Assembly (NCBI GenBank): GCA_900315995.1 | Contig: ONBF01000004.1 | Location: forward strand, 1-56,284 | Reading direction: 5' to 3' | Length of the DNA stretch: 56,284 bases | From: an uncultured Eubacteriales bacterium | Lineage (GTDB): Bacteria; Bacillota; Clostridia; Christensenellales; RUG350 | Shown here: in pieces, positions 1-56,284 of the stretch | How positions within the stretch are numbered: the stretch's first letter is position 1 | How the letters are laid out: each line of letters begins with the position of its first letter | Made by a program: the position numbers and the translations under genes | The notes under the pieces: model-generated | Database searches by the model: none | Told to the model about the DNA's origin: nothing | The model's input: the letters and a program-made list of their open reading frames with translations, nothing else

Positions 1-127
1 CGAGTAATTCAATAACTTGTCCCTTAACATCGTACGCGTTCATATCGCTTATTATTGCCAAGCTTAACGTGCATAAACGCCCTACCCGAAATTAATTACA
101 TAAACTCTTCAAATACCTTAAAATTTG

Positions 128-156
128 TTGAACAACTCGCTCCCGTTTGCTATAAT
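128..156 (+). promoter_or_regulatory. Sigma-A type promoter for tRNA-Arg
   Basis: TTGAAC (128-133), 17-nt spacer, TATAAT (151-156). Lies about 17 nt upstream of the tRNA 5' end. Confidence 0.6.
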
Positions 157-173
157 AATACTCACTGAAACAC

Positions 174-248
174 GCTTCCGTAGTTAAATGGATATAACAG
201 CCCCCTCCTAAGGGGCAGTTATGGGTTCGATTCCCGTCGGGAGTACCA
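174..248 (+). tRNA. tRNA-Arg (anticodon CCT), CCA encoded
   Basis: Folds by hand into a 75-nt cloverleaf. Acceptor gcttccg/cgggagt, D stem gtta/taac, anticodon stem gcccc/ggggc with loop ctCCTaa, T arm atggg-ttcgatt-cccgt, discriminator A plus CCA. Confidence 0.85.
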
Positions 249-253
249 AAAGG

Positions 254-278
254 CGACTGATTATATCAGTCGTTTTTT
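254..278 (+). terminator. Rho-independent terminator after tRNA-Arg
   Basis: Stem cgactga / tcagtcg with loop ttata, followed by TTTTTT. Confidence 0.8.
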
Positions 279-531
279 ATATCTCTGCACTTCTTTGAAA
301 TATTGTTGTTAATTCCCCCACTTAAACTTTCATACTCATAATCGATTTATCCTTATGGGTAATTGAATTTAAGTTTTTATTTTTTCAAGTATTCATACGC
401 GACAATAATAACCGTTGTAATTATTCGTATCGGTTTTGACCTTTACATATTTACTTTTTAATAATTTGTTTTTATTTACAATGAAATTAGTATATGTTAT
501 AATTTTTCAATTGAATAAAGAGGAGTAAATT

Positions 532-1559
532 ATGTACAAGCAAGATGAAATTATTTTGGCATATATATCAAAAGGGGAAGAATTAACTAAAAAAACGTTG
601 AAATCAAGCATAATAGCTTCGGCTTTTTTTGCAGTTATCAGCATTGCCATATCTATTGTGTTTCTCTGTCTCCCAGCAAAATCAAATGAAATCGGTTCCA
701 AAATTATTTTAAGCACAATATTTATGTTAATTGCAATTTTTATGTTATTACTTATATCGTTTGTTCTGAAATCATATAAAAAACAACAAGCGTCGAAGGA
801 TATAGTTGTCGATAACCGAGCCATCTATTTACTTAACGGTAATATTTATATTAATAATCAAACGCCTACTTATTTTCCTGTTGCAGATATTACTGATATA
901 AAAACAATTCACTATACAAATACTGAATATCACGGCTTATATAATACTATCACACAAAGAGCTGATGGATATATAAAAATAAAAACAAAAAATAATAAAT
1001 ACAAAATTAATAACATTGATAATGTCGATCTCGTACATATAAAACTACTTAGCATATTAAGAAAAGAATATTTGCAACATAAAGATATTACATTTTTAAA
1101 AAATAATCAATTTAACTATTATTATGCTACGATAAATATTGATGAAAAACATGTAAATTTTGAATTCTATGACGATAAAGAAAAAAATAAAATTAATCTT
1201 AATACTTTAGATTCAATTTTAGATAATTTTACAGCATTATAATTAATCTTAATACTTTAGATTCAATTTTAGATAATTTTACAGCATTATATGATTCAGC
1301 CATTAATGGTATTGTCGAAGAATTTTATGAAACGGCACTGGACTGGAGCGAAGATAATGATGATTTCGATCCAAACTTTTCAAAAGAAGATTTTAAAAAG
1401 TTATTAAATGGTGTTAAAAGTTTTTCCATTTACATTAACGAAAAAGACTATTCGCTTAATATAGAATCGGAGGACATCAATGACCTTTTCTCGGACCATT
1501 TGCTCGTTTGTGAATGCGAATTGAATAGTGATAAGTACTATGTTAGCATTGAAGGATAG
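532..1559 (+). pseudogene. Membrane protein gene (two N-terminal TM helices, soluble C-terminal part) interrupted by a 50-bp tandem duplication
   Basis: ORF 532-1242 has a strong SD (aagaggag). It ends at a TAA created at the duplication junction. A Met-free open frame 1290-1559 continues the gene in frame once one repeat copy is removed, giving about 325 aa. Confidence 0.7.
1191..1290. repeat. Perfect 50-bp tandem duplication (1191-1240 = 1241-1290)
   Basis: Direct comparison of the two 50-mers (aattaatcttaatactttagattcaattttagataattttacagcattat) shows they are identical. Confidence 0.97.
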
Positions 1560-1662
1560 TGAACATATAAGGGAGAAATGAAGAAACCCAAAAGTATTTA
1601 TTTCTTATGTTTGGACATATGATTCATATGGTATGATATAATAAAAATCAAGGGATTTGGTA

Positions 1663-2513
1663 ATGAGTAAACCGATAGAAAGCCAAGAAACGTATTTAGA
1701 CGTTATAGAACAGATTGACGTGCATTATGCTGAAATGCGCTCGGAATACCTTTATCGAACGCGGGCGTAAAGTATTTCATTAATGAATTTGCGATTTCTA
1801 TAACGCATAGCAGTAACGCCATTGAAGGCAATACTTTTAATTTCGACGAAACGAAGCTGCTTTTGGAAAAAGGTATTGCTATCGGTGCGCATACGTTCAG
1901 AGAAAATCAGGATATAGTCGGCTATAAAAAGGGATTCGATTTTTTGTATAGCAGTCTGAAAAGCAATCGTGAAATTGACGAAGACTTCATTAAAAAAATT
2001 CATTTCTACGTTTTGTTAGGAGATGAAGAAGCAGGCAATTACAGAACGGTTCAGAACTACGTCGGCAATCTTGCAAGGATTGTTTATACACCGTGTTCAG
2101 CGCAGGAAGTCCCGCAAAATATGCAAAACTATGTTGCAAAGGTAAAAGACGATTTGGTCGGCATGATTCTTGAAATGAATAACGATAAAATCGATTGGAC
2201 GGCAGTTTTCAGAACTTTGGCGGAACATCATATACAATTCGAGAATATCCACCCGTTTATTGACGGGAACGGCAGAACGGGTAGACTTCTTTTGACATAC
2301 GAAATGATTATGTTGGGGCTTCTTCCAGTCGATATACGGTACGAAGAACGGGAAAGATATTACGCCGCTATCGCCACTTACAGAGATAAAGAGAAATATA
2401 GTATCCGCGCGGATAGCAAAACCGACAAGATGGCAAAATTGCTCGCAGAGTGCGAATTAAAATCGTTAAGGCTTTGGAATAAGACGTTTAACAACTACAT
2501 CGATACGTTTTAG
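1663..2513 (+). pseudogene. Fic/DOC family protein (AMPylase-type), split by a frameshift near 1734-1770
   Basis: Fic motif HPFIDGNGRTGR in ORF 1863-2513. The same frame is open back to 1734 and encodes VKYFINEFAISITHSSNAIEGNTFNFDETKLLLEKG, but has no ATG/GTG/TTG before 1863. A separate ATG at 1663 with an SD opens a 35-codon ORF in another frame that stops at 1768-1770. Confidence 0.75.
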
Positions 2514-2711
2514 TTTTAGTTCCCTTTTATATTTTGGTATAATATAAGAGATTATTTATGTGTAAAAAACACTTTGCTTTGTTAAATCAATTGTATTGCT
2601 TTTCACATTTATTTAATGCTATTTGTTCATTTTACTTTACTTTTATCCATAATGATAGTAATATACAAAATATTCAACAATAATCATAATCAACATTTTT
2701 AGGAGTTTGAA

Positions 2712-3647
2712 ATGAAAGCCAAAATTTTAATACCTGTTATTATCGGTACGCTTATTTTGATAACCGTGATAATCATCTTTTTTATACTTGCACTCAAAGT
2801 CCCTGTGGTAAACAAAACGTACGAAGTAACGAATACATTTACAAATATCAATATAGACGTATCGACCTCAGATATTGAATTCGCCGTATCTGAAGATTCG
2901 ACCGTAAAGGTAGAGGTTACCGAAACCCCGAATAAATATCATACAATTGAAGTTATTAACGGCGTGCTGACTGTTAAATGCATTGACAAACGTAATTTCT
3001 ACGAAAAATTTTTCAACTTCAAAAGAGACTACAAAGCAACTATATATATGCCCGCTGTCGAGTACGACAATTTAACTGTTAAATCGTCCACAGGTAACGT
3101 TACCATCCCCGAAGGATTCACGTTCAACAAAATCGATTTGAAATTAAATGTAGGTGATACAAAGATACGTTCAAATGTAATAGATTCCGCGTCATTCATT
3201 TTATCGACCGGAAATGCGGATATTGCCGATATGACATTAAACATATTCTATATTTCTTCTTCAGTCGGAGATATAACGCTTAACAATATTATTGCGCAGG
3301 AAACAATAACAGTCGCCTCATCAACAGGTGATACTACGCTGAATAATATAAAATGTAAAAGTTTGGACGTCACTTCATCAACAGGCAACATAGAACTGAC
3401 TGATACGATAGCTGACGATACGATTGCATTATCAGCGTCGGTTGGTGACATATTCATTAATGATTCGGATGCTGGAACAATTAATATCAAAACTTCGACC
3501 GGTGATGTAAACGGCACGTTCTTAACAAATAAAATAATTTTTGCAGAAACGGAATTGGGAAATGTAAATGTCCCCCACTTAACGACAGGCGGGAAATGCA
3601 AAATCAAAACATCAACAGGAGATATTAAGATTTCCATAAAAGAATAA
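2712..3647 (+). CDS. DUF4097-type beta-strand repeat protein with N-terminal TM anchor (putative adhesin / LiaG-like)
   Basis: N-terminal hydrophobic helix, then about 9 iterations of S(S/T)(T/V)G(D/N)(I/V/T) at about 20-aa spacing. SD aggag lies upstream. Confidence 0.75.
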   Translation: MKAKILIPVIIGTLILITVIIIFFILALKVPVVNKTYEVTNTFTNINIDVSTSDIEFAVSEDSTVKVEVTETPNKYHTIEVINGVLTVKCIDKRNFYEKFFNFKRDYKATIYMPAVEYDNLTVKSSTGNVTIPEGFTFNKIDLKLNVGDTKIRSNVIDSASFILSTGNADIADMTLNIFYISSSVGDITLNNIIAQETITVASSTGDTTLNNIKCKSLDVTSSTGNIELTDTIADDTIALSASVGDIFINDSDAGTINIKTSTGDVNGTFLTNKIIFAETELGNVNVPHLTTGGKCKIKTSTGDIKISIKE

Positions 3648-4099
3648 TTCCGCCAAAACGATACGAAAAACTAAACCGATACGTCTAATTTTATAATATT
3701 GTGCAAAACAAATAGTACTGTTATGTATAAACGTAGATTGCCGTTGATAAATAATTCGTCTCATGTAAAATGCAATTAAACTCAAACGATACTTACAAGA
3801 ATTCCCTTAAAATTAATGAAATACATAAGCAAAAAACAAAACGACTTAACATAATATGTGCTGACAAGTTATGCATATATCGCGTAAGATAGGCAAATTT
3901 CTCAAATATTTCCAAAATCGAAGCGATTGTGAAACCGTAAACATGCAAAGGGAACGTTTACAATGAAGATCATGCCGTTAAGTTTATAGATTAGCTTTTA
4001 TAATTATATTGAAAAAAATTATGAACTATTATAAATTTAATGGTATAATATTTATTGTTTTAATAAGTACTTAGTATTTCTTATTATGAAAAAGGTGAC

Positions 4100-4957
4100 T
4101 TGAAATTGTCAGAAACGACGAATAAAAAAATGAGCAGACGTAAGATATTCGTTATCGTATGGCTTTTGATAATCGCGCTCCTTCTTGTCGGAATAATCGT
4201 TTCGGGGACGCCGACTTCGCATACCGAAAGCGTCAAAGAAGTTATGCGCGACGGAGTTTTACACGATATTAACCAAATATCCGTATTCGGACTGCTTGTA
4301 AACCCCGCAATAATTTCCGCATATATCGTAACCGCTCTGCTTTTAACGGCGGCGGTTTTCGTACGTATATTTGCAATTCCGAGATTCAAGCGCGTGCCTG
4401 ATAAATTTCAATCGGTAATAGAGTGGATGGTCGGCTTTTTCTCGAATATGGCGGACAAAAATTCAAGTCATAAACCGCGTTTTGTCGGTGCATACATTTT
4501 CAGCGTGGGCGCATACGTTTTTTTCGGTACGCTGTTTGAACTCTTGGGCGTACAGTTTCCGACGACAAGCGAAAATACGATTTTACTTCCCGCGCCGTTA
4601 GCTGATATTAACGCCGCAATCGCGCTTGGCTTTACGTCATACTTAATAATACTGTTTGCGGGAATCATACGCGGTCCGCGTAAAACGCTCGGCGTTCTTA
4701 AAGATTTCTCCCTTCCGATTTCAATGAGTTTCCGACTGTTCGGCGCGCTATTGAGCGGACTACTCGTAAACGAACTCGTTTACTACTATTACGCATTGAG
4801 TTTCGTAGTACCTGTACTCGTAGGCGTACTGTTCACCCTGCTCCACGCACTTATTCAGACTTACGTTTTGGCAACACTTGTTTCGATATTCTACGGCGAA
4901 GCGGTCGAGCCGAGACCATATAAAAACAAAATCAAAAAAGAAGGTAATCGAATATGA
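4100..4957 (+). CDS. atpB: F0F1 ATP synthase subunit a
   Basis: Polytopic membrane protein with the a-subunit motif SMSFRLFGALLSG (essential Arg). First gene of the atp cluster. Start uncertain (TTG 4100, TTG 4106 or ATG 4130). Confidence 0.85.
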   Translation: MKLSETTNKKMSRRKIFVIVWLLIIALLLVGIIVSGTPTSHTESVKEVMRDGVLHDINQISVFGLLVNPAIISAYIVTALLLTAAVFVRIFAIPRFKRVPDKFQSVIEWMVGFFSNMADKNSSHKPRFVGAYIFSVGAYVFFGTLFELLGVQFPTTSENTILLPAPLADINAAIALGFTSYLIILFAGIIRGPRKTLGVLKDFSLPISMSFRLFGALLSGLLVNELVYYYYALSFVVPVLVGVLFTLLHALIQTYVLATLVSIFYGEAVEPRPYKNKIKKEGNRI

Positions 4958-5325
4958 AAAAGTTTATTTTACTGCTTGTTTTGGTACTCTCGTTCAGTAT
5001 GATTTTCTCGCTGAGCGTTACCGCTTATGCGGACGGCGAAGCAACGGAAACCGCTTCGGCTTCCGCTTCTGCGGAAGCCGAGAAGACCGAATCGGACAGC
5101 GTAAAGAGTTCCAAAGCCATTGCGGCTGCGATACTTATTGCCGCTGTCGGCGCGGCGGGTGCAATAGCCATGGCGATAACGATTGCAAAAGCCACGGGCG
5201 CGATGGCTCGTCAGCCCGAAGTTGCCGGACGGGTAAACTCCGCAATGATGCTCGGTCTCGTATTTATCGAGACGCTTGCAATCTACGCTCTTATCGTATC
5301 CATACTCATTATATTCGTACTGTAA
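4954..5325 (+). CDS. atpE: F0F1 ATP synthase subunit c with about 50-aa N-terminal signal-peptide-like extension
   Basis: The C-terminal ~70 aa form a c-subunit hairpin (loop ARQPE, carboxylate in VFIETLAIY). The ATG overlaps the atpB stop (ATGA). The N-terminus MKKFILLLVLVLSFSMIFSLSVTAYA is followed by an acidic Ala/Ser/Glu stretch. Confidence 0.85.
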   Translation: MKKFILLLVLVLSFSMIFSLSVTAYADGEATETASASASAEAEKTESDSVKSSKAIAAAILIAAVGAAGAIAMAITIAKATGAMARQPEVAGRVNSAMMLGLVFIETLAIYALIVSILIIFVL

Positions 5326-5343
5326 ACCGCAAGAGGTAACGTT

Positions 5344-5898
5344 ATGCCACCACTTAACATAGATATTACGCAAATACTCTTGCATGTATTGAATCTCGTA
5401 ATACTTGTCGGCGGTCTTACGCTTATTTTGTACAGACCCGTAACCGACTTTCTTCGCAAACGACGTGAAAGTTTCGCCGAAGAAGAACGCTTGAACGCAG
5501 AAACGAAAGCCGAAAACGAGCGTCTCAAAACCGAGTACGAAACCAAATTAAAGAGTGCGGACGAAGAAATCAAGGCGCGCCGTGCGGAAGCCGAACGGGA
5601 AATAGCCGACACCGCAAGTCGATATATGGACGATGCAAAGGTAAAGGCGGACGCTATAATCAAATCGGCTGAACAAGAAGCCGAAGCGCGTAAAGTACAC
5701 GTACTTGAATCGGCGCAAACCGAGATAGGCGAAATGGTGCTGTCCGCAACGCAAAAGTTACTTGCGGACTCGGCTTCCCCCGATAAAGATTTGAAATTGT
5801 ACGACGAATTTATAAAGCAGACCAAACGCCCCGCCGAAAAGGTTTCCAAAAGTTCCAAAAATTCCAAAGGTTCCAAAAGTTCCAAGGGTTCCAAATGA
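5344..5898 (+). CDS. atpF: F0F1 ATP synthase subunit b with (xSK)6 C-terminal tail
   Basis: Single N-terminal TM helix followed by a long charged helix (AEEERLNAE...AEQEAEARK). Position between c and alpha. Confidence 0.85.
   Translation: MPPLNIDITQILLHVLNLVILVGGLTLILYRPVTDFLRKRRESFAEEERLNAETKAENERLKTEYETKLKSADEEIKARRAEAEREIADTASRYMDDAKVKADAIIKSAEQEAEARKVHVLESAQTEIGEMVLSATQKLLADSASPDKDLKLYDEFIKQTKRPAEKVSKSSKNSKGSKSSKGSK
5842..5895 (+). repeat. Six tandem 9-bp units NNT-TCC-AAR encoding (x-S-K)6 at the end of atpF
   Basis: gtttccaaa agttccaaa aattccaaa ggttccaaa agttccaag ggttccaaa, read in the atpF frame. Confidence 0.9.
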
Positions 5899-7700
5899 GT
5901 GACGAAATAAAAAAAGTAGGTTTCGGCAAAAACGACGAAACCGCTCAAAAAGATAAACTCAAAGTCGAAATCGACTGCGTAACTCCCCCAAGCGTCACGC
6001 AGATTAAAAAGTTGCGCGAATATTTTGCCGAGTGCTATAACGAAGACGTTAAAAATATCGAATTTATAATAAAACGCGACCCGTCCGTTGTATCGGGTTT
6101 CAAAATCTTCGTCGGCGACGACAATTACGATTGGAGTGCGCTCGGTCGTATACGTCAGCTTCGCCGCTCTTTTCAATCGTTAAAACACAACGTTTCCGAA
6201 GACAAAATCATTTCTCTGCTCCGTGAAGACATCAAGTCGTTCAAACTCGATTCGGGGTATCAGCAAGTAGGTTTCGTCACTGCCGTAAACGACGGCATCG
6301 TACGCATTAAAGGGCTTACGGACGTGGAGTTCGGTGAAATCGTACTGTTTGAGTGCGGCGTAAAAGGTATGGTACAGGACATATCTTCGGACGGCACGTC
6401 GGGCGTCGTTTTGTTCGGCGACGAAACGGAAGTCGTTATGGAAATGAAAGTCCTTCGCACCAAGCGTACGGCAGGCATACCGATATCGAGCAAAATAATA
6501 GGTCGTATGATAGACCCGCTCGGACGCTCCTTAGACGGTAAAGGCGACGTCGGCGCGAAAGAGTATTTTCCCATCGAACGCCCCGCGCCGAAAATACTTG
6601 ACCGTCAACCCGTAAACAAACCTCTCGAAACGGGAATACTCGCGATTGATTCGATGTTCCCGATAGGTCGCGGTCAGCGTGAACTTATTATCGGCGACAG
6701 ACAAACGGGGAAAACATCCGTTGCACTCGACGCTATTCTCAATCAAAAAAACAAAAACGTTGTTTGCGTATACGTTGCGATAGGTCAACGCGCGGACGCA
6801 ATAGCGAAAGTTTACGATACGCTTAAAAAATACGGCGCGGACGAATACACCGTTATCGTAGCGTCAACGGCGAGCGATCCCGCTCCGCTTCAATACATTG
6901 CCCCGTACGCAGGTTGCGCCATAGCCGAGTACTTTATGTATCGCGGACGTGACGCGCTTATCGTTTACGACGACCTTTCGCGTCACGCGGTGGCATATCG
7001 GACTTTAAGTCTGTTGCTTGAACGTTCTCCCGGTCGCGAAGCGTATCCCGGCGATATTTTTTATCTTCACTCCCGACTTTTGGAGCGTTCGGCAAGACTA
7101 TCCGACGCGCTTGGCGGCGGAAGTATGACCGCGCTGCCTATCGTCGAAACTCAGGCGGGCGATGTTTCAGCATATATCCCGACAAATATCATTTCTATAA
7201 CCGACGGACAGATTTTTCTCGAAAGCGATTTGTTCTTTGCAGGTCAACGCCCTGCCGTCAATGTGGGACTTTCGGTGTCGCGCGTCGGCAACGCGGCTCA
7301 ATTCGAGATTATGAAAAAGTCGGTCGGCAGTATACGGCTCGACCTTGCGCAGTACCGTGAAATCAAAGTATTTTCACAATTCGGCGGCGAACTCGATTCC
7401 GCAACCGAACGTAAACTGCGCCACGGCGAAACTCTCACTATGCTTTTACGTCAAGACAAGTCATCCCCTATGAAACTGCACGAACAGGTATTGACGCTCA
7501 TTTGTGCCGACGCAGGCAAATTCAATGACGTCCCCATAAAAGAAGTCAAACGTTTTCAAAAAGATTTACTCGCATATTTTGAAAAAGAATTTCCGATCTT
7601 GTGTATACGCATAGATTACGGACACGAATTATACGACGGACTCAAATCTGCCGTTCTCAAAGTCGCCGACGCTTTTATAGCGGAAAACGTAAAGGTGTAA
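5895..7700 (+). CDS. atpA: F1 ATP synthase alpha subunit with N-terminal delta(OSCP) C-terminal-domain-like extension (delta'-alpha fusion)
   Basis: Residues ~100-601 are alpha (GDRQTGKT Walker A, and an N-terminal beta-barrel region VGFVTAVNDGIVRIKGL). Residues ~25-95 (VTPPSVTQIKKLREYF...DPSVVSGFKIFVGDDNYDWSALGRIRQLRRSF) match the delta C-terminal pattern. One uninterrupted 601-codon ORF whose ATG overlaps the atpF stop. Confidence 0.85.
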   Translation: MSDEIKKVGFGKNDETAQKDKLKVEIDCVTPPSVTQIKKLREYFAECYNEDVKNIEFIIKRDPSVVSGFKIFVGDDNYDWSALGRIRQLRRSFQSLKHNVSEDKIISLLREDIKSFKLDSGYQQVGFVTAVNDGIVRIKGLTDVEFGEIVLFECGVKGMVQDISSDGTSGVVLFGDETEVVMEMKVLRTKRTAGIPISSKIIGRMIDPLGRSLDGKGDVGAKEYFPIERPAPKILDRQPVNKPLETGILAIDSMFPIGRGQRELIIGDRQTGKTSVALDAILNQKNKNVVCVYVAIGQRADAIAKVYDTLKKYGADEYTVIVASTASDPAPLQYIAPYAGCAIAEYFMYRGRDALIVYDDLSRHAVAYRTLSLLLERSPGREAYPGDIFYLHSRLLERSARLSDALGGGSMTALPIVETQAGDVSAYIPTNIISITDGQIFLESDLFFAGQRPAVNVGLSVSRVGNAAQFEIMKKSVGSIRLDLAQYREIKVFSQFGGELDSATERKLRHGETLTMLLRQDKSSPMKLHEQVLTLICADAGKFNDVPIKEVKRFQKDLLAYFEKEFPILCIRIDYGHELYDGLKSAVLKVADAFIAENVKV

Positions 7701-7703
7701 AGT

Positions 7704-10420
<2,717 letters not shown>

Positions 10421-10422
10421 TT

Positions 10423-11112
10423 ATGAAAAAAATTCTTATAGTTGAAGATGACAGACAAATTAACAATTTACTGTGCGACTTTTTGTCGAGTAAAGGTTAC
10501 TCGACCATATCTTCGTTTGACGGTGCGGATGCAATAGTCAATGTCCGAAACAACGAAGACTTATCTCTTGTTATTCTCGACCTTATGTTGCCTGTTCTAT
10601 CGGGTGACTCGGTTCTTAAAGAGATAAGAGTTTTCTCAAACGTCCCCATTATAGTAATATCGGCAATCAACAACACCGACTCGAAAGTAAATCTTATGAG
10701 TATAGGCGCAGACGACTACATAACGAAGCCCTTCGTATTAGACGAAGTGCTTGCACGTGTTACCGCTGTATTGAGACGTTACGAAAAGAATGAACAAACG
10801 ATAAAAGAATCAAAACCTTTGACCTTCAAAAACTTAATTCTCCACACCGATTCTTGCACGGCGACCGTAAACGGTAAACCGCTGTTACTTACCAATAAAG
10901 AATTTTCCATACTTAATCTTTTACTTAATAATCCCACTAAACTCTTCTCAAAATCCAACCTGTTTGAAACCGTTTGGGAAGAGTCTTATATTGCCGATGA
11001 CGGCACGCTTAAAGTTCACATGAGCAACTTAAGGGCAAAACTCAAAAGTCTCGATCCCGACAACGAATATATCGAAACGGTATGGGGCATGGGTTACAGA
11101 CTCGTAAATTAA
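10423..11112 (+). CDS. OmpR/PhoB-family response regulator
   Basis: Receiver domain (EDD, phospho-Asp in LVILDLMLP, ITKPF) plus a winged helix (EFSILNLLL...VWGMGYRL). Starts 3 nt after the atpC stop. Confidence 0.9.
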   Translation: MKKILIVEDDRQINNLLCDFLSSKGYSTISSFDGADAIVNVRNNEDLSLVILDLMLPVLSGDSVLKEIRVFSNVPIIVISAINNTDSKVNLMSIGADDYITKPFVLDEVLARVTAVLRRYEKNEQTIKESKPLTFKNLILHTDSCTATVNGKPLLLTNKEFSILNLLLNNPTKLFSKSNLFETVWEESYIADDGTLKVHMSNLRAKLKSLDPDNEYIETVWGMGYRLVN

Positions 11113-11189
11113 CGATTTTTTATCTTTTTCTTAACTTTTTTTTAACAATTACCGTGTAATATGAAAGCAATAAACAAAAGGAGGTCTTT

Positions 11190-12104
11190 ATGACAAATTC
11201 AGTAATTGAATTGCGAGGACTCAGTAAGTCCTTCAAAAAATCGGAAGTATTACACGACTTCAGCTTGAGTGTCGAACAGGGGCACATAGTGGGACTCATC
11301 GGTCCCAACGGTGCCGGCAAGACGACCCTTATGAGAATCATCGCAGGCATTATATATCCAAGCAAAGGCGAAATCGAACTGTTTAACGGTACCGAAAATC
11401 TCGATAAAAGCCGTATGCGTATGAGCTTTATGATCGAATCCCCTATGCTCTACGGTGCTATGAACGCCTACGACAATCTTCAATATATCCGTTATCTTCG
11501 CGGTGTTGCGGACGAAAAACGCATAAATGAAGTACTGGAACTCGTAGGACTTAATGATGTCGGTAACAAAAAGGTTAAAAATTTTTCTTTAGGTATGAAG
11601 CAGCGTTTGAGTATCGGAATGGCACTTATGACCAAGCCGGAAATTATGATACTCGATGAGCCTGTTAACGGTCTCGACCCCGAAGGCATAGTCTATATTC
11701 GTAAACTGCTATTCAAACTCAACGAAGATTTCGGAGTAACAATTATTATTTCGAGCCACATCTTATCCGAGTTGTCCGAACTCTGCACGGACTTCGCTAT
11801 AATCAAAAAAGGTCAACTTATCGAAAGCATAAGCCGAAAAGACATGCTTGTTAAGTGCGCAGGTAAAATAGTTCTTAAAACGGATGATCTAAACCGCACA
11901 ACCGTTATACTTGAATCCAAGTTGTCCATACATGACTATAAAGTACTTAAAAACGGCGAAATACACATATTCGAGCGTCTGTCGGATATAAATCTTATAT
12001 CCGAAACGATTACTTCAAACGGACTTCATATAACAAAATTCAACGAGGAAGGACAAACTCTCGAGAACTACTACTTAAACAAAATAGGAGGACAAAATGA
12101 TTAA
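11190..12104 (+). CDS. ABC transporter ATP-binding protein (bacitracin/lantibiotic-immunity-like)
   Basis: Walker A GPNGAGKTT, signature FSLGMKQRL, Walker B IMILDEP. Strong SD aaggagg. Confidence 0.9.
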   Translation: MTNSVIELRGLSKSFKKSEVLHDFSLSVEQGHIVGLIGPNGAGKTTLMRIIAGIIYPSKGEIELFNGTENLDKSRMRMSFMIESPMLYGAMNAYDNLQYIRYLRGVADEKRINEVLELVGLNDVGNKKVKNFSLGMKQRLSIGMALMTKPEIMILDEPVNGLDPEGIVYIRKLLFKLNEDFGVTIIISSHILSELSELCTDFAIIKKGQLIESISRKDMLVKCAGKIVLKTDDLNRTTVILESKLSIHDYKVLKNGEIHIFERLSDINLISETITSNGLHITKFNEEGQTLENYYLNKIGGQND

Positions 12105-12837
12105 TCTGATTAAAGCGGAATGGTTTAAGTTCCGAAAGACTAAGTTGCGTTTCAATGTTATTTTTTCAGTTGTATGTATATGTTTAATATTGTTTGCATA
12201 TAAAGCTGATGAAATTTCTGGTATTGATGCATTACCAGCTTTCAGTAGTTGGATTAGTGAGAGCGTCTTTTTATCAGCGGGAGTACTGTTGACTTCACTC
12301 TCTATGAATCACAAAAACCGCACCGCTTTGTATACAACCGTTTCGGGATACTCTCCGCTCGAAACTTTGTTCGCACATGCGATATTATATTCGTCAATTT
12401 TAATTATCATATATGTTATACCACAAGCGTTGGTATTTGCTTTCCTCGGCAAGATAGACGTATTATATATTCTTCTTTTCGTAATTTTCTCGATCCGCAT
12501 AACTCTCATTACTGTTTTCCTGAGTCCTCTTCTTAAGCGTAAAACGGTAGTATTTATTGTAATACTGCTCATTATCGAATATGTCTTTGTGAATACGATG
12601 CTCATAAAACCCGTCATTAGTGATACTGGTGTTATCAATTCGGCTACCCGTCCATACAGTACCTCGTTTGCAAGTTATATATTTACCGTTACTCAAGCAT
12701 TCGCTTTATCTAATCCATTACCCGATGCGCTACTTGCTAAAATCATCGTATCGTCCTTCGTTACATGTATACTTGCATTCGTCATCGGCTACTTGGTAAT
12801 GAAGCATAAATATAATCTCGAAAGTAAAGCGTCATAA
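12097..12837 (+). CDS. ABC-2 type permease (lantibiotic-immunity-like)
   Basis: About 6 hydrophobic segments. Start MINLIKAEWFKFRKTK is typical of ABC-2 immunity permeases. 8-nt overlap with the ATPase gene. Confidence 0.7.
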   Translation: MINLIKAEWFKFRKTKLRFNVIFSVVCICLILFAYKADEISGIDALPAFSSWISESVFLSAGVLLTSLSMNHKNRTALYTTVSGYSPLETLFAHAILYSSILIIIYVIPQALVFAFLGKIDVLYILLFVIFSIRITLITVFLSPLLKRKTVVFIVILLIIEYVFVNTMLIKPVISDTGVINSATRPYSTSFASYIFTVTQAFALSNPLPDALLAKIIVSSFVTCILAFVIGYLVMKHKYNLESKAS

Positions 12838-13138
12838 GCATCCGCTATGAATAATTTCACCGAAATCAAATTATTCATACTGAAAAACGTCGCTACGGCA
12901 CATGTCAAGCGCGCTTACGATATGCTTGTCGCTTAAGGTTTCATGTCGCTTGACGTCTGCTGAAATCGAATTATTCGTACACCTGTTACAGACAGCACAA
13001 TAATTTGTCCGTAACAGGTAAATGCGACGTTTGAATTACAGCGTTAATACTTTCTCGATTTTTACATTTGTGATATACTATCCGATAGAATATGCAGGAA
13101 GCGTAATTTATGCTCCAAGCACTAAAACTTAATTAGAT

Positions 13139-14038
13139 ATGGAAACCGCTCTTATAATAACTTCAATATGTCTTCTCGTTACACTTATCGTGTTGCTTTA
13201 CAGACACGTTCTCTTAAAGAGCAATATAAAACGTTTCTCATCATATCTTGACGATGTGAAACACGGAAAAATCGACTGTCCCGTTACGGTTAGCACATTT
13301 GATAAAGACATCATTACTCTTGCAAACGAAGTAAATGCGCAGATAGCTATAAGAAAAAAACTTGCGAACGATTTCGATAAAAACAAGCAGCAGTTGAAAA
13401 ATATAATTTCCGGTATATCGCACGATTTCAGAACGCCGCTTACGGCGTCTCTCGGCTATCTCGAAATGATTGAAAAGAGCGGAGATTTGTCCGAAAAGCA
13501 AAGTGCTTACTTGCATATCGTTATTCAAAAGAATCTGTATCTTAAAGAATTATCGGATGAATTTTTCGATCTCACAATGGTTAATAACAACGCGAAAGAA
13601 ATTGCTCTCGAACAAATAAATCTAAGCAACGTTTTGACGGATACGCTTCTTGAACAGCATACTTGGATTGAAGACAGAAAAATACGTACTGAATTTGACA
13701 TAGCCGACGGTATAATTATCAAAACGTCTCCGCACTACTTAGAACGCATAATCAACAATCTTATGTCTAACGCCTCAAAATATACTTTGGATATGTTCGG
13801 AGTATACTTAAAACGTGAAAACGGCGTAATTAAGTTAAAAGTTTACAATACGCTATCCGACAGTAACTCAGTTGACACAAACAAGGTGTTCGAGCCTTTC
13901 TACCGTATGGATTCAAGGACGTCTTCGGGCTCGGGACTCGGATTATATATAGTAGATCACATATCCGAACTTTTAGGCTACACGGTTACGGCAACAAAAG
14001 ACGACAATGTCTTTTCCGTCGAAATTATAATCAAATAA
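13139..14038 (+). CDS. Sensor histidine kinase (single N-terminal TM, no extracellular domain)
   Basis: H box ISHDFRTPLTA, N box NLMSNASKYT, G box GSGLGLYIV. An in-frame stop lies 3 codons upstream of the ATG. No obvious SD. Confidence 0.85.
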   Translation: METALIITSICLLVTLIVLLYRHVLLKSNIKRFSSYLDDVKHGKIDCPVTVSTFDKDIITLANEVNAQIAIRKKLANDFDKNKQQLKNIISGISHDFRTPLTASLGYLEMIEKSGDLSEKQSAYLHIVIQKNLYLKELSDEFFDLTMVNNNAKEIALEQINLSNVLTDTLLEQHTWIEDRKIRTEFDIADGIIIKTSPHYLERIINNLMSNASKYTLDMFGVYLKRENGVIKLKVYNTLSDSNSVDTNKVFEPFYRMDSRTSSGSGLGLYIVDHISELLGYTVTATKDDNVFSVEIIIK

Positions 14039-14050
14039 AAAAACGATGAC

Positions 14051-14087
14051 AAGCGATTATAAAATTTTATTTTCTTATAATTCGCTT
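14051..14087. terminator. Bidirectional hairpin between convergent kinase and rrf2 genes
   Basis: Arms aagcgattataa / ttataattcgctt (one bulge), in A/T-rich flanks. Confidence 0.55.
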
Positions 14088-14109
14088 AATCATCGGACTT
14101 TTTGAAATA

Positions 14110-14541
14110 TTAAATAATGTAATTATTTTCCGTCGCTTCTTTTGTCATTAAGTCGGACAGTTTAATTCCGTCGAAATACCCGTTAATCAAATCATAAAAT
14201 TTTTTCCACATCGGAAGCGTTCTGCACTCGCTCATTTTATCGCATACGGGCGCGTTCTTTTCAAGACACGCAATCGGCGCAAGGTCGCCTTCTGTCACTC
14301 TCAGAATATCACCGACCGAATACATATCGGGCGCGCGTTTTAACCTGTATCCACCGCCTTTACCGTGCAATCCGTCCACAAGTCCCGCTTTCGATAAATC
14401 GGTCATTATTCCCTCGATATACTTTTGCGAAATGCTTTGGCGCGCCACTATATCTTTAAGCGGTATATGCATACCGTTATCGTGTTCCGCCATATCTACC
14501 ATTACCCGTAATGCGTATCTTCCGCGCGTCGATATTTTCAT
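14110..14541 (-). CDS. Rrf2-family transcriptional regulator (CymR/IscR-like)
   Basis: N-terminal wHTH MKISTRGRYALR...LKDIV, GGYRL, and a three-Cys cluster C-x7-C-x5-C. Last gene of the sulfur operon. Confidence 0.88.
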   Translation of the reverse strand: MKISTRGRYALRVMVDMAEHDNGMHIPLKDIVARQSISQKYIEGIMTDLSKAGLVDGLHGKGGGYRLKRAPDMYSVGDILRVTEGDLAPIACLEKNAPVCDKMSECRTLPMWKKFYDLINGYFDGIKLSDLMTKEATENNYII

Positions 14542-14915
14542 ACTTTATTCTCCGTTTCGGCAACGACGTCTATTTCGATAAGCGAGCCTTTCGGGAGAGC
14601 AGCCGCTTCGATTAACGATCTTGCGGGTTTATTCGTAAAGTACTTCGCATATACTTCGTTGAATACGGCAAAGTCTTTAATATCCGCAAGATAGCACGTC
14701 GTCTTGACTACGGCGTCAAGTCCGAGACCGACCGATAACAATACCGCTTCGGTATTTTTTATTGCGTTTTCGGTCTGTTCCTTAATACTTGCGCCGAGTT
14801 TGCCGTCTTGACCTATACCGAGCTGACCCGACGTAAACACATATCTGCCTGATATTACAGCCTGCGAATACGGTCCTACCGCTTCGGGCGCTTTGTTTGT
14901 ATACACTCTTTCCAT
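14538..14915 (-). CDS. RidA/YjgF-family reactive intermediate deaminase
   Basis: 125 aa. APEAVGPYSQA...GQLG...CYLADIKDF..FNEVY...PAR pattern. Confidence 0.88.
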   Translation of the reverse strand: MERVYTNKAPEAVGPYSQAVISGRYVFTSGQLGIGQDGKLGASIKEQTENAIKNTEAVLLSVGLGLDAVVKTTCYLADIKDFAVFNEVYAKYFTNKPARSLIEAAALPKGSLIEIDVVAETENKV

Positions 14916-14968
14916 ATATTGTTTATTTTAACACCTTTTTGACGGAATTTCAACGTTTTAACGCCGAT

Positions 14969-15901
14969 TCAGTCTTCAAAAAGCGGCGTCGATAAATATC
15001 TGTCTCCCGTATCTGGCAATACAACTACTATATTCTTACCCTTGTTTTCCGCGCGCTTGGCAAGCTCGATTGCCGCGTACGCCGCCGCACCCGAAGATAT
15101 TCCGACGAGTACCCCTTCTTTATGTCCGATAAGTTTACCCGTTTTGAAAGCGTCTTCGTTAGTGACAGTTATTATCTCATCGTATATTTTCGTATTAAGT
15201 ACTTCGGGTACGAAGCCTGCGCCTATACCTTGTATCTTGTGAGCACCCGCAACGCCCGTTGATAATACGGCGCTCGTCGCAGGCTCGACGGCAACGATTT
15301 TAACACTCGGCTTTTTACTTTTTAAGTATTCGCCGACGCCCGTTACGGTTCCGCCCGTACCGACGCCCGCTACAAATATATCGACCTTTCCGTCCGTATC
15401 TTCATATATTTCGGGTCCGGTCGTCTCTCTGTGCGTCTTCGGGTTTGCAGGGTTGATAAATTGTCCGGGAACAAAACTGTTCGCCGTTTCTTTTGCGAGT
15501 TCATCGGCTTTTGCTATTGCGCCTTTCATACCCTTAGTGCCGTCCGTCAATACGAGTTCCGCGCCGTACGCCTTCATAAGTTGTCTTCTTTCGACCGACA
15601 TCGTTTCGGGCATAACGATTATTATGCGGTATCCTTTCGCGGCGGCTATTGCCGCAAGACCTATACCCGTGTTGCCCGAAGTCGGCTCTATGATTACGGA
15701 GCCCGCTTTTAACTTCCCGCTCTTCTCGGCGTCTTCTATCATCGACTTTGCGATACGGTCTTTAACCGAACCTGCCGGATTGAAATATTCGAGTTTTGCG
15801 TAAATCTTTGCTTGTAAATTAAATTCTTTTTCGATATGCGTAAGTTCGAGTAACGGCGTTTTGCCTACGAGTTGATCCGCTGATGTAAATATGTTTGCCA
15901 T
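14969..15901 (-). CDS. cysK: Cysteine synthase A (O-acetylserine sulfhydrylase)
   Basis: PLP-Lys context [21 protein letters not shown] loop, GTGGT. Confidence 0.93.
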
Positions 15902-15925
15902 AAGTTTATTCTCCTTTTTGATAGT

Positions 15926-17209
15926 TTATTTGATTGCTTTGAATCCCGTTTCAAGATCGTTTATAATATCGTCTATGTGTTCCGTACCGATTGAAAGTCG
16001 CACGGTATTAGGTTTGATGCCCGCTTTCAAAAGCTCCTGTTCATTAAGCTGCGAGTGCGTCGTTGAAGCAGGGTGAATAACAAGCGACTTAACGTCGGCA
16101 ACGTTTGCAAGCAGACTGAACAGTTTAAGACTTTCGGTGAATTTCTTCGCCTTTTCTTCTCCGCCTTTTATTTCAAACGTAAATATCGAAGCCGCGCCGT
16201 TTTTGAAGTATCTGTCATATAATTCCTTCTGCCTGCCGCTCGAAAGCGACGGGTGATTGACTTTTTCCACTTGCGGATGTTTTTTCAGATACTCTACAAC
16301 TTTAAGTGCATTTTCGACGTGTCTTTCTATTCTTAACGACAACGTTTCAAGCCCTTGTAAAAGCAAGAAAGAGTTAAACGGCGAGATTGCCGCGCCCTGA
16401 TCTCTCATAATCGTAGTCCTTGCTTTAAGTATGTACGCAAGATTGCCGCACGCCTTTGTAAACACTACTCCGTGATACGACGGGTTAGGTTTCGAAAGAT
16501 TCGGAAACTTATCGTTTTGCGCCCAATCGAACTTGCCGCCATCGACTATCACTCCGCCCATTACCGTTCCGTGTCCGCCTATAAACTTTGTCGCCGAGTG
16601 TACCACTATGTCCGCGCCGTGCTCGATAGGTCTTAAATAATAAGGGGTAGCGAACGTGTTGTCTACTATAAGCGGAATACCGTTTTCGTGAGCAATAGCG
16701 GAAATTGTCTCTATATCTATTACGTCCGAATTGGGATTGCCGAGAGTTTCGGCGTACAATAATTTCGTGTTCGGCTTAATTGCCTTTCTGAAATTTTCGG
16801 GATTGCTCGGATCTACGAAAGTTACATCAAGCCCCTGCTCTTTCAAAGTATGCGCGAATAAGTTATACGTTCCGCCGTAAAGATTTACAGACGATACAAT
16901 ATGATCCCCCGCGGTCGCTATGTTTTGTATTGCGTAAGTTATTGCGGAAGCACCCGACGCAGTCGCAAGTGCCGCCGCTCCGCCTTCAAGTGCCGCTATA
17001 CGCTTTTCAAATACGTCGCTCGTCGGATTCATAAGTCTCGTATAAATGTTTCCGCTCTCTGTCAAACCGAATCTGCCTGCCGCTTGCGCGGAATCTTTGA
17101 AGACGTAAGCCGCGGTCGCATATATCGGTACCGCTCTTGCGTCCGTAGCCGTGTCGGGCGACTCCTGCCCGACGTGTATTTGTAATGTTTCAAATTTATA
17201 ATTTGCCAT
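15926..17209 (-). CDS. O-acetylhomoserine sulfhydrylase (MetY/CysD type, Cys/Met PLP family)
   Basis: 427 aa. [10 protein letters not shown] start, PLP-Lys context [11 protein letters not shown]. Confidence 0.9.
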
Positions 17210-17252
17210 TGTATGTTTTCTCCTTTAAGATTAAATGTTTTGTGTTTTATCG

Positions 17253-17330
17253 TTAATTGCTACATCGTACACACCACATTCGTCCTATTCGGAAATTTTC
17301 TCTGTTGAGTTTTACGAATATCGAAATCAT
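17253..17330 (-). CDS. Candidate 25-codon leader ORF (MISIFVKLNRENFRIGRMWCVRCSN) upstream of metY
   Basis: ATG is preceded by gaaaggag at 7-nt spacing. It lies between the consensus promoter and metY. No homology support is possible here. Confidence 0.3.
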   Translation of the reverse strand: MISIFVKLNRENFRIGRMWCVRCSN

Positions 17331-17371
17331 ATTTATTCTCCTTTCACCTACTTGCCTCGTAGGTTGATATG

Positions 17372-17400
17372 ATTATAACGCGATAAAGCGCGCTTGTCAA
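17372..17400 (-). promoter_or_regulatory. Consensus sigma-A promoter of the metY-cysK-ridA-rrf2 operon
   Basis: On the minus strand: TTGACA (17400-17395), 17-nt spacer, TATAAT (17377-17372). Confidence 0.75.
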
Positions 17401-17544
17401 ATATTTTTTCGGATATTTTGAAAAAAAAATTTTCACCCCCGTTTTTTATTTGCGTTAATATTAATATACGTGATGTTACTTATCTTGACTAAATAAACAA
17501 GTTATGGTATAAGTAAAATACTTAATTCACACGAGGAGAATTTT

Positions 17545-18051
17545 ATGAAATCGTTAATCGCATTTTATTCGCGTACGGGCGGAAACTCAATGAACGGTGA
17601 AATCAAAAATATCAAGAAAGGCAATACGGAAATCGTCGCGGAAACTCTTCAAGAGTTAACGGGTGGCGAAGTGTACAGAATATATCCGCGGGAAGAATAT
17701 CCCCAAGACTACGAGCAATGCGTACTCCGCGCTCAGAAAGAATCGGAGCAAAACATCCATCCGACTATCAAAAATCCGTTATCGTCAATTTCGGACTACG
17801 ACGTAATCTATGTCGGATTTCCGCTGTGGTTCAGAAGTTATCCGCGAATTATAGCGACGTTTTTCGACTGTTTTGACTTCACGGGTAAAATAATCAAACC
17901 GTTCTGCACCAACGAAGAAGGGTCTTTCGGAATAGCCGAACTCGAAATGCGTACGACATTAAAAGGCGCAACGGTTAAAGACGGTATCTCTTTCCACGGT
18001 TTTGAACTCGACGACGTCAAATCACGTCTCGAAAAATGGATTGAAAATTAA
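17545..18051 (+). CDS. Flavodoxin-like protein
   Basis: 168 aa. LIAFYSRTG...YDVIYVGFPLWF...KPFCT pattern. SD aggag. Confidence 0.75.
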   Translation: MKSLIAFYSRTGGNSMNGEIKNIKKGNTEIVAETLQELTGGEVYRIYPREEYPQDYEQCVLRAQKESEQNIHPTIKNPLSSISDYDVIYVGFPLWFRSYPRIIATFFDCFDFTGKIIKPFCTNEEGSFGIAELEMRTTLKGATVKDGISFHGFELDDVKSRLEKWIEN

Positions 18052-18069
18052 CGAAATACATAATAAATT

Positions 18070-18116
18070 GCACCCCGAAAATTTTTGATTATCCGACTTT
18101 CGGGGTGCATTTCTTT
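18070..18116. terminator. Hairpin terminator, copy A of a repeated hairpin element
   Basis: gcaccccgaaa / tttcggggtgc stem with an atttttgattatccgac loop, then a T-rich tail. Sits between the convergent flavodoxin and S8-LRR genes. Confidence 0.8.
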
Positions 18117-18178
18117 ATGAAAACTCAGTAAAACAAAGTTTACTCAAATCGATATTCGAGTTTGAAGTTATCGAATTT

Positions 18179-21100
18179 TTATAATGCTGCTTTCTTCTTT
18201 CTTTTCTTTACAAAGACGAATACCGCACTCGAAATCATTACCACTGCAACAACTCCAATCACTACTCCCCATACGGCGCTTATTGTAGGCGGTATACTCT
18301 TTTTGTAAGTAACTTCCAAGTCTATATCGGATGAAATCTTTTCGACTGTAAATGTATTGTTTTTTATTTCTACGATTTCACCGTTCACAAACACTTTATC
18401 GACTTCATAACCTTCTATCGGTGTAATTGTAAATGTTCTTGCTTCTCCGCCGTATATTTCGCTTGATTGTTGACTATATGAAACGTTTCCGTAATTACTG
18501 TCACCATTTATAGATACGCTGTACAAATCTTCGACAAAACTTGCTTTAATCGTATGTGACGATGTTACTTGATTTAATTTATATTCGGCAGTACCGTTTT
18601 CCAAAACAATCACTTTGCCGTCTATCATAGCTTCTTTCAGACGATAATGATACTCGGGTATAAATGTTATTGTCACACTTCCGTTATGTTTTACGGTTTC
18701 GTCGGAAACTCGAATTTCTCCGTGTTCACTGTTTTCTATGGTCAATGTATACGTGTTAACGGCAAATGTAACGGAAATACTGTGCTCTGCCGTAACGTTA
18801 TTAAACGTATATCCGTTTGTTATCGCGTTTTGCAGTTCGTCTCCCGTCAAAAGATTATTGTCTACTGTAATTGACGATACGTGATACATTTTGTTTGGCG
18901 TAAAAGTGAAAGTTTGACTGTTTCCTTCTTTCACCGAGATATTCCCCGATGGTGATATACTTCCGTTTACACCCGCGGTTGCTACGATATTATATGTGTT
19001 TATTGTAAATTCAACGGAAATACTGTGTTCTGCCGTAACGTTATTAAATTTATATCCGTTTGTTATTGCGTTTTGCAGTTCGTTTCCCGTCAAAAGATTA
19101 TTGTCTACTCTAATTGACGATACGTGATAACCTTCGTTTGATATAAATGTGAAAAGTTGGCTGTTTCCGTATTCCAATGTGATATTTCCCGACGGTGATA
19201 TACTTCCGTTTGCACCCGCGGTTGCCGTGATATTATATGTGTTAACGGCAAATGTAACGGAAATACTGTGTTCTGCCGTAACGTTATTAAACGTATATCC
19301 GTTTGTTATTGCGTCTTGCAATTCGTCTACCGTCAAAGCAATATTGTCTACCGAAATTGACGATATGTGATACCATTCGTTCGGGCTGAAAGAGAAAGAC
19401 ATACTGTTTCCTTCTTTCACCGAGATACTTCCCGACGGTGATATGCTTCCGTGCTCCCCCGCGGTTGCCGTGATATTATAAGCAACGCCGTTTATAATGA
19501 CTTCACAAATATCGGAAACAGCCTCATCTTCTATCCAGTCTTGAACTTTTACAAAATATTTGCGATTTACTTTGTTTGAAGTATCGGGGATGTAGGTTGA
19601 ATTTATTGCATTTTCTATAATAATCCCGCTTTCATACGTTCCGTCATCCGTGTAATACCATTGATACTTCAAATCAAAGCCTTGCGCTTCAATCGACAAA
19701 ATACACTCATCCGTTACTTGCACTTCAACGTTATTCGGTAAATTTATCACAAACGAAATATCAAGCGGAACGAAAGTGTTGCCATTGTTATCCGCATAAG
19801 TTTTGGCATAAGTCCCCGTGTATCCGTAAACGGTTATGTCTTTACCGATCGCATTGTCGGAACATGATGTCAAATTTCTACCGAAATAGATGTTCTTTAC
19901 GGAAACTCCATCAAAATTGGAATTTCCGATTTTTTCAATCTTCGGCAAATATATGGTTTTCGGAAGATTTATATAAGAACTAAAAACTAAATTCCCGATT
20001 TCTCTGACGTTTTCAAACGTAAAGGATGAGAGTTTTGAATCACAAATAAATACGTTTGTATCGATTATCTCCAATTTCGGCATATTCACGGTTTCAAGTG
20101 AATAGCAATTTTGAAACGACTGTGATCCGACAAATGTTACAACCGGCGCTTTAACATAAGAAAGCGTTTCGCAACCGCAAAATGCTTCGCGTTCTATATT
20201 AATAACGTTAGGCATAATTATTCCTGTTAAGAAGCAACAGTACTCAAACGCATCTTCCGCAATTCTCGTAACTTTTTTACCTTCAACTGTTTCAGGTAAT
20301 ATTATGTTACCCATAAGACAGCCATTTACGGAGTCTATGCAAATTTCCGTTTCCCCGGTTGCACTGTTGATAAAAGTGCTGTACTCAAATTGTTGTAACG
20401 TATTGTACAAGTACGCAAAAGTCACATGTTCATTGTTCGCATACGTCTTTGCAACCGTGTTTTCAAAACCGTATAAAACAAAATCCGCAATTACGCTTTC
20501 ATTATTATCATAACCAAATGCTTTTGAGCCAATCTCTATTACGTTTTCTGATAACTCAATGGATTTCAAGTTGTTACATCCGCAAAATGCTTTGTCGCCT
20601 ATCTCCGAAACATTAAAAATCTGTACAGACTTTAATGCGGAACAATTCTTAAACGCAGCCTCGCCGATTTTTTCGATATTTGTCAAATAAACGGACTCCA
20701 ATAATTGACATCCTTCAAATGCAGAATTTCCGATTTCTTTTAAGTAAATTACATTTAGGAATTTTATTCTTTTATTGCAGTTCTTAAATGCATTTGCCGA
20801 AATTTTTGTTACGGGTTTTCCTTCAATATATGAAGGAATAACGATTTCTCCATTGAGATACCAATCATAATAATCGTATCCGTTTATGCATATTTCATCG
20901 TTCTTTACAGAATAACGTAACGTTATATCAGAAGTCAAATTTTTACATACAAACGTTGCTTTTTTTGCAAATCCGCCGGTCTCTTCGGAAACATTACTTA
21001 AATATTCATTAATTGCAGGAGAATCATAATAATTAAATTCACAGTTTTCTTTGACATCTTCACCAAACTCATTGTCGATTTTTTCAAGACAACCTGACAA

Positions 21101-24028
21101 TGTAACCTTGCTTACAGCTATATTATAATGGAAAGCATTATGCTCAATTATCCTTACTTGCGGCAAATTAATTTCGGTAAGTGCTTTACAATATCTGAAT
21201 GCACTTTCACCGATATATTTCAGTTTCGGCGCATTAAGCGTCGTTATGGCGTAACAACAATCAAAAGCATATTCGCCAATATGCTCAAGTTCCGGAAAAT
21301 CAAGTGAAGTTAATTTATCCGAACTTTCAAACGAAGCATCCAAACCTGTTTCCCCGCCTATATATTTTACCTTCGGCATAGAAAGTCGTTCCAGATTTCT
21401 ACTATAATAAAATGAACCCGATCCGACAACCAACACTTCCGGCAAGTTTAATTCCGTCAGTTTTTTTGTCTCATAGAATGAAGTTGTTCCCAAATATTGT
21501 ACTTTCGGTAAACTGAGAGTTTCCAGATTTTCACTCGAATAGAACGCACTGTTACATATAACTTTTGCTTGCGGCAAGTTAATGGAAACCAAAAGATTAC
21601 TATTTCTAAATGCGTCTTTACCTATATTTTCAACAACAGGTAAATATATTGAGGATATATTTGTACATCCGCTGAACGCACTTTCATCGATTATTTTTAC
21701 TTTAGGAAGTGAAACGTACGTCAGATTCGCAGGACTGTTGTTGCGCATCATAAAAGCCCAATAACCGACTGTTTCTACATTATCAAGTTCAACATCGTGA
21801 AGACTTTTACAGTCCAAAAAGGCATATTTGTCGATCGTTTTCAATTTGGGAAAATATTCATTATTTACATACTCCAAATCAAAACAATTCTGAAACGCCC
21901 CCATCCCTACATATGTCACTTCCGGTGCGATAACGGTTTTCAAATTCATACAGCTGCGAAATGCTCTTAACTGAATTTCCGTAACCGTTGACGGCAACGT
22001 AACCGAAACAATACTCGGAGAAACAAAACAGCTGTCTCCAATCGATTTTACGGTAATTCCGTTAACGTTTTCGGGAACGACTACATTTTGAAGAACCCCG
22101 AGATAAGAAACGAGAGTTCCGTTCGCCTTTATAAGAAATGCATTTTCCACATCTTGTTCGCCAAAGTAATATGTTTTTGTTGCAACATTACTTTTTCCCG
22201 TCACTTCATTTGCCGAAATTTTATAAGCGCAAACGCTTATTTTCATAGTTCTGTCGATTGCTATCGGGCTTGTATAGAGAATTGAATTTCTCGTCGGCAA
22301 AGTTCCGTCCGTAGTGTAATAAATATGTACATCGGGCTCGGAACATGACAAAATCAGATCAAAACTTTCTTCACATTGACTTTCCGTTCGACTGAAAACA
22401 ACATCCGGAAGCTTGTCGAGAAAAATATCTTCAAGATTGACCAATCCTTCGCCATAAAAAATATCAAAACCCGAATCCCCCAAATCCAATACGCTTCCTT
22501 TAAGAACACTTTCAATCTGATTGATATTATAATTCTTACTACTGTCTGACATTAACAACGCGACTGCGGCGGCAACGTGCGGAGTCGCCATGGAAGTTCC
22601 GCTCATAGATACCGTTCCACCACCGACTTTTGCGCTGAGTATATCCGCACCGGGTGCGCACACGTCAACTAAATCACCGTAGTTTGACCAGCCGGCACGA
22701 AATAAATATGAACCTGTTTGACCGACAGCGGCAACAGTCAACGCAATATCAATATTTGCAGGAGACGAATACTGAGCGTCTTCACCTTCGTTACCGGCGG
22801 CAACAACGGACAAAACTCCTTTGTCCAGCGCAGTTTGCATTGCCGCTTTATACGCATTGTAATCATCGCTTTCGATATAATCCGATCCACTCAAACTCAT
22901 ATTGATAGCACAAATATTCAAACCTTTTTGTTTCAATTCCGCAACGTGATATATACCTGCAATAATTTGGGCGTCTTCACCTCGTCCTTTGTCGTTGAGA
23001 ACTTTAACCGGTAAAATTTTCACGTTGTTCAACGTTAAATCGCAAATCGTTCCGGAAACGTGCGTTCCATGCCCTTGTACGTCTTGATAATTATCAGGAT
23101 CATCAGGATTTGAAGAAGAAAAGTTTTTGCCACCTTCCGCAATTCTTCCGTTGAACCATGAATGATTTACATCGATACCGGTATCCAAAACCGCAACAAC
23201 AAGCTGCGGTAAATTATTTGTTCCTATTGTGTTTCGGAGATATTCGGAATAATTTGGCACACCCATTACACTTGCACCCCAGGTTTTATAAGAAAAGTCA
23301 TCGCCAAGTCCCGTTATTGTCACATTGTCGGTTGTTTCCGTCGCTCTCACAATACCATCGACTTGATAATAATCGATATTTGTAAGTTTACTGAAATATT
23401 CGCACGCTTTTATCGTATCTTCTTCGGTTGCGTATTGAAAAATATGTAATCCTTTATAGCCTTCCACACTTGCAATCGCATTGTAGCCGTCTATTTTTTC
23501 TCTTGACCCTACTATCACTCTCTTTGTCCCATATGGTCTGTTAAGCGTTACTTTATCATTGTCAAACTTCAATTCATATCCCAAACTGTTTGAAATCTCT
23601 TCAATAGGGAATAAAATATCGCCGTTTTCGATTTCAACGGGTGTTCTCAAACAAGAGTCCGATTCGTCGGCAAGAACAAAATTGCTGTCGGGACTGAGTT
23701 GTACTTTTTTATTCTCTTTTTCGATAACGTATTTGCCGTCTTCTTTTGAAATATAAGATCCCGTCATTTCTTTGAACGTTTCACCCTTAACCATCAAAAC
23801 GTTGTTTCTCTTTATGAGATCACCTTCCAAATCAAACGACGTTTCTTGCATTATGTATTCATCCTGATATTCTTCAATCATAGCGCAAAGTCGCGTTGAA
23901 AAATCTTCAAAATCAATATCGCTATTTTCTTTTGCAAAAGAATTATCGGGAATCGCGCAAATGCCGATTCCGAAACAAGTAAACAAAATCAATATAAAAA
24001 TCGTTATTATCTTAAAAGGCTTTTTCAT
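18179..24028 (-). CDS. Giant (1949 aa) surface protein: signal peptide, Cu-amine-oxidase-N-like domain, S8 subtilisin-like protease, BspA-type leucine-rich repeats, five ~81-aa InlB-B-repeat-like modules, C-terminal TM anchor
   Basis: Catalytic motifs VAVLDTGID / HGTHVSGT / SGTSMATPHVAAA. Many 'IG..AF..C..L..V.LP' LRR units. Repeat modules YNITATAG..GSISPSG. C-terminal VWGVVIGVVAVVMISSAVFVFV followed by KKRKKK. Confidence 0.9.
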   Translation of the reverse strand: MKKPFKIITIFILILFTCFGIGICAIPDNSFAKENSDIDFEDFSTRLCAMIEEYQDEYIMQETSFDLEGDLIKRNNVLMVKGETFKEMTGSYISKEDGKYVIEKENKKVQLSPDSNFVLADESDSCLRTPVEIENGDILFPIEEISNSLGYELKFDNDKVTLNRPYGTKRVIVGSREKIDGYNAIASVEGYKGLHIFQYATEEDTIKACEYFSKLTNIDYYQVDGIVRATETTDNVTITGLGDDFSYKTWGASVMGVPNYSEYLRNTIGTNNLPQLVVAVLDTGIDVNHSWFNGRIAEGGKNFSSSNPDDPDNYQDVQGHGTHVSGTICDLTLNNVKILPVKVLNDKGRGEDAQIIAGIYHVAELKQKGLNICAINMSLSGSDYIESDDYNAYKAAMQTALDKGVLSVVAAGNEGEDAQYSSPANIDIALTVAAVGQTGSYLFRAGWSNYGDLVDVCAPGADILSAKVGGGTVSMSGTSMATPHVAAAVALLMSDSSKNYNINQIESVLKGSVLDLGDSGFDIFYGEGLVNLEDIFLDKLPDVVFSRTESQCEESFDLILSCSEPDVHIYYTTDGTLPTRNSILYTSPIAIDRTMKISVCAYKISANEVTGKSNVATKTYYFGEQDVENAFLIKANGTLVSYLGVLQNVVVPENVNGITVKSIGDSCFVSPSIVSVTLPSTVTEIQLRAFRSCMNLKTVIAPEVTYVGMGAFQNCFDLEYVNNEYFPKLKTIDKYAFLDCKSLHDVELDNVETVGYWAFMMRNNSPANLTYVSLPKVKIIDESAFSGCTNISSIYLPVVENIGKDAFRNSNLLVSINLPQAKVICNSAFYSSENLETLSLPKVQYLGTTSFYETKKLTELNLPEVLVVGSGSFYYSRNLERLSMPKVKYIGGETGLDASFESSDKLTSLDFPELEHIGEYAFDCCYAITTLNAPKLKYIGESAFRYCKALTEINLPQVRIIEHNAFHYNIAVSKVTLSGCLEKIDNEFGEDVKENCEFNYYDSPAINEYLSNVSEETGGFAKKATFVCKNLTSDITLRYSVKNDEICINGYDYYDWYLNGEIVIPSYIEGKPVTKISANAFKNCNKRIKFLNVIYLKEIGNSAFEGCQLLESVYLTNIEKIGEAAFKNCSALKSVQIFNVSEIGDKAFCGCNNLKSIELSENVIEIGSKAFGYDNNESVIADFVLYGFENTVAKTYANNEHVTFAYLYNTLQQFEYSTFINSATGETEICIDSVNGCLMGNIILPETVEGKKVTRIAEDAFEYCCFLTGIIMPNVINIEREAFCGCETLSYVKAPVVTFVGSQSFQNCYSLETVNMPKLEIIDTNVFICDSKLSSFTFENVREIGNLVFSSYINLPKTIYLPKIEKIGNSNFDGVSVKNIYFGRNLTSCSDNAIGKDITVYGYTGTYAKTYADNNGNTFVPLDISFVINLPNNVEVQVTDECILSIEAQGFDLKYQWYYTDDGTYESGIIIENAINSTYIPDTSNKVNRKYFVKVQDWIEDEAVSDICEVIINGVAYNITATAGEHGSISPSGSISVKEGNSMSFSFSPNEWYHISSISVDNIALTVDELQDAITNGYTFNNVTAEHSISVTFAVNTYNITATAGANGSISPSGNITLEYGNSQLFTFISNEGYHVSSIRVDNNLLTGNELQNAITNGYKFNNVTAEHSISVEFTINTYNIVATAGVNGSISPSGNISVKEGNSQTFTFTPNKMYHVSSITVDNNLLTGDELQNAITNGYTFNNVTAEHSISVTFAVNTYTLTIENSEHGEIRVSDETVKHNGSVTITFIPEYHYRLKEAMIDGKVIVLENGTAEYKLNQVTSSHTIKASFVEDLYSVSINGDSNYGNVSYSQQSSEIYGGEARTFTITPIEGYEVDKVFVNGEIVEIKNNTFTVEKISSDIDLEVTYKKSIPPTISAVWGVVIGVVAVVMISSAVFVFVKKRKKKAAL
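18752..19480 (-). repeat. Three tandem 243-bp (81-codon) coding repeats inside the giant gene
   Basis: Unit boundaries at 19480, 19237, 18994 and 18752. Units are roughly 80-85 percent identical by eye. Two more diverged modules follow, toward 18300. Confidence 0.9.
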
Positions 24029-24065
24029 TTTTATTTCCCAATCTTTTCAAAACATTATATGTTAT

Positions 24066-24095
24066 ATTATACCTTGTTTGAAGAGCCGATGTCAA
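24066..24095 (-). promoter_or_regulatory. Sigma-A promoter of the giant surface protein gene
   Basis: On the minus strand: TTGACA (24095-24090), 18-nt spacer, TATAAT (24071-24066). About 38 nt upstream of the ATG. Confidence 0.6.
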
Positions 24096-24189
24096 TACTC
24101 CTATTCCGTATACTCTCTTATATGTCGACGTATTTATATTTTGCAAAATTATTATGGAATAATCATGGCTTAAAATGTACAAAAATAAC

Positions 24190-24236
24190 GCGCACACCGA
24201 AAGTTTTTGATTATTATCCGACTTTTGGGGTGCGCA
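24190..24236 (-). terminator. Hairpin terminator after mrp, copy B of the repeated hairpin element
   Basis: gcgcacaccgaaag / cttttggggtgcgc stem with loop tttttgattattatccga. On the minus strand it is followed by tattttt. Confidence 0.7.
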
Positions 24237-24269
24237 CCGATATAATTTACATACTGTTGTTTAATACTG

Positions 24270-25103
24270 TCACTTAATAAGCTTTTCTAATTTTTCCGCA
24301 ACGTTGTCTAAACAGTCGGCGTCAAATCTCTCTATTTCTCCTTTGTCGCAAAGCTCCGCAAATTTCGGGTCTATCGGAATACGTGCGACCGTTTCGATAT
24401 TAAGTTCTTTTGCCGTCTCGTCTATTCTGCTTTTGCCGAATATATCGTACGTTTTATTACACTCGGGACACTTAAAGTACGACATATTCTCAACGAGCGC
24501 AATTACGGGCTTTTTCATAAGTTCCGCCATCTTGACGGCTTTCTTTACAATCATTTTGACAAGTTCTTGCGGTGACGTCACTACGACGATTGCGTCCACG
24601 GGCAACGATTGAAACACCGTAAGCGGTACATCTCCCGTTCCGGGTGGCATATCTACGAACATAAAGTCCACGTCGTTCCAAACGACGTCCGTCCAAAACT
24701 GTTTGACCGTACCCGCAATAATCGGTCCACGCCAAACGACAGGATCGGTCTCGTTTTCGAGTAGGAGATTAACGGACATTATTTCCGTTCCGCACAACGA
24801 GCGCACGGGAAACACGCCGAGTTCCGTCCCCGCCGCTTTCTCTTTCAGTCCGAATACTTTCGGTATGGACGGTCCCGTAATATCCGCGTCGAGTATAGCG
24901 GTGTTATATCCTTTGCGTTGCATAAGTATTGCCAGCATAGACGTCACAAGCGACTTTCCGACGCCACCTTTACCCGAAACAACGCCGATTACTTTCTTTA
25001 CTTTCGACAGTTCGTTTAACTTTTCGATAAAACTTTGCGAATCTTGTCTGCTTGCACAGTTATCTCCGCAAGACGAACAGTCGTGATTACAACCGTCACT
25101 CAT
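24270..25103 (-). CDS. Mrp/NBP35-family ATP-binding Fe-S cluster carrier protein
   Basis: P-loop SGKGGVGKS, N-terminal Cys-rich CNHDCSSCGDNC, CPEC. ATG at 25103 with SD ggaggg is preferred over the TTG at 25127 in the ORF track. Confidence 0.88.
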   Translation of the reverse strand: MSDGCNHDCSSCGDNCASRQDSQSFIEKLNELSKVKKVIGVVSGKGGVGKSLVTSMLAILMQRKGYNTAILDADITGPSIPKVFGLKEKAAGTELGVFPVRSLCGTEIMSVNLLLENETDPVVWRGPIIAGTVKQFWTDVVWNDVDFMFVDMPPGTGDVPLTVFQSLPVDAIVVVTSPQELVKMIVKKAVKMAELMKKPVIALVENMSYFKCPECNKTYDIFGKSRIDETAKELNIETVARIPIDPKFAELCDKGEIERFDADCLDNVAEKLEKLIK

Positions 25104-25119
25104 TTTCTCCCTCCGTTTT

Positions 25120-25239
25120 TTATTCAAATTCTTCCTTTGCTCTTTTCAGCGCGGCGCTTATTACTTTATCCATATCGTAATACTTGTACTCTCCGAGCCG
25201 TCCGCCGAATATGACGTTCTTTTCTTTATCGGCAAAACT
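25120..25239 (-). pseudogene. 3'-terminal remnant (about 39 codons) of a UDP-galactopyranose mutase (glf)-like gene
   Basis: Minus-strand translation SFADKEKNVIFGGRLGEYKYYDMDKVISAALKRAKEEFE* matches the conserved Glf C-terminus (GRLG.Y.Y.DMD.VI..AL). An in-frame stop lies immediately upstream, and there is no N-terminal part. Confidence 0.6.
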
Positions 25240-25406
25240 TTATATATAATATATCATAAAATTCTCTTATAAAATTATACAACAAAAAATATTATTATCA
25301 AAGCTTTTTGTCGATTACGCATTTTGGTTTACGTTAGGTTTCTTTCCAAATCTGTTGAACTAATTTTCCGTTTGATTTATAATGTTTACGATATATCGGT
25401 ACGACA

Positions 25407-26549
25407 ATGGATTCAAATGTAAACAACAACGCTAATGCATTACGGCTTAAATACGGCACACGCGCAGGCATATTCGGACTTATCTCCAATATGCTTCTTT
25501 TCGGTGCAAAACTTACAATCGGACTTATATCGGCAAGTATAACCGTTATTGCGGACGCAATCAACAACTTATCCGATATGGGCAACTGTCTTATCGTCTT
25601 GTTCGGCTTTAAGCTGTCGTCAAAGCCCGCCGACTCAGAGCACCCGTTCGGACACGAAAGATACGAGCAAATAATGGCACTTATAGTTGCCGTTATCGTC
25701 ACGGCAATCGGCGTACTTCTCGCAAAAAGCTCGATAGAAAAACTGATCACTCCTGAAAAAACGACCGTAAGCGTTGTTTCCTATATAGTGCTTTCTTCGG
25801 CAATACTTCTTAAACTTGTCCAAATGCTTGTCTATCTGCGTTACGCAAAAAAGATTGACAGCGACGTTTTGAAAGCGAGCAGCATAGACAGTAGGAACGA
25901 CGCAATAGCGACGTCCGCCGCGCTTACGGCAATGATATTAATAGGAGTATTCGGCAACACGGGATTCTCAATCGACGGGCTGTTCGGACTTCTCGTATCG
26001 CTGTTTATCATAATATCGAGTTTCAGGTTATTGCGCGAAATTATCGACCCGCTACTCGGTCAAATGCCCGAAAAGGAATTTGTCGATAAACTCAAAGCGA
26101 AGATTTTAAGTTACGACGGCGTACTCGGGATACACGACTTTATGATACACTCGTACGGTGCGCACAAGTTTTTCGTAACGGCGCACGCGGAAGTTTCGTC
26201 AAAAGAAGACATTATGAAATCGCACGATATTATCGACAATATAGAGCGCGACTTCAAAGAAGAGTTTGATATAATACTCTCTATCCACTTGGACCCCATA
26301 GAGAGCGATAATCCCGAAGTACTTAAAAACAAAGAAAAGGTTACCGCGGTAATTAAATCGTTTGACAAGTCTTTTACAATACACGACTTCCGTATCGTAT
26401 CGGGTGAAACACACACAAACGTATTATTCGACGTAGTCGTACCGTATTCAAGTAAAATTTCGGTAAAAGAAATCATACACGCATTAGATGAAGCGTATTC
26501 TACGGAATCCAAAAAGTATTATTTCATAGTCGATATAGACAGAATATAG
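25407..26549 (+). CDS. Cation diffusion facilitator (CDF) family transporter
   Basis: TM2 ADAINNLSD, loop KPADSEHPFGHERYE, C-terminal cytoplasmic domain IHDFRI... Confidence 0.88.
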   Translation: MDSNVNNNANALRLKYGTRAGIFGLISNMLLFGAKLTIGLISASITVIADAINNLSDMGNCLIVLFGFKLSSKPADSEHPFGHERYEQIMALIVAVIVTAIGVLLAKSSIEKLITPEKTTVSVVSYIVLSSAILLKLVQMLVYLRYAKKIDSDVLKASSIDSRNDAIATSAALTAMILIGVFGNTGFSIDGLFGLLVSLFIIISSFRLLREIIDPLLGQMPEKEFVDKLKAKILSYDGVLGIHDFMIHSYGAHKFFVTAHAEVSSKEDIMKSHDIIDNIERDFKEEFDIILSIHLDPIESDNPEVLKNKEKVTAVIKSFDKSFTIHDFRIVSGETHTNVLFDVVVPYSSKISVKEIIHALDEAYSTESKKYYFIVDIDRI

Positions 26550-26593
26550 TATAAAACTATCTCAATCAATCTCGTAGCGTTTTATTAATTTGT

Positions 26594-27760
26594 TCACATC
26601 GACGCTTTAAGCACCTTTATAACTTCATCCCGCGTTAATACCTTGTATCCGCCGTTCAAAATAAAAGTTGCGTCCGCAATACCTTCTATCATATCGTCCG
26701 TTACTCCGAGTTCTGATATATTCATTGAAAGACCGAGTTTTTTCATCCAATTTTCCATTGCTTTAAGTCCTTCTTCGGCGACTTCCATATCCGTCTTGTT
26801 ATCGGCGTTTACTCCCCACACTTCAACGGCAAATCTCTTAAACTTGTGAAGTCCGTACGGCATTATATGCTTATAATACGCAAGCGACACGGCGGACAAA
26901 GTCATACCGTGAGTGGCGTCCGTATACGCGCCTACCGCCTGACCTAACATATGCACCATCCAGTCCGTTTCCTTTCCGCACGCAATAAGCGTGTTAAGCG
27001 CCCACGTCGCAGTCCACATAATGTTGGATCTTGCCTCGTAGTCTTCGGGGTTATCAAACGCAATAAGCGAACTCTTGATTACCGATTTCATAAGCGCTTC
27101 GGCTATATAGTCGCTCGTATTGTCGTCCGTACCCGAGAAGTACTGCTCGCATATATGGTTGAATATATCGTATATTCCCGCCACCATTTGACGCTTCGGA
27201 AGCGAATACGTAAATTTCGGATTGAGTATCGAAAACTTCGGCATAACTTCGTCTCCGAATACATGTCCTATTTTAAGTTTTTCGTTATGATTGCTTATAA
27301 CCGAACCCCCATTCATTTCGGAACCCGTACCCGCCATTGTCAAAATACAACCTACGGGAATAATTTTACAAGTCGGCTCTTCAAACCGTACGAAATACTT
27401 TTGCCACGCGTCGTCCTTTTCGTTTACCGATACGGATACAGCCTTTGCGTAGTCGCAACACGAGCCGCCGCCTACCGCAAGTAAAAGGTCTGCTTTATTA
27501 TCACGCGCAATCTTTATCCCTTCGTACAGTTTCTCAACCGTAGGATTGGGCATAACGCCCGCGTCTTCGACCACTTTCTTTCCGCACTCTTTAAGAATCT
27601 TTATTACTTGGTCGTATATACCGTTTTTCTTAATCGAGCCACCGCCGTAGATTAACTGAACGGTCTTTCCGTAGTTTTTAAGTTCGTCTTTAAGAAATTT
27701 AAGCGAATCGTCGCCGAAATAAAGTTTGGTTGCGTTCTTATAACTGAAATTTCCGAGCAT
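26594..27760 (-). CDS. Iron-containing alcohol dehydrogenase (butanol dehydrogenase / YqhD-like)
   Basis: 388 aa. YGGGSIKKNG, AVGGGSCCDYAKA, His-rich metal site (HMLGQAVGAYTDATHG). Confidence 0.88.
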   Translation of the reverse strand: MLGNFSYKNATKLYFGDDSLKFLKDELKNYGKTVQLIYGGGSIKKNGIYDQVIKILKECGKKVVEDAGVMPNPTVEKLYEGIKIARDNKADLLLAVGGGSCCDYAKAVSVSVNEKDDAWQKYFVRFEEPTCKIIPVGCILTMAGTGSEMNGGSVISNHNEKLKIGHVFGDEVMPKFSILNPKFTYSLPKRQMVAGIYDIFNHICEQYFSGTDDNTSDYIAEALMKSVIKSSLIAFDNPEDYEARSNIMWTATWALNTLIACGKETDWMVHMLGQAVGAYTDATHGMTLSAVSLAYYKHIMPYGLHKFKRFAVEVWGVNADNKTDMEVAEEGLKAMENWMKKLGLSMNISELGVTDDMIEGIADATFILNGGYKVLTRDEVIKVLKASM

Positions 27761-27771
27761 ATCGTTTCCCC

Positions 27772-28233
27772 TTATAAATTGATTAAATCTTGCTCCGAGT
27801 ACTTATTGAGCATCTTGCCTTCTTTTATATCGCACGTTTTGTCGACGCTCGCTTTAAGATCATTAAGTGCCGAGCCGAAACCCGAACTCCCCGAAGTTGC
27901 AAACAGCACGACTTTTTTACCCTTGAAGTCATATGATTCGAGAAAGGTGTTGACGATAGTCGGCGCTGTGTACCACCATATAGGAAAACCTATATATATC
28001 GTATCGTACGCACTTATATTAGCGTCGTGGTTGGCAAGTTCGGGACGGGACGACTTGTCTTTCATTTCAAGCGTGCTTCTTGAATTCTTGTCCATCCAAT
28101 TAAGGTCAGCATCTGTATACTTAATTTTAGGCGCAATCTCGTAGATGTCCGCACCCTTTGCTTTCGCTAAATCTTTTGCAACCTTTTCGGTCACACCGCT
28201 TGCGCTGAAATACGCTACCAGAATTTTACTCAT
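27772..28233 (-). CDS. Flavodoxin
   Basis: 153 aa. ILVAYFSASGVTEKVA...YDTIYIGFPIWWYT...VLFATSGSSG. Confidence 0.85.
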   Translation of the reverse strand: MSKILVAYFSASGVTEKVAKDLAKAKGADIYEIAPKIKYTDADLNWMDKNSRSTLEMKDKSSRPELANHDANISAYDTIYIGFPIWWYTAPTIVNTFLESYDFKGKKVVLFATSGSSGFGSALNDLKASVDKTCDIKEGKMLNKYSEQDLINL

Positions 28234-28333
28234 AATTCACTCCTTTATTAACAGTTTCTTATATAAACCTTATTACGTTATATAAAACATATTTTATACT
28301 CGGACGCACTGTAAATAATCTCTGCGCTTACTG

Positions 28334-28617
28334 TCAGTCGGTAAAGTCCGTATCGACGATTATATTAAACTCGAAATCTTCAAACACGGATGCTTTTTAT
28401 TCGGCTTTTTGCCCGCAAGTTTCGTACCTACTATGGTGATAAAAGAACTCAACGCGTCGGTCAGATTGTTTACTGCGTCCATAATAATCGATACGGACAT
28501 TGCAAGAAATCCGATAAACGCCTTAAACCCTATAAGCAACACGTTGACGGCAATTCCGATTACCGACGTTTTGACTATTACTTTTTCTCTGTCAATATTA
28601 TTACTCATCTGTTCCAC
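28334..28617 (-). pseudogene. CDF transporter gene with large internal deletion plus frameshift
   Basis: N-terminal 78 aa are CDF-like (MDAVNNLTDA...KKPNKKHP), then the frame terminates. An adjacent frame reads SVFEDFEFNIIVDTDFTD*, resembling the C-terminus YYFIVDIDRI* of the intact paralogue at 25407-26549. Confidence 0.65.
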
Positions 28618-28794
28618 ACCGTTTTTTATCGCACTTAAAACTTAACGCGTCTTTTCGATGTTCAATCGTCGAAATCCGTAAACTCAATATGCGTATTTAT
28701 TATAAGTATAACATATTTTCAACACGTTATGTAATTGTTTTAAGCAATATTAATAAAAAACTCTCCTTTTCGGTAGAGCCGTTTATGCTGACAT

Positions 28795-29547
28795 TTACTT
28801 TTCTTTCATTTTGCTTTTGAATACGAATATTGCGGCAACGAACGTAATCACCGTATACGCGAGTACGATTATAAGCGGTAAGACGAAATCGTTAAACGTA
28901 TCCGATACGCCGTTTACCGTGTTTTGAAGAACGAGCGTTGCGTTTCTGAAAGGCAAACATTTCATAACCGTCAGTATCCCCGCGCCCATATTGTCAATAG
29001 GGAACCACATACCGCTTAATAAAGATTGTCCCGTTATCACGATTGACGCAATACCGCCTATCGACCTTTCGTTACTAAGCGAGCCGAAGAGTATCCCCAA
29101 ACCGATAAAGAGTAATGCGGTCACAAGCGACAAAAGGATAGCAAGCACCATACCTATGCCGAATAACGACGTATCCGCTATTCCGCCGACGATAAAAAAC
29201 AATATGGATTGAACGAACGTTATGGGTAACACAGCAAGCGCGTAAGAAAATATAAATTCATACGACTTCGCGCTTGAAACGTATAGTCTTGTCAAAAACG
29301 AACTGTTTCTGTCCACCGCAATCAATAAACCTATAAACAGAGTAAGAAACGCTTGTGAAAATGCGACTATTCCGGGAGCCAAATATTTCATTTCAAACTG
29401 CGCCGTCATAGTATGGAAAATAAAGTAAAACAATATTTCCATAAATAGCGGCAACCCTATTAAGAACGCAAGGGATATGGGGTCTCTCAATATCTCTTTT
29501 ATATTACGCTTAGTGAGTATCAAAATTCTCGAAAGTGATTTACGCAT
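28795..29547 (-). CDS. ABC-2 type transporter permease
   Basis: Six hydrophobic segments. The ATG at 29547 overlaps the upstream ATPase stop. The ORF track's alternative start is 29568. Confidence 0.8.
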   Translation of the reverse strand: MRKSLSRILILTKRNIKEILRDPISLAFLIGLPLFMEILFYFIFHTMTAQFEMKYLAPGIVAFSQAFLTLFIGLLIAVDRNSSFLTRLYVSSAKSYEFIFSYALAVLPITFVQSILFFIVGGIADTSLFGIGMVLAILLSLVTALLFIGLGILFGSLSNERSIGGIASIVITGQSLLSGMWFPIDNMGAGILTVMKCLPFRNATLVLQNTVNGVSDTFNDFVLPLIIVLAYTVITFVAAIFVFKSKMKEK

Positions 29548-30274
29548 ATATATCACCTCTCGTAACAAGCTCGACGAAAGCGTCTTCGACGTTCGTTTTA
29601 CCCGTAGTTTTATACAACTCGTCTTTCGTCCCTATGAACAAGAGTTTACCTTTTTTCATAATGCCTATCCTATCGGACAACGCCTCCGCCTCTTCCATAT
29701 AGTGCGTGGTAAGTATAATTGTCATTTTACCTTTTAATGCCGTAATGGTTTTCCATAATTCACGCCTTGCAATTACGTCCAACCCCAAAGTCGGCTCGTC
29801 GAGAAACAGTACTTTCGGGTGCGATACGAGCGCGAGCGCAACAGATAATTTTCTTTGCCACCCGCCCGACAGTTTAGCCGCTTGTTTGTTCTTTACTTCA
29901 TCGAGTCCAAACGCTTCGTACACATACTTCTTACTCTTTTCCGTTTCGTCTTTATTCTGCCCCGACAGTCGAGCGTAAAACTCGATGTTCTCTTTGACTG
30001 TCAGTTTTCGCGCGACCGCCGTCTCCTGCATTGAAATATCGACTATACCTTTTATTTTGTCTCCGTCGGTCGATATCGAATTTCCGAATACGAGCGCGTC
30101 TCCGCCCGTAGCCTTTGTAAGTGTTGCAAGCATTTTAATCGTCGTCGTTTTGCCCGCGCCGTTTACGCCAAGGAGCGAAAACAATTCGCCTTCCTCTATT
30201 TCAAGATTAAGATTATCGACCGCTACAACGTCTTTATATTCCTTTCTCAGTCCCTTAATGCTTATCGCCGTCAT
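29540..30274 (-). CDS. ABC transporter ATP-binding protein
   Basis: Walker A GVNGAGKTT, signature LSGGWQRKL, Walker B LFLDEP. Confidence 0.9.
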   Translation of the reverse strand: MTAISIKGLRKEYKDVVAVDNLNLEIEEGELFSLLGVNGAGKTTTIKMLATLTKATGGDALVFGNSISTDGDKIKGIVDISMQETAVARKLTVKENIEFYARLSGQNKDETEKSKKYVYEAFGLDEVKNKQAAKLSGGWQRKLSVALALVSHPKVLFLDEPTLGLDVIARRELWKTITALKGKMTIILTTHYMEEAEALSDRIGIMKKGKLLFIGTKDELYKTTGKTNVEDAFVELVTRGDIYA

Positions 30275-30482
30275 TGAACATATCTCCCATCAGTTTATAA
30301 AACTCGTTGTCTTTAAGAAGAGCTATTCCGCCCCTTTTTTTATCTCCCATCACCATTAAAGTGTCGCCCTCTTTGATGTCGAACATTTTTCGCGCTTCAA
30401 TCGGCACTGTGATTTGTCCTTTCGCCCCGACCTTAACGGATACGATAAATCTTTCTTCTTCGATTATTTTATCCATAACCAA
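30255..30482 (-). CDS. AbrB/MazE/SpoVT-family DNA-binding protein
   Basis: 75 aa. Swapped-hairpin motif VGAKGQITVPIEARKMFDIKEGDTLMV. 20-nt overlap with the downstream ATPase gene. Confidence 0.8.
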   Translation of the reverse strand: MVMDKIIEEERFIVSVKVGAKGQITVPIEARKMFDIKEGDTLMVMGDKKRGGIALLKDNEFYKLMGDMFNDGDKH

Positions 30483-30705
30483 TCTCCGACTTTTCTTACA
30501 TTATAACGCATTGCGCTATCGTCTTCAACAGTTTTATCGAATAAAAACGGACAAAGATAGTTTTTCTCAAAAATTTTTAATTTCAATCGGATATTCACCG
30601 TTTATCCGAAACAAAAAGAAATCAAAGTATAAAACCTTACGCCTCGGCTACAAAAGCGATACGGACGTTTACTTATTGTAAAAAAGTGAAAATATCTAAA
30701 AACCA

Positions 30706-30734
30706 TTGCATTTTTACAAAAACGAGTGTATAAT
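30706..30734 (+). promoter_or_regulatory. Extended -10 sigma-A promoter of the thiamine operon
   Basis: TTGCAT (30706-30711), 17-nt spacer ending in TG, TATAAT (30729-30734). Confidence 0.7.
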
Positions 30735-30744
30735 ACGCATAAGA

Positions 30745-30838
30745 TGAATATAGGGGAGCTTGTACCGACAGGCTGAGAGGAAGTTATTTAACTTCGACCC
30801 TTATACCTGATGTGGATAATGCCGCCGTAGGAAACATT
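30745..30838 (+). promoter_or_regulatory. TPP (THI-box) riboswitch
   Basis: Conserved elements taGGGGAGC...CTGAGAgg...ACCCttatACCTGATgtGGATAATGCCgcCGTAGGaAa. Confidence 0.92.
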
Positions 30839-30850
30839 TTCGCTCCGTTT

Positions 30851-30886
30851 CGGGAGAATACCACAAAAGGTGTTCTCCCGTTTTTT
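30851..30886 (+). terminator. Riboswitch expression-platform terminator
   Basis: cgggagaatacc / ggtgttctcccg stem followed by TTTTTT. Confidence 0.85.
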
Positions 30887-30950
30887 ATGCGAATTATACT
30901 TTTAAGCGCAATGCTTAAATAAAAAATCTTAAACCGATAAGGAGAAAAAA

Positions 30951-31772
30951 GTGTTTCGGAATATGCTTGAAAATGTGCGAAAGAATTGCCCGCTTATTCA
31001 TAATATTACCAACTATGTAACGGTAAACGACTGTGCAAACATATTGCTTGCCTGCGGCGCGTCTCCGATTATGGCTGACGACAAAGAAGAAGTTGCGGAA
31101 ATCACCGCAATCTGTTCCGGTTTGAATATTAACATCGGTACGCTTAACAATCGCACGATTGAATCTATGCTGATTGCCGGCAAACGAGCTAACGACCTGA
31201 ACCATCCGATTGTATTGGATCCCGTAGGATGCGGTGCGTCCAAACTTCGAACGGAAACGGCTATGAAACTTATCAAAGAAATAAAATTCACCGTTATCCG
31301 CGGCAATATCTCGGAAATCAAAACCTTGGCTTTCGGTAGCGGAACAACAAAAGGCGTTGACGCCGATATAGCCGATAAAATAACAGAAGAAAATCTTGAT
31401 AACGTTATTGATTTCGCAAAAGCTTTTGCTGAAAAAACAGGAGCGATTATTGCCATCACCGGCGCTATCGACATCATAACCGATAACCGAAAAACCTACT
31501 GCGTCCGCAACGGTCATCCTATGATGTCTTCCGTTACGGGAACGGGATGTCAGCTTTCCGCTATGACTGCGGCTTTTGTAGCGGCTAATAGCGAACACGC
31601 TTCGGAAGCTGTGGCGGCGGCGGTTTCCGCTATGGGTTATGCCGGTGAAACGGCTTACAAAAGACTTACAAAAACGGACGGTAACTCTACTTACGGAAAT
31701 TATATAATAGACGCGATTTACAATATGACTCCTGAAATGCTGGAAAAAGGCGCAAACTATGAAGTGCGATAA
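30951..31772 (+). CDS. thiM: Hydroxyethylthiazole kinase
   Basis: PLIHNITNYVTVNDCANILLACGASPIMA..., VLDPVG, GTGC. GTG start 6 nt after aggag. Confidence 0.92.
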   Translation: MFRNMLENVRKNCPLIHNITNYVTVNDCANILLACGASPIMADDKEEVAEITAICSGLNINIGTLNNRTIESMLIAGKRANDLNHPIVLDPVGCGASKLRTETAMKLIKEIKFTVIRGNISEIKTLAFGSGTTKGVDADIADKITEENLDNVIDFAKAFAEKTGAIIAITGAIDIITDNRKTYCVRNGHPMMSSVTGTGCQLSAMTAAFVAANSEHASEAVAAAVSAMGYAGETAYKRLTKTDGNSTYGNYIIDAIYNMTPEMLEKGANYEVR

Positions 31773-32336
31773 AAAAACAATGTTACTCTACGCTGTCACC
31801 GACAGATCGTGGGTAGGAAAACAAAGTTTATATGAACAGGTTGAGTCCGCTCTGAAAGGCGGCGTTACTTGCGTTCAACTTCGTGAAAAAAATTTGGACA
31901 ATGCGGCTTTTCTCAATGAAGCCATTGAGATTTCCGCCCTATGCAAGCGATATAAGGTACCTTTTATGACATGGACGCCGCACAAATTCGCCGAATAGTC
32001 GGAGACGATATGATTATCGGCGTTTCGGTACACTCCGTCAAAGAAGCTTTGGAAGCAGTCAAAAACGGTGCGGACTGTCTTGGCGTCGGAGCCGTCTTCC
32101 CCACTTCCACGAAAACAGATGTAAACGTCATCCCGAAAGAAACGCTTCGCGATATTTGCTCCGCCGTGCATATTCCGATTGTCGCCATAGGCGGAATCAA
32201 TAAATCAAATATATCCCGACTTGCGGGTATCGGCGTGGACGGTGTGGCTTTGGTCAGCGCGATTTTCGCAGCCGACGACATCGAAAACGAATGTAAACTG
32301 CTTCGCAAACTGTCGGAAGAAACGGTGAACGCATGA
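31759..32336 (+). pseudogene. thiE: Thiamine-phosphate synthase, disrupted by an internal deletion with frameshift
   Basis: The N-terminal part (LLYAVTDR...VQLREK...CKRYKVPF) stops at 31996-31998. The C-terminal part (DMDAAQIRRIVGDDMIIGVSVH...IVAIGGI...GVALVSAIF) is in another frame. The ~21-22 aa between them (IxND...ADG[VI]H[LIV]GQ) are absent. Confidence 0.8.
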
Positions 32337-32995
32337 AAGTAAAGTGTGCAATCTTTGATTTTGACGGAACACTTTTTAATTCTATGTCAATTTGGGACAG
32401 CGTCGGTGAAATATATCTTCGTTCCGTCAAAAAAGTGCCGAAACCGTCAATGCGTGAAGATGTACGAGCGTTGAGCCTTTATCAGTCTGCTTGCTATTTT
32501 AAGCAAGAATATAACCTGTCTTTTTCCATAGAGAAAATTATGACGGATATCAATCGGACTATCGAACATTTTTATATCCGCGAGATTTTACCGAAACCTG
32601 GTGTGATTGATTTTCTGAAACAAATGAAAAAGGCTGAGATTCCGATGTGTATCACTTCGGCGTCTGCCCGCTACCTAATAGAAGCCGCTTTGAACAGATG
32701 TGAAATGAAACATTATTTTGAAGATATCTTCACTTGCGACGAAGTCGGTCACGGTAAAGACGAGCCGTTTATCTTTCAAAAGGCTATGGCGCATTTCGGT
32801 GCCGATCGCAGTTCCGCCATTGTTTTTGAAGACGCTCTCTATGCAATTCGGACTGCGAAAGCCGACGGCTTTACGGTAGTGGCGGTATTCGATGAGAGTG
32901 AAAAACGCCAAAGCGAAATCAGTGAAACAGTTGACTTCCGTATTGCGAATTTTGAACATACCGAGAAGTTTTGGAAGTTTGTTTCGGCTGAATAA
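32333..32995 (+). CDS. HAD-superfamily hydrolase (candidate thiamine monophosphate phosphatase)
   Basis: Motif I AIFDFDGTLF, motif II ITSAS, C-terminal FEDA. Embedded in the thi operon. Confidence 0.8.
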   Translation: MKVKCAIFDFDGTLFNSMSIWDSVGEIYLRSVKKVPKPSMREDVRALSLYQSACYFKQEYNLSFSIEKIMTDINRTIEHFYIREILPKPGVIDFLKQMKKAEIPMCITSASARYLIEAALNRCEMKHYFEDIFTCDEVGHGKDEPFIFQKAMAHFGADRSSAIVFEDALYAIRTAKADGFTVVAVFDESEKRQSEISETVDFRIANFEHTEKFWKFVSAE

Positions 32996-33074
32996 GCCGA
33001 AAACTTCATACAGTGGATTAAGGCGCAACTTTATGCCACCATATAAAACAATGTTTATTAAGGAGAACAAAACA

Positions 33075-33890
33075 ATGAAGTTAAAAACAGTATTGACAAT
33101 CGCCGGAAGCGATTGCAGCGGAGGCGCAGGTATTCAAGCCGATTTGAAAACAATGACTATGAACGGCGTTTACGGCATGAGCGCGATCACTGCGCTCACG
33201 GCGCAAAACACAATCGGCGTGAGCGCAATTCAAGAATCAACGCCCGACTTTTTGAGACAGCAAATTGATTCGATATTCGAGGACATTTATCCCGATGCTG
33301 TTAAAATCGGTATGGTATCTTCCTGCGAACTGATACGCGTAATTGCGGATAGATTGAAATATTACAATGCAAACAATATTGTTGTCGACCCGGTTATGAT
33401 TGCGACTTCGGGTTCGGCTTTAATGAAAAATGACGCGGTAAAAACACTTATTGAAGAATTACTGCCCGTTTCCGCTCTTGTCACCCCCAATATCCCCGAA
33501 GCACAAATTCTCTCCGAACTGACTATTGAAACCAAAGATGATATGATTGCCGCGACAAAACAAATCGGAGACAACTATCATTGTGCGGTTCTTCTCAAAG
33601 GCGGTCATAACATAAACGATGCAAACGATCTGCTTTATGCAAACGGCGAACTGATTTGGTTTGAAGGAAAACGCATAAATAATCCCAACACCCATGGCAC
33701 CGGATGCACACTTTCAAGTGCCATCGCATCCAATCTTGCCAAAGGATTTTCTCTCACAAAGTCCGTTCAAAGAGCAAAAGATTATATCTCCGATGCTTTG
33801 GCGGCAATGCTTGATTTGGGGAAAGGTTCGGGACCGATTAATCACGCGTTTAATCTGCAAGGAGAATATGCAAAGGAGGCAACGAAATGA
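33075..33890 (+). CDS. thiD: Hydroxymethylpyrimidine / phosphomethylpyrimidine kinase
   Basis: VLTIAGSDCSGGAGIQADLKT, VVDPVM, GTGCTLSSAIA. ATG at 33075 after aaggag (the ORF track start at 32892 is too far upstream). Confidence 0.93.
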   Translation: MKLKTVLTIAGSDCSGGAGIQADLKTMTMNGVYGMSAITALTAQNTIGVSAIQESTPDFLRQQIDSIFEDIYPDAVKIGMVSSCELIRVIADRLKYYNANNIVVDPVMIATSGSALMKNDAVKTLIEELLPVSALVTPNIPEAQILSELTIETKDDMIAATKQIGDNYHCAVLLKGGHNINDANDLLYANGELIWFEGKRINNPNTHGTGCTLSSAIASNLAKGFSLTKSVQRAKDYISDALAAMLDLGKGSGPINHAFNLQGEYAKEATK

Positions 33891-34546
33891 GTACTGTGGA
33901 AAGACTGCTTTCCGCTACAACGGAAATTTGGGAAGCGTACAACGCGCATCCGTTTGTTTCGGGTATTAAAAACGGTACTTTGGACAAAGAGAAATTTCGC
34001 TATTATATTATCCAAGATTATCTCTATCTTGAAGAATATGCAAAAACATTTGCAATAGGTATTGCCAAAGCCAAAAGCCTAAAAACAGAAAATCTCTTTG
34101 CAAAGTATATTTCCGTTATTAACGGAGAACTTAACGTTCACAACGGTTATCTTGCAAAACTTCGGGTGACACAAGAAGAAATCGATTCCACACCGCGTTC
34201 TCTTGATAACTTATCCTATACATCATATATGCTCCGTGTGGCATACGAAGAAGGTGAAGCGGAAATCCTTACGGCAATTCTCTCATGTGCATACAGTTAT
34301 GAGATTATCGCAAAGAATATTGTGAAAAACAACCCCGAATCCATAAACGACGAATTTTACGGAGATTGGATTAAAGGCTACTCTTCAAATACTTATGCCG
34401 AGGAAAACATAATTCTTTTGAACGAAATTAATCGGCTGACCGATAGATATACCGAAAAACAGATTAAGCATCTCGTTGATATATTCGTTATCTGCTCCCG
34501 TTACGAGCTTGCTTTTTGGGAAATGTCTTGGAGAATGAGCAAATGA
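33887..34546 (+). CDS. tenA: Thiaminase II / aminopyrimidine aminohydrolase
   Basis: HPFV.GI.NGTL....F.YYI.QDY.YL pattern. Operon context. Confidence 0.88.
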   Translation: MSTVERLLSATTEIWEAYNAHPFVSGIKNGTLDKEKFRYYIIQDYLYLEEYAKTFAIGIAKAKSLKTENLFAKYISVINGELNVHNGYLAKLRVTQEEIDSTPRSLDNLSYTSYMLRVAYEEGEAEILTAILSCAYSYEIIAKNIVKNNPESINDEFYGDWIKGYSSNTYAEENIILLNEINRLTDRYTEKQIKHLVDIFVICSRYELAFWEMSWRMSK

Positions 34547-35169
34547 CGAAGCGTTGTGTAATTGTAGGCGGTGCGGATATAAATAATTATGACTTTATTC
34601 GTAAAATACTGCGTGACGACGACTATGTGATTTTTTGCGACAGCGGTTTGAAGCATATGGAAAATTTGCAAGTACGTCCGAGTTTGATTGTCGGTGATTT
34701 CGATTCCCATGAAAATCCGCACATCGATGTTGAAACCATAGTCCTTCCACGCGAAAAGGATGACACCGATACCGTCTATGCCGTAAAAGAAGCCGTACGC
34801 AGAGAATTCGATAACTTTCTTTTAATCGGAGTTATCGGGGCAAGACTTGACCACTCACTCGGAAATGTGTCTGTTTTACTGTATCTTGATTCCATCGGTA
34901 AGAAAGGTTTCATAATAGACGATTATTCCGAAATGGAGATTGTTTCCGACAAAACGGTTTCCATCGGCGATCAATATGCTTTCTTTTCTCTGATAAATAT
35001 AACCGGCTGTGCAAAAGGCATCACCGTCACGGGAGCAAAGTATCCGTTGGACAATGCGGAAATTTCGTGCGAATACCAGTACGGAGTAAGCAATGAAGTT
35101 TTACCCGATAAAACGGCTACCGTAGCTGTTGCAAACGGAAAACTGCTTTTGATAAAAATTCTCAAATAA
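34543..35169 (+). CDS. thiN: Thiamine diphosphokinase (TPK)
   Basis: VIVGGADI...FCDSG...PSLIVGDFDS...KDDTD...GARLDHSLGN. The ATG overlaps the tenA stop (ATGA). Confidence 0.88.
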   Translation: MTKRCVIVGGADINNYDFIRKILRDDDYVIFCDSGLKHMENLQVRPSLIVGDFDSHENPHIDVETIVLPREKDDTDTVYAVKEAVRREFDNFLLIGVIGARLDHSLGNVSVLLYLDSIGKKGFIIDDYSEMEIVSDKTVSIGDQYAFFSLINITGCAKGITVTGAKYPLDNAEISCEYQYGVSNEVLPDKTATVAVANGKLLLIKILK

Positions 35170-35353
35170 GTAAAATCAAACTTTTTTGCAACTGTATGAT
35201 ACGGTAATGGATTAAGCAAAGCGAAACGGGAACCCTATAGGTATTATGCCCAACTTCCATCAAATCTTATTTAATTATTTTTTAAATTCAACTGTCTACT
35301 TGACAAGACTCAGTTCAGTTCAAAATGCTTGAGTTTTATAATTCATTTTAAAT

Positions 35354-36016
35354 TTAATCTAGAACCATATTTGTCAGTTTATGATATCGTTGATATAAAG
35401 TTTCATTCTTTGGTGAGTCCCCACCTAGATCTTTTATTGCCTGCCCTATGATCGCTTTTTTAGATGGATTTGAATTGTTTAAAACCTCATTCCCAGTTTT
35501 AATATCTATTATTTTCAATGTACCATCATCTCCAGTTGTTCCATGATATTGTTTTCCAGTAAGACTAGATCTAAAATCAATATCCTTGAAATGATGCCTA
35601 TTTGCACTCAATTTCTTTACTTCTTCTGCACTAGCTTCATCTTTAGCTTCTTGATCAGTTAACTTATATCGTTTTAATTTATCTTCCGAACCACTTATTT
35701 TTGCGATCTTCTCTAGAATTGAATATGCTTTTTCTGGGCTCATTGCATAGAATTCTCGAACTCTAGATTTTCCTCCAATTATCTCTTTGCTTCTTAAATT
35801 CGGATTAAGTTGATCTATTAGACTATGGACATTTTTATCTTGAAGTCTTCCTGCAACCTCATATGTAGCATAAATTCTAAACCCAAAAGGTGTTGTTTCA
35901 TGACTATTTAAAATTTTTACTCTTTTTTCTACATCATCTGCATATCCTATTTTTACCCATTCTTTAAAAGACGGATTTGTTAATATGTATATATAATAAC
36001 CTTTTGCCTTTTCCAT
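35354..36016 (-). CDS. GIY-YIG / T5orf172 (MUG113)-type domain protein with uncharacterised C-terminal domain
   Basis: GYYIYILTNPSFKEWVKIGYADDVEKRVKILNS...REFY pattern. AT-rich gene. ATG at 36016 preferred (ggag 9 nt upstream). Confidence 0.65.
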   Translation of the reverse strand: MEKAKGYYIYILTNPSFKEWVKIGYADDVEKRVKILNSHETTPFGFRIYATYEVAGRLQDKNVHSLIDQLNPNLRSKEIIGGKSRVREFYAMSPEKAYSILEKIAKISGSEDKLKRYKLTDQEAKDEASAEEVKKLSANRHHFKDIDFRSSLTGKQYHGTTGDDGTLKIIDIKTGNEVLNNSNPSKKAIIGQAIKDLGGDSPKNETLYQRYHKLTNMVLD

Positions 36017-36126
36017 AAAAATCAACTCCATTCACATTTATTTTTATAAATTATATCATATTTTTATGATTCTTTATACACCTTAGCTAAAACTGGTTAT
36101 ACATTCTTAAAATCTATTTTATTTCA

Positions 36127-36203
36127 AATCGTGTAAAATTTTTAGCACCCCTACTTGTAATCGTGTAAAATTTTTAGCACCCTTGCCTCAAATCGTGTAA
36201 AAC
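36127..36203. repeat. Iterated 32-bp-period direct repeats (2 full copies plus 1 partial) of aatcgtgtaaaatttttagcaccc
   Basis: Identical 24-mers at 36127-36150 and 36159-36182. A partial copy aatcgtgtaaaac lies at 36191-36203. Confidence 0.95.
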
Positions 36204-36349
36204 AACTTTAAGTAAATTCATATTAAAAGATTATTTTAGACCTGCAAATAATAAAAAGAACTACTAAGAGCTCAAAATATGGGGTTCAAACCTATTCTAA
36301 ATACAAAAAAAGGCTTAATACCAATGGTATTAAACCTATTCTTCTATTT

Positions 36350-36658
36350 TGGTGGATGTGACGGGAATCGAACCCGTGTTCAAAAAAACTGCCGACGCTT
36401 CTTCTACATGCTTAGTTCGTGTTCAATCCTTTTGACTTTACATAACGCAACGTTGTCCGTATAGTTAATGCCGAGCACTCGCCCTACGGAGAAACGAGAC
36501 CGACATCGCCGCCTTAGGCAGCGAAAGCGTAATTGTTGTAATTTACGCTTGAATTTTTGTTTTCAGCATTTATTGCTTTTTCGCGTTTTTACGAAGTCGC
36601 AACCCTTCGACATGCTTCACTCGCCCTCACGTTTCCCTGTCGAATCCAAAACACACCC
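36350..36658 (-). ncRNA. ssrA: tmRNA (SsrA), about 309 nt
   Basis: Minus strand starts GGGTGTGTTTTGGATTCGACAGGGAAACG and ends GGGTTCGATTCCCGTCACATCCACCA. Acceptor has the G3:U pair. Tag reading frame ...GCTGAAAACAAAAATTCAAGCGTAAATTACAACAATTACGCTTTCGCTGCCTAA gives (A)ENKNSSVNYNNYAFAA*. Confidence 0.92.
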
Positions 36659-36675
36659 GTAAGAGTAGTATGAAC

Positions 36676-36703
36676 ATTATAACACATTATTTACGTTTTG
36701 CAA
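36676..36703 (-). promoter_or_regulatory. ssrA promoter (extended -10)
   Basis: On the minus strand: TTGCAA (36703-36698), 16-nt spacer ending in TGt, TATAAT (36681-36676). About 17 nt upstream of the mature 5' end. Confidence 0.6.
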
Positions 36704-36741
36704 CAATTAACTTGTCTGTTATAATCTGTTATAATATTAAT

Positions 36742-37251
36742 ATGACGAAAACAAATACCGATTACGTCCACTCGACGCACGGCTTCGGCGCGGTGTACGA
36801 TACTGCTTCAAAAATTTTGATACTCGGCTCGCACCCGTCCGTAAAGTCAAAACAAGCGGGCTTTTTCTATATGCACCCGAAAAACCGCTTTTGGAAAGTT
36901 TTGTCCCGCCTTTTTAACGTTGACTTTATCGACGCCGACATCGCTACTCGCAAAACTCTTTTACTTAATAATCATATTGCCATATACGACGTAGTCGAAG
37001 AGTGCGACATAATAGCGTCAAGCGACGCGTCTATACGTAACGTAGTTTATGCTGATATACCGACTATAATCGATTCTTCGCAAATTAAACATATCTTCCT
37101 TAACGGTCAAAAGGCGTATACTTTATTTGTCAAAGCCTTTCCGCAATATGTAAGTATCGCAACGCCTTTGCCGTCCACGTCTCCCGCAAACGCCGCCGCT
37201 TCGCTCGAAAAACTGCTCGATAAGTGGAAAGTGATTACTGCGTTTTTATAA
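36742..37251 (+). CDS. Uracil-DNA glycosylase superfamily protein (DNA-deoxyinosine / mismatch glycosylase-like)
   Basis: ILILGSHPSVKS, FYMHPKNRFW, PSTSPAN motifs. Start taken at the internal ATG 36742, because the upstream part of the track ORF overlaps the promoters. Confidence 0.8.
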   Translation: MTKTNTDYVHSTHGFGAVYDTASKILILGSHPSVKSKQAGFFYMHPKNRFWKVLSRLFNVDFIDADIATRKTLLLNNHIAIYDVVEECDIIASSDASIRNVVYADIPTIIDSSQIKHIFLNGQKAYTLFVKAFPQYVSIATPLPSTSPANAAASLEKLLDKWKVITAFL

Positions 37252-37376
37252 AACAAAAGTTATCTGACTGCGCTATTTTTAATTTTTTTTTATCAAAGTA
37301 TTTTAGAACAAAGCACACCGTTATACGTCAAGCAATCGGAACTTCAAGAAATAATAACGCTATAAGAATTTGCTTT

Positions 37377-39287
37377 TTATTCCAATTCATACAAGCCTTG
37401 CGCGAGCTTATAATACGTTCCTTTAAGCGACATTAACTGTTCGTGCGTACCGCGTTCCGTTATGCGCCCGTGATCCAAAACCATAATTGCATTGGCTCTT
37501 CTTACGGTCGATAATCTGTGCGCTATGACGAATACCGTTTTACCTTTCATAAGTTCACTCATACCTTTCTCGATAATGGCTTCCGTACGCGTATCTATCG
37601 AGCTTGTCGCCTCGTCGAGTATAAGAACGGGCGGATCGGCTATTGCCGCGCGCGCGATTGCGATAAGCTGACGTTGTCCCTGCGATAAATTCGCCCCATC
37701 CGCCGTTAGCATAGTGTCGTATCCTTGCGGTAAGTGAGATATGAAAAAGTCGGCGTTTGCTATCTTTGCGGCATTTATCACTTCTTCGTCCGTCGCGTCG
37801 AGCTTTCCGAACCTTATATTGTCCGCAACCGTCCCCGTAAACAAATGCGTGTCTTGTAAAACCATTGCCTGAGAACGTCTCAAATCGGCTTTCTTGATTT
37901 TATTGATATTAATTCCGTCGTATCTTATCTTACCGTCGGGAACATCGTAAAAACGGTTTATCAGATTTGTAATAGTCGTCTTGCCCGCGCCCGTTGCGCC
38001 GACAAACGCTATCTGCTGACCCGGTTTTGCATACAGCGATACGTCGTACAAAACCTGCTTGTTTTCTTCGTATCCGAAAGATACATCCGCAAATCTCACG
38101 TCGCCTTTGAGTTCCGTATACGTAAGCGTCCCGTCGTGGTGCGGATGTTTCCACGCCCATTTACCCGTACGCGTTTCGCTTTCCGTGATATTGCCGTTCT
38201 TGTCGATATTCGCATTGACAAGCGTAACGTACCCGTTATCTTCTTCGTGCGGAGTGTCGATTATATCGAATATACGTTGCGCGCCCGCAACCGCCATCAT
38301 AATAATATTAATCTGTTGCGAGAAGTTACCGATAGGCAGAGTCACGTTTCGCATCAGCGGTAAAAATACGACTATATCACTCGGCGTAGCCATACCGTTT
38401 AAGACAAGCACACCGCCTAACGTTGCGATAAGCGCATAGAATAAGTAACCTAAATTACCGAGTATTGGCATCAGAATATTTGCGTAACCGTTGGCTTTTG
38501 CGGTAGCCGTGTTGAGTCTTTCGTTAATTGAATCGAAATTTTCAACTGTCTTTTCTTCACGACAGAATACTTTGACTGCTTTTTGCCCTTCAATATACTC
38601 TTCGATATAACCGTTATTTCTGCCTATCTCCGTTTGACGTTTAATAAAGTATTTACCCGACTTGCCGCCTACCACCTTAACGACCGTAAGCATAATTACG
38701 AGCATAGCGACTACTATAAGCGCAAGCGCCCAATTTGCGATAAACAACATAACGAACGTCGCAATAACTGTCGATACCGTATCTATCGTCTTAGGTAAAC
38801 TTTGACTGAAAAACTCTCTTAACGTATCGGTGTCGTTGGTAAATCTGCTCATTATATCGCCGTGCGCGTGAGTATCGAAATACTTTACGGGTAACTTTTG
38901 CAGCGTTATGAACATTTCGTCTCTCAATGCTTTCATTATGCGTGAACACAACATCAACATAAGTCGCGCATATGCGTACGCACAAATCGTCGCGCCCACG
39001 AAAAAGCCGCCCATTATCAACAGCATCCTGTAAAGCTCCGCGTACTCGAATACCGCTTTTCCGTCTTTAATTTCTCCGAAGTATGCGGTAATGGTTTTGA
39101 TTTGGAACATACCGATTACGTTCAAAACGGAACTTGCCACGATAAGCAAAATTACAAACCCGAACAAAAACCTGTATTTCTTCGCATAACTTAAAAGTCT
39201 GCCTATAACCTTAAACATATTGCCTTTCTTTTGCGGTTGTCCGACTTGCACGTTTTTCGGAAGCGTCGTCGTCTTTATATCAGCCAT
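37377..39287 (-). CDS. ABC exporter, fused permease/ATPase (heterodimer partner 2)
   Basis: Six-TM domain plus an NBD: Walker A GATGAGKTT, signature LSQGQRQ, Walker B LILDEATS. Confidence 0.9.
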   Translation of the reverse strand: MADIKTTTLPKNVQVGQPQKKGNMFKVIGRLLSYAKKYRFLFGFVILLIVASSVLNVIGMFQIKTITAYFGEIKDGKAVFEYAELYRMLLIMGGFFVGATICAYAYARLMLMLCSRIMKALRDEMFITLQKLPVKYFDTHAHGDIMSRFTNDTDTLREFFSQSLPKTIDTVSTVIATFVMLFIANWALALIVVAMLVIMLTVVKVVGGKSGKYFIKRQTEIGRNNGYIEEYIEGQKAVKVFCREEKTVENFDSINERLNTATAKANGYANILMPILGNLGYLFYALIATLGGVLVLNGMATPSDIVVFLPLMRNVTLPIGNFSQQINIIMMAVAGAQRIFDIIDTPHEEDNGYVTLVNANIDKNGNITESETRTGKWAWKHPHHDGTLTYTELKGDVRFADVSFGYEENKQVLYDVSLYAKPGQQIAFVGATGAGKTTITNLINRFYDVPDGKIRYDGININKIKKADLRRSQAMVLQDTHLFTGTVADNIRFGKLDATDEEVINAAKIANADFFISHLPQGYDTMLTADGANLSQGQRQLIAIARAAIADPPVLILDEATSSIDTRTEAIIEKGMSELMKGKTVFVIAHRLSTVRRANAIMVLDHGRITERGTHEQLMSLKGTYYKLAQGLYELE

Positions 39288-41013
39288 TTTGTTGCGCCCC
39301 CTTCATTTGAGAATTATAAACTTCTTGATATATCGTATTGCTTTTCAAAAGCTCTTGCGGCGTGTCGAACGCGTCAATACGTCCTTCGTCCATTACGATA
39401 ACTCTGTCCGCCGAGCCTACCGACGCTATACGCTGAGCGACTATTATTACCGTTATGCCTTTAATCTTTTTAAGCGACTCTCTTATCGACTTGTCCGTTG
39501 ATGTGTCAACCGCACTCGTGCTGTCGTCGAGAATAAGTATTTTCGGTTTTTTGAGAAGCGCGCGCGCAATACAAAGTCTTTGCTTCTGCCCACCCGATAC
39601 GTTTACTCCCCCTTGTCCGAGCTCGGTGTCGTACCCATCGGGAAAACTCATTATAAAATCGTGCGCGCAAGCCGCCTTAGTCGCTTCGACTATCTCTTCG
39701 TCGGTTGCGTTTTCGTTACCCCATTTTAAGTTATCCTTTATCGTCCCCGAGAAAAGTACGTTCTTTTGAAGCACCATAGACACGGCGTTCCTTAAATTTT
39801 TAATCTTGTATTCTTTGACGTTGTGACCGCCTACCTTAACCGAACCCGTGTCCACGTCGTACAGTCTCGGAATCATTTGAATGAGCGTTGTTTTTGCCGA
39901 ACCCGTAGCGCCTATGATACCGATCGTCTCTCCGCTTTCGATATGCAAGTTGATATTGTTCAACACGTTTTTATCACTGTCGCCCGAATAACTGAAATTG
40001 ACGTCGCTGAAATCTATACTGCCGTCCGATACAATGAGATTTTCGTCCGCAGTATCATCCTTTATATCAATATCTTCGTCAAGCACTTCTTTAATTCGTG
40101 TAAGAGACGCGCGCGAAATTACCACGATTACGAGTATCATACCCATCATCATAAGTGACATAAGTATCTGCGTCGTATATGTTAAATAACTTGTAAGCGA
40201 TACGACGTCAAACCCGGAATCGTCAAAAGTCATCATACCGCCGAATCCGATAACCGCCATAACGCAAGCAAACATTATCATCATCATAATAGGCGTAATG
40301 AATATGAGTATACGCTCCGCTTTGACGTGCGCGTCACGCGCTCTTTCGCTGATTGCAACGAACTTTTCGGTTTCGTAATCTTCTCTGACAAAAGCTTTGA
40401 CGGCGCGTATACCTATTAAGTTTTCTTGTTCTACCGCGTTCATATCGTCGAATACTTTAAGTAACGTCTTGAATCTTTTATGCGCGCGTGAAATAATCAG
40501 TATAAGCGTACCTGCGAGCAACGGAAGCGCAACGACGAATATAAGCGCAAGTTTAACGTTAGTCGCAAAAGCGAACGTCGTAGCCATAATTATCATAATC
40601 GGTGCGCGAACGAACCCTCGTATAAGCATCATAAACGCCATTTGTACGTTTTCCACGTCGGTGGTAAGTCGTGTAATCAAACTCGACGTCGAAAATTTAT
40701 CGGTATTCTTAAACGAAAAATTTTGAATTTTTAAGAAAAGTTTTTTTCTTAAATTGGCGGCGAAACCCGCGCTTGCCTTTGCTGCGGTTACGCCCGATAA
40801 TATACCGCAAATTAAAGATAAAATTGCAAATAATACCATCAGACCGCCGATTGATAACAGTGCCGTCATATCTTCCGCATTGAGCGCGTCGCTTATGTAA
40901 TTCATCATAAACGGAATAAGAACTTCGAATAACACTTCAAAGATAATTCCTATCGGCGCGATAATTGCGTATTTCTTATACTTCCCTATACATGATGTAA
41001 AAAGTTTAATCAT
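39280..41013 (-). CDS. ABC exporter, fused permease/ATPase (heterodimer partner 1)
   Basis: Walker A GATGSAKTT, signature VSGGQKQR, Walker B LILDDSTS. 8-nt overlap with the downstream partner. Start is ATG 41013 or GTG 41055. Confidence 0.88.
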   Translation of the reverse strand: MIKLFTSCIGKYKKYAIIAPIGIIFEVLFEVLIPFMMNYISDALNAEDMTALLSIGGLMVLFAILSLICGILSGVTAAKASAGFAANLRKKLFLKIQNFSFKNTDKFSTSSLITRLTTDVENVQMAFMMLIRGFVRAPIMIIMATTFAFATNVKLALIFVVALPLLAGTLILIISRAHKRFKTLLKVFDDMNAVEQENLIGIRAVKAFVREDYETEKFVAISERARDAHVKAERILIFITPIMMMIMFACVMAVIGFGGMMTFDDSGFDVVSLTSYLTYTTQILMSLMMMGMILVIVVISRASLTRIKEVLDEDIDIKDDTADENLIVSDGSIDFSDVNFSYSGDSDKNVLNNINLHIESGETIGIIGATGSAKTTLIQMIPRLYDVDTGSVKVGGHNVKEYKIKNLRNAVSMVLQKNVLFSGTIKDNLKWGNENATDEEIVEATKAACAHDFIMSFPDGYDTELGQGGVNVSGGQKQRLCIARALLKKPKILILDDSTSAVDTSTDKSIRESLKKIKGITVIIVAQRIASVGSADRVIVMDEGRIDAFDTPQELLKSNTIYQEVYNSQMKGAQQNG

Positions 41014-41205
41014 ATTTTCTCTCTTTTTATAAATTGACTTTTTATTTAATAACACATATTAAAATTTTTAGCAATTCATTTTACTTAATATTTTCAAAAA
41101 CCCGAAATTTTTTTCTCGACGAATTCTAATTTCGACAAAATGCTTGATTTTTTAATGAATTATTCTATAATATAGTTATTATATTGTATAAATGCGAGTA
41201 GTTCT

Positions 41206-42339
41206 ATGATTCAAGTTATTAAAGTCAATTCAAAATCAAAAATGCGGGAATTTGTTAATTTTCCGCTTAAACTTTATAAAGGCAATCCATATTACTGTCC
41301 GCCTTTTTACAGCGACGAACTCGCACTTTACGATCCAAAAAAGAAATCGCCGTATGCGGAATATTCAGATTCGGTATTTTTTCTCGCATATAAAGACTAC
41401 GAACTTGCGGGACGTCTTGGCGTTATTATAAACCATGCGTATAATCGTAAAACAAACGAGCTTGCCGCACGCTTCACAAGATTTGAGTGTATTCAAGACT
41501 TTGACGTTGCCGAAGCGTTGTTTGAAGCTGCCGAAAAATTCGTAAGATACAATAATCTGACGAGAATATACGGTCCTCTCGGGTATACGGATCTCGACCG
41601 AGAAGGTCTTTTGGTCGAAGGTTTCGACTGTTGTTCGTGTTACGGAAGCTCGTACAATCCGGATTATTATCAAACTTTTATCGAACGTCTCGGATATAAA
41701 AAACACGCCGATTGGATAGAGCGTCGTATCAAAGTCCCTACCGTACCCCCCGAAAAATCTACGCGGTTTGCGGATATTATAAGTGAGAAATATCATTTGA
41801 CTGACATAATCACCAACGAAACGAAGATAAAACCGATTATCAAAAAGTACGGTAAAGAAATTTTTGAACTCATTGACGTTGCATATTCGGATCTCGAAGG
41901 GACGATTCCGATTACGGATAAAGTACGCGATGCAACGATTAAACAACTCGGTCTTCTTTTTAAGCCGCGCTACATAAGCATTATTAAAGACGATACGGAT
42001 AAAATCGTCGGATTCGGCGTCGCTCTCCCTTGTATGTGGCACGCTATGAATAAGTGTAAAGGAAAACTGTTTCCTTTCGGCTTTATAAAAATACTTCGCG
42101 CGCTTAAACACTTCAACGAAGTCGAACTCGCGCTTATCGCCGTTGCGCCAAAATATAAAGACAAAGGACTTATCGCGCTTATTATGCACAGACTGACATG
42201 CAACGCAATCGAAGACGGTATAAAATACGCCGAAACTAACGGAACGCTCGAAACCAATCTTCCAATTAACAATATGCTTGAAAAGTACGAACACATAAAA
42301 CACAAACGTAAACGTTGTTATTATAAAGATTTAGTATAA
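41206..42339 (+). CDS. Uncharacterised ~377-aa protein, possibly GNAT-like acyltransferase fold
   Basis: Clean ORF. The N-terminal pattern REFVNFPLKLYKGNPYYCPPF...GRLGVII resembles a widespread family usually annotated as N-acetyltransferase or hypothetical. The assignment is tentative. Confidence 0.45.
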   Translation: MIQVIKVNSKSKMREFVNFPLKLYKGNPYYCPPFYSDELALYDPKKKSPYAEYSDSVFFLAYKDYELAGRLGVIINHAYNRKTNELAARFTRFECIQDFDVAEALFEAAEKFVRYNNLTRIYGPLGYTDLDREGLLVEGFDCCSCYGSSYNPDYYQTFIERLGYKKHADWIERRIKVPTVPPEKSTRFADIISEKYHLTDIITNETKIKPIIKKYGKEIFELIDVAYSDLEGTIPITDKVRDATIKQLGLLFKPRYISIIKDDTDKIVGFGVALPCMWHAMNKCKGKLFPFGFIKILRALKHFNEVELALIAVAPKYKDKGLIALIMHRLTCNAIEDGIKYAETNGTLETNLPINNMLEKYEHIKHKRKRCYYKDLV

Positions 42340-42445
42340 AACTTTATATCATTAAGTTCGTTTCAACGCGCACGAAAAGGCAAAATAAAATCTTACTAAA
42401 ATATTGAGTAACAATCCACTCTATAATATTATAGTTTCTTTATTT

Positions 42446-43552
42446 TCACCCTTGTACTCTTACCGGTAAAATTAGATATAAATAGTTTTCGTTTTCTATC
42501 GGCGTTATTACGCAAGGCGTTTTACTGTTGTTGAAACTGAGTTTAATATATTCGTCTTCTATCGCTCCCATACAGTCGGTTAAATATTTTACGTTAAACG
42601 CTATTTGTAATTCTTGTCCCGTAAACTTAACGGGTAACTTTTCGTCTATATTACCTTCTTCGGAATCTGACAGTACGGTTAAAACTTTTTCTTTTATATC
42701 GAGTTTAATAAGATTGTTTTTACCTATTCTCGAAATAACCGACGCACGTTCCAGACACTCGTTAAACTGTTCTTTTCCGATTATTACTTCCGTTAAGAAA
42801 GATACGGGAATAATGTTTTTGTACGCTATATATTCGCCGTCTATAAGCTGTGTCGTTATTCTTGTATTTTTTATTTCCGTCATTATGAAATTATTTTGAA
42901 TATATACCGTAACGAGTTCGTTATCTTCGTCGAGTATTTTCTTTATTTCATTAAGACTGCGGGAAGGAATAATAAGTTTTTTGTTATCTATATTATTACA
43001 TTCAAGCGATTTGACAGACATTGCAAGACGATAACCGTCAAGCGCGACAACTGTCAATGCGTTATCGTTAAGTTCAAACAAACAACCTTTCAAAATCATT
43101 CTCGAATCGTCCTGAGCAACCGAAAAAGCAGTTTTTACAATCAAATCTTTAAGATCCTTTTGAAATAAACTGAAAGACAACGTATTATCAACAACTCTCG
43201 TTGCGGGATACTCTTCTTTCGGCAGACACGCAAATTCACATTTACTGTCGCCGTATTTTACTTTCAGTCGATCTGTCGCCGTTGCGTCGAGTTCAACTTG
43301 TTCGTTGGAAAGTTTTTTGATAAAATCGGTAAATATTTTACCGGCAACGACTGCTTCGCCTTCTATTTTGATATTCGCTTTTATTTTCTTTTCTATCGTA
43401 AGTTCGAGATCCGTCGCGGTTATTTTCAATTCGTCACCGTAAGCTTCGAGTTTAATACCTTCAAGAATAGAAATGTTTTTTCTTTGAGGTAAAGCCGCAA
43501 TTACCGTAAATACTGCGTCCGATAAATCTGTTCCTGAACAAAAAAGTTTCAT
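42446..43552 (-). CDS. dnaN: DNA polymerase III beta sliding clamp
   Basis: 368 aa. MKLFCSGTDLSDAV...LEGIKLEA...ATDLE pattern. SD gggaaggggg before ATG 43552. Immediately downstream of dnaA. Confidence 0.92.
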   Translation of the reverse strand: MKLFCSGTDLSDAVFTVIAALPQRKNISILEGIKLEAYGDELKITATDLELTIEKKIKANIKIEGEAVVAGKIFTDFIKKLSNEQVELDATATDRLKVKYGDSKCEFACLPKEEYPATRVVDNTLSFSLFQKDLKDLIVKTAFSVAQDDSRMILKGCLFELNDNALTVVALDGYRLAMSVKSLECNNIDNKKLIIPSRSLNEIKKILDEDNELVTVYIQNNFIMTEIKNTRITTQLIDGEYIAYKNIIPVSFLTEVIIGKEQFNECLERASVISRIGKNNLIKLDIKEKVLTVLSDSEEGNIDEKLPVKFTGQELQIAFNVKYLTDCMGAIEDEYIKLSFNNSKTPCVITPIENENYLYLILPVRVQG

Positions 43553-43597
43553 TTTGCCCCCTTCCCTTAACTTTAATTTTTTTATTAGGAATAACAA

Positions 43598-43749
43598 TAT
43601 TAATAAGTATTGTGGATAATGTTAATAAGTCAAAATAACACATTATATTGTTACAGACATAAAACATTATACTATATATTGTTATTTTTATTAACATTAA
43701 AATGTGAATAAACTGTTATTTTATTGTTAATAATCAAAAGTTATCCACA
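43598..43749. other. Candidate oriC segment (dnaA-dnaN intergenic) with DnaA boxes and an AT-rich unwinding region
   Basis: Perfect boxes TGTGGATAA (43611-43619) and TTATCCACA (43741-43749). One-mismatch box TGTGAATAA (43703-43711). The interval is very AT-rich by eye. Confidence 0.75.
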
Positions 43750-45117
43750 TCAGTTTTTAACAATCATTTTATATAGATCGGATACTTCTCTTTTTACGAT
43801 GTTATTCGTATCTATAAGATTTGATATTTTGTCTTTTGCGTAAAGTATCGTAGTATGATCTTTTCCGCCGAAGTATCCGCCTATCGTGTTAAGCGGTAAA
43901 CCTAAAATTTCGTATATCAAATACATACATATTTGTCTCGGTTCGACTATCTCTTTATTTTTCTTTTTACCGCACAAATCACTCTTTAAGATATTAAAAT
44001 AACTGCAAGTAACGTCTATTATGTAATTTGCGTCCACAACGTTGCTTTTATTGTCAACGTAATCTTTTAACGCGTCGTACGCAACGTCTAATGAAGTAGC
44101 GGGTTTTCCTATTAAGTTAGCGTAAAAAATAACTTTGGTTAAAAGACCTTCCATTTCTCTTATATTGCTTTCTACTTTTTCCGCGATAAACCTTAATACT
44201 TCGGGACTTACCTGCGCCGCATGATCTACTATTGCTTTCTTTTGAAGAATAGCGACTCTCGTTTCGAGATCGGGCGGCACTATGTTTGCAATAAGTCCCC
44301 ACTCAAAACGCGTACGCAATCTCTCTTCGAGCGGAGAAATTTCTTTTGGTGGTCTGTCCGATGTTAAGATAATTTGTTTACCGTTTTGAAATAAATCGTT
44401 GAAAATATGAAAAAGTACTTCCTGAGTTCCCGTACGACCTGCCAAAAACTGTATATCGTCTATCATAAGAATATCGACGTTACGGTATTTTTCTCTGAAA
44501 TTTGTATTAACGTCTTTATCCTTATTGCCTTTAACCATAGAATCGACAAGTTCATTGGTAAGATTATTTGACGGGGTGTAAAGTATTTTTAAGTCCGATT
44601 TATGTTGTTTGATATAATTGCCTATTGCGTGCATTAAGTGAGTTTTACCGAGTCCGACTCCGCCGTATATAAGTAAAGGATTATGTTTTGTACCCGGATT
44701 TTCCGCAACTGCTTGTGCTGCGGCAAACGCAAATTTATTTGACGAGCCGACAACGAAATTATCAAACGTATATTTAGCGGTAAAAGCGGGAGCTTTGAGT
44801 TTATTTTCAAGATAAAGTTTTTCGTCGGCGATATTTTCGTCTTGAAGTTTAATATATTTTTCTTTTTCGCTTTCCTCAATAATAAGTGCGTGAGATAATA
44901 ACGAATTTGACTCTTTGACAGCGGTATCGATAAGAGTTTGATAATTTTTATTAACCATTTTTTTGGCGGACTGTGATGCCGCCAAGAGTACGAGCGCGCC
45001 GTCTTTCGTAACGCAAACGGGTTCAAGATTTTTAATCCAAACCTCGTAACTTACCGTTATCATTTGTGCCGAAAGCTTATCCGATACGTCCGACCAGAGT
45101 TTATCTATATCAAGCAT
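43750..45117 (-). CDS. dnaA: Chromosomal replication initiator protein DnaA
   Basis: Walker A GGVGLGKTHL, IDDIQF, and a C-terminal DNA-binding domain (HTTILYAKDKI). Confidence 0.96.
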   Translation of the reverse strand: MLDIDKLWSDVSDKLSAQMITVSYEVWIKNLEPVCVTKDGALVLLAASQSAKKMVNKNYQTLIDTAVKESNSLLSHALIIEESEKEKYIKLQDENIADEKLYLENKLKAPAFTAKYTFDNFVVGSSNKFAFAAAQAVAENPGTKHNPLLIYGGVGLGKTHLMHAIGNYIKQHKSDLKILYTPSNNLTNELVDSMVKGNKDKDVNTNFREKYRNVDILMIDDIQFLAGRTGTQEVLFHIFNDLFQNGKQIILTSDRPPKEISPLEERLRTRFEWGLIANIVPPDLETRVAILQKKAIVDHAAQVSPEVLRFIAEKVESNIREMEGLLTKVIFYANLIGKPATSLDVAYDALKDYVDNKSNVVDANYIIDVTCSYFNILKSDLCGKKKNKEIVEPRQICMYLIYEILGLPLNTIGGYFGGKDHTTILYAKDKISNLIDTNNIVKREVSDLYKMIVKN

Positions 45118-45249
45118 AGTACACCTTTACAAACTATCGATATTATATCACATATTCAGAATAATTCAAAGTGATTATATAATATAAAAACCGTATAATA
45201 AGAAACAACTTTTATTAACTGAAAATCAAAACGGCGCGCTATATAAAAA

Positions 45250-46713
45250 TTATCTTTTTTTGGATTTACGACTGCCTTTACCGTCAATGCGTACTATTCC
45301 TTTTTTACTCGGATCGTTAATTGGAGTGAGTTTAACGACGTCCGCTTTCTTTACGTTGTACTTTGAGAAAAAGTAAAAGCCGACAGAAAGAGCCGAAAGT
45401 ATTCCGATAATTACTATAAAACCGAGTCCGAGTTGTACCCCTTGATTTTCGAGCGCGGTAGCTTCGTCAAAGCCGATTACGTCCAAAAGAATACCTACTA
45501 TAAGCAACGTTGCCGCATTACATAATTTATTACAAAAAGTCATAAAACCCGCATACGTAGCAGTCTTATCCTGATTTGTTTTTTGTTTTTCGATGTCGGT
45601 CGTATCACCGAGCATTGCCGTAGGCATTGTGTATAAAGCCCCCATACCCAATCCTGCCATTGCAAGCGCGGGAAATATGACGAGCGTCAAGTTTGTAACG
45701 GTTTCTCTGAGTAAAAACACGACGAGAAGATAAATAACGCCGAATCCGACAAAAGCGATACCGAGTAAAACCGCGCCTTTCTTGTCGAATTTACCGATAA
45801 ACCAGATCCAGAACGGTTGTGATGCAATCGTCATTACAAACACTGCCGCCATAAGCAAATACATTTGAGTTGATTGAAGCTTAAAAGTGTACGTGAACAT
45901 ATGGAATCCGGCGGAAGTTAAGAACGCCGCAGACATAAGCGACACGGAATATCCGAGTATTAGGTTTCTGTAAACGGGTTTTTTGAATACGATAAAGAAG
46001 TTTTTGAATATTTCAACGAACGATTGTTTGGGCAGCACCTTGTCTTTATATTGCGCTCTGAGTCTCGGTATATGCGAATATGATCCGAGAAAACACACAA
46101 CGCCGAGTAAAAGCATAACCGAACTCGATATATACGCCATAGCTCGATAACTTTCGGCGGTTTGTCCCGTGCCCGATTGAAGTAACGCCATAATAAGCGT
46201 CGGCAATATACTTCCGATAAGTAAAAATACGGATTTGAGACTTGCTATCGAAGTGCGTTCTTTATAATCTTTACTGAGTTCGAGCGACAGTGCCGAATGA
46301 GGCGTCGCATAGAACGTCGAGAAAAGTTGAAACGCAATAAGACAAACGAGAAAATACAAGAATTTAATGAAATTAGAAGCGTCAAGCGGAACGGACCACA
46401 GTAAAACGTTAACGACGGACAGCCCGAAGATCGCTATAAGCAGAAAACCGTGTCGTCTGCCGAAAAGCAAACTGTTTTTTCTGTCTGATAAATATCCGAC
46501 GATCGGGTCGGTAACTGCGTCCCATACGGTACCGAGCGCAATCGCTATACCCATCAGCGTTCCGGCAACACCGCAAACGGAAGTGCCGAAAAACATAAGA
46601 AACGAAGATACGGTAGACGTTATCATGGAAAATCCGAGATCGCCCGAGGCATACATTACCTTGGACGCGCGGGAAACCATAGGTGCGGTTTTGTATGGTT
46701 TGGAATTTCTCAT
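45250..46713 (-). CDS. MFS transporter (glycoside-pentoside-hexuronide:cation symporter-like)
   Basis: About 12 TM segments. N-terminal YASGDLGFSMI...DAVTDPIVGYLSDR motif typical of GPH family members. Confidence 0.8.
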   Translation of the reverse strand: MRNSKPYKTAPMVSRASKVMYASGDLGFSMITSTVSSFLMFFGTSVCGVAGTLMGIAIALGTVWDAVTDPIVGYLSDRKNSLLFGRRHGFLLIAIFGLSVVNVLLWSVPLDASNFIKFLYFLVCLIAFQLFSTFYATPHSALSLELSKDYKERTSIASLKSVFLLIGSILPTLIMALLQSGTGQTAESYRAMAYISSSVMLLLGVVCFLGSYSHIPRLRAQYKDKVLPKQSFVEIFKNFFIVFKKPVYRNLILGYSVSLMSAAFLTSAGFHMFTYTFKLQSTQMYLLMAAVFVMTIASQPFWIWFIGKFDKKGAVLLGIAFVGFGVIYLLVVFLLRETVTNLTLVIFPALAMAGLGMGALYTMPTAMLGDTTDIEKQKTNQDKTATYAGFMTFCNKLCNAATLLIVGILLDVIGFDEATALENQGVQLGLGFIVIIGILSALSVGFYFFSKYNVKKADVVKLTPINDPSKKGIVRIDGKGSRKSKKR

Positions 46714-47396
46714 AGCTCCGTCTTTATAAGTTTTCCGTCCGACGTCGTAAGCATATATGCCTTTCCGCCCGCGGAAACGCTCTTTATGAATTTTTCGTTT
46801 TCAAAATATATCGCACAGTTGTCTTCGACGGCGTAGGACTTTTCGTAATTAAGAGCGTGATTGTCAAACTCACGTCGCAAATTGTAGTGCGGACAAGCCG
46901 TACCGTCGAAAAGATTAAGTCCGTCCGATATTATATACTCTCCGCCCGTTCCTCTTGATATTTCGTAATCGGTGTAACACTTTCGAAACCAACCGATAAA
47001 GCCCGCGGACAGTCCGCAGAGAATAACTCCCCTTTTGTATGCGGCAATCAATTTCTCGTCCATACCCGTTTCGTGCCAAAGGTCGAGCATATAGCGAGTG
47101 TCGCCGCCACCTACATAGATAATGTCGGCAAGCGCGATTTTTTCGTCGATATGTTCAACAGTCATTTCGTTACGGGTAAGAAGCGCAACGTCCACCTGAC
47201 AACCGAGATTCGAACAATACGTTTTGCGAAAAGTATTGAAGTAAGGCTTGCTGTCGTGGCTTGCGGACGGAAAAAACAACGCATAAGGACGTTCCTTATT
47301 CGATAAAGAACGAATAAACGCGTCAATCGGTAAAGTCGTTTTTTCTTTAAGCGATCCGCCACCGATTCCGATAAATCTTCTTACCACTGACAACAC
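46710..47396 (-). CDS. S51 peptidase (dipeptidase E-like)
   Basis: IYVGGGDT...LCGLSAG (nucleophile Ser context). Start uncertain (GTG 47396 or GTG 47387 with SD gaaggtg). Confidence 0.7.
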   Translation of the reverse strand: MLSVVRRFIGIGGGSLKEKTTLPIDAFIRSLSNKERPYALFFPSASHDSKPYFNTFRKTYCSNLGCQVDVALLTRNEMTVEHIDEKIALADIIYVGGGDTRYMLDLWHETGMDEKLIAAYKRGVILCGLSAGFIGWFRKCYTDYEISRGTGGEYIISDGLNLFDGTACPHYNLRREFDNHALNYEKSYAVEDNCAIYFENEKFIKSVSAGGKAYMLTTSDGKLIKTEL

Positions 47397-47552
47397 CTTC
47401 CGTATATAATTAAATATTATAAACTTATTGAATAATTATTGTCAACATTATGAGTTTTGAATATGTGCGGTTGTAAGCGAATCCGCTTAAATAATTGACT
47501 TATATACAAGTGCTATTATATACTATTAAATACAAAGGGAGGCGATACTGTC

Positions 47553-48329
47553 TTGGAAGAAATATTAACGGTTAATAATCTTGTTAAAAAATATAAGATT
47601 TCTAAGAAACAAAAGAAAATAGAAAAAACAACGGAAAGCATTAAAATTGCTGTCGATGATTTATCTTTTAAGGTTTATAAAGGAGAAATATACGGACTAC
47701 TCGGACCTAACGGTGCGGGTAAAACAACAACGCTCAGGATGTTGGCTACTTTAATTAAACCAAACAGCGGTGACGCAATAGTCGACGGAAAGAACATAGT
47801 AACCGAATCAAACGAGGTTAGGAATAAACTCGGTTTTATGACTAACGAGTTAAAGTTGGAAGATTACTTCACGCCGAATTATTTATTCGATTATTTTTCC
47901 GAATTACATCATATTGATAAGGAAACCGCGACTGAAAGGAAGAAAAGATTGTTCGAAAAGTTCGGAATCGATAAATTTGCCGAAGTAAAAGTCGGAGATT
48001 TATCAACCGGTATGAAGCAAAAGGTTTCATTGGTAATATCTATTGTCCATGATCCGAACATTATAATTTTCGACGAACCGACAAACGGACTTGACGTAAT
48101 AACGGCAAAGACCGTAACGGATTTTTTGGTTGAAATGCGCAACGAGGGAAAAACAGTTTTATTATCCACACACATTTTCTCGTTGGTTGAAAAATTATGC
48201 GATAGAGTAGGTATTATTATTGACGGCAAAATGATATTGGAAGACTCATTGGAAAACTTAAAAAAGGAAAAATCAATCGAAGATGTGTTTTTTGATGTCT
48301 ACCGCAAAATAAAAGGAGATGTGGAATAA
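47553..48329 (+). CDS. ABC transporter ATP-binding protein (NatA-like)
   Basis: Walker A GPNGAGKTT, signature LSTGMKQKV, Walker B IIFDEP. TTG start 10 nt after gggagg. Confidence 0.85.
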   Translation: MEEILTVNNLVKKYKISKKQKKIEKTTESIKIAVDDLSFKVYKGEIYGLLGPNGAGKTTTLRMLATLIKPNSGDAIVDGKNIVTESNEVRNKLGFMTNELKLEDYFTPNYLFDYFSELHHIDKETATERKKRLFEKFGIDKFAEVKVGDLSTGMKQKVSLVISIVHDPNIIIFDEPTNGLDVITAKTVTDFLVEMRNEGKTVLLSTHIFSLVEKLCDRVGIIIDGKMILEDSLENLKKEKSIEDVFFDVYRKIKGDVE

Positions 48330-49533
48330 AATGCATTCGATATTTACGATTTTCAAAAAAGAGCTCAGAAGGAGCTTTACGGATATAAGAGTTCTATGCG
48401 GTATGATTTTACCGGGATTGATTATTTTCATTATGTATACGTTTATAGGTTCCGTCGTCTCAAACGCGGAACAAAAACAAACAAAATATACCGAATTTAT
48501 CGTCAGAGTGGTAAATTGTCCCGAAGACGACGCGTTTGAAAATATTTTTACGATATGCGGATATAAAACGAACGATCTTTATGAAAACGAAACACCCGTA
48601 TCAAAGGAAGCGTTTTTGGAAAAGATTGCCGATAAAGAAGCGGATTTATACGTTTATTATCCTGAAAACTTTATTGAAATGGTTGACGAACATAAAGCTG
48701 ACGGTGAAAAACCTACGCCGAACGTGGAAATATATTATAATTCATCCAAAGAAGAATCGGCTTTTATATTTGAAGTATACAGTACTTATCTGAACAATTA
48801 TGAAGCGACAAAATGCAATATGTTCAATATTAACAATCCCGAATCGGGAACGGATTATAACTTAGTCAAAAAAGACGATATATCGAAGAAACTTTTATCG
48901 ACGATGTTACCGTATCTTTTTATGATAATTATCTTTTCAAGCGCATTATCGTTTTGCGCCGATAGTTTTGCCGGTGAAAAAGAAAGAGGAACAATGGCTA
49001 CGTTATTAATGACGCCGACAAAGAGAAGTCAAATTGCTATCGGAAAGATTTTAGCATTAAGCGTAATGGCACTTGTCAGCGCAACGTCGAGTTTCTTAGG
49101 TATAATGTTAAGTTTACCGAAACTTATGGGATCCGCGTCGGATCAATTCAGTTTTAATGTTTACGGCGTAGGAACTTATATTCTGTTGTTCTTCGTTATG
49201 ATTTCCGTTACGTTATTATTTATTGCGTTATTAGCCGTCATATCGGCGTTTTCCAAATCGGTTAAAGAAGCTTCGAGTATGAGTTTACCTTTAATGATAA
49301 TCGTTGTGTTGATAGGCATATCGGGATTAACGAGTAACGGAGCCGTGTCTTCACCGGCATTATATTTAATTCCGATTTACAATGCCGTGCAAACATTAAT
49401 AGGCTTATTAAGCGGTACTATGAATACGGTATGCTTATTGGTTGAAATATTGTCCAATCTGTTCTATGTATGTATAATCGTCTTCGTATTGACTAAGATG
49501 TTAAACAGTGAAAAGATAATGTTTAAGAAGTGA
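48319..49533 (+). CDS. ABC-2 family permease (NatB-like)
   Basis: N-terminal TM, a ~150-aa extracytoplasmic loop, then five C-terminal TM segments. Start is ATG 48319 or ATG 48331. Confidence 0.75.
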   Translation: MWNKMHSIFTIFKKELRRSFTDIRVLCGMILPGLIIFIMYTFIGSVVSNAEQKQTKYTEFIVRVVNCPEDDAFENIFTICGYKTNDLYENETPVSKEAFLEKIADKEADLYVYYPENFIEMVDEHKADGEKPTPNVEIYYNSSKEESAFIFEVYSTYLNNYEATKCNMFNINNPESGTDYNLVKKDDISKKLLSTMLPYLFMIIIFSSALSFCADSFAGEKERGTMATLLMTPTKRSQIAIGKILALSVMALVSATSSFLGIMLSLPKLMGSASDQFSFNVYGVGTYILLFFVMISVTLLFIALLAVISAFSKSVKEASSMSLPLMIIVVLIGISGLTSNGAVSSPALYLIPIYNAVQTLIGLLSGTMNTVCLLVEILSNLFYVCIIVFVLTKMLNSEKIMFKK

Positions 49534-49556
49534 AAAGATAACAATATAAGAAATAA

Positions 49557-49586
49557 AAAGCGACTCAAAACGAGCCGCTTTTTTCT
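49557..49586 (+). terminator. Rho-independent terminator after the NatAB-like operon
   Basis: gcgactc / gagccgc stem (one mismatch) followed by TTTTTT. Confidence 0.6.
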
Positions 49587-49725
49587 TAATAAAGTATTTT
49601 TTATTACGCCAAGCGACGGCGTCTTTCATTCCTATATATAGTATTAATCAAAGTCATAATCACTCGATTTTTTCGGGTCGGCTATTGCAAATTTTTTGAA
49701 AGAGCGTTTTTCGTAATATTTTTCT

Positions 49726-49754
49726 GTATAAAGATTTTTTCTTTGGCAAAAATT
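49726..49754 (+). promoter_or_regulatory. Candidate forespore sigma-F type promoter of spoIIR
   Basis: GTATA (49726-49730), 14-nt spacer, GGCAAAAATT (49745-49754). Compared by eye with the B. subtilis sigma-F consensus as I recall it (approximate). Confidence 0.35.
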
Positions 49755-49770
49755 TTCCGTGAGGTGAAAT

Positions 49771-50304
49771 ATGAAAAGTTTTGTTTTCGGGTTTATCGGC
49801 GCAGTTGCGCTTATCGTGATAATAATCTTATCTTCAAACGGCGGAAACGCTAACGAAGAATATATAAGGATACATATACGGGCGAACAGCAATTCACAAG
49901 TCGATCAGAACGTCAAGTATAAAGTAAAAGACGAAGTAGTCGAATATCTGTCACAGTACGTCTCGGGTTGTAAGACGAAAGCCGAAGCGTACGAAGCGGT
50001 AAAGTCGAAGGAAAGCGAACTGTCAAGCATTGCGACGAACGTTTTACGCCGAGAAGGTTTTACGTATTCGGCAAAAGCGACGCTTAAAAAAGAAGAATTT
50101 CCGATAAGAACATATAACGACACGACGCTCGACGAAGGAGTGTACGACGCGCTTATTATCGAACTCGGAACGGGCGACGGCGATAACTGGTGGTGCGTAC
50201 TGTTTCCCCCGCTTTGTTTTGTTTCAAGTGAAGAAACAGGCGAACACAACGTGAAATACAAATCGAAAATTCTCGAAATAGTCGGATATTACGGAGGTGA
50301 ATAA
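49771..50304 (+). CDS. spoIIR: Stage II sporulation protein R
   Basis: N-terminal TM/signal, IRIHIRANSNSQVDQNVKYKVKDEV, and WWCVLFPPLCF. Confidence 0.9.
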   Translation: MKSFVFGFIGAVALIVIIILSSNGGNANEEYIRIHIRANSNSQVDQNVKYKVKDEVVEYLSQYVSGCKTKAEAYEAVKSKESELSSIATNVLRREGFTYSAKATLKKEEFPIRTYNDTTLDEGVYDALIIELGTGDGDNWWCVLFPPLCFVSSEETGEHNVKYKSKILEIVGYYGGE

Positions 50305-50990
50305 TGAGAAGAAGAAAGATAGTGACTGCCCTGCTTGTTTTCGTTATGGCGGTTACGGCGATGACGTGTTTTATCGTAATTCCCGCTTCGGCAAGCGAAG
50401 AAACAGCCGTCGTAAAAAGCGGCAGCACGGGCGCGACGGTAAAAAAAATTCAACAGCTTTTGAAAAATCAAGGGTTTTATACGGGTGCCGTTGACGGAAT
50501 TTACGGGTCAAAAACGGTCGCCGCGGTTAAAGCGTATCAAAAGCGGTTCGGGCTTACTGTTGACGGAATAGTCGGGACGAAGACCGCGGCTTATATGGGC
50601 ATAAGTCTGTCGGATAATTCTTCGTCGTCGGGATACTCTTCGTCCGACTTGTATCTGCTTGCCCGTCTTGTAAACGGTGAAGCGCGCGGCGAACCTTATA
50701 CGGGACAAGTAGCGGTTGCAGCCGTAGTTTTGAACCGTGTAAAGAGCGCGTCTTTCCCGAATACCGTTTCGGGAGTTATCTATCAAAGCAACGCGTTTAC
50801 AAGCGTTTCGGACGGACAAATCAATCTTGCCCCGTCCGAGAGTGCGAAGAAAGCCGCGCAGGACGCAATGAACGGTTGGGATCCGACGGGCGGCTGTCTG
50901 TATTTCTACAACCCCGCAACGTCTACGAGCAAGTGGATATGGTCGAGAACCGTAGTCGTTAAAATAGGTAAGCATAACTTTGCATTGTAA
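50304..50990 (+). CDS. sleB: Spore cortex-lytic enzyme (SleB-type: PG-binding domain + Hydrolase_2 domain)
   Basis: Signal peptide. PG_binding_1 motif (GSTGATVKKIQQLL...VDGIYGSKT). LLARLVNGEARGEPYTGQVAVAAVVLNRV. Confidence 0.88.
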   Translation: MRRRKIVTALLVFVMAVTAMTCFIVIPASASEETAVVKSGSTGATVKKIQQLLKNQGFYTGAVDGIYGSKTVAAVKAYQKRFGLTVDGIVGTKTAAYMGISLSDNSSSSGYSSSDLYLLARLVNGEARGEPYTGQVAVAAVVLNRVKSASFPNTVSGVIYQSNAFTSVSDGQINLAPSESAKKAAQDAMNGWDPTGGCLYFYNPATSTSKWIWSRTVVVKIGKHNFAL

Positions 50991-50999
50991 GGAGTGAAA

Positions 51000-52301
51000 A
51001 TGAGTAAGAAAGGTTTAATTATAATGAGCGTATTTTTCGGAATATGCACGCTTATATTTATCGGGACGACGGCTTATACCGCAAGCGAGCGGAACGAATA
51101 CAAAACGAGACTTGAAAACGGCAGTCGCAGAAGTTATTACGACCTTGTAGCCGAAATAAACGATATGGACATTAAACTCAACAAAATCGTTTTGAGTACG
51201 TCCGCGAATTATCAAAGAGAACTTTTACTCGAAACGTGGCGCGTCGCGGACACAGCGCAGGCAAACGTTGCCTCTCTCTCGACGGGTAACGACTTAATAT
51301 TGAAAACGGTAAAATTCGTAAACCAAACGGGCGACTATTGCAAGTATCTCGAAGAACGCATATCGAGAACGGGTGACGCACTGAGCAAAGATGAAAAGAC
51401 GGCGATTAATAATCTTGCCGAAATCAATACGACGCTTAAAGACGAATTGAATTCGTTCGACATAAATTCGATAAGCGGACTTTCGTTATTCAACGCGGAC
51501 GGCGGAAACGGTTTTATAGATTCGATGAACGAAAACGTGGACGTGTCGATAGACTATCCCGAACTTATTTACGACGGACCGTTTTCGGACAGTATGCTGA
51601 ATAAAGAACCGAAACTCAACGAGCGTGAATATTCGCCCGAAGAGACGATTGAATACGTTAAGAAAGTTTTCGGAATTTCGGAAGAAAACAAAATCGTATA
51701 CGACGGCATACAAGACGGAAAAATCTCAACTTATAATATGAGTTTTGACGACAGTAACGTACAAATCAGCGTAAAAGGAGCGAAACTGCTCTCTTTCAAT
51801 ACCGATTACAGCGTGGAAGAACAAAAACTGTCCGAAAGCGACTGCGTTATTAGAGCGAAAGAATTTGTATTGCTTGCGGGTTTCAATAATATGAAAGACG
51901 TGTGGATAAGCAATTATAACGGCGTAATGTTTATTAATCTCGTATACGAAACGGACGGCGTAATAGTTTACAGCGATATGGTCAAAGTAAAGGTCGCGAG
52001 CGACACGGGCGAAATAATCGGGTTTGACGCGCAAGAGTATCTTATTAACCATTATGACGACCGAACCGTCGAGTCCCCTACGATTATCGAAGAAGAGATA
52101 AGAGCGAAAGCGCCGAGCGATATGAACGTTCAAAATATAACGCTTGCGCTTGTACCGAAAGGGAAAAACGAGATATTGACTTACGAAATATACGGGCAGT
52201 ACAACGGCACCGATTACTTTGTATACGTGGACGCGAAAACTGGTGACGAAGTGAATATACTCGAAGTCATTGACGGAGACAACGGAAGATTACTTGTCTG
52301 A
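51000..52301 (+). CDS. ypeB: Germination protein YpeB
   Basis: N-terminal TM, long helical region, C-terminal PepSY-like repeats. Directly follows sleB. ATG 51000 is 5 nt after aaggag. Confidence 0.85.
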   Translation: MSKKGLIIMSVFFGICTLIFIGTTAYTASERNEYKTRLENGSRRSYYDLVAEINDMDIKLNKIVLSTSANYQRELLLETWRVADTAQANVASLSTGNDLILKTVKFVNQTGDYCKYLEERISRTGDALSKDEKTAINNLAEINTTLKDELNSFDINSISGLSLFNADGGNGFIDSMNENVDVSIDYPELIYDGPFSDSMLNKEPKLNEREYSPEETIEYVKKVFGISEENKIVYDGIQDGKISTYNMSFDDSNVQISVKGAKLLSFNTDYSVEEQKLSESDCVIRAKEFVLLAGFNNMKDVWISNYNGVMFINLVYETDGVIVYSDMVKVKVASDTGEIIGFDAQEYLINHYDDRTVESPTIIEEEIRAKAPSDMNVQNITLALVPKGKNEILTYEIYGQYNGTDYFVYVDAKTGDEVNILEVIDGDNGRLLV

Positions 52302-52496
52302 GCCTTTCACAAGAAAATCGAGAGTTACTTCATAATAATCGGCAAGCGCGCAGAGAACTTCAAGACTCGGGCGCGCTCTCCCCTTTTCGAATTGGCATAG
52401 CGTATTGGCGGCGATACCGACGCGCGCCGCCACGTCTTTGAGCATAAGTTTGCGTTCGCGCCTTAACTTAGATAACTGTGATGCAAGTATGATCAT
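52290..52496 (-). CDS. XRE-family helix-turn-helix transcriptional regulator
   Basis: LSKLRRERKLMLKDVAARVGIAANTLCQFEKGRARPSLEVL. Its 3' end overlaps the ypeB 3' end by 12 nt (convergent genes). Confidence 0.85.
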   Translation of the reverse strand: MIILASQLSKLRRERKLMLKDVAARVGIAANTLCQFEKGRARPSLEVLCALADYYEVTLDFLVKGSDK

Positions 52497-52587
52497 AATT
52501 AAATTATAACGCAAATCATATCGATATGTAAATAATTTTGTAATATAGAATCTATAATATAGAATTTAATCAAAACGGGAAATATAA

Positions 52588-52618
52588 TAAAAAGCCCCCC
52601 TTGAAATTCGGGGGCTTT
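52588..52618 (-). terminator. Rho-independent terminator of the bacteriocin-exporter operon
   Basis: aaagccccc / gggggcttt stem. On the minus strand it is followed by tttttatt. Confidence 0.8.
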
Positions 52619-52734
52619 ACATTTTTACTTTTCACTGAGATTATAAATAAAAATACAGTGTTTTTATATTATCAATAAACTCAACTATTTGACGATTTAT
52701 AGTACGATTAAATAAAAATATATTTCGGACAAAA

Positions 52735-54990
52735 TTATTTATATTCCATTTCCGTAGTATCGTTTACGGTATTTTTAATAATTTTTGAATTTTGAGCGGC
52801 TTTTTCTTTGACTTTTCCGACAGTCCTATTTATTCCCGTATCTTCGCCTATCTGGCTGTTCCAAATTTTATGAAAGATTCCGTCTTTGTTTATTAATTCG
52901 TTAAATGTTCCCGCTTCCGCAATTTCGTTTTTATCTACGACGTAAATTTTATCGCTTTTTCTTATTGTGGAAAGTCTGTGCGCTACTATAATGGTAGTAC
53001 AGTCTAAATTATTAAGCGTTTCGTAAATTTGCGCTTCCGAAATAAAATCGAGATTGCTTGTAGCTTCGTCCAAAATCAAAATTTTCGGTTTTTTGATAAT
53101 TGCGCGAGCAAGTGCCAATCTTTGTCTTTCACCGCCTGAAAGATTTGCGCCCGCTTCTTCGAGATACGTACTGTATTTTGCAGGCAGTTTTTCGATAAAA
53201 TCGGCGCAACCTGCCTTTTTACACGCCGTCTTGATTTCTTCGTAAGTTGCGTCTCTCTTACCGAGTTTTATATTTTCTTCTATCGTACCGCTGAAAAGTT
53301 CAACGTTTTGCGGAACATAAGCAATATCTCTGCGCAAAAGTTTTTTATTCACTTCTTCGATATTGAAACCGTTTATTCTTATATTGCCTTCTTCGGGAGT
53401 CCATAGCCCCAAAATCAATTTAGCCAAAGTAGTTTTTCCGCCACCGCTTTCACCGACAATCGCAACCTTTTCGCCTTGTTTAACGGTTAAAGAAACGTTT
53501 TTTAACACGGGTTGACGACTGCCGTATCGGAAAGTAACGTTTTCTATTTCTATATCTCCGTTTAAGTCGAAGTCGCCTAACAAATTTTCATTATCGGCTT
53601 GTTCTTCTTCGATTTCGTATAGTTCGCTCATACGTTTCATTGCGATATTTGCTTCCTGTATTTGCATTTGGAGACCTACAAGTCTGCCTATCGGATCCAT
53701 AAAGTATGAAGATAATGACATAAACGCCATCATACTGCCGAGCGTTATTTCGCCGTTCATAACAAGCAATGTTGCAATACCCATAAGTACAATATTACCG
53801 ATATTGCCGAAAAACCCCGACAAAGTCCCTTGCACGTTGCCTAAAACGCTTGTTTTGTATCCCGTGCGAATAGCCGAAATATAGCGACTTTCGAGTTTAT
53901 CCATAGTTTCGTCTTCCACTCCGAAACTTTTAACCGTTTCGATACCTTTGAGACTGTCTATTATTTGGCTGTTCAACGCCGCTTGTTTTTCCATATTTTC
54001 CGTATTTAACGTCTTGTACGGCTTCTTGAACGCATATACCAAAATTGCGTTTATTAATGTTATTATCGCAATAATGGCGAACAAAATTTTATTCATAAAG
54101 AATAGAATTATTCCGCTTACTATCGTTAGCAATATATCTATAATCAAAGACAGTATTATTGAACTGAAAATATTTTTGATAGTACCCGCGTCCGAAAATC
54201 TTGTTAAAATATCTCCCGTTCGTCTTGTCCCGAAAAAGTACATCGGCAATGCGAAAATGTGATTGAAATACCCTAACATCAACGGCAAATCTATTTTGAT
54301 TGATAAGTGTAAAAGCAAATGTTGTCTTGCGGCTGACAATAAAATATTGAATATACCTATAATTCCGAACCCTATACAGAATATCAATAATTGATTTTTT
54401 AAGTTATAAGGCAGTATTTCATCCATCAAAATTTTACTGAAAAAACTGCTTGCTATACCGAGTACGGTCAAAATAATGCTGCCTATAATGGCTAAAACAA
54501 ACAGTTTTTTCTGTGCGAATAACAACTTGATAAATCTTCCGAAAACGCCTTTTGTTTTGATTTTATCGGCGATAAACTCGTTTGTCGGCGCGCATAAAAT
54601 TATATATCCGTCGAAATCGTTAAAAAACGCTTCTTTTTTAATTTTATGCAATCCGACGGCGGGATCCGCAACGAGAAGCGAATTTTTGTATATTTTATGA
54701 ATAACGACAAAGTGAGTTAACCCTTCTTTGGTAATAACTCTTGCTATACAAGGCAATGTGAATTTTGTATCGAATATATCGTTTGTTACGCGTCCGACTT
54801 TCGCGTCAAAGCCCAATTTATTAAGCGTCTCGACTATCCCCAGAGCGGTTGCGCCCTTTATATCCGTACCCGACATATCACGTAATTTCGTGATAGTCAT
54901 TTCCTTTTTATATTGTAAACAAACCGTGGCTATACACGCCGCGCCGCAGTCGGTTATATCGTGTTGCTTTACGCACTTATACTTGGACAT
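52735..54990 (-). CDS. Peptidase C39 domain-containing ABC transporter (double-glycine bacteriocin processing/export type)
   Basis: N-terminal C39 motif QHDITDCGAACIATV, six-TM domain, and an NBD (GESGGGKTT, LSGGERQR, LILDEATS). Confidence 0.92.
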   Translation of the reverse strand: MSKYKCVKQHDITDCGAACIATVCLQYKKEMTITKLRDMSGTDIKGATALGIVETLNKLGFDAKVGRVTNDIFDTKFTLPCIARVITKEGLTHFVVIHKIYKNSLLVADPAVGLHKIKKEAFFNDFDGYIILCAPTNEFIADKIKTKGVFGRFIKLLFAQKKLFVLAIIGSIILTVLGIASSFFSKILMDEILPYNLKNQLLIFCIGFGIIGIFNILLSAARQHLLLHLSIKIDLPLMLGYFNHIFALPMYFFGTRRTGDILTRFSDAGTIKNIFSSIILSLIIDILLTIVSGIILFFMNKILFAIIAIITLINAILVYAFKKPYKTLNTENMEKQAALNSQIIDSLKGIETVKSFGVEDETMDKLESRYISAIRTGYKTSVLGNVQGTLSGFFGNIGNIVLMGIATLLVMNGEITLGSMMAFMSLSSYFMDPIGRLVGLQMQIQEANIAMKRMSELYEIEEEQADNENLLGDFDLNGDIEIENVTFRYGSRQPVLKNVSLTVKQGEKVAIVGESGGGKTTLAKLILGLWTPEEGNIRINGFNIEEVNKKLLRRDIAYVPQNVELFSGTIEENIKLGKRDATYEEIKTACKKAGCADFIEKLPAKYSTYLEEAGANLSGGERQRLALARAIIKKPKILILDEATSNLDFISEAQIYETLNNLDCTTIIVAHRLSTIRKSDKIYVVDKNEIAEAGTFNELINKDGIFHKIWNSQIGEDTGINRTVGKVKEKAAQNSKIIKNTVNDTTEMEYK

Positions 54991-54993
54991 ACA

Positions 54994-55467
54994 TTACTCC
55001 TGTTTAAGTGGCATAAACACGTCCGCCGTAAGTCGCTCGTCGTCTTGTTTGACGAAAACGATATATGATTCGTTTGTCAAAGTAAGGTCGTTTTCGTACG
55101 CAAACAGCGTTAATTTGCTTGTGGCATATTGCAAGTATTCCGCTTTGTCGTTAAACCGTGCGAATAAACAATTAGTTACGCGTAATTCCTTCTCAAACTT
55201 ATACGGCAGTTGAATACGAACGTCCGACTGTTGTAATTGCAACATTATTCTTGCGTCGATTATCGGGTTGTTATCCGCGTCCAGCCCTTTAACTCCGCTG
55301 CTGTACATAATCATAGGTCCGACCGCTTTATATCCTTTCGCCTTTATCCAATTCGTAAGCATTTCTATTTGTTTGGATTGATTGAAAATCTCGTCGGACG
55401 GTACTTTGCGCGAAAGTACGTTCGTAAGTTTCAAAACCTTGTTATCTCTGAATTCTATTATCGGCAT
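54994..55467 (-). CDS. Uncharacterised 157-aa cytoplasmic protein (possible GyrI-like / effector-binding fold, tentative)
   Basis: Clean ORF packed between hlyD (22-nt gap) and the C39-ABC gene (3-nt gap). No TM segment or signal peptide. The two halves have similar beta-alpha-beta-beta periodicity by eye. Confidence 0.6.
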   Translation of the reverse strand: MPIIEFRDNKVLKLTNVLSRKVPSDEIFNQSKQIEMLTNWIKAKGYKAVGPMIMYSSGVKGLDADNNPIIDARIMLQLQQSDVRIQLPYKFEKELRVTNCLFARFNDKAEYLQYATSKLTLFAYENDLTLTNESYIVFVKQDDERLTADVFMPLKQE

Positions 55468-55489
55468 ATATCACCTTCTGCTCTTTCGT

Positions 55490-56284
55490 TTATTTCGTTT
55501 TTCCGACAATTTGTTCTATTAACCAGTTAAACCAAGTTGTCTCGTCGTATTTTATTCTGCACTCGACGGGCATACCGTTTGTAATATGAATTACGTTTCC
55601 GTTTTTATCGGTAAGAAACGTCTCCGTCGGAATTACTTTTATTCTGTAATAAATCTGTCCGTCTTCCGTTTGCGTGCTGTCTTTATCTATCTCGACTATG
55701 TTACCTTTCAGCGTTCCGTATTCCGTCTGCGCTATACCGCTTACCGCAATTTCAACATTACTGTCAACGTCTATTTTACTTCTGTCGATTGCGTTTATTC
55801 CCGCGTCGAAATATAAGTTTTCGGTATCACCGCTCGATATTGTGCCAAGCACCACGCTTTGCGAAAGCATTGTACCGACAGTCAAACCCGCCGATAAATG
55901 TATTACTCCGTCAATCTTTGCCGTTATTTTATACTCAGTTAAACTGTCTTTGTACATTTTTAACTGACTTTCTTGCTTCGTTCTCTCGGATATATACTGC
56001 TCTAAATTTGCGTATGCTTGAAGTTGAGTGAGTATTTGCGACTTCATACTGTCCAAACTCTCTTGCGTATACGGGGACTCTTCACTTGCTTGCTCTATTG
56101 ACGATTTTACATATGACTTAAAAGTTTCCGCGTCTGAATACAATTTCACAGTATTTTCGTCGTTTTGATCAAACGGATTTGCTTGCGTGCTTTCGTCGTC
56201 TAATTTATATCCGTTTACATAGTCTATCAACGTTTTGTCGGCTTTAACTCTTTCGTTATATAACTCTGCCATATCTTCTATCTG
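55490..56284 (-). CDS. HlyD-family secretion adaptor (bacteriocin export accessory), 5'-partial at window edge
   Basis: Coiled-coil region, then a beta-barrel region (AKIDGVIH...GMPVECRI). The frame stays open to the last base of the window. Confidence 0.85.
   Translation of the reverse strand, partial: QIEDMAELYNERVKADKTLIDYVNGYKLDDESTQANPFDQNDENTVKLYSDAETFKSYVKSSIEQASEESPYTQESLDSMKSQILTQLQAYANLEQYISERTKQESQLKMYKDSLTEYKITAKIDGVIHLSAGLTVGTMLSQSVVLGTISSGDTENLYFDAGINAIDRSKIDVDSNVEIAVSGIAQTEYGTLKGNIVEIDKDSTQTEDGQIYYRIKVIPTETFLTDKNGNVIHITNGMPVECRIKYDETTWFNWLIEQIVGKTK

Follow-up and report, generated by a model that had tools for sequence, protein, structure and literature searches.

Fused gene and operon structure

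The atp operon of the window (the whole stretch of 56,284 nucleotides that was analysed) contains a natural gene fusion, in which the C-terminal domain of the ATP synthase delta subunit (OSCP) continues through a short linker into a complete alpha subunit within one uninterrupted ORF of 601 aa (Table 1). Because an engineered fusion (PDB 9JC1) and a natural one in Acidaminococcus have already been described, the window holds a further example of a recently recognised kind of fusion, here in a large clade, and not a new architecture. The sequence-only reading, which did not know the delta-CTD–alpha fusion as a described architecture, is outdated in this respect, as Ueno et al. (2025; PMC12229609) reported both an engineered form and natural examples. 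The operon order that it gave, a-c-b-[601-aa ORF]-gamma-beta-epsilon, agreed with the coordinates and with the expected Pfam family, which was matched by each gene, and the sequence strings that it quoted were exact.

Table 1. Features of the atp operon in the window
Feature	Position	Strand	Basis
atpB, Fo subunit a	4100..4957	+	PF00119 ATP-synt_A, E 1.4e-17
atpE, Fo subunit c, 123 aa	4954..5325	+	PF00137 at residues 56-119
atpF, subunit b, 184 aa	5344..5898	+	PF00430 at residues 11-140, sole family
deltaDeltaN::atpA fused gene, 601 aa	5895..7700	+	PF00213 + alpha domains
Variable N-terminal tail, residues 1-20	5895..5954	+	pLDDT <50, dN/dS 0.34, poorly conserved
Delta/OSCP C-terminal domain (predicted b2-docking), residues 21-95	5955..6179	+	PF00213, AF2, dN/dS 0.18
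Linker LKHNVSEDK, residues 96-104	6180..6206	+	alignment to 9jc1_I; variable, dN/dS 0.33
Alpha N-terminal helix region IISLLREDIKSF..., residues 105-120	6207..6254	+	aligns to solved F1 alpha ~5-20
Alpha core	6255..7676	+	PF00006 E 3e-81, PF00306 E 3.6e-35, TIGR00962 688.5 bits
atpG, subunit gamma	7704..8588	+	PF00231, E 2.1e-79
atpD, subunit beta	8590..9999	+	PF00006, PF02874, PF22919
atpC, subunit epsilon	9992..10420	+	PF02823, PF00401

The ATG of the fusion overlaps the stop codon of atpF (ATGA at 5895-5898). The canonical F-type gene order of the window was common to all 80 related loci examined, the shorter of which end at contig edges, and atpB occupied the same position in every related locus extending far enough upstream of the fusion. 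The start codon of atpB is uncertain; TTG 4100 begins the longest ORF. The c subunit carries a signal-peptide-like N-terminal extension (residues 1-~26) and then an acidic Ala/Thr/Glu-rich linker ahead of helix 1, and the extension was also present in those c genes of the clade that were read. Subunit b consists of a membrane helix and a coiled coil with a K/S-rich tail, without a delta-like domain. Assignment of the operon to the N-ATPases was rejected, as its order is canonical F-type and not beta-epsilon-X-X-a-c-b-alpha-gamma; an N-ATPase alpha was likewise rejected, with TIGR03324 at 576 bits, below the cut-off of 750.5.

Judging from profiles and the predicted fold, the N-terminal ~95 residues of the fusion are the delta/OSCP C-terminal domain, which is predicted to dock b2, in line with what the sequence-only reading had recognised in the first ~100 residues. 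Residues 17-92 corresponded to positions 98-171 of 172 in the Pfam OSCP profile (PF00213), and residues 1-102 alone matched its C-terminal half only (E 5.3e-7; 30.3 bits vs a gathering cut-off of 22.3), as had been anticipated. NCBIfam delta models were matched through their C-terminal ends only, and the score with TIGR01145 (delta) was 28.7 bits, below its cut-off of 57.5. The domain aligned to residues 116-175 of Bacillus PS3 delta and to residues 14-72 of 9jc1_I. The AF2 model used covered residues 1-200 and was made with a more diverse alignment (pLDDT 78.6). In this model, the delta domain was predicted as four strands and two helices (E22-28 H34-48 E55-61 E69-73 E76-79 H82-94; pLDDT ~85), and the alpha N-terminal helix spanned H102-114. 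A full-length model made with a shallow alignment (pLDDT 54.6) was left out of the fold search.

The in-frame join to a complete alpha, also claimed beforehand, is supported by TIGR00962 (atpA), of which model positions 3-500 of 503 were matched by residues 101-597 (688.5 bits vs a cut-off of 484.45). The profile search against the PDB gave ~700 bits to solved alpha subunits. The alpha core comprises a beta-barrel crown (residues ~121-195), a nucleotide-binding domain (247-462) and a C-terminal helical domain (469-594), and I105, L108 and F116 in the N-terminal helix region were invariant in the family alignment.

Delta N-terminal domain and translation start

Coding sequence for the delta N-terminal bundle was lacking in the window and the operon flanks, as the sequence-only reading had stated for the operon. 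An HMM of the delta N-domain, built from the nearest Clostridia deltas and detecting its positive controls at E ~1e-30, found no match at E<=10 when all six frames of the 56-kb window and of 80 related loci were searched, and the tail of residues 1-20 did not match it. A stand-alone delta gene was found neither in the operon nor in the 56-kb contig nor in the flanks of the 80 related loci, and Pfam scans of 40 further window ORFs revealed no delta N-domain. The idea of a delta N-domain hidden in subunit b was rejected, as a b of 184 aa is too short.

From after residue 1 to about V144, the window ORF contains no in-frame ATG, GTG or TTG. Furthermore, a codon alignment of 74 full-length homologous ORFs showed no position with a conserved start codon from the end of the delta domain up to the invariant Met159 of the barrel. 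An internal alpha start was rejected on this basis, none being conserved ahead of this structural Met159, and the earlier view that no start near the junction would give a separate alpha was upheld. Since the fusion is in frame and no internal start is conserved, all three alpha copies should carry the b2-docking domain, as had been proposed, and the expected copy number of the delta domain per complex is three.

The single ORF might nevertheless yield two products, a mini-delta consisting of the C-terminal domain only and a normal alpha, either by protease cleavage in the linker or by internal initiation of a non-canonical kind. Weak constraint (dN/dS 0.33) and lower model confidence (pLDDT 63-71) at linker residues 96-104 would be consistent with cleavage. 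However, a conserved ATG, GTG or TTG ahead of Met159 was absent from the 74 orthologues, and the length of the linker is within one residue of that in a functional engineered fusion. In addition, a free C-terminal domain without the N-domain has no known hold on F1, and Ueno et al. made their fusion for that reason (PMC12229609). We therefore consider two products to be very improbable.

Conservation and selection

The same OSCP+alpha architecture was found in related genomes, with the fusion junction present in ~102 GTDB species-representative genomes of uncultured gut and rumen Clostridia. Among 75 complete orthologous ORFs from independent genomes, 74 were uninterrupted and 589-631 aa long, and the best 120 database homologues (576-610 aa) each carried PF00213 and alpha domains. 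The same uninterrupted junction also occurred in thousands of metagenome proteins, and one orthologue was present on 376 contigs. The dN/dS was 0.18 in the delta domain and 0.16-0.17 in alpha, and delta-CTD residues were invariant across 43 sequences. Purifying selection on the delta part is as strong as on alpha.

These data bear directly on the possibility that a stop and start were lost at the junction by an assembly error, or that the delta part is a non-functional remnant in a decaying gene. Although frameshifts do occur in a few related records (L026, and L081/L083 of another lineage), the junction is uninterrupted in ~100 independent species genomes and in the metagenome proteins, and the invariant residues and low dN/dS of the delta-CTD are at odds with decay. 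An assembly error, which the sequence-only reading had named as a way in which the fusion could prove false, is excluded by the uninterrupted orthologous ORFs, and the artefact or decay reading is effectively refuted.

Comparison with described fusions

Ueno et al. (Nat Commun 2025) engineered a deltaDeltaN-alpha fusion in Bacillus PS3 (PDB 9JC1; PMC12229609). The engineered enzyme bound up to three b2 stalks and three a subunits, each stalk always accompanied by an a, and its a and b stoichiometries were 2.2 and 1.8 times those of the wild type (PMC12229609). Its H+/ATP was 5.8 vs 3.0, the equilibrium pmf was halved, and with wild-type a, b and c it had an average of ~two stalks by biochemical measurement (PMC12229609). 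Particles with 0, 1, 2 and 3 stalks accounted for 15, 51, 26 and 8% in cryo-EM, and ATP-driven proton-pumping activity was lower than in the wild type (PMC12229609). With mostly 0-1 stalks and lower pumping in the engineered enzyme, several stalks are thus neither guaranteed nor cost-free.

The window fusion had its closest PDB match in this construct, both by profile and by predicted fold. Over delta-CTD, linker and alpha alike, the family profile ran collinear with 9jc1_I (E 1.8e-20), and the spacing differed by one residue; the natural linker could be aligned, with one gap of one residue, to the GGSGG linker and the start of alpha in 9jc1_I. The full-length profile scored 670.8 bits on 9jc1_I vs 645.8 on wild-type PS3 alpha. 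For the AF2 model of residues 1-200, the best three PDB matches were 9jc1 chains I, J and K (TMq 0.60-0.65, 168-177 columns), with ordinary alpha subunits at TMq 0.33-0.41. Both fusions lack the delta N-domain and carry the delta CTD (PS3 residues 105-178) ahead of alpha, separated from its N-terminus by a short linker, with ordinary a, b, c, gamma, beta and epsilon subunits alongside. The PS3 fusion differs in that it is man-made, with its GGSGG linker and a truncated epsilon, and identity is only ~26-28% over the aligned N-terminal 170 residues. The window c subunit has the signal-peptide-like extension, whereas PS3 c is without it. Moreover, stalk number and H+/ATP were measured for the PS3 enzyme, whereas for the window enzyme they are predicted.

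Natural examples named by Ueno et al. are Acidaminococcus fermentans D2RLW6, UniProt G4Q3K6 and A0A1I2C5T3 (PMC12229609, Discussion and Supplementary Fig. 9). The authors expected the Acidaminococcus fusion to form a multi-stalk enzyme that can work at low pmf, and stated that experimental verification was pending (PMC12229609). According to the description in that paper, A. fermentans shares with the window a delta-alpha fusion in the atp operon and the missing delta N-terminal domain; it is a cultured species, whereas the window clade consists of MAGs of uncultured gut and rumen Clostridia. In the literature searched, earlier descriptions of delta-alpha fusions were found only in PMC12229609, plus its citation in PMC12002316, and no follow-up paper on natural fusion enzymes was found.

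Proposed stator arrangement

Taken as a whole, we consider it moderately probable that the natural deltaDeltaN-alpha fusion supports more than one b2 stalk, each with its own a subunit, and a raised ion/ATP ratio. Several stalks and the raised ratio would be the most likely consequence of the fusion. In ordinary F-type enzymes, the delta N-terminal bundle occupies the three-fold axis of alpha3beta3, restricting each complex to a single stalk. In the fusion, this bundle has been lost, and a ~9-residue linker connects the delta C-terminal domain to the alpha N-terminal helix. If translation begins only at the ATG overlapping the b stop, every alpha would have a docking domain, and F1 would thus offer three equivalent b2 sites. 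By analogy with the engineered PS3 enzyme, the native complex would then probably bind at least two b2 stalks, each keeping a separate a subunit in contact with the c-ring; such a multi-stator form might have two or three stalks, with as many a subunits, surrounding a single c-ring. In that case, N_c x N_a ions would move per turn, which would raise the ion/ATP ratio and lower the membrane potential required to make ATP; running in reverse, the enzyme would pump more ions for each ATP, against a smaller gradient. Such low gearing could suit energy-limited gut and rumen fermenters. The presence of three stator-connecting domains per complex was a puzzle to the sequence-only reading; in the engineered enzyme, it is the very feature that allowed several stalks.

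Alternatively, the enzyme might have a single stalk, with the fusion acting as a covalent tether that replaces the grip of the delta N-domain on alpha. One of the three delta-CTDs would then bind the lone b2/a stator and the other two would be idle, with ordinary stoichiometry and ion/ATP. Half of the engineered particles had one stalk (PMC12229609). Moreover, a, b and c have ordinary Pfam matches and no feature attributable to several a subunits, and the lineages with full-length delta::alpha suggest that the fusion was perhaps selected first for another reason, for instance assembly or stability. On the other hand, special adaptation of these subunits is not needed, given that wild-type a, b and c gave ~two stalks in the engineered enzyme, and nothing obvious prevents extra stalks. 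The loss of the N-domain throughout the clade, apparently repeated elsewhere (the tree is weak), also fits selection for free docking sites. A single-stalk enzyme is therefore rather unlikely in our view.

The multi-stalk reading has a natural counterpart in Chloroflexus F1Fo, an F-type enzyme in which an altered delta lets more than one b2 stalk and a bind (PMC12002316). In that natural enzyme, each delta C-domain docks one stalk. However, its delta is a separate subunit whose shortened four-helix N-domain dimerises atop F1, resulting in exactly two stalks, whereas the window fusion is without a delta N-domain of any length and its three expected docking domains are part of the alpha chains. 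A comparable fusion, in which a usually free stator subunit is joined to the product of a neighbouring operon gene, is mycobacterial AtpFH, a b-delta fusion that keeps the full delta, one per complex; solved complexes of this type, such as 7JG5, were among the matches of the PDB profile search. The partner there is b and not alpha, and the b of the window is an ordinary 184 aa with PF00430 only.

In V/A-type ATPases, there are two or three peripheral EG stalks, and the N-terminal region of a non-catalytic B subunit serves as the docking site of each; the subunits are different, docking is non-covalent and there is only one membrane a/I subunit. The peripheral stalks of the V/A-type have been contrasted with those of the F-type (PMC12002316). 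As proposed for the window enzyme, several peripheral stalks are spaced around the head at separate attachment points, leaving the three-fold axis unoccupied at the top, although the several a subunits of our proposal do not occur there.

Implications

To our knowledge, the accepted picture until 2025 was that every F-type ATP synthase has a single stator stalk together with a single proton-conducting a subunit, so that c-ring size alone sets H+/ATP. This view was changed by two papers in 2025, on the engineered PS3 fusion (PMC12229609) and the two-stalk Chloroflexus enzyme (PMC12002316). If the multi-stalk reading is true, the central energy converter of about a hundred abundant anaerobic species of gut and rumen would run at a different gearing. 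With two or three stalks, the ions moved per ATP would be roughly two to three times as many as usual, and estimates of ATP yield and of the membrane potential that is needed or can be built would have to be revised. In databases, such fusions currently go under the plain label "subunit alpha", and delta would be scored as absent by automated pathway annotation. The present analysis adds the breadth of the fusion, the purifying selection on it and its near-identical spacing to the engineered construct, along with two related variants, alpha fused to a full delta and deltas in which the C-domain occurs two or three times. The added value is limited, as the idea is already published and cultured Acidaminococcus offers a better experimental handle than uncultured genomes.

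Related variants

A full-length delta fused to alpha was retained in related lineages, and full delta::alpha and N-domain-less fusions were interleaved among them. This interleaving points to fusion of delta with alpha as the first step, followed by repeated loss of the symmetry-breaking N-domain under low-pmf selection. As full delta::alpha lineages exist, fusion alone does not require loss of the N-domain, and its role may lie in stability rather than in the number of stalks. The c subunit of the clade, with its signal-peptide-like extension, may belong to the same remodelled Fo. The joint proposal of a clade-native multi-stator enzyme in which the fusion came first, the N-domain was repeatedly lost and the c presequence forms part of a remodelled Fo is tentative, with somewhat less than an even chance of holding in all its parts.

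Several further candidates were rejected. A programmed frameshift in the split full delta::alpha gene of L081/L082 looks like a single-base indel, and the split in L083 reflects poor assembly, since its gamma and a genes are also split. An apparent family of "mini" proteins arose from short N-terminal queries that matched fragments, the ones on long contigs ending in frameshift junk. Two of five stand-alone "deltaDeltaN" proteins of ~115 aa, when compared with full-length delta, were 5'-truncated or mis-started ordinary deltas.

Operon structure and the fusion ORF

On the forward strand of the window lay the genes of an F-type ATP synthase, packed into a compact operon, each gene matching its expected Pfam family. 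The ATG of the 601-aa fusion ORF overlapped the stop codon of b (ATGA), an arrangement usual for translational coupling. Pfam OSCP (PF00213) matched residues 17–92 of this ORF at profile positions 98–171 of 172 only; residues 1–102 searched alone gave an E-value of 5.3e-7 and 30.3 bits (gathering score, 22.3), and the NCBIfam delta models aligned by their C-terminal ends only, scoring below the full-length cut-offs. A complete alpha subunit followed at residues 101–597 (TIGR00962, 688.5 bits; cut-off, 484.45), with positions in its N-terminal helix (IISLL...F) invariant among the aligned homologues. The sequence-only reading had described a delta C-terminal domain (delta-CTD) in frame with alpha, expected only the C-terminal half of OSCP and seen no start near the junction. 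Since in-frame ATG, GTG or TTG codons were lacking from after residue 1 to about V144 and the domains matched as claimed, this observation was exact. The delta-CTD::alpha architecture itself is close to certain.

A profile HMM for the delta N-terminal domain, trained on the Clostridia deltas of highest similarity, recovered its positive controls at E ~1e-30 and returned nothing at E<=10 from six frames of the window and of 80 loci from related genomes. Pfam scans found no delta in the 40 other window ORFs. The N-domain is absent from this “Clostridia bacterium” MAG contig, whose full 56,284 bp the window spans, and from the 80 loci, in agreement with the earlier claim that the operon has no coding sequence for it.

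Features of the window and of individual related loci
Feature	Position	Strand	Match or remark
a	4100–4957	+	expected Pfam family
c	4954–5325	+	expected Pfam family
b	5344–5898	+	expected Pfam family
601-aa fusion ORF	5895–7700	+	PF00213 C-terminal half, then alpha
gamma	7704–8588	+	expected Pfam family
beta	8590–9999	+	expected Pfam family
epsilon	9992–10420	+	expected Pfam family
Antisense 297-aa ORF	5283–6176	-	opposite atpF and start of fusion gene
Tail of b	5840–5895	+	KVSKSSKNSKGSKSSKGSK
1949-aa protein	18179–24028	-	Peptidase_S8 and repeats
Thiamine cluster	30951–35169	+	salvage/biosynthesis
dnaN, dnaA	42446–45117	-	adjacent
spoIIR, SleB-like hydrolase, ypeB	49771–52301	+	
L026, broken fusion ORF	5809–7781		Clostridium sp. 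CAG:138 scaffold
L081, full delta::alpha	8001–10020		
L082, full delta::alpha	1571–3590		
L083, full delta::alpha	2035–4057		

Nothing supported the antisense ORF, which most likely arose by chance opposite a real gene. The C-terminal tail of b was Lys/Ser-rich and of low complexity; it was not kept in related loci, where b matches ended at residue 158–184.

The N-terminus of the c subunit resembled a signal peptide (MKK, then hydrophobic residues and A-x-A), and a 25–40-residue acidic Ala/Thr/Glu-rich segment lay ahead of helix 1. Both were present in the clade c genes that were read (from L001–L080, the related loci) and missing from the 72–75-aa c subunits of the lineage with full-length delta fused to alpha (L081, L083). 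A cleaved signal peptide has been described for subunit c of Aquifex aeolicus. The ion site read VFIET.IIY, and the helix-1 position occupied by Gln in c subunits that bind Na+ was Met; the coupling ion is not fixed by this site.

Conservation and selection

Searching related genomes for the OSCP plus alpha architecture, as the sequence-only reading had proposed, yielded 102 stretches encoding the same junction (one genome per GTDB species), 80 of which were fetched. All carriers were uncultured Clostridia of the gut or rumen, under the labels Ruminococcus sp., Oscillospiraceae, Acutalibacteraceae, Eubacteriales or “Clostridium sp. CAG:138”. The order a-c-b-fusion-gamma-beta-epsilon recurred in every fetched locus, shorter loci ending at contig ends, and the fusion ORF was uninterrupted (589–631 aa) in 74 of 75 complete loci. 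The sole interrupted copy, L026, had a frameshift within alpha: the ORF broke after 309 aa and alpha resumed in another frame, a break that probably reflects faulty sequencing of an early MAG. The best 120 homologues in a collection of 5.8 billion proteins were all 576–610 aa long and combined PF00213 with the alpha domains; one was present on 376 contigs, and the only name given by the source, where there was one, was “F0F1 ATP synthase subunit alpha”. The dN/dS values (Nei–Gojobori, 252 pairs), rough because synonymous sites were near saturation, were 0.18 for the delta domain, 0.17 for the alpha N-terminal helix and 0.16–0.17 for the remaining alpha, with 0.34 and 0.33 for the 20-residue N-terminal tail and the linker. 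The fusion is real, conserved and selected; an artefact is barely conceivable.

Processing or internal initiation would yield a separate alpha. Across 74 orthologues aligned by codon, conserved start codons were missing from all columns separating the delta domain from the invariant Met159 of the barrel, and this alternative is improbable. Each alpha copy is synthesised with an N-terminal delta C-domain.

Resemblance to an engineered fusion

In a PDB search, the two top matches of the N-terminal 102 residues were Bacillus PS3 delta and chain I of 9JC1, named “ATP synthase delta subunit, ATP synthase subunit alpha”. This structure is from Ueno et al. (Nat Commun 2025; PMC12229609), who reasoned that the delta N-terminal domain, by sitting on the alpha3beta3 pseudo-three-fold axis, permits one peripheral stalk only; in their construct (deltaDeltaN-alpha) it was deleted and delta residues 105–178 were joined to the alpha N-terminus. 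The family profile aligned collinearly with chain I in one stretch across delta domain, linker and alpha (E 1.8e-20), with a lone one-residue gap (natural “SL-KHNVSED”, engineered “G-GSGGSIRAE”), and the full-length profile scored it 25 bits above wild-type PS3 alpha. An AlphaFold2 model of residues 1–200 (60-sequence alignment; mean pLDDT 78.6) showed the delta domain as four strands plus two helices, with the N-terminal helix of alpha and then the barrel behind it. The best three Foldseek matches of this model in the PDB were 9JC1 chains I, J and K (TMq 0.60–0.65, 168–177 columns), whereas ordinary alpha subunits reached only 0.33–0.41. The linker and alpha N-terminal helix have the same spacing as in the functional engineered fusion. 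Every sequence feature open to testing places the ORF with the deltaDeltaN-alpha fusions described by Ueno et al. Membership tests on such features ruled out an N-ATPase, a b-delta fusion and a Chloroflexus-type enzyme.

The engineered enzyme carried up to three b2 stalks, each accompanied by an a subunit (a 2.2x and b 1.8x wild type), and had an H+/ATP ratio of 5.8 ± 0.4 versus 3.0 ± 0.2 and a halved equilibrium pmf (PMC12229609). Two stalks and two a subunits occur naturally in Chloroflexus aurantiacus, via a delta dimer with shortened N-domains (PMC12002316, 2025). By analogy, each alpha of the natural fusion would offer a b2-docking site and more than one b2/a module could bind per complex; ions per turn would then equal N_c x N_a (the numbers of c and a subunits), lowering the pmf needed for synthesis, and hydrolysis would move more ions per ATP against a smaller gradient. 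The structural interpretation in the sequence-only reading is supported, and this full chain, from fused architecture to N_c x N_a gearing, is the reading we moderately favour. The main rival is that a single stalk binds, with the fusion a mere covalent substitute for the N-domain grip on alpha. Cryo-EM of the engineered enzyme found 0, 1, 2 and 3 stalks on 15, 51, 26 and 8% of particles, and its ATP-driven proton pumping was below wild type (PMC12229609). We consider the single-stalk explanation possible but rather unlikely.

Both the architecture and the meaning proposed for it have been published, and the earlier impression that such a fusion was undescribed is out of date: PMC12229609 names one in Acidaminococcus fermentans, and two more UniProt entries resemble it. 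What is new here is a large, earlier unremarked clade of deltaDeltaN-alpha fusions, not a new class of system. Striking as it is, the biology has still to be verified in nature, but the idea is in print and there is a cultured example; according to PMC12229609, a natural multi-stalk enzyme “awaits further experimental verification”. Our literature search found no later paper on a natural fusion enzyme, nor is the fusion mentioned in the ProAD survey of rotary ATPases.

Wider family

A profile of delta-CTD plus alpha N-helix matched 699 of 1.84 billion cluster representatives at E<=1e-3 and 154 at E<=1e-10. Four kinds were distinguished by reading the sequences: further N-domain-less fusions outside the window clade (labelled, e.g., Christensenellales, Lachnospiraceae or Eubacterium sp.); full deltas (N-domain ~90 aa) ahead of alpha (e.g., P0155, P0211 and P0422/L081); ordinary free deltas sharing an “EYDWS” motif; and free deltas with tandem C-domains. 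In a neighbour-joining tree of ~150 common residues, the window clade was monophyletic and wholly N-domain-less, and full and N-domain-less fusions were interleaved outside it. Fusion may thus have preceded loss of the N-domain, which would have happened on more than one occasion; this is a suggestion only, because the tree is without support values and the region is short.

The full-delta fusions of other Clostridia (L081–L083, P0155, P0211; labelled Oscillospiraceae or Ruminococcus sp.) had no separate delta gene. In L081–L083, alpha was split by a frame break near the barrel end. The break shared by L081 and L082 looks like a one-base indel, and an assembly error is likely in L083 because its gamma and a genes were also split; the frameshifts of the two loci inspected look like assembly errors.

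Among the tandem-C-domain deltas, P0229 (Ruminococcus sp.) had two C-domains and P0216 (364 aa; Clostridium argentinense / C. faecium) three; P0229 and P0291 (Ruminococcus sp. MAG) were 255 aa long. A normal N-domain precedes the tandem b2-docking C-domains, and such proteins might give F1 several stalk-binding sites by a different natural route. We found no published description of them.

Other features of the contig

Because dnaN and dnaA were adjacent, the chromosomal replication origin is probably intergenic, just above 45.1 kb, with the atp operon ~35–41 kb away. The genes spoIIR and ypeB and a SleB-like cell-wall hydrolase indicate an endospore-forming organism. The thiamine cluster encoded hydroxyethylthiazole kinase, TMP synthase, a HAD hydrolase, HMP-P kinase, TenA and thiamine pyrophosphokinase; the TMP synthase ORF, only 121 aa and matching the C-terminal part of its family alone, may be truncated or mis-started. 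In the 1949-aa protein, a subtilase domain is accompanied by six BspA-type leucine-rich-repeat blocks, by chitobiase C-terminal/Fn3-associated modules and by a domain resembling the copper-amine-oxidase N-terminus. It is probably a large protease or adhesin of the cell surface.
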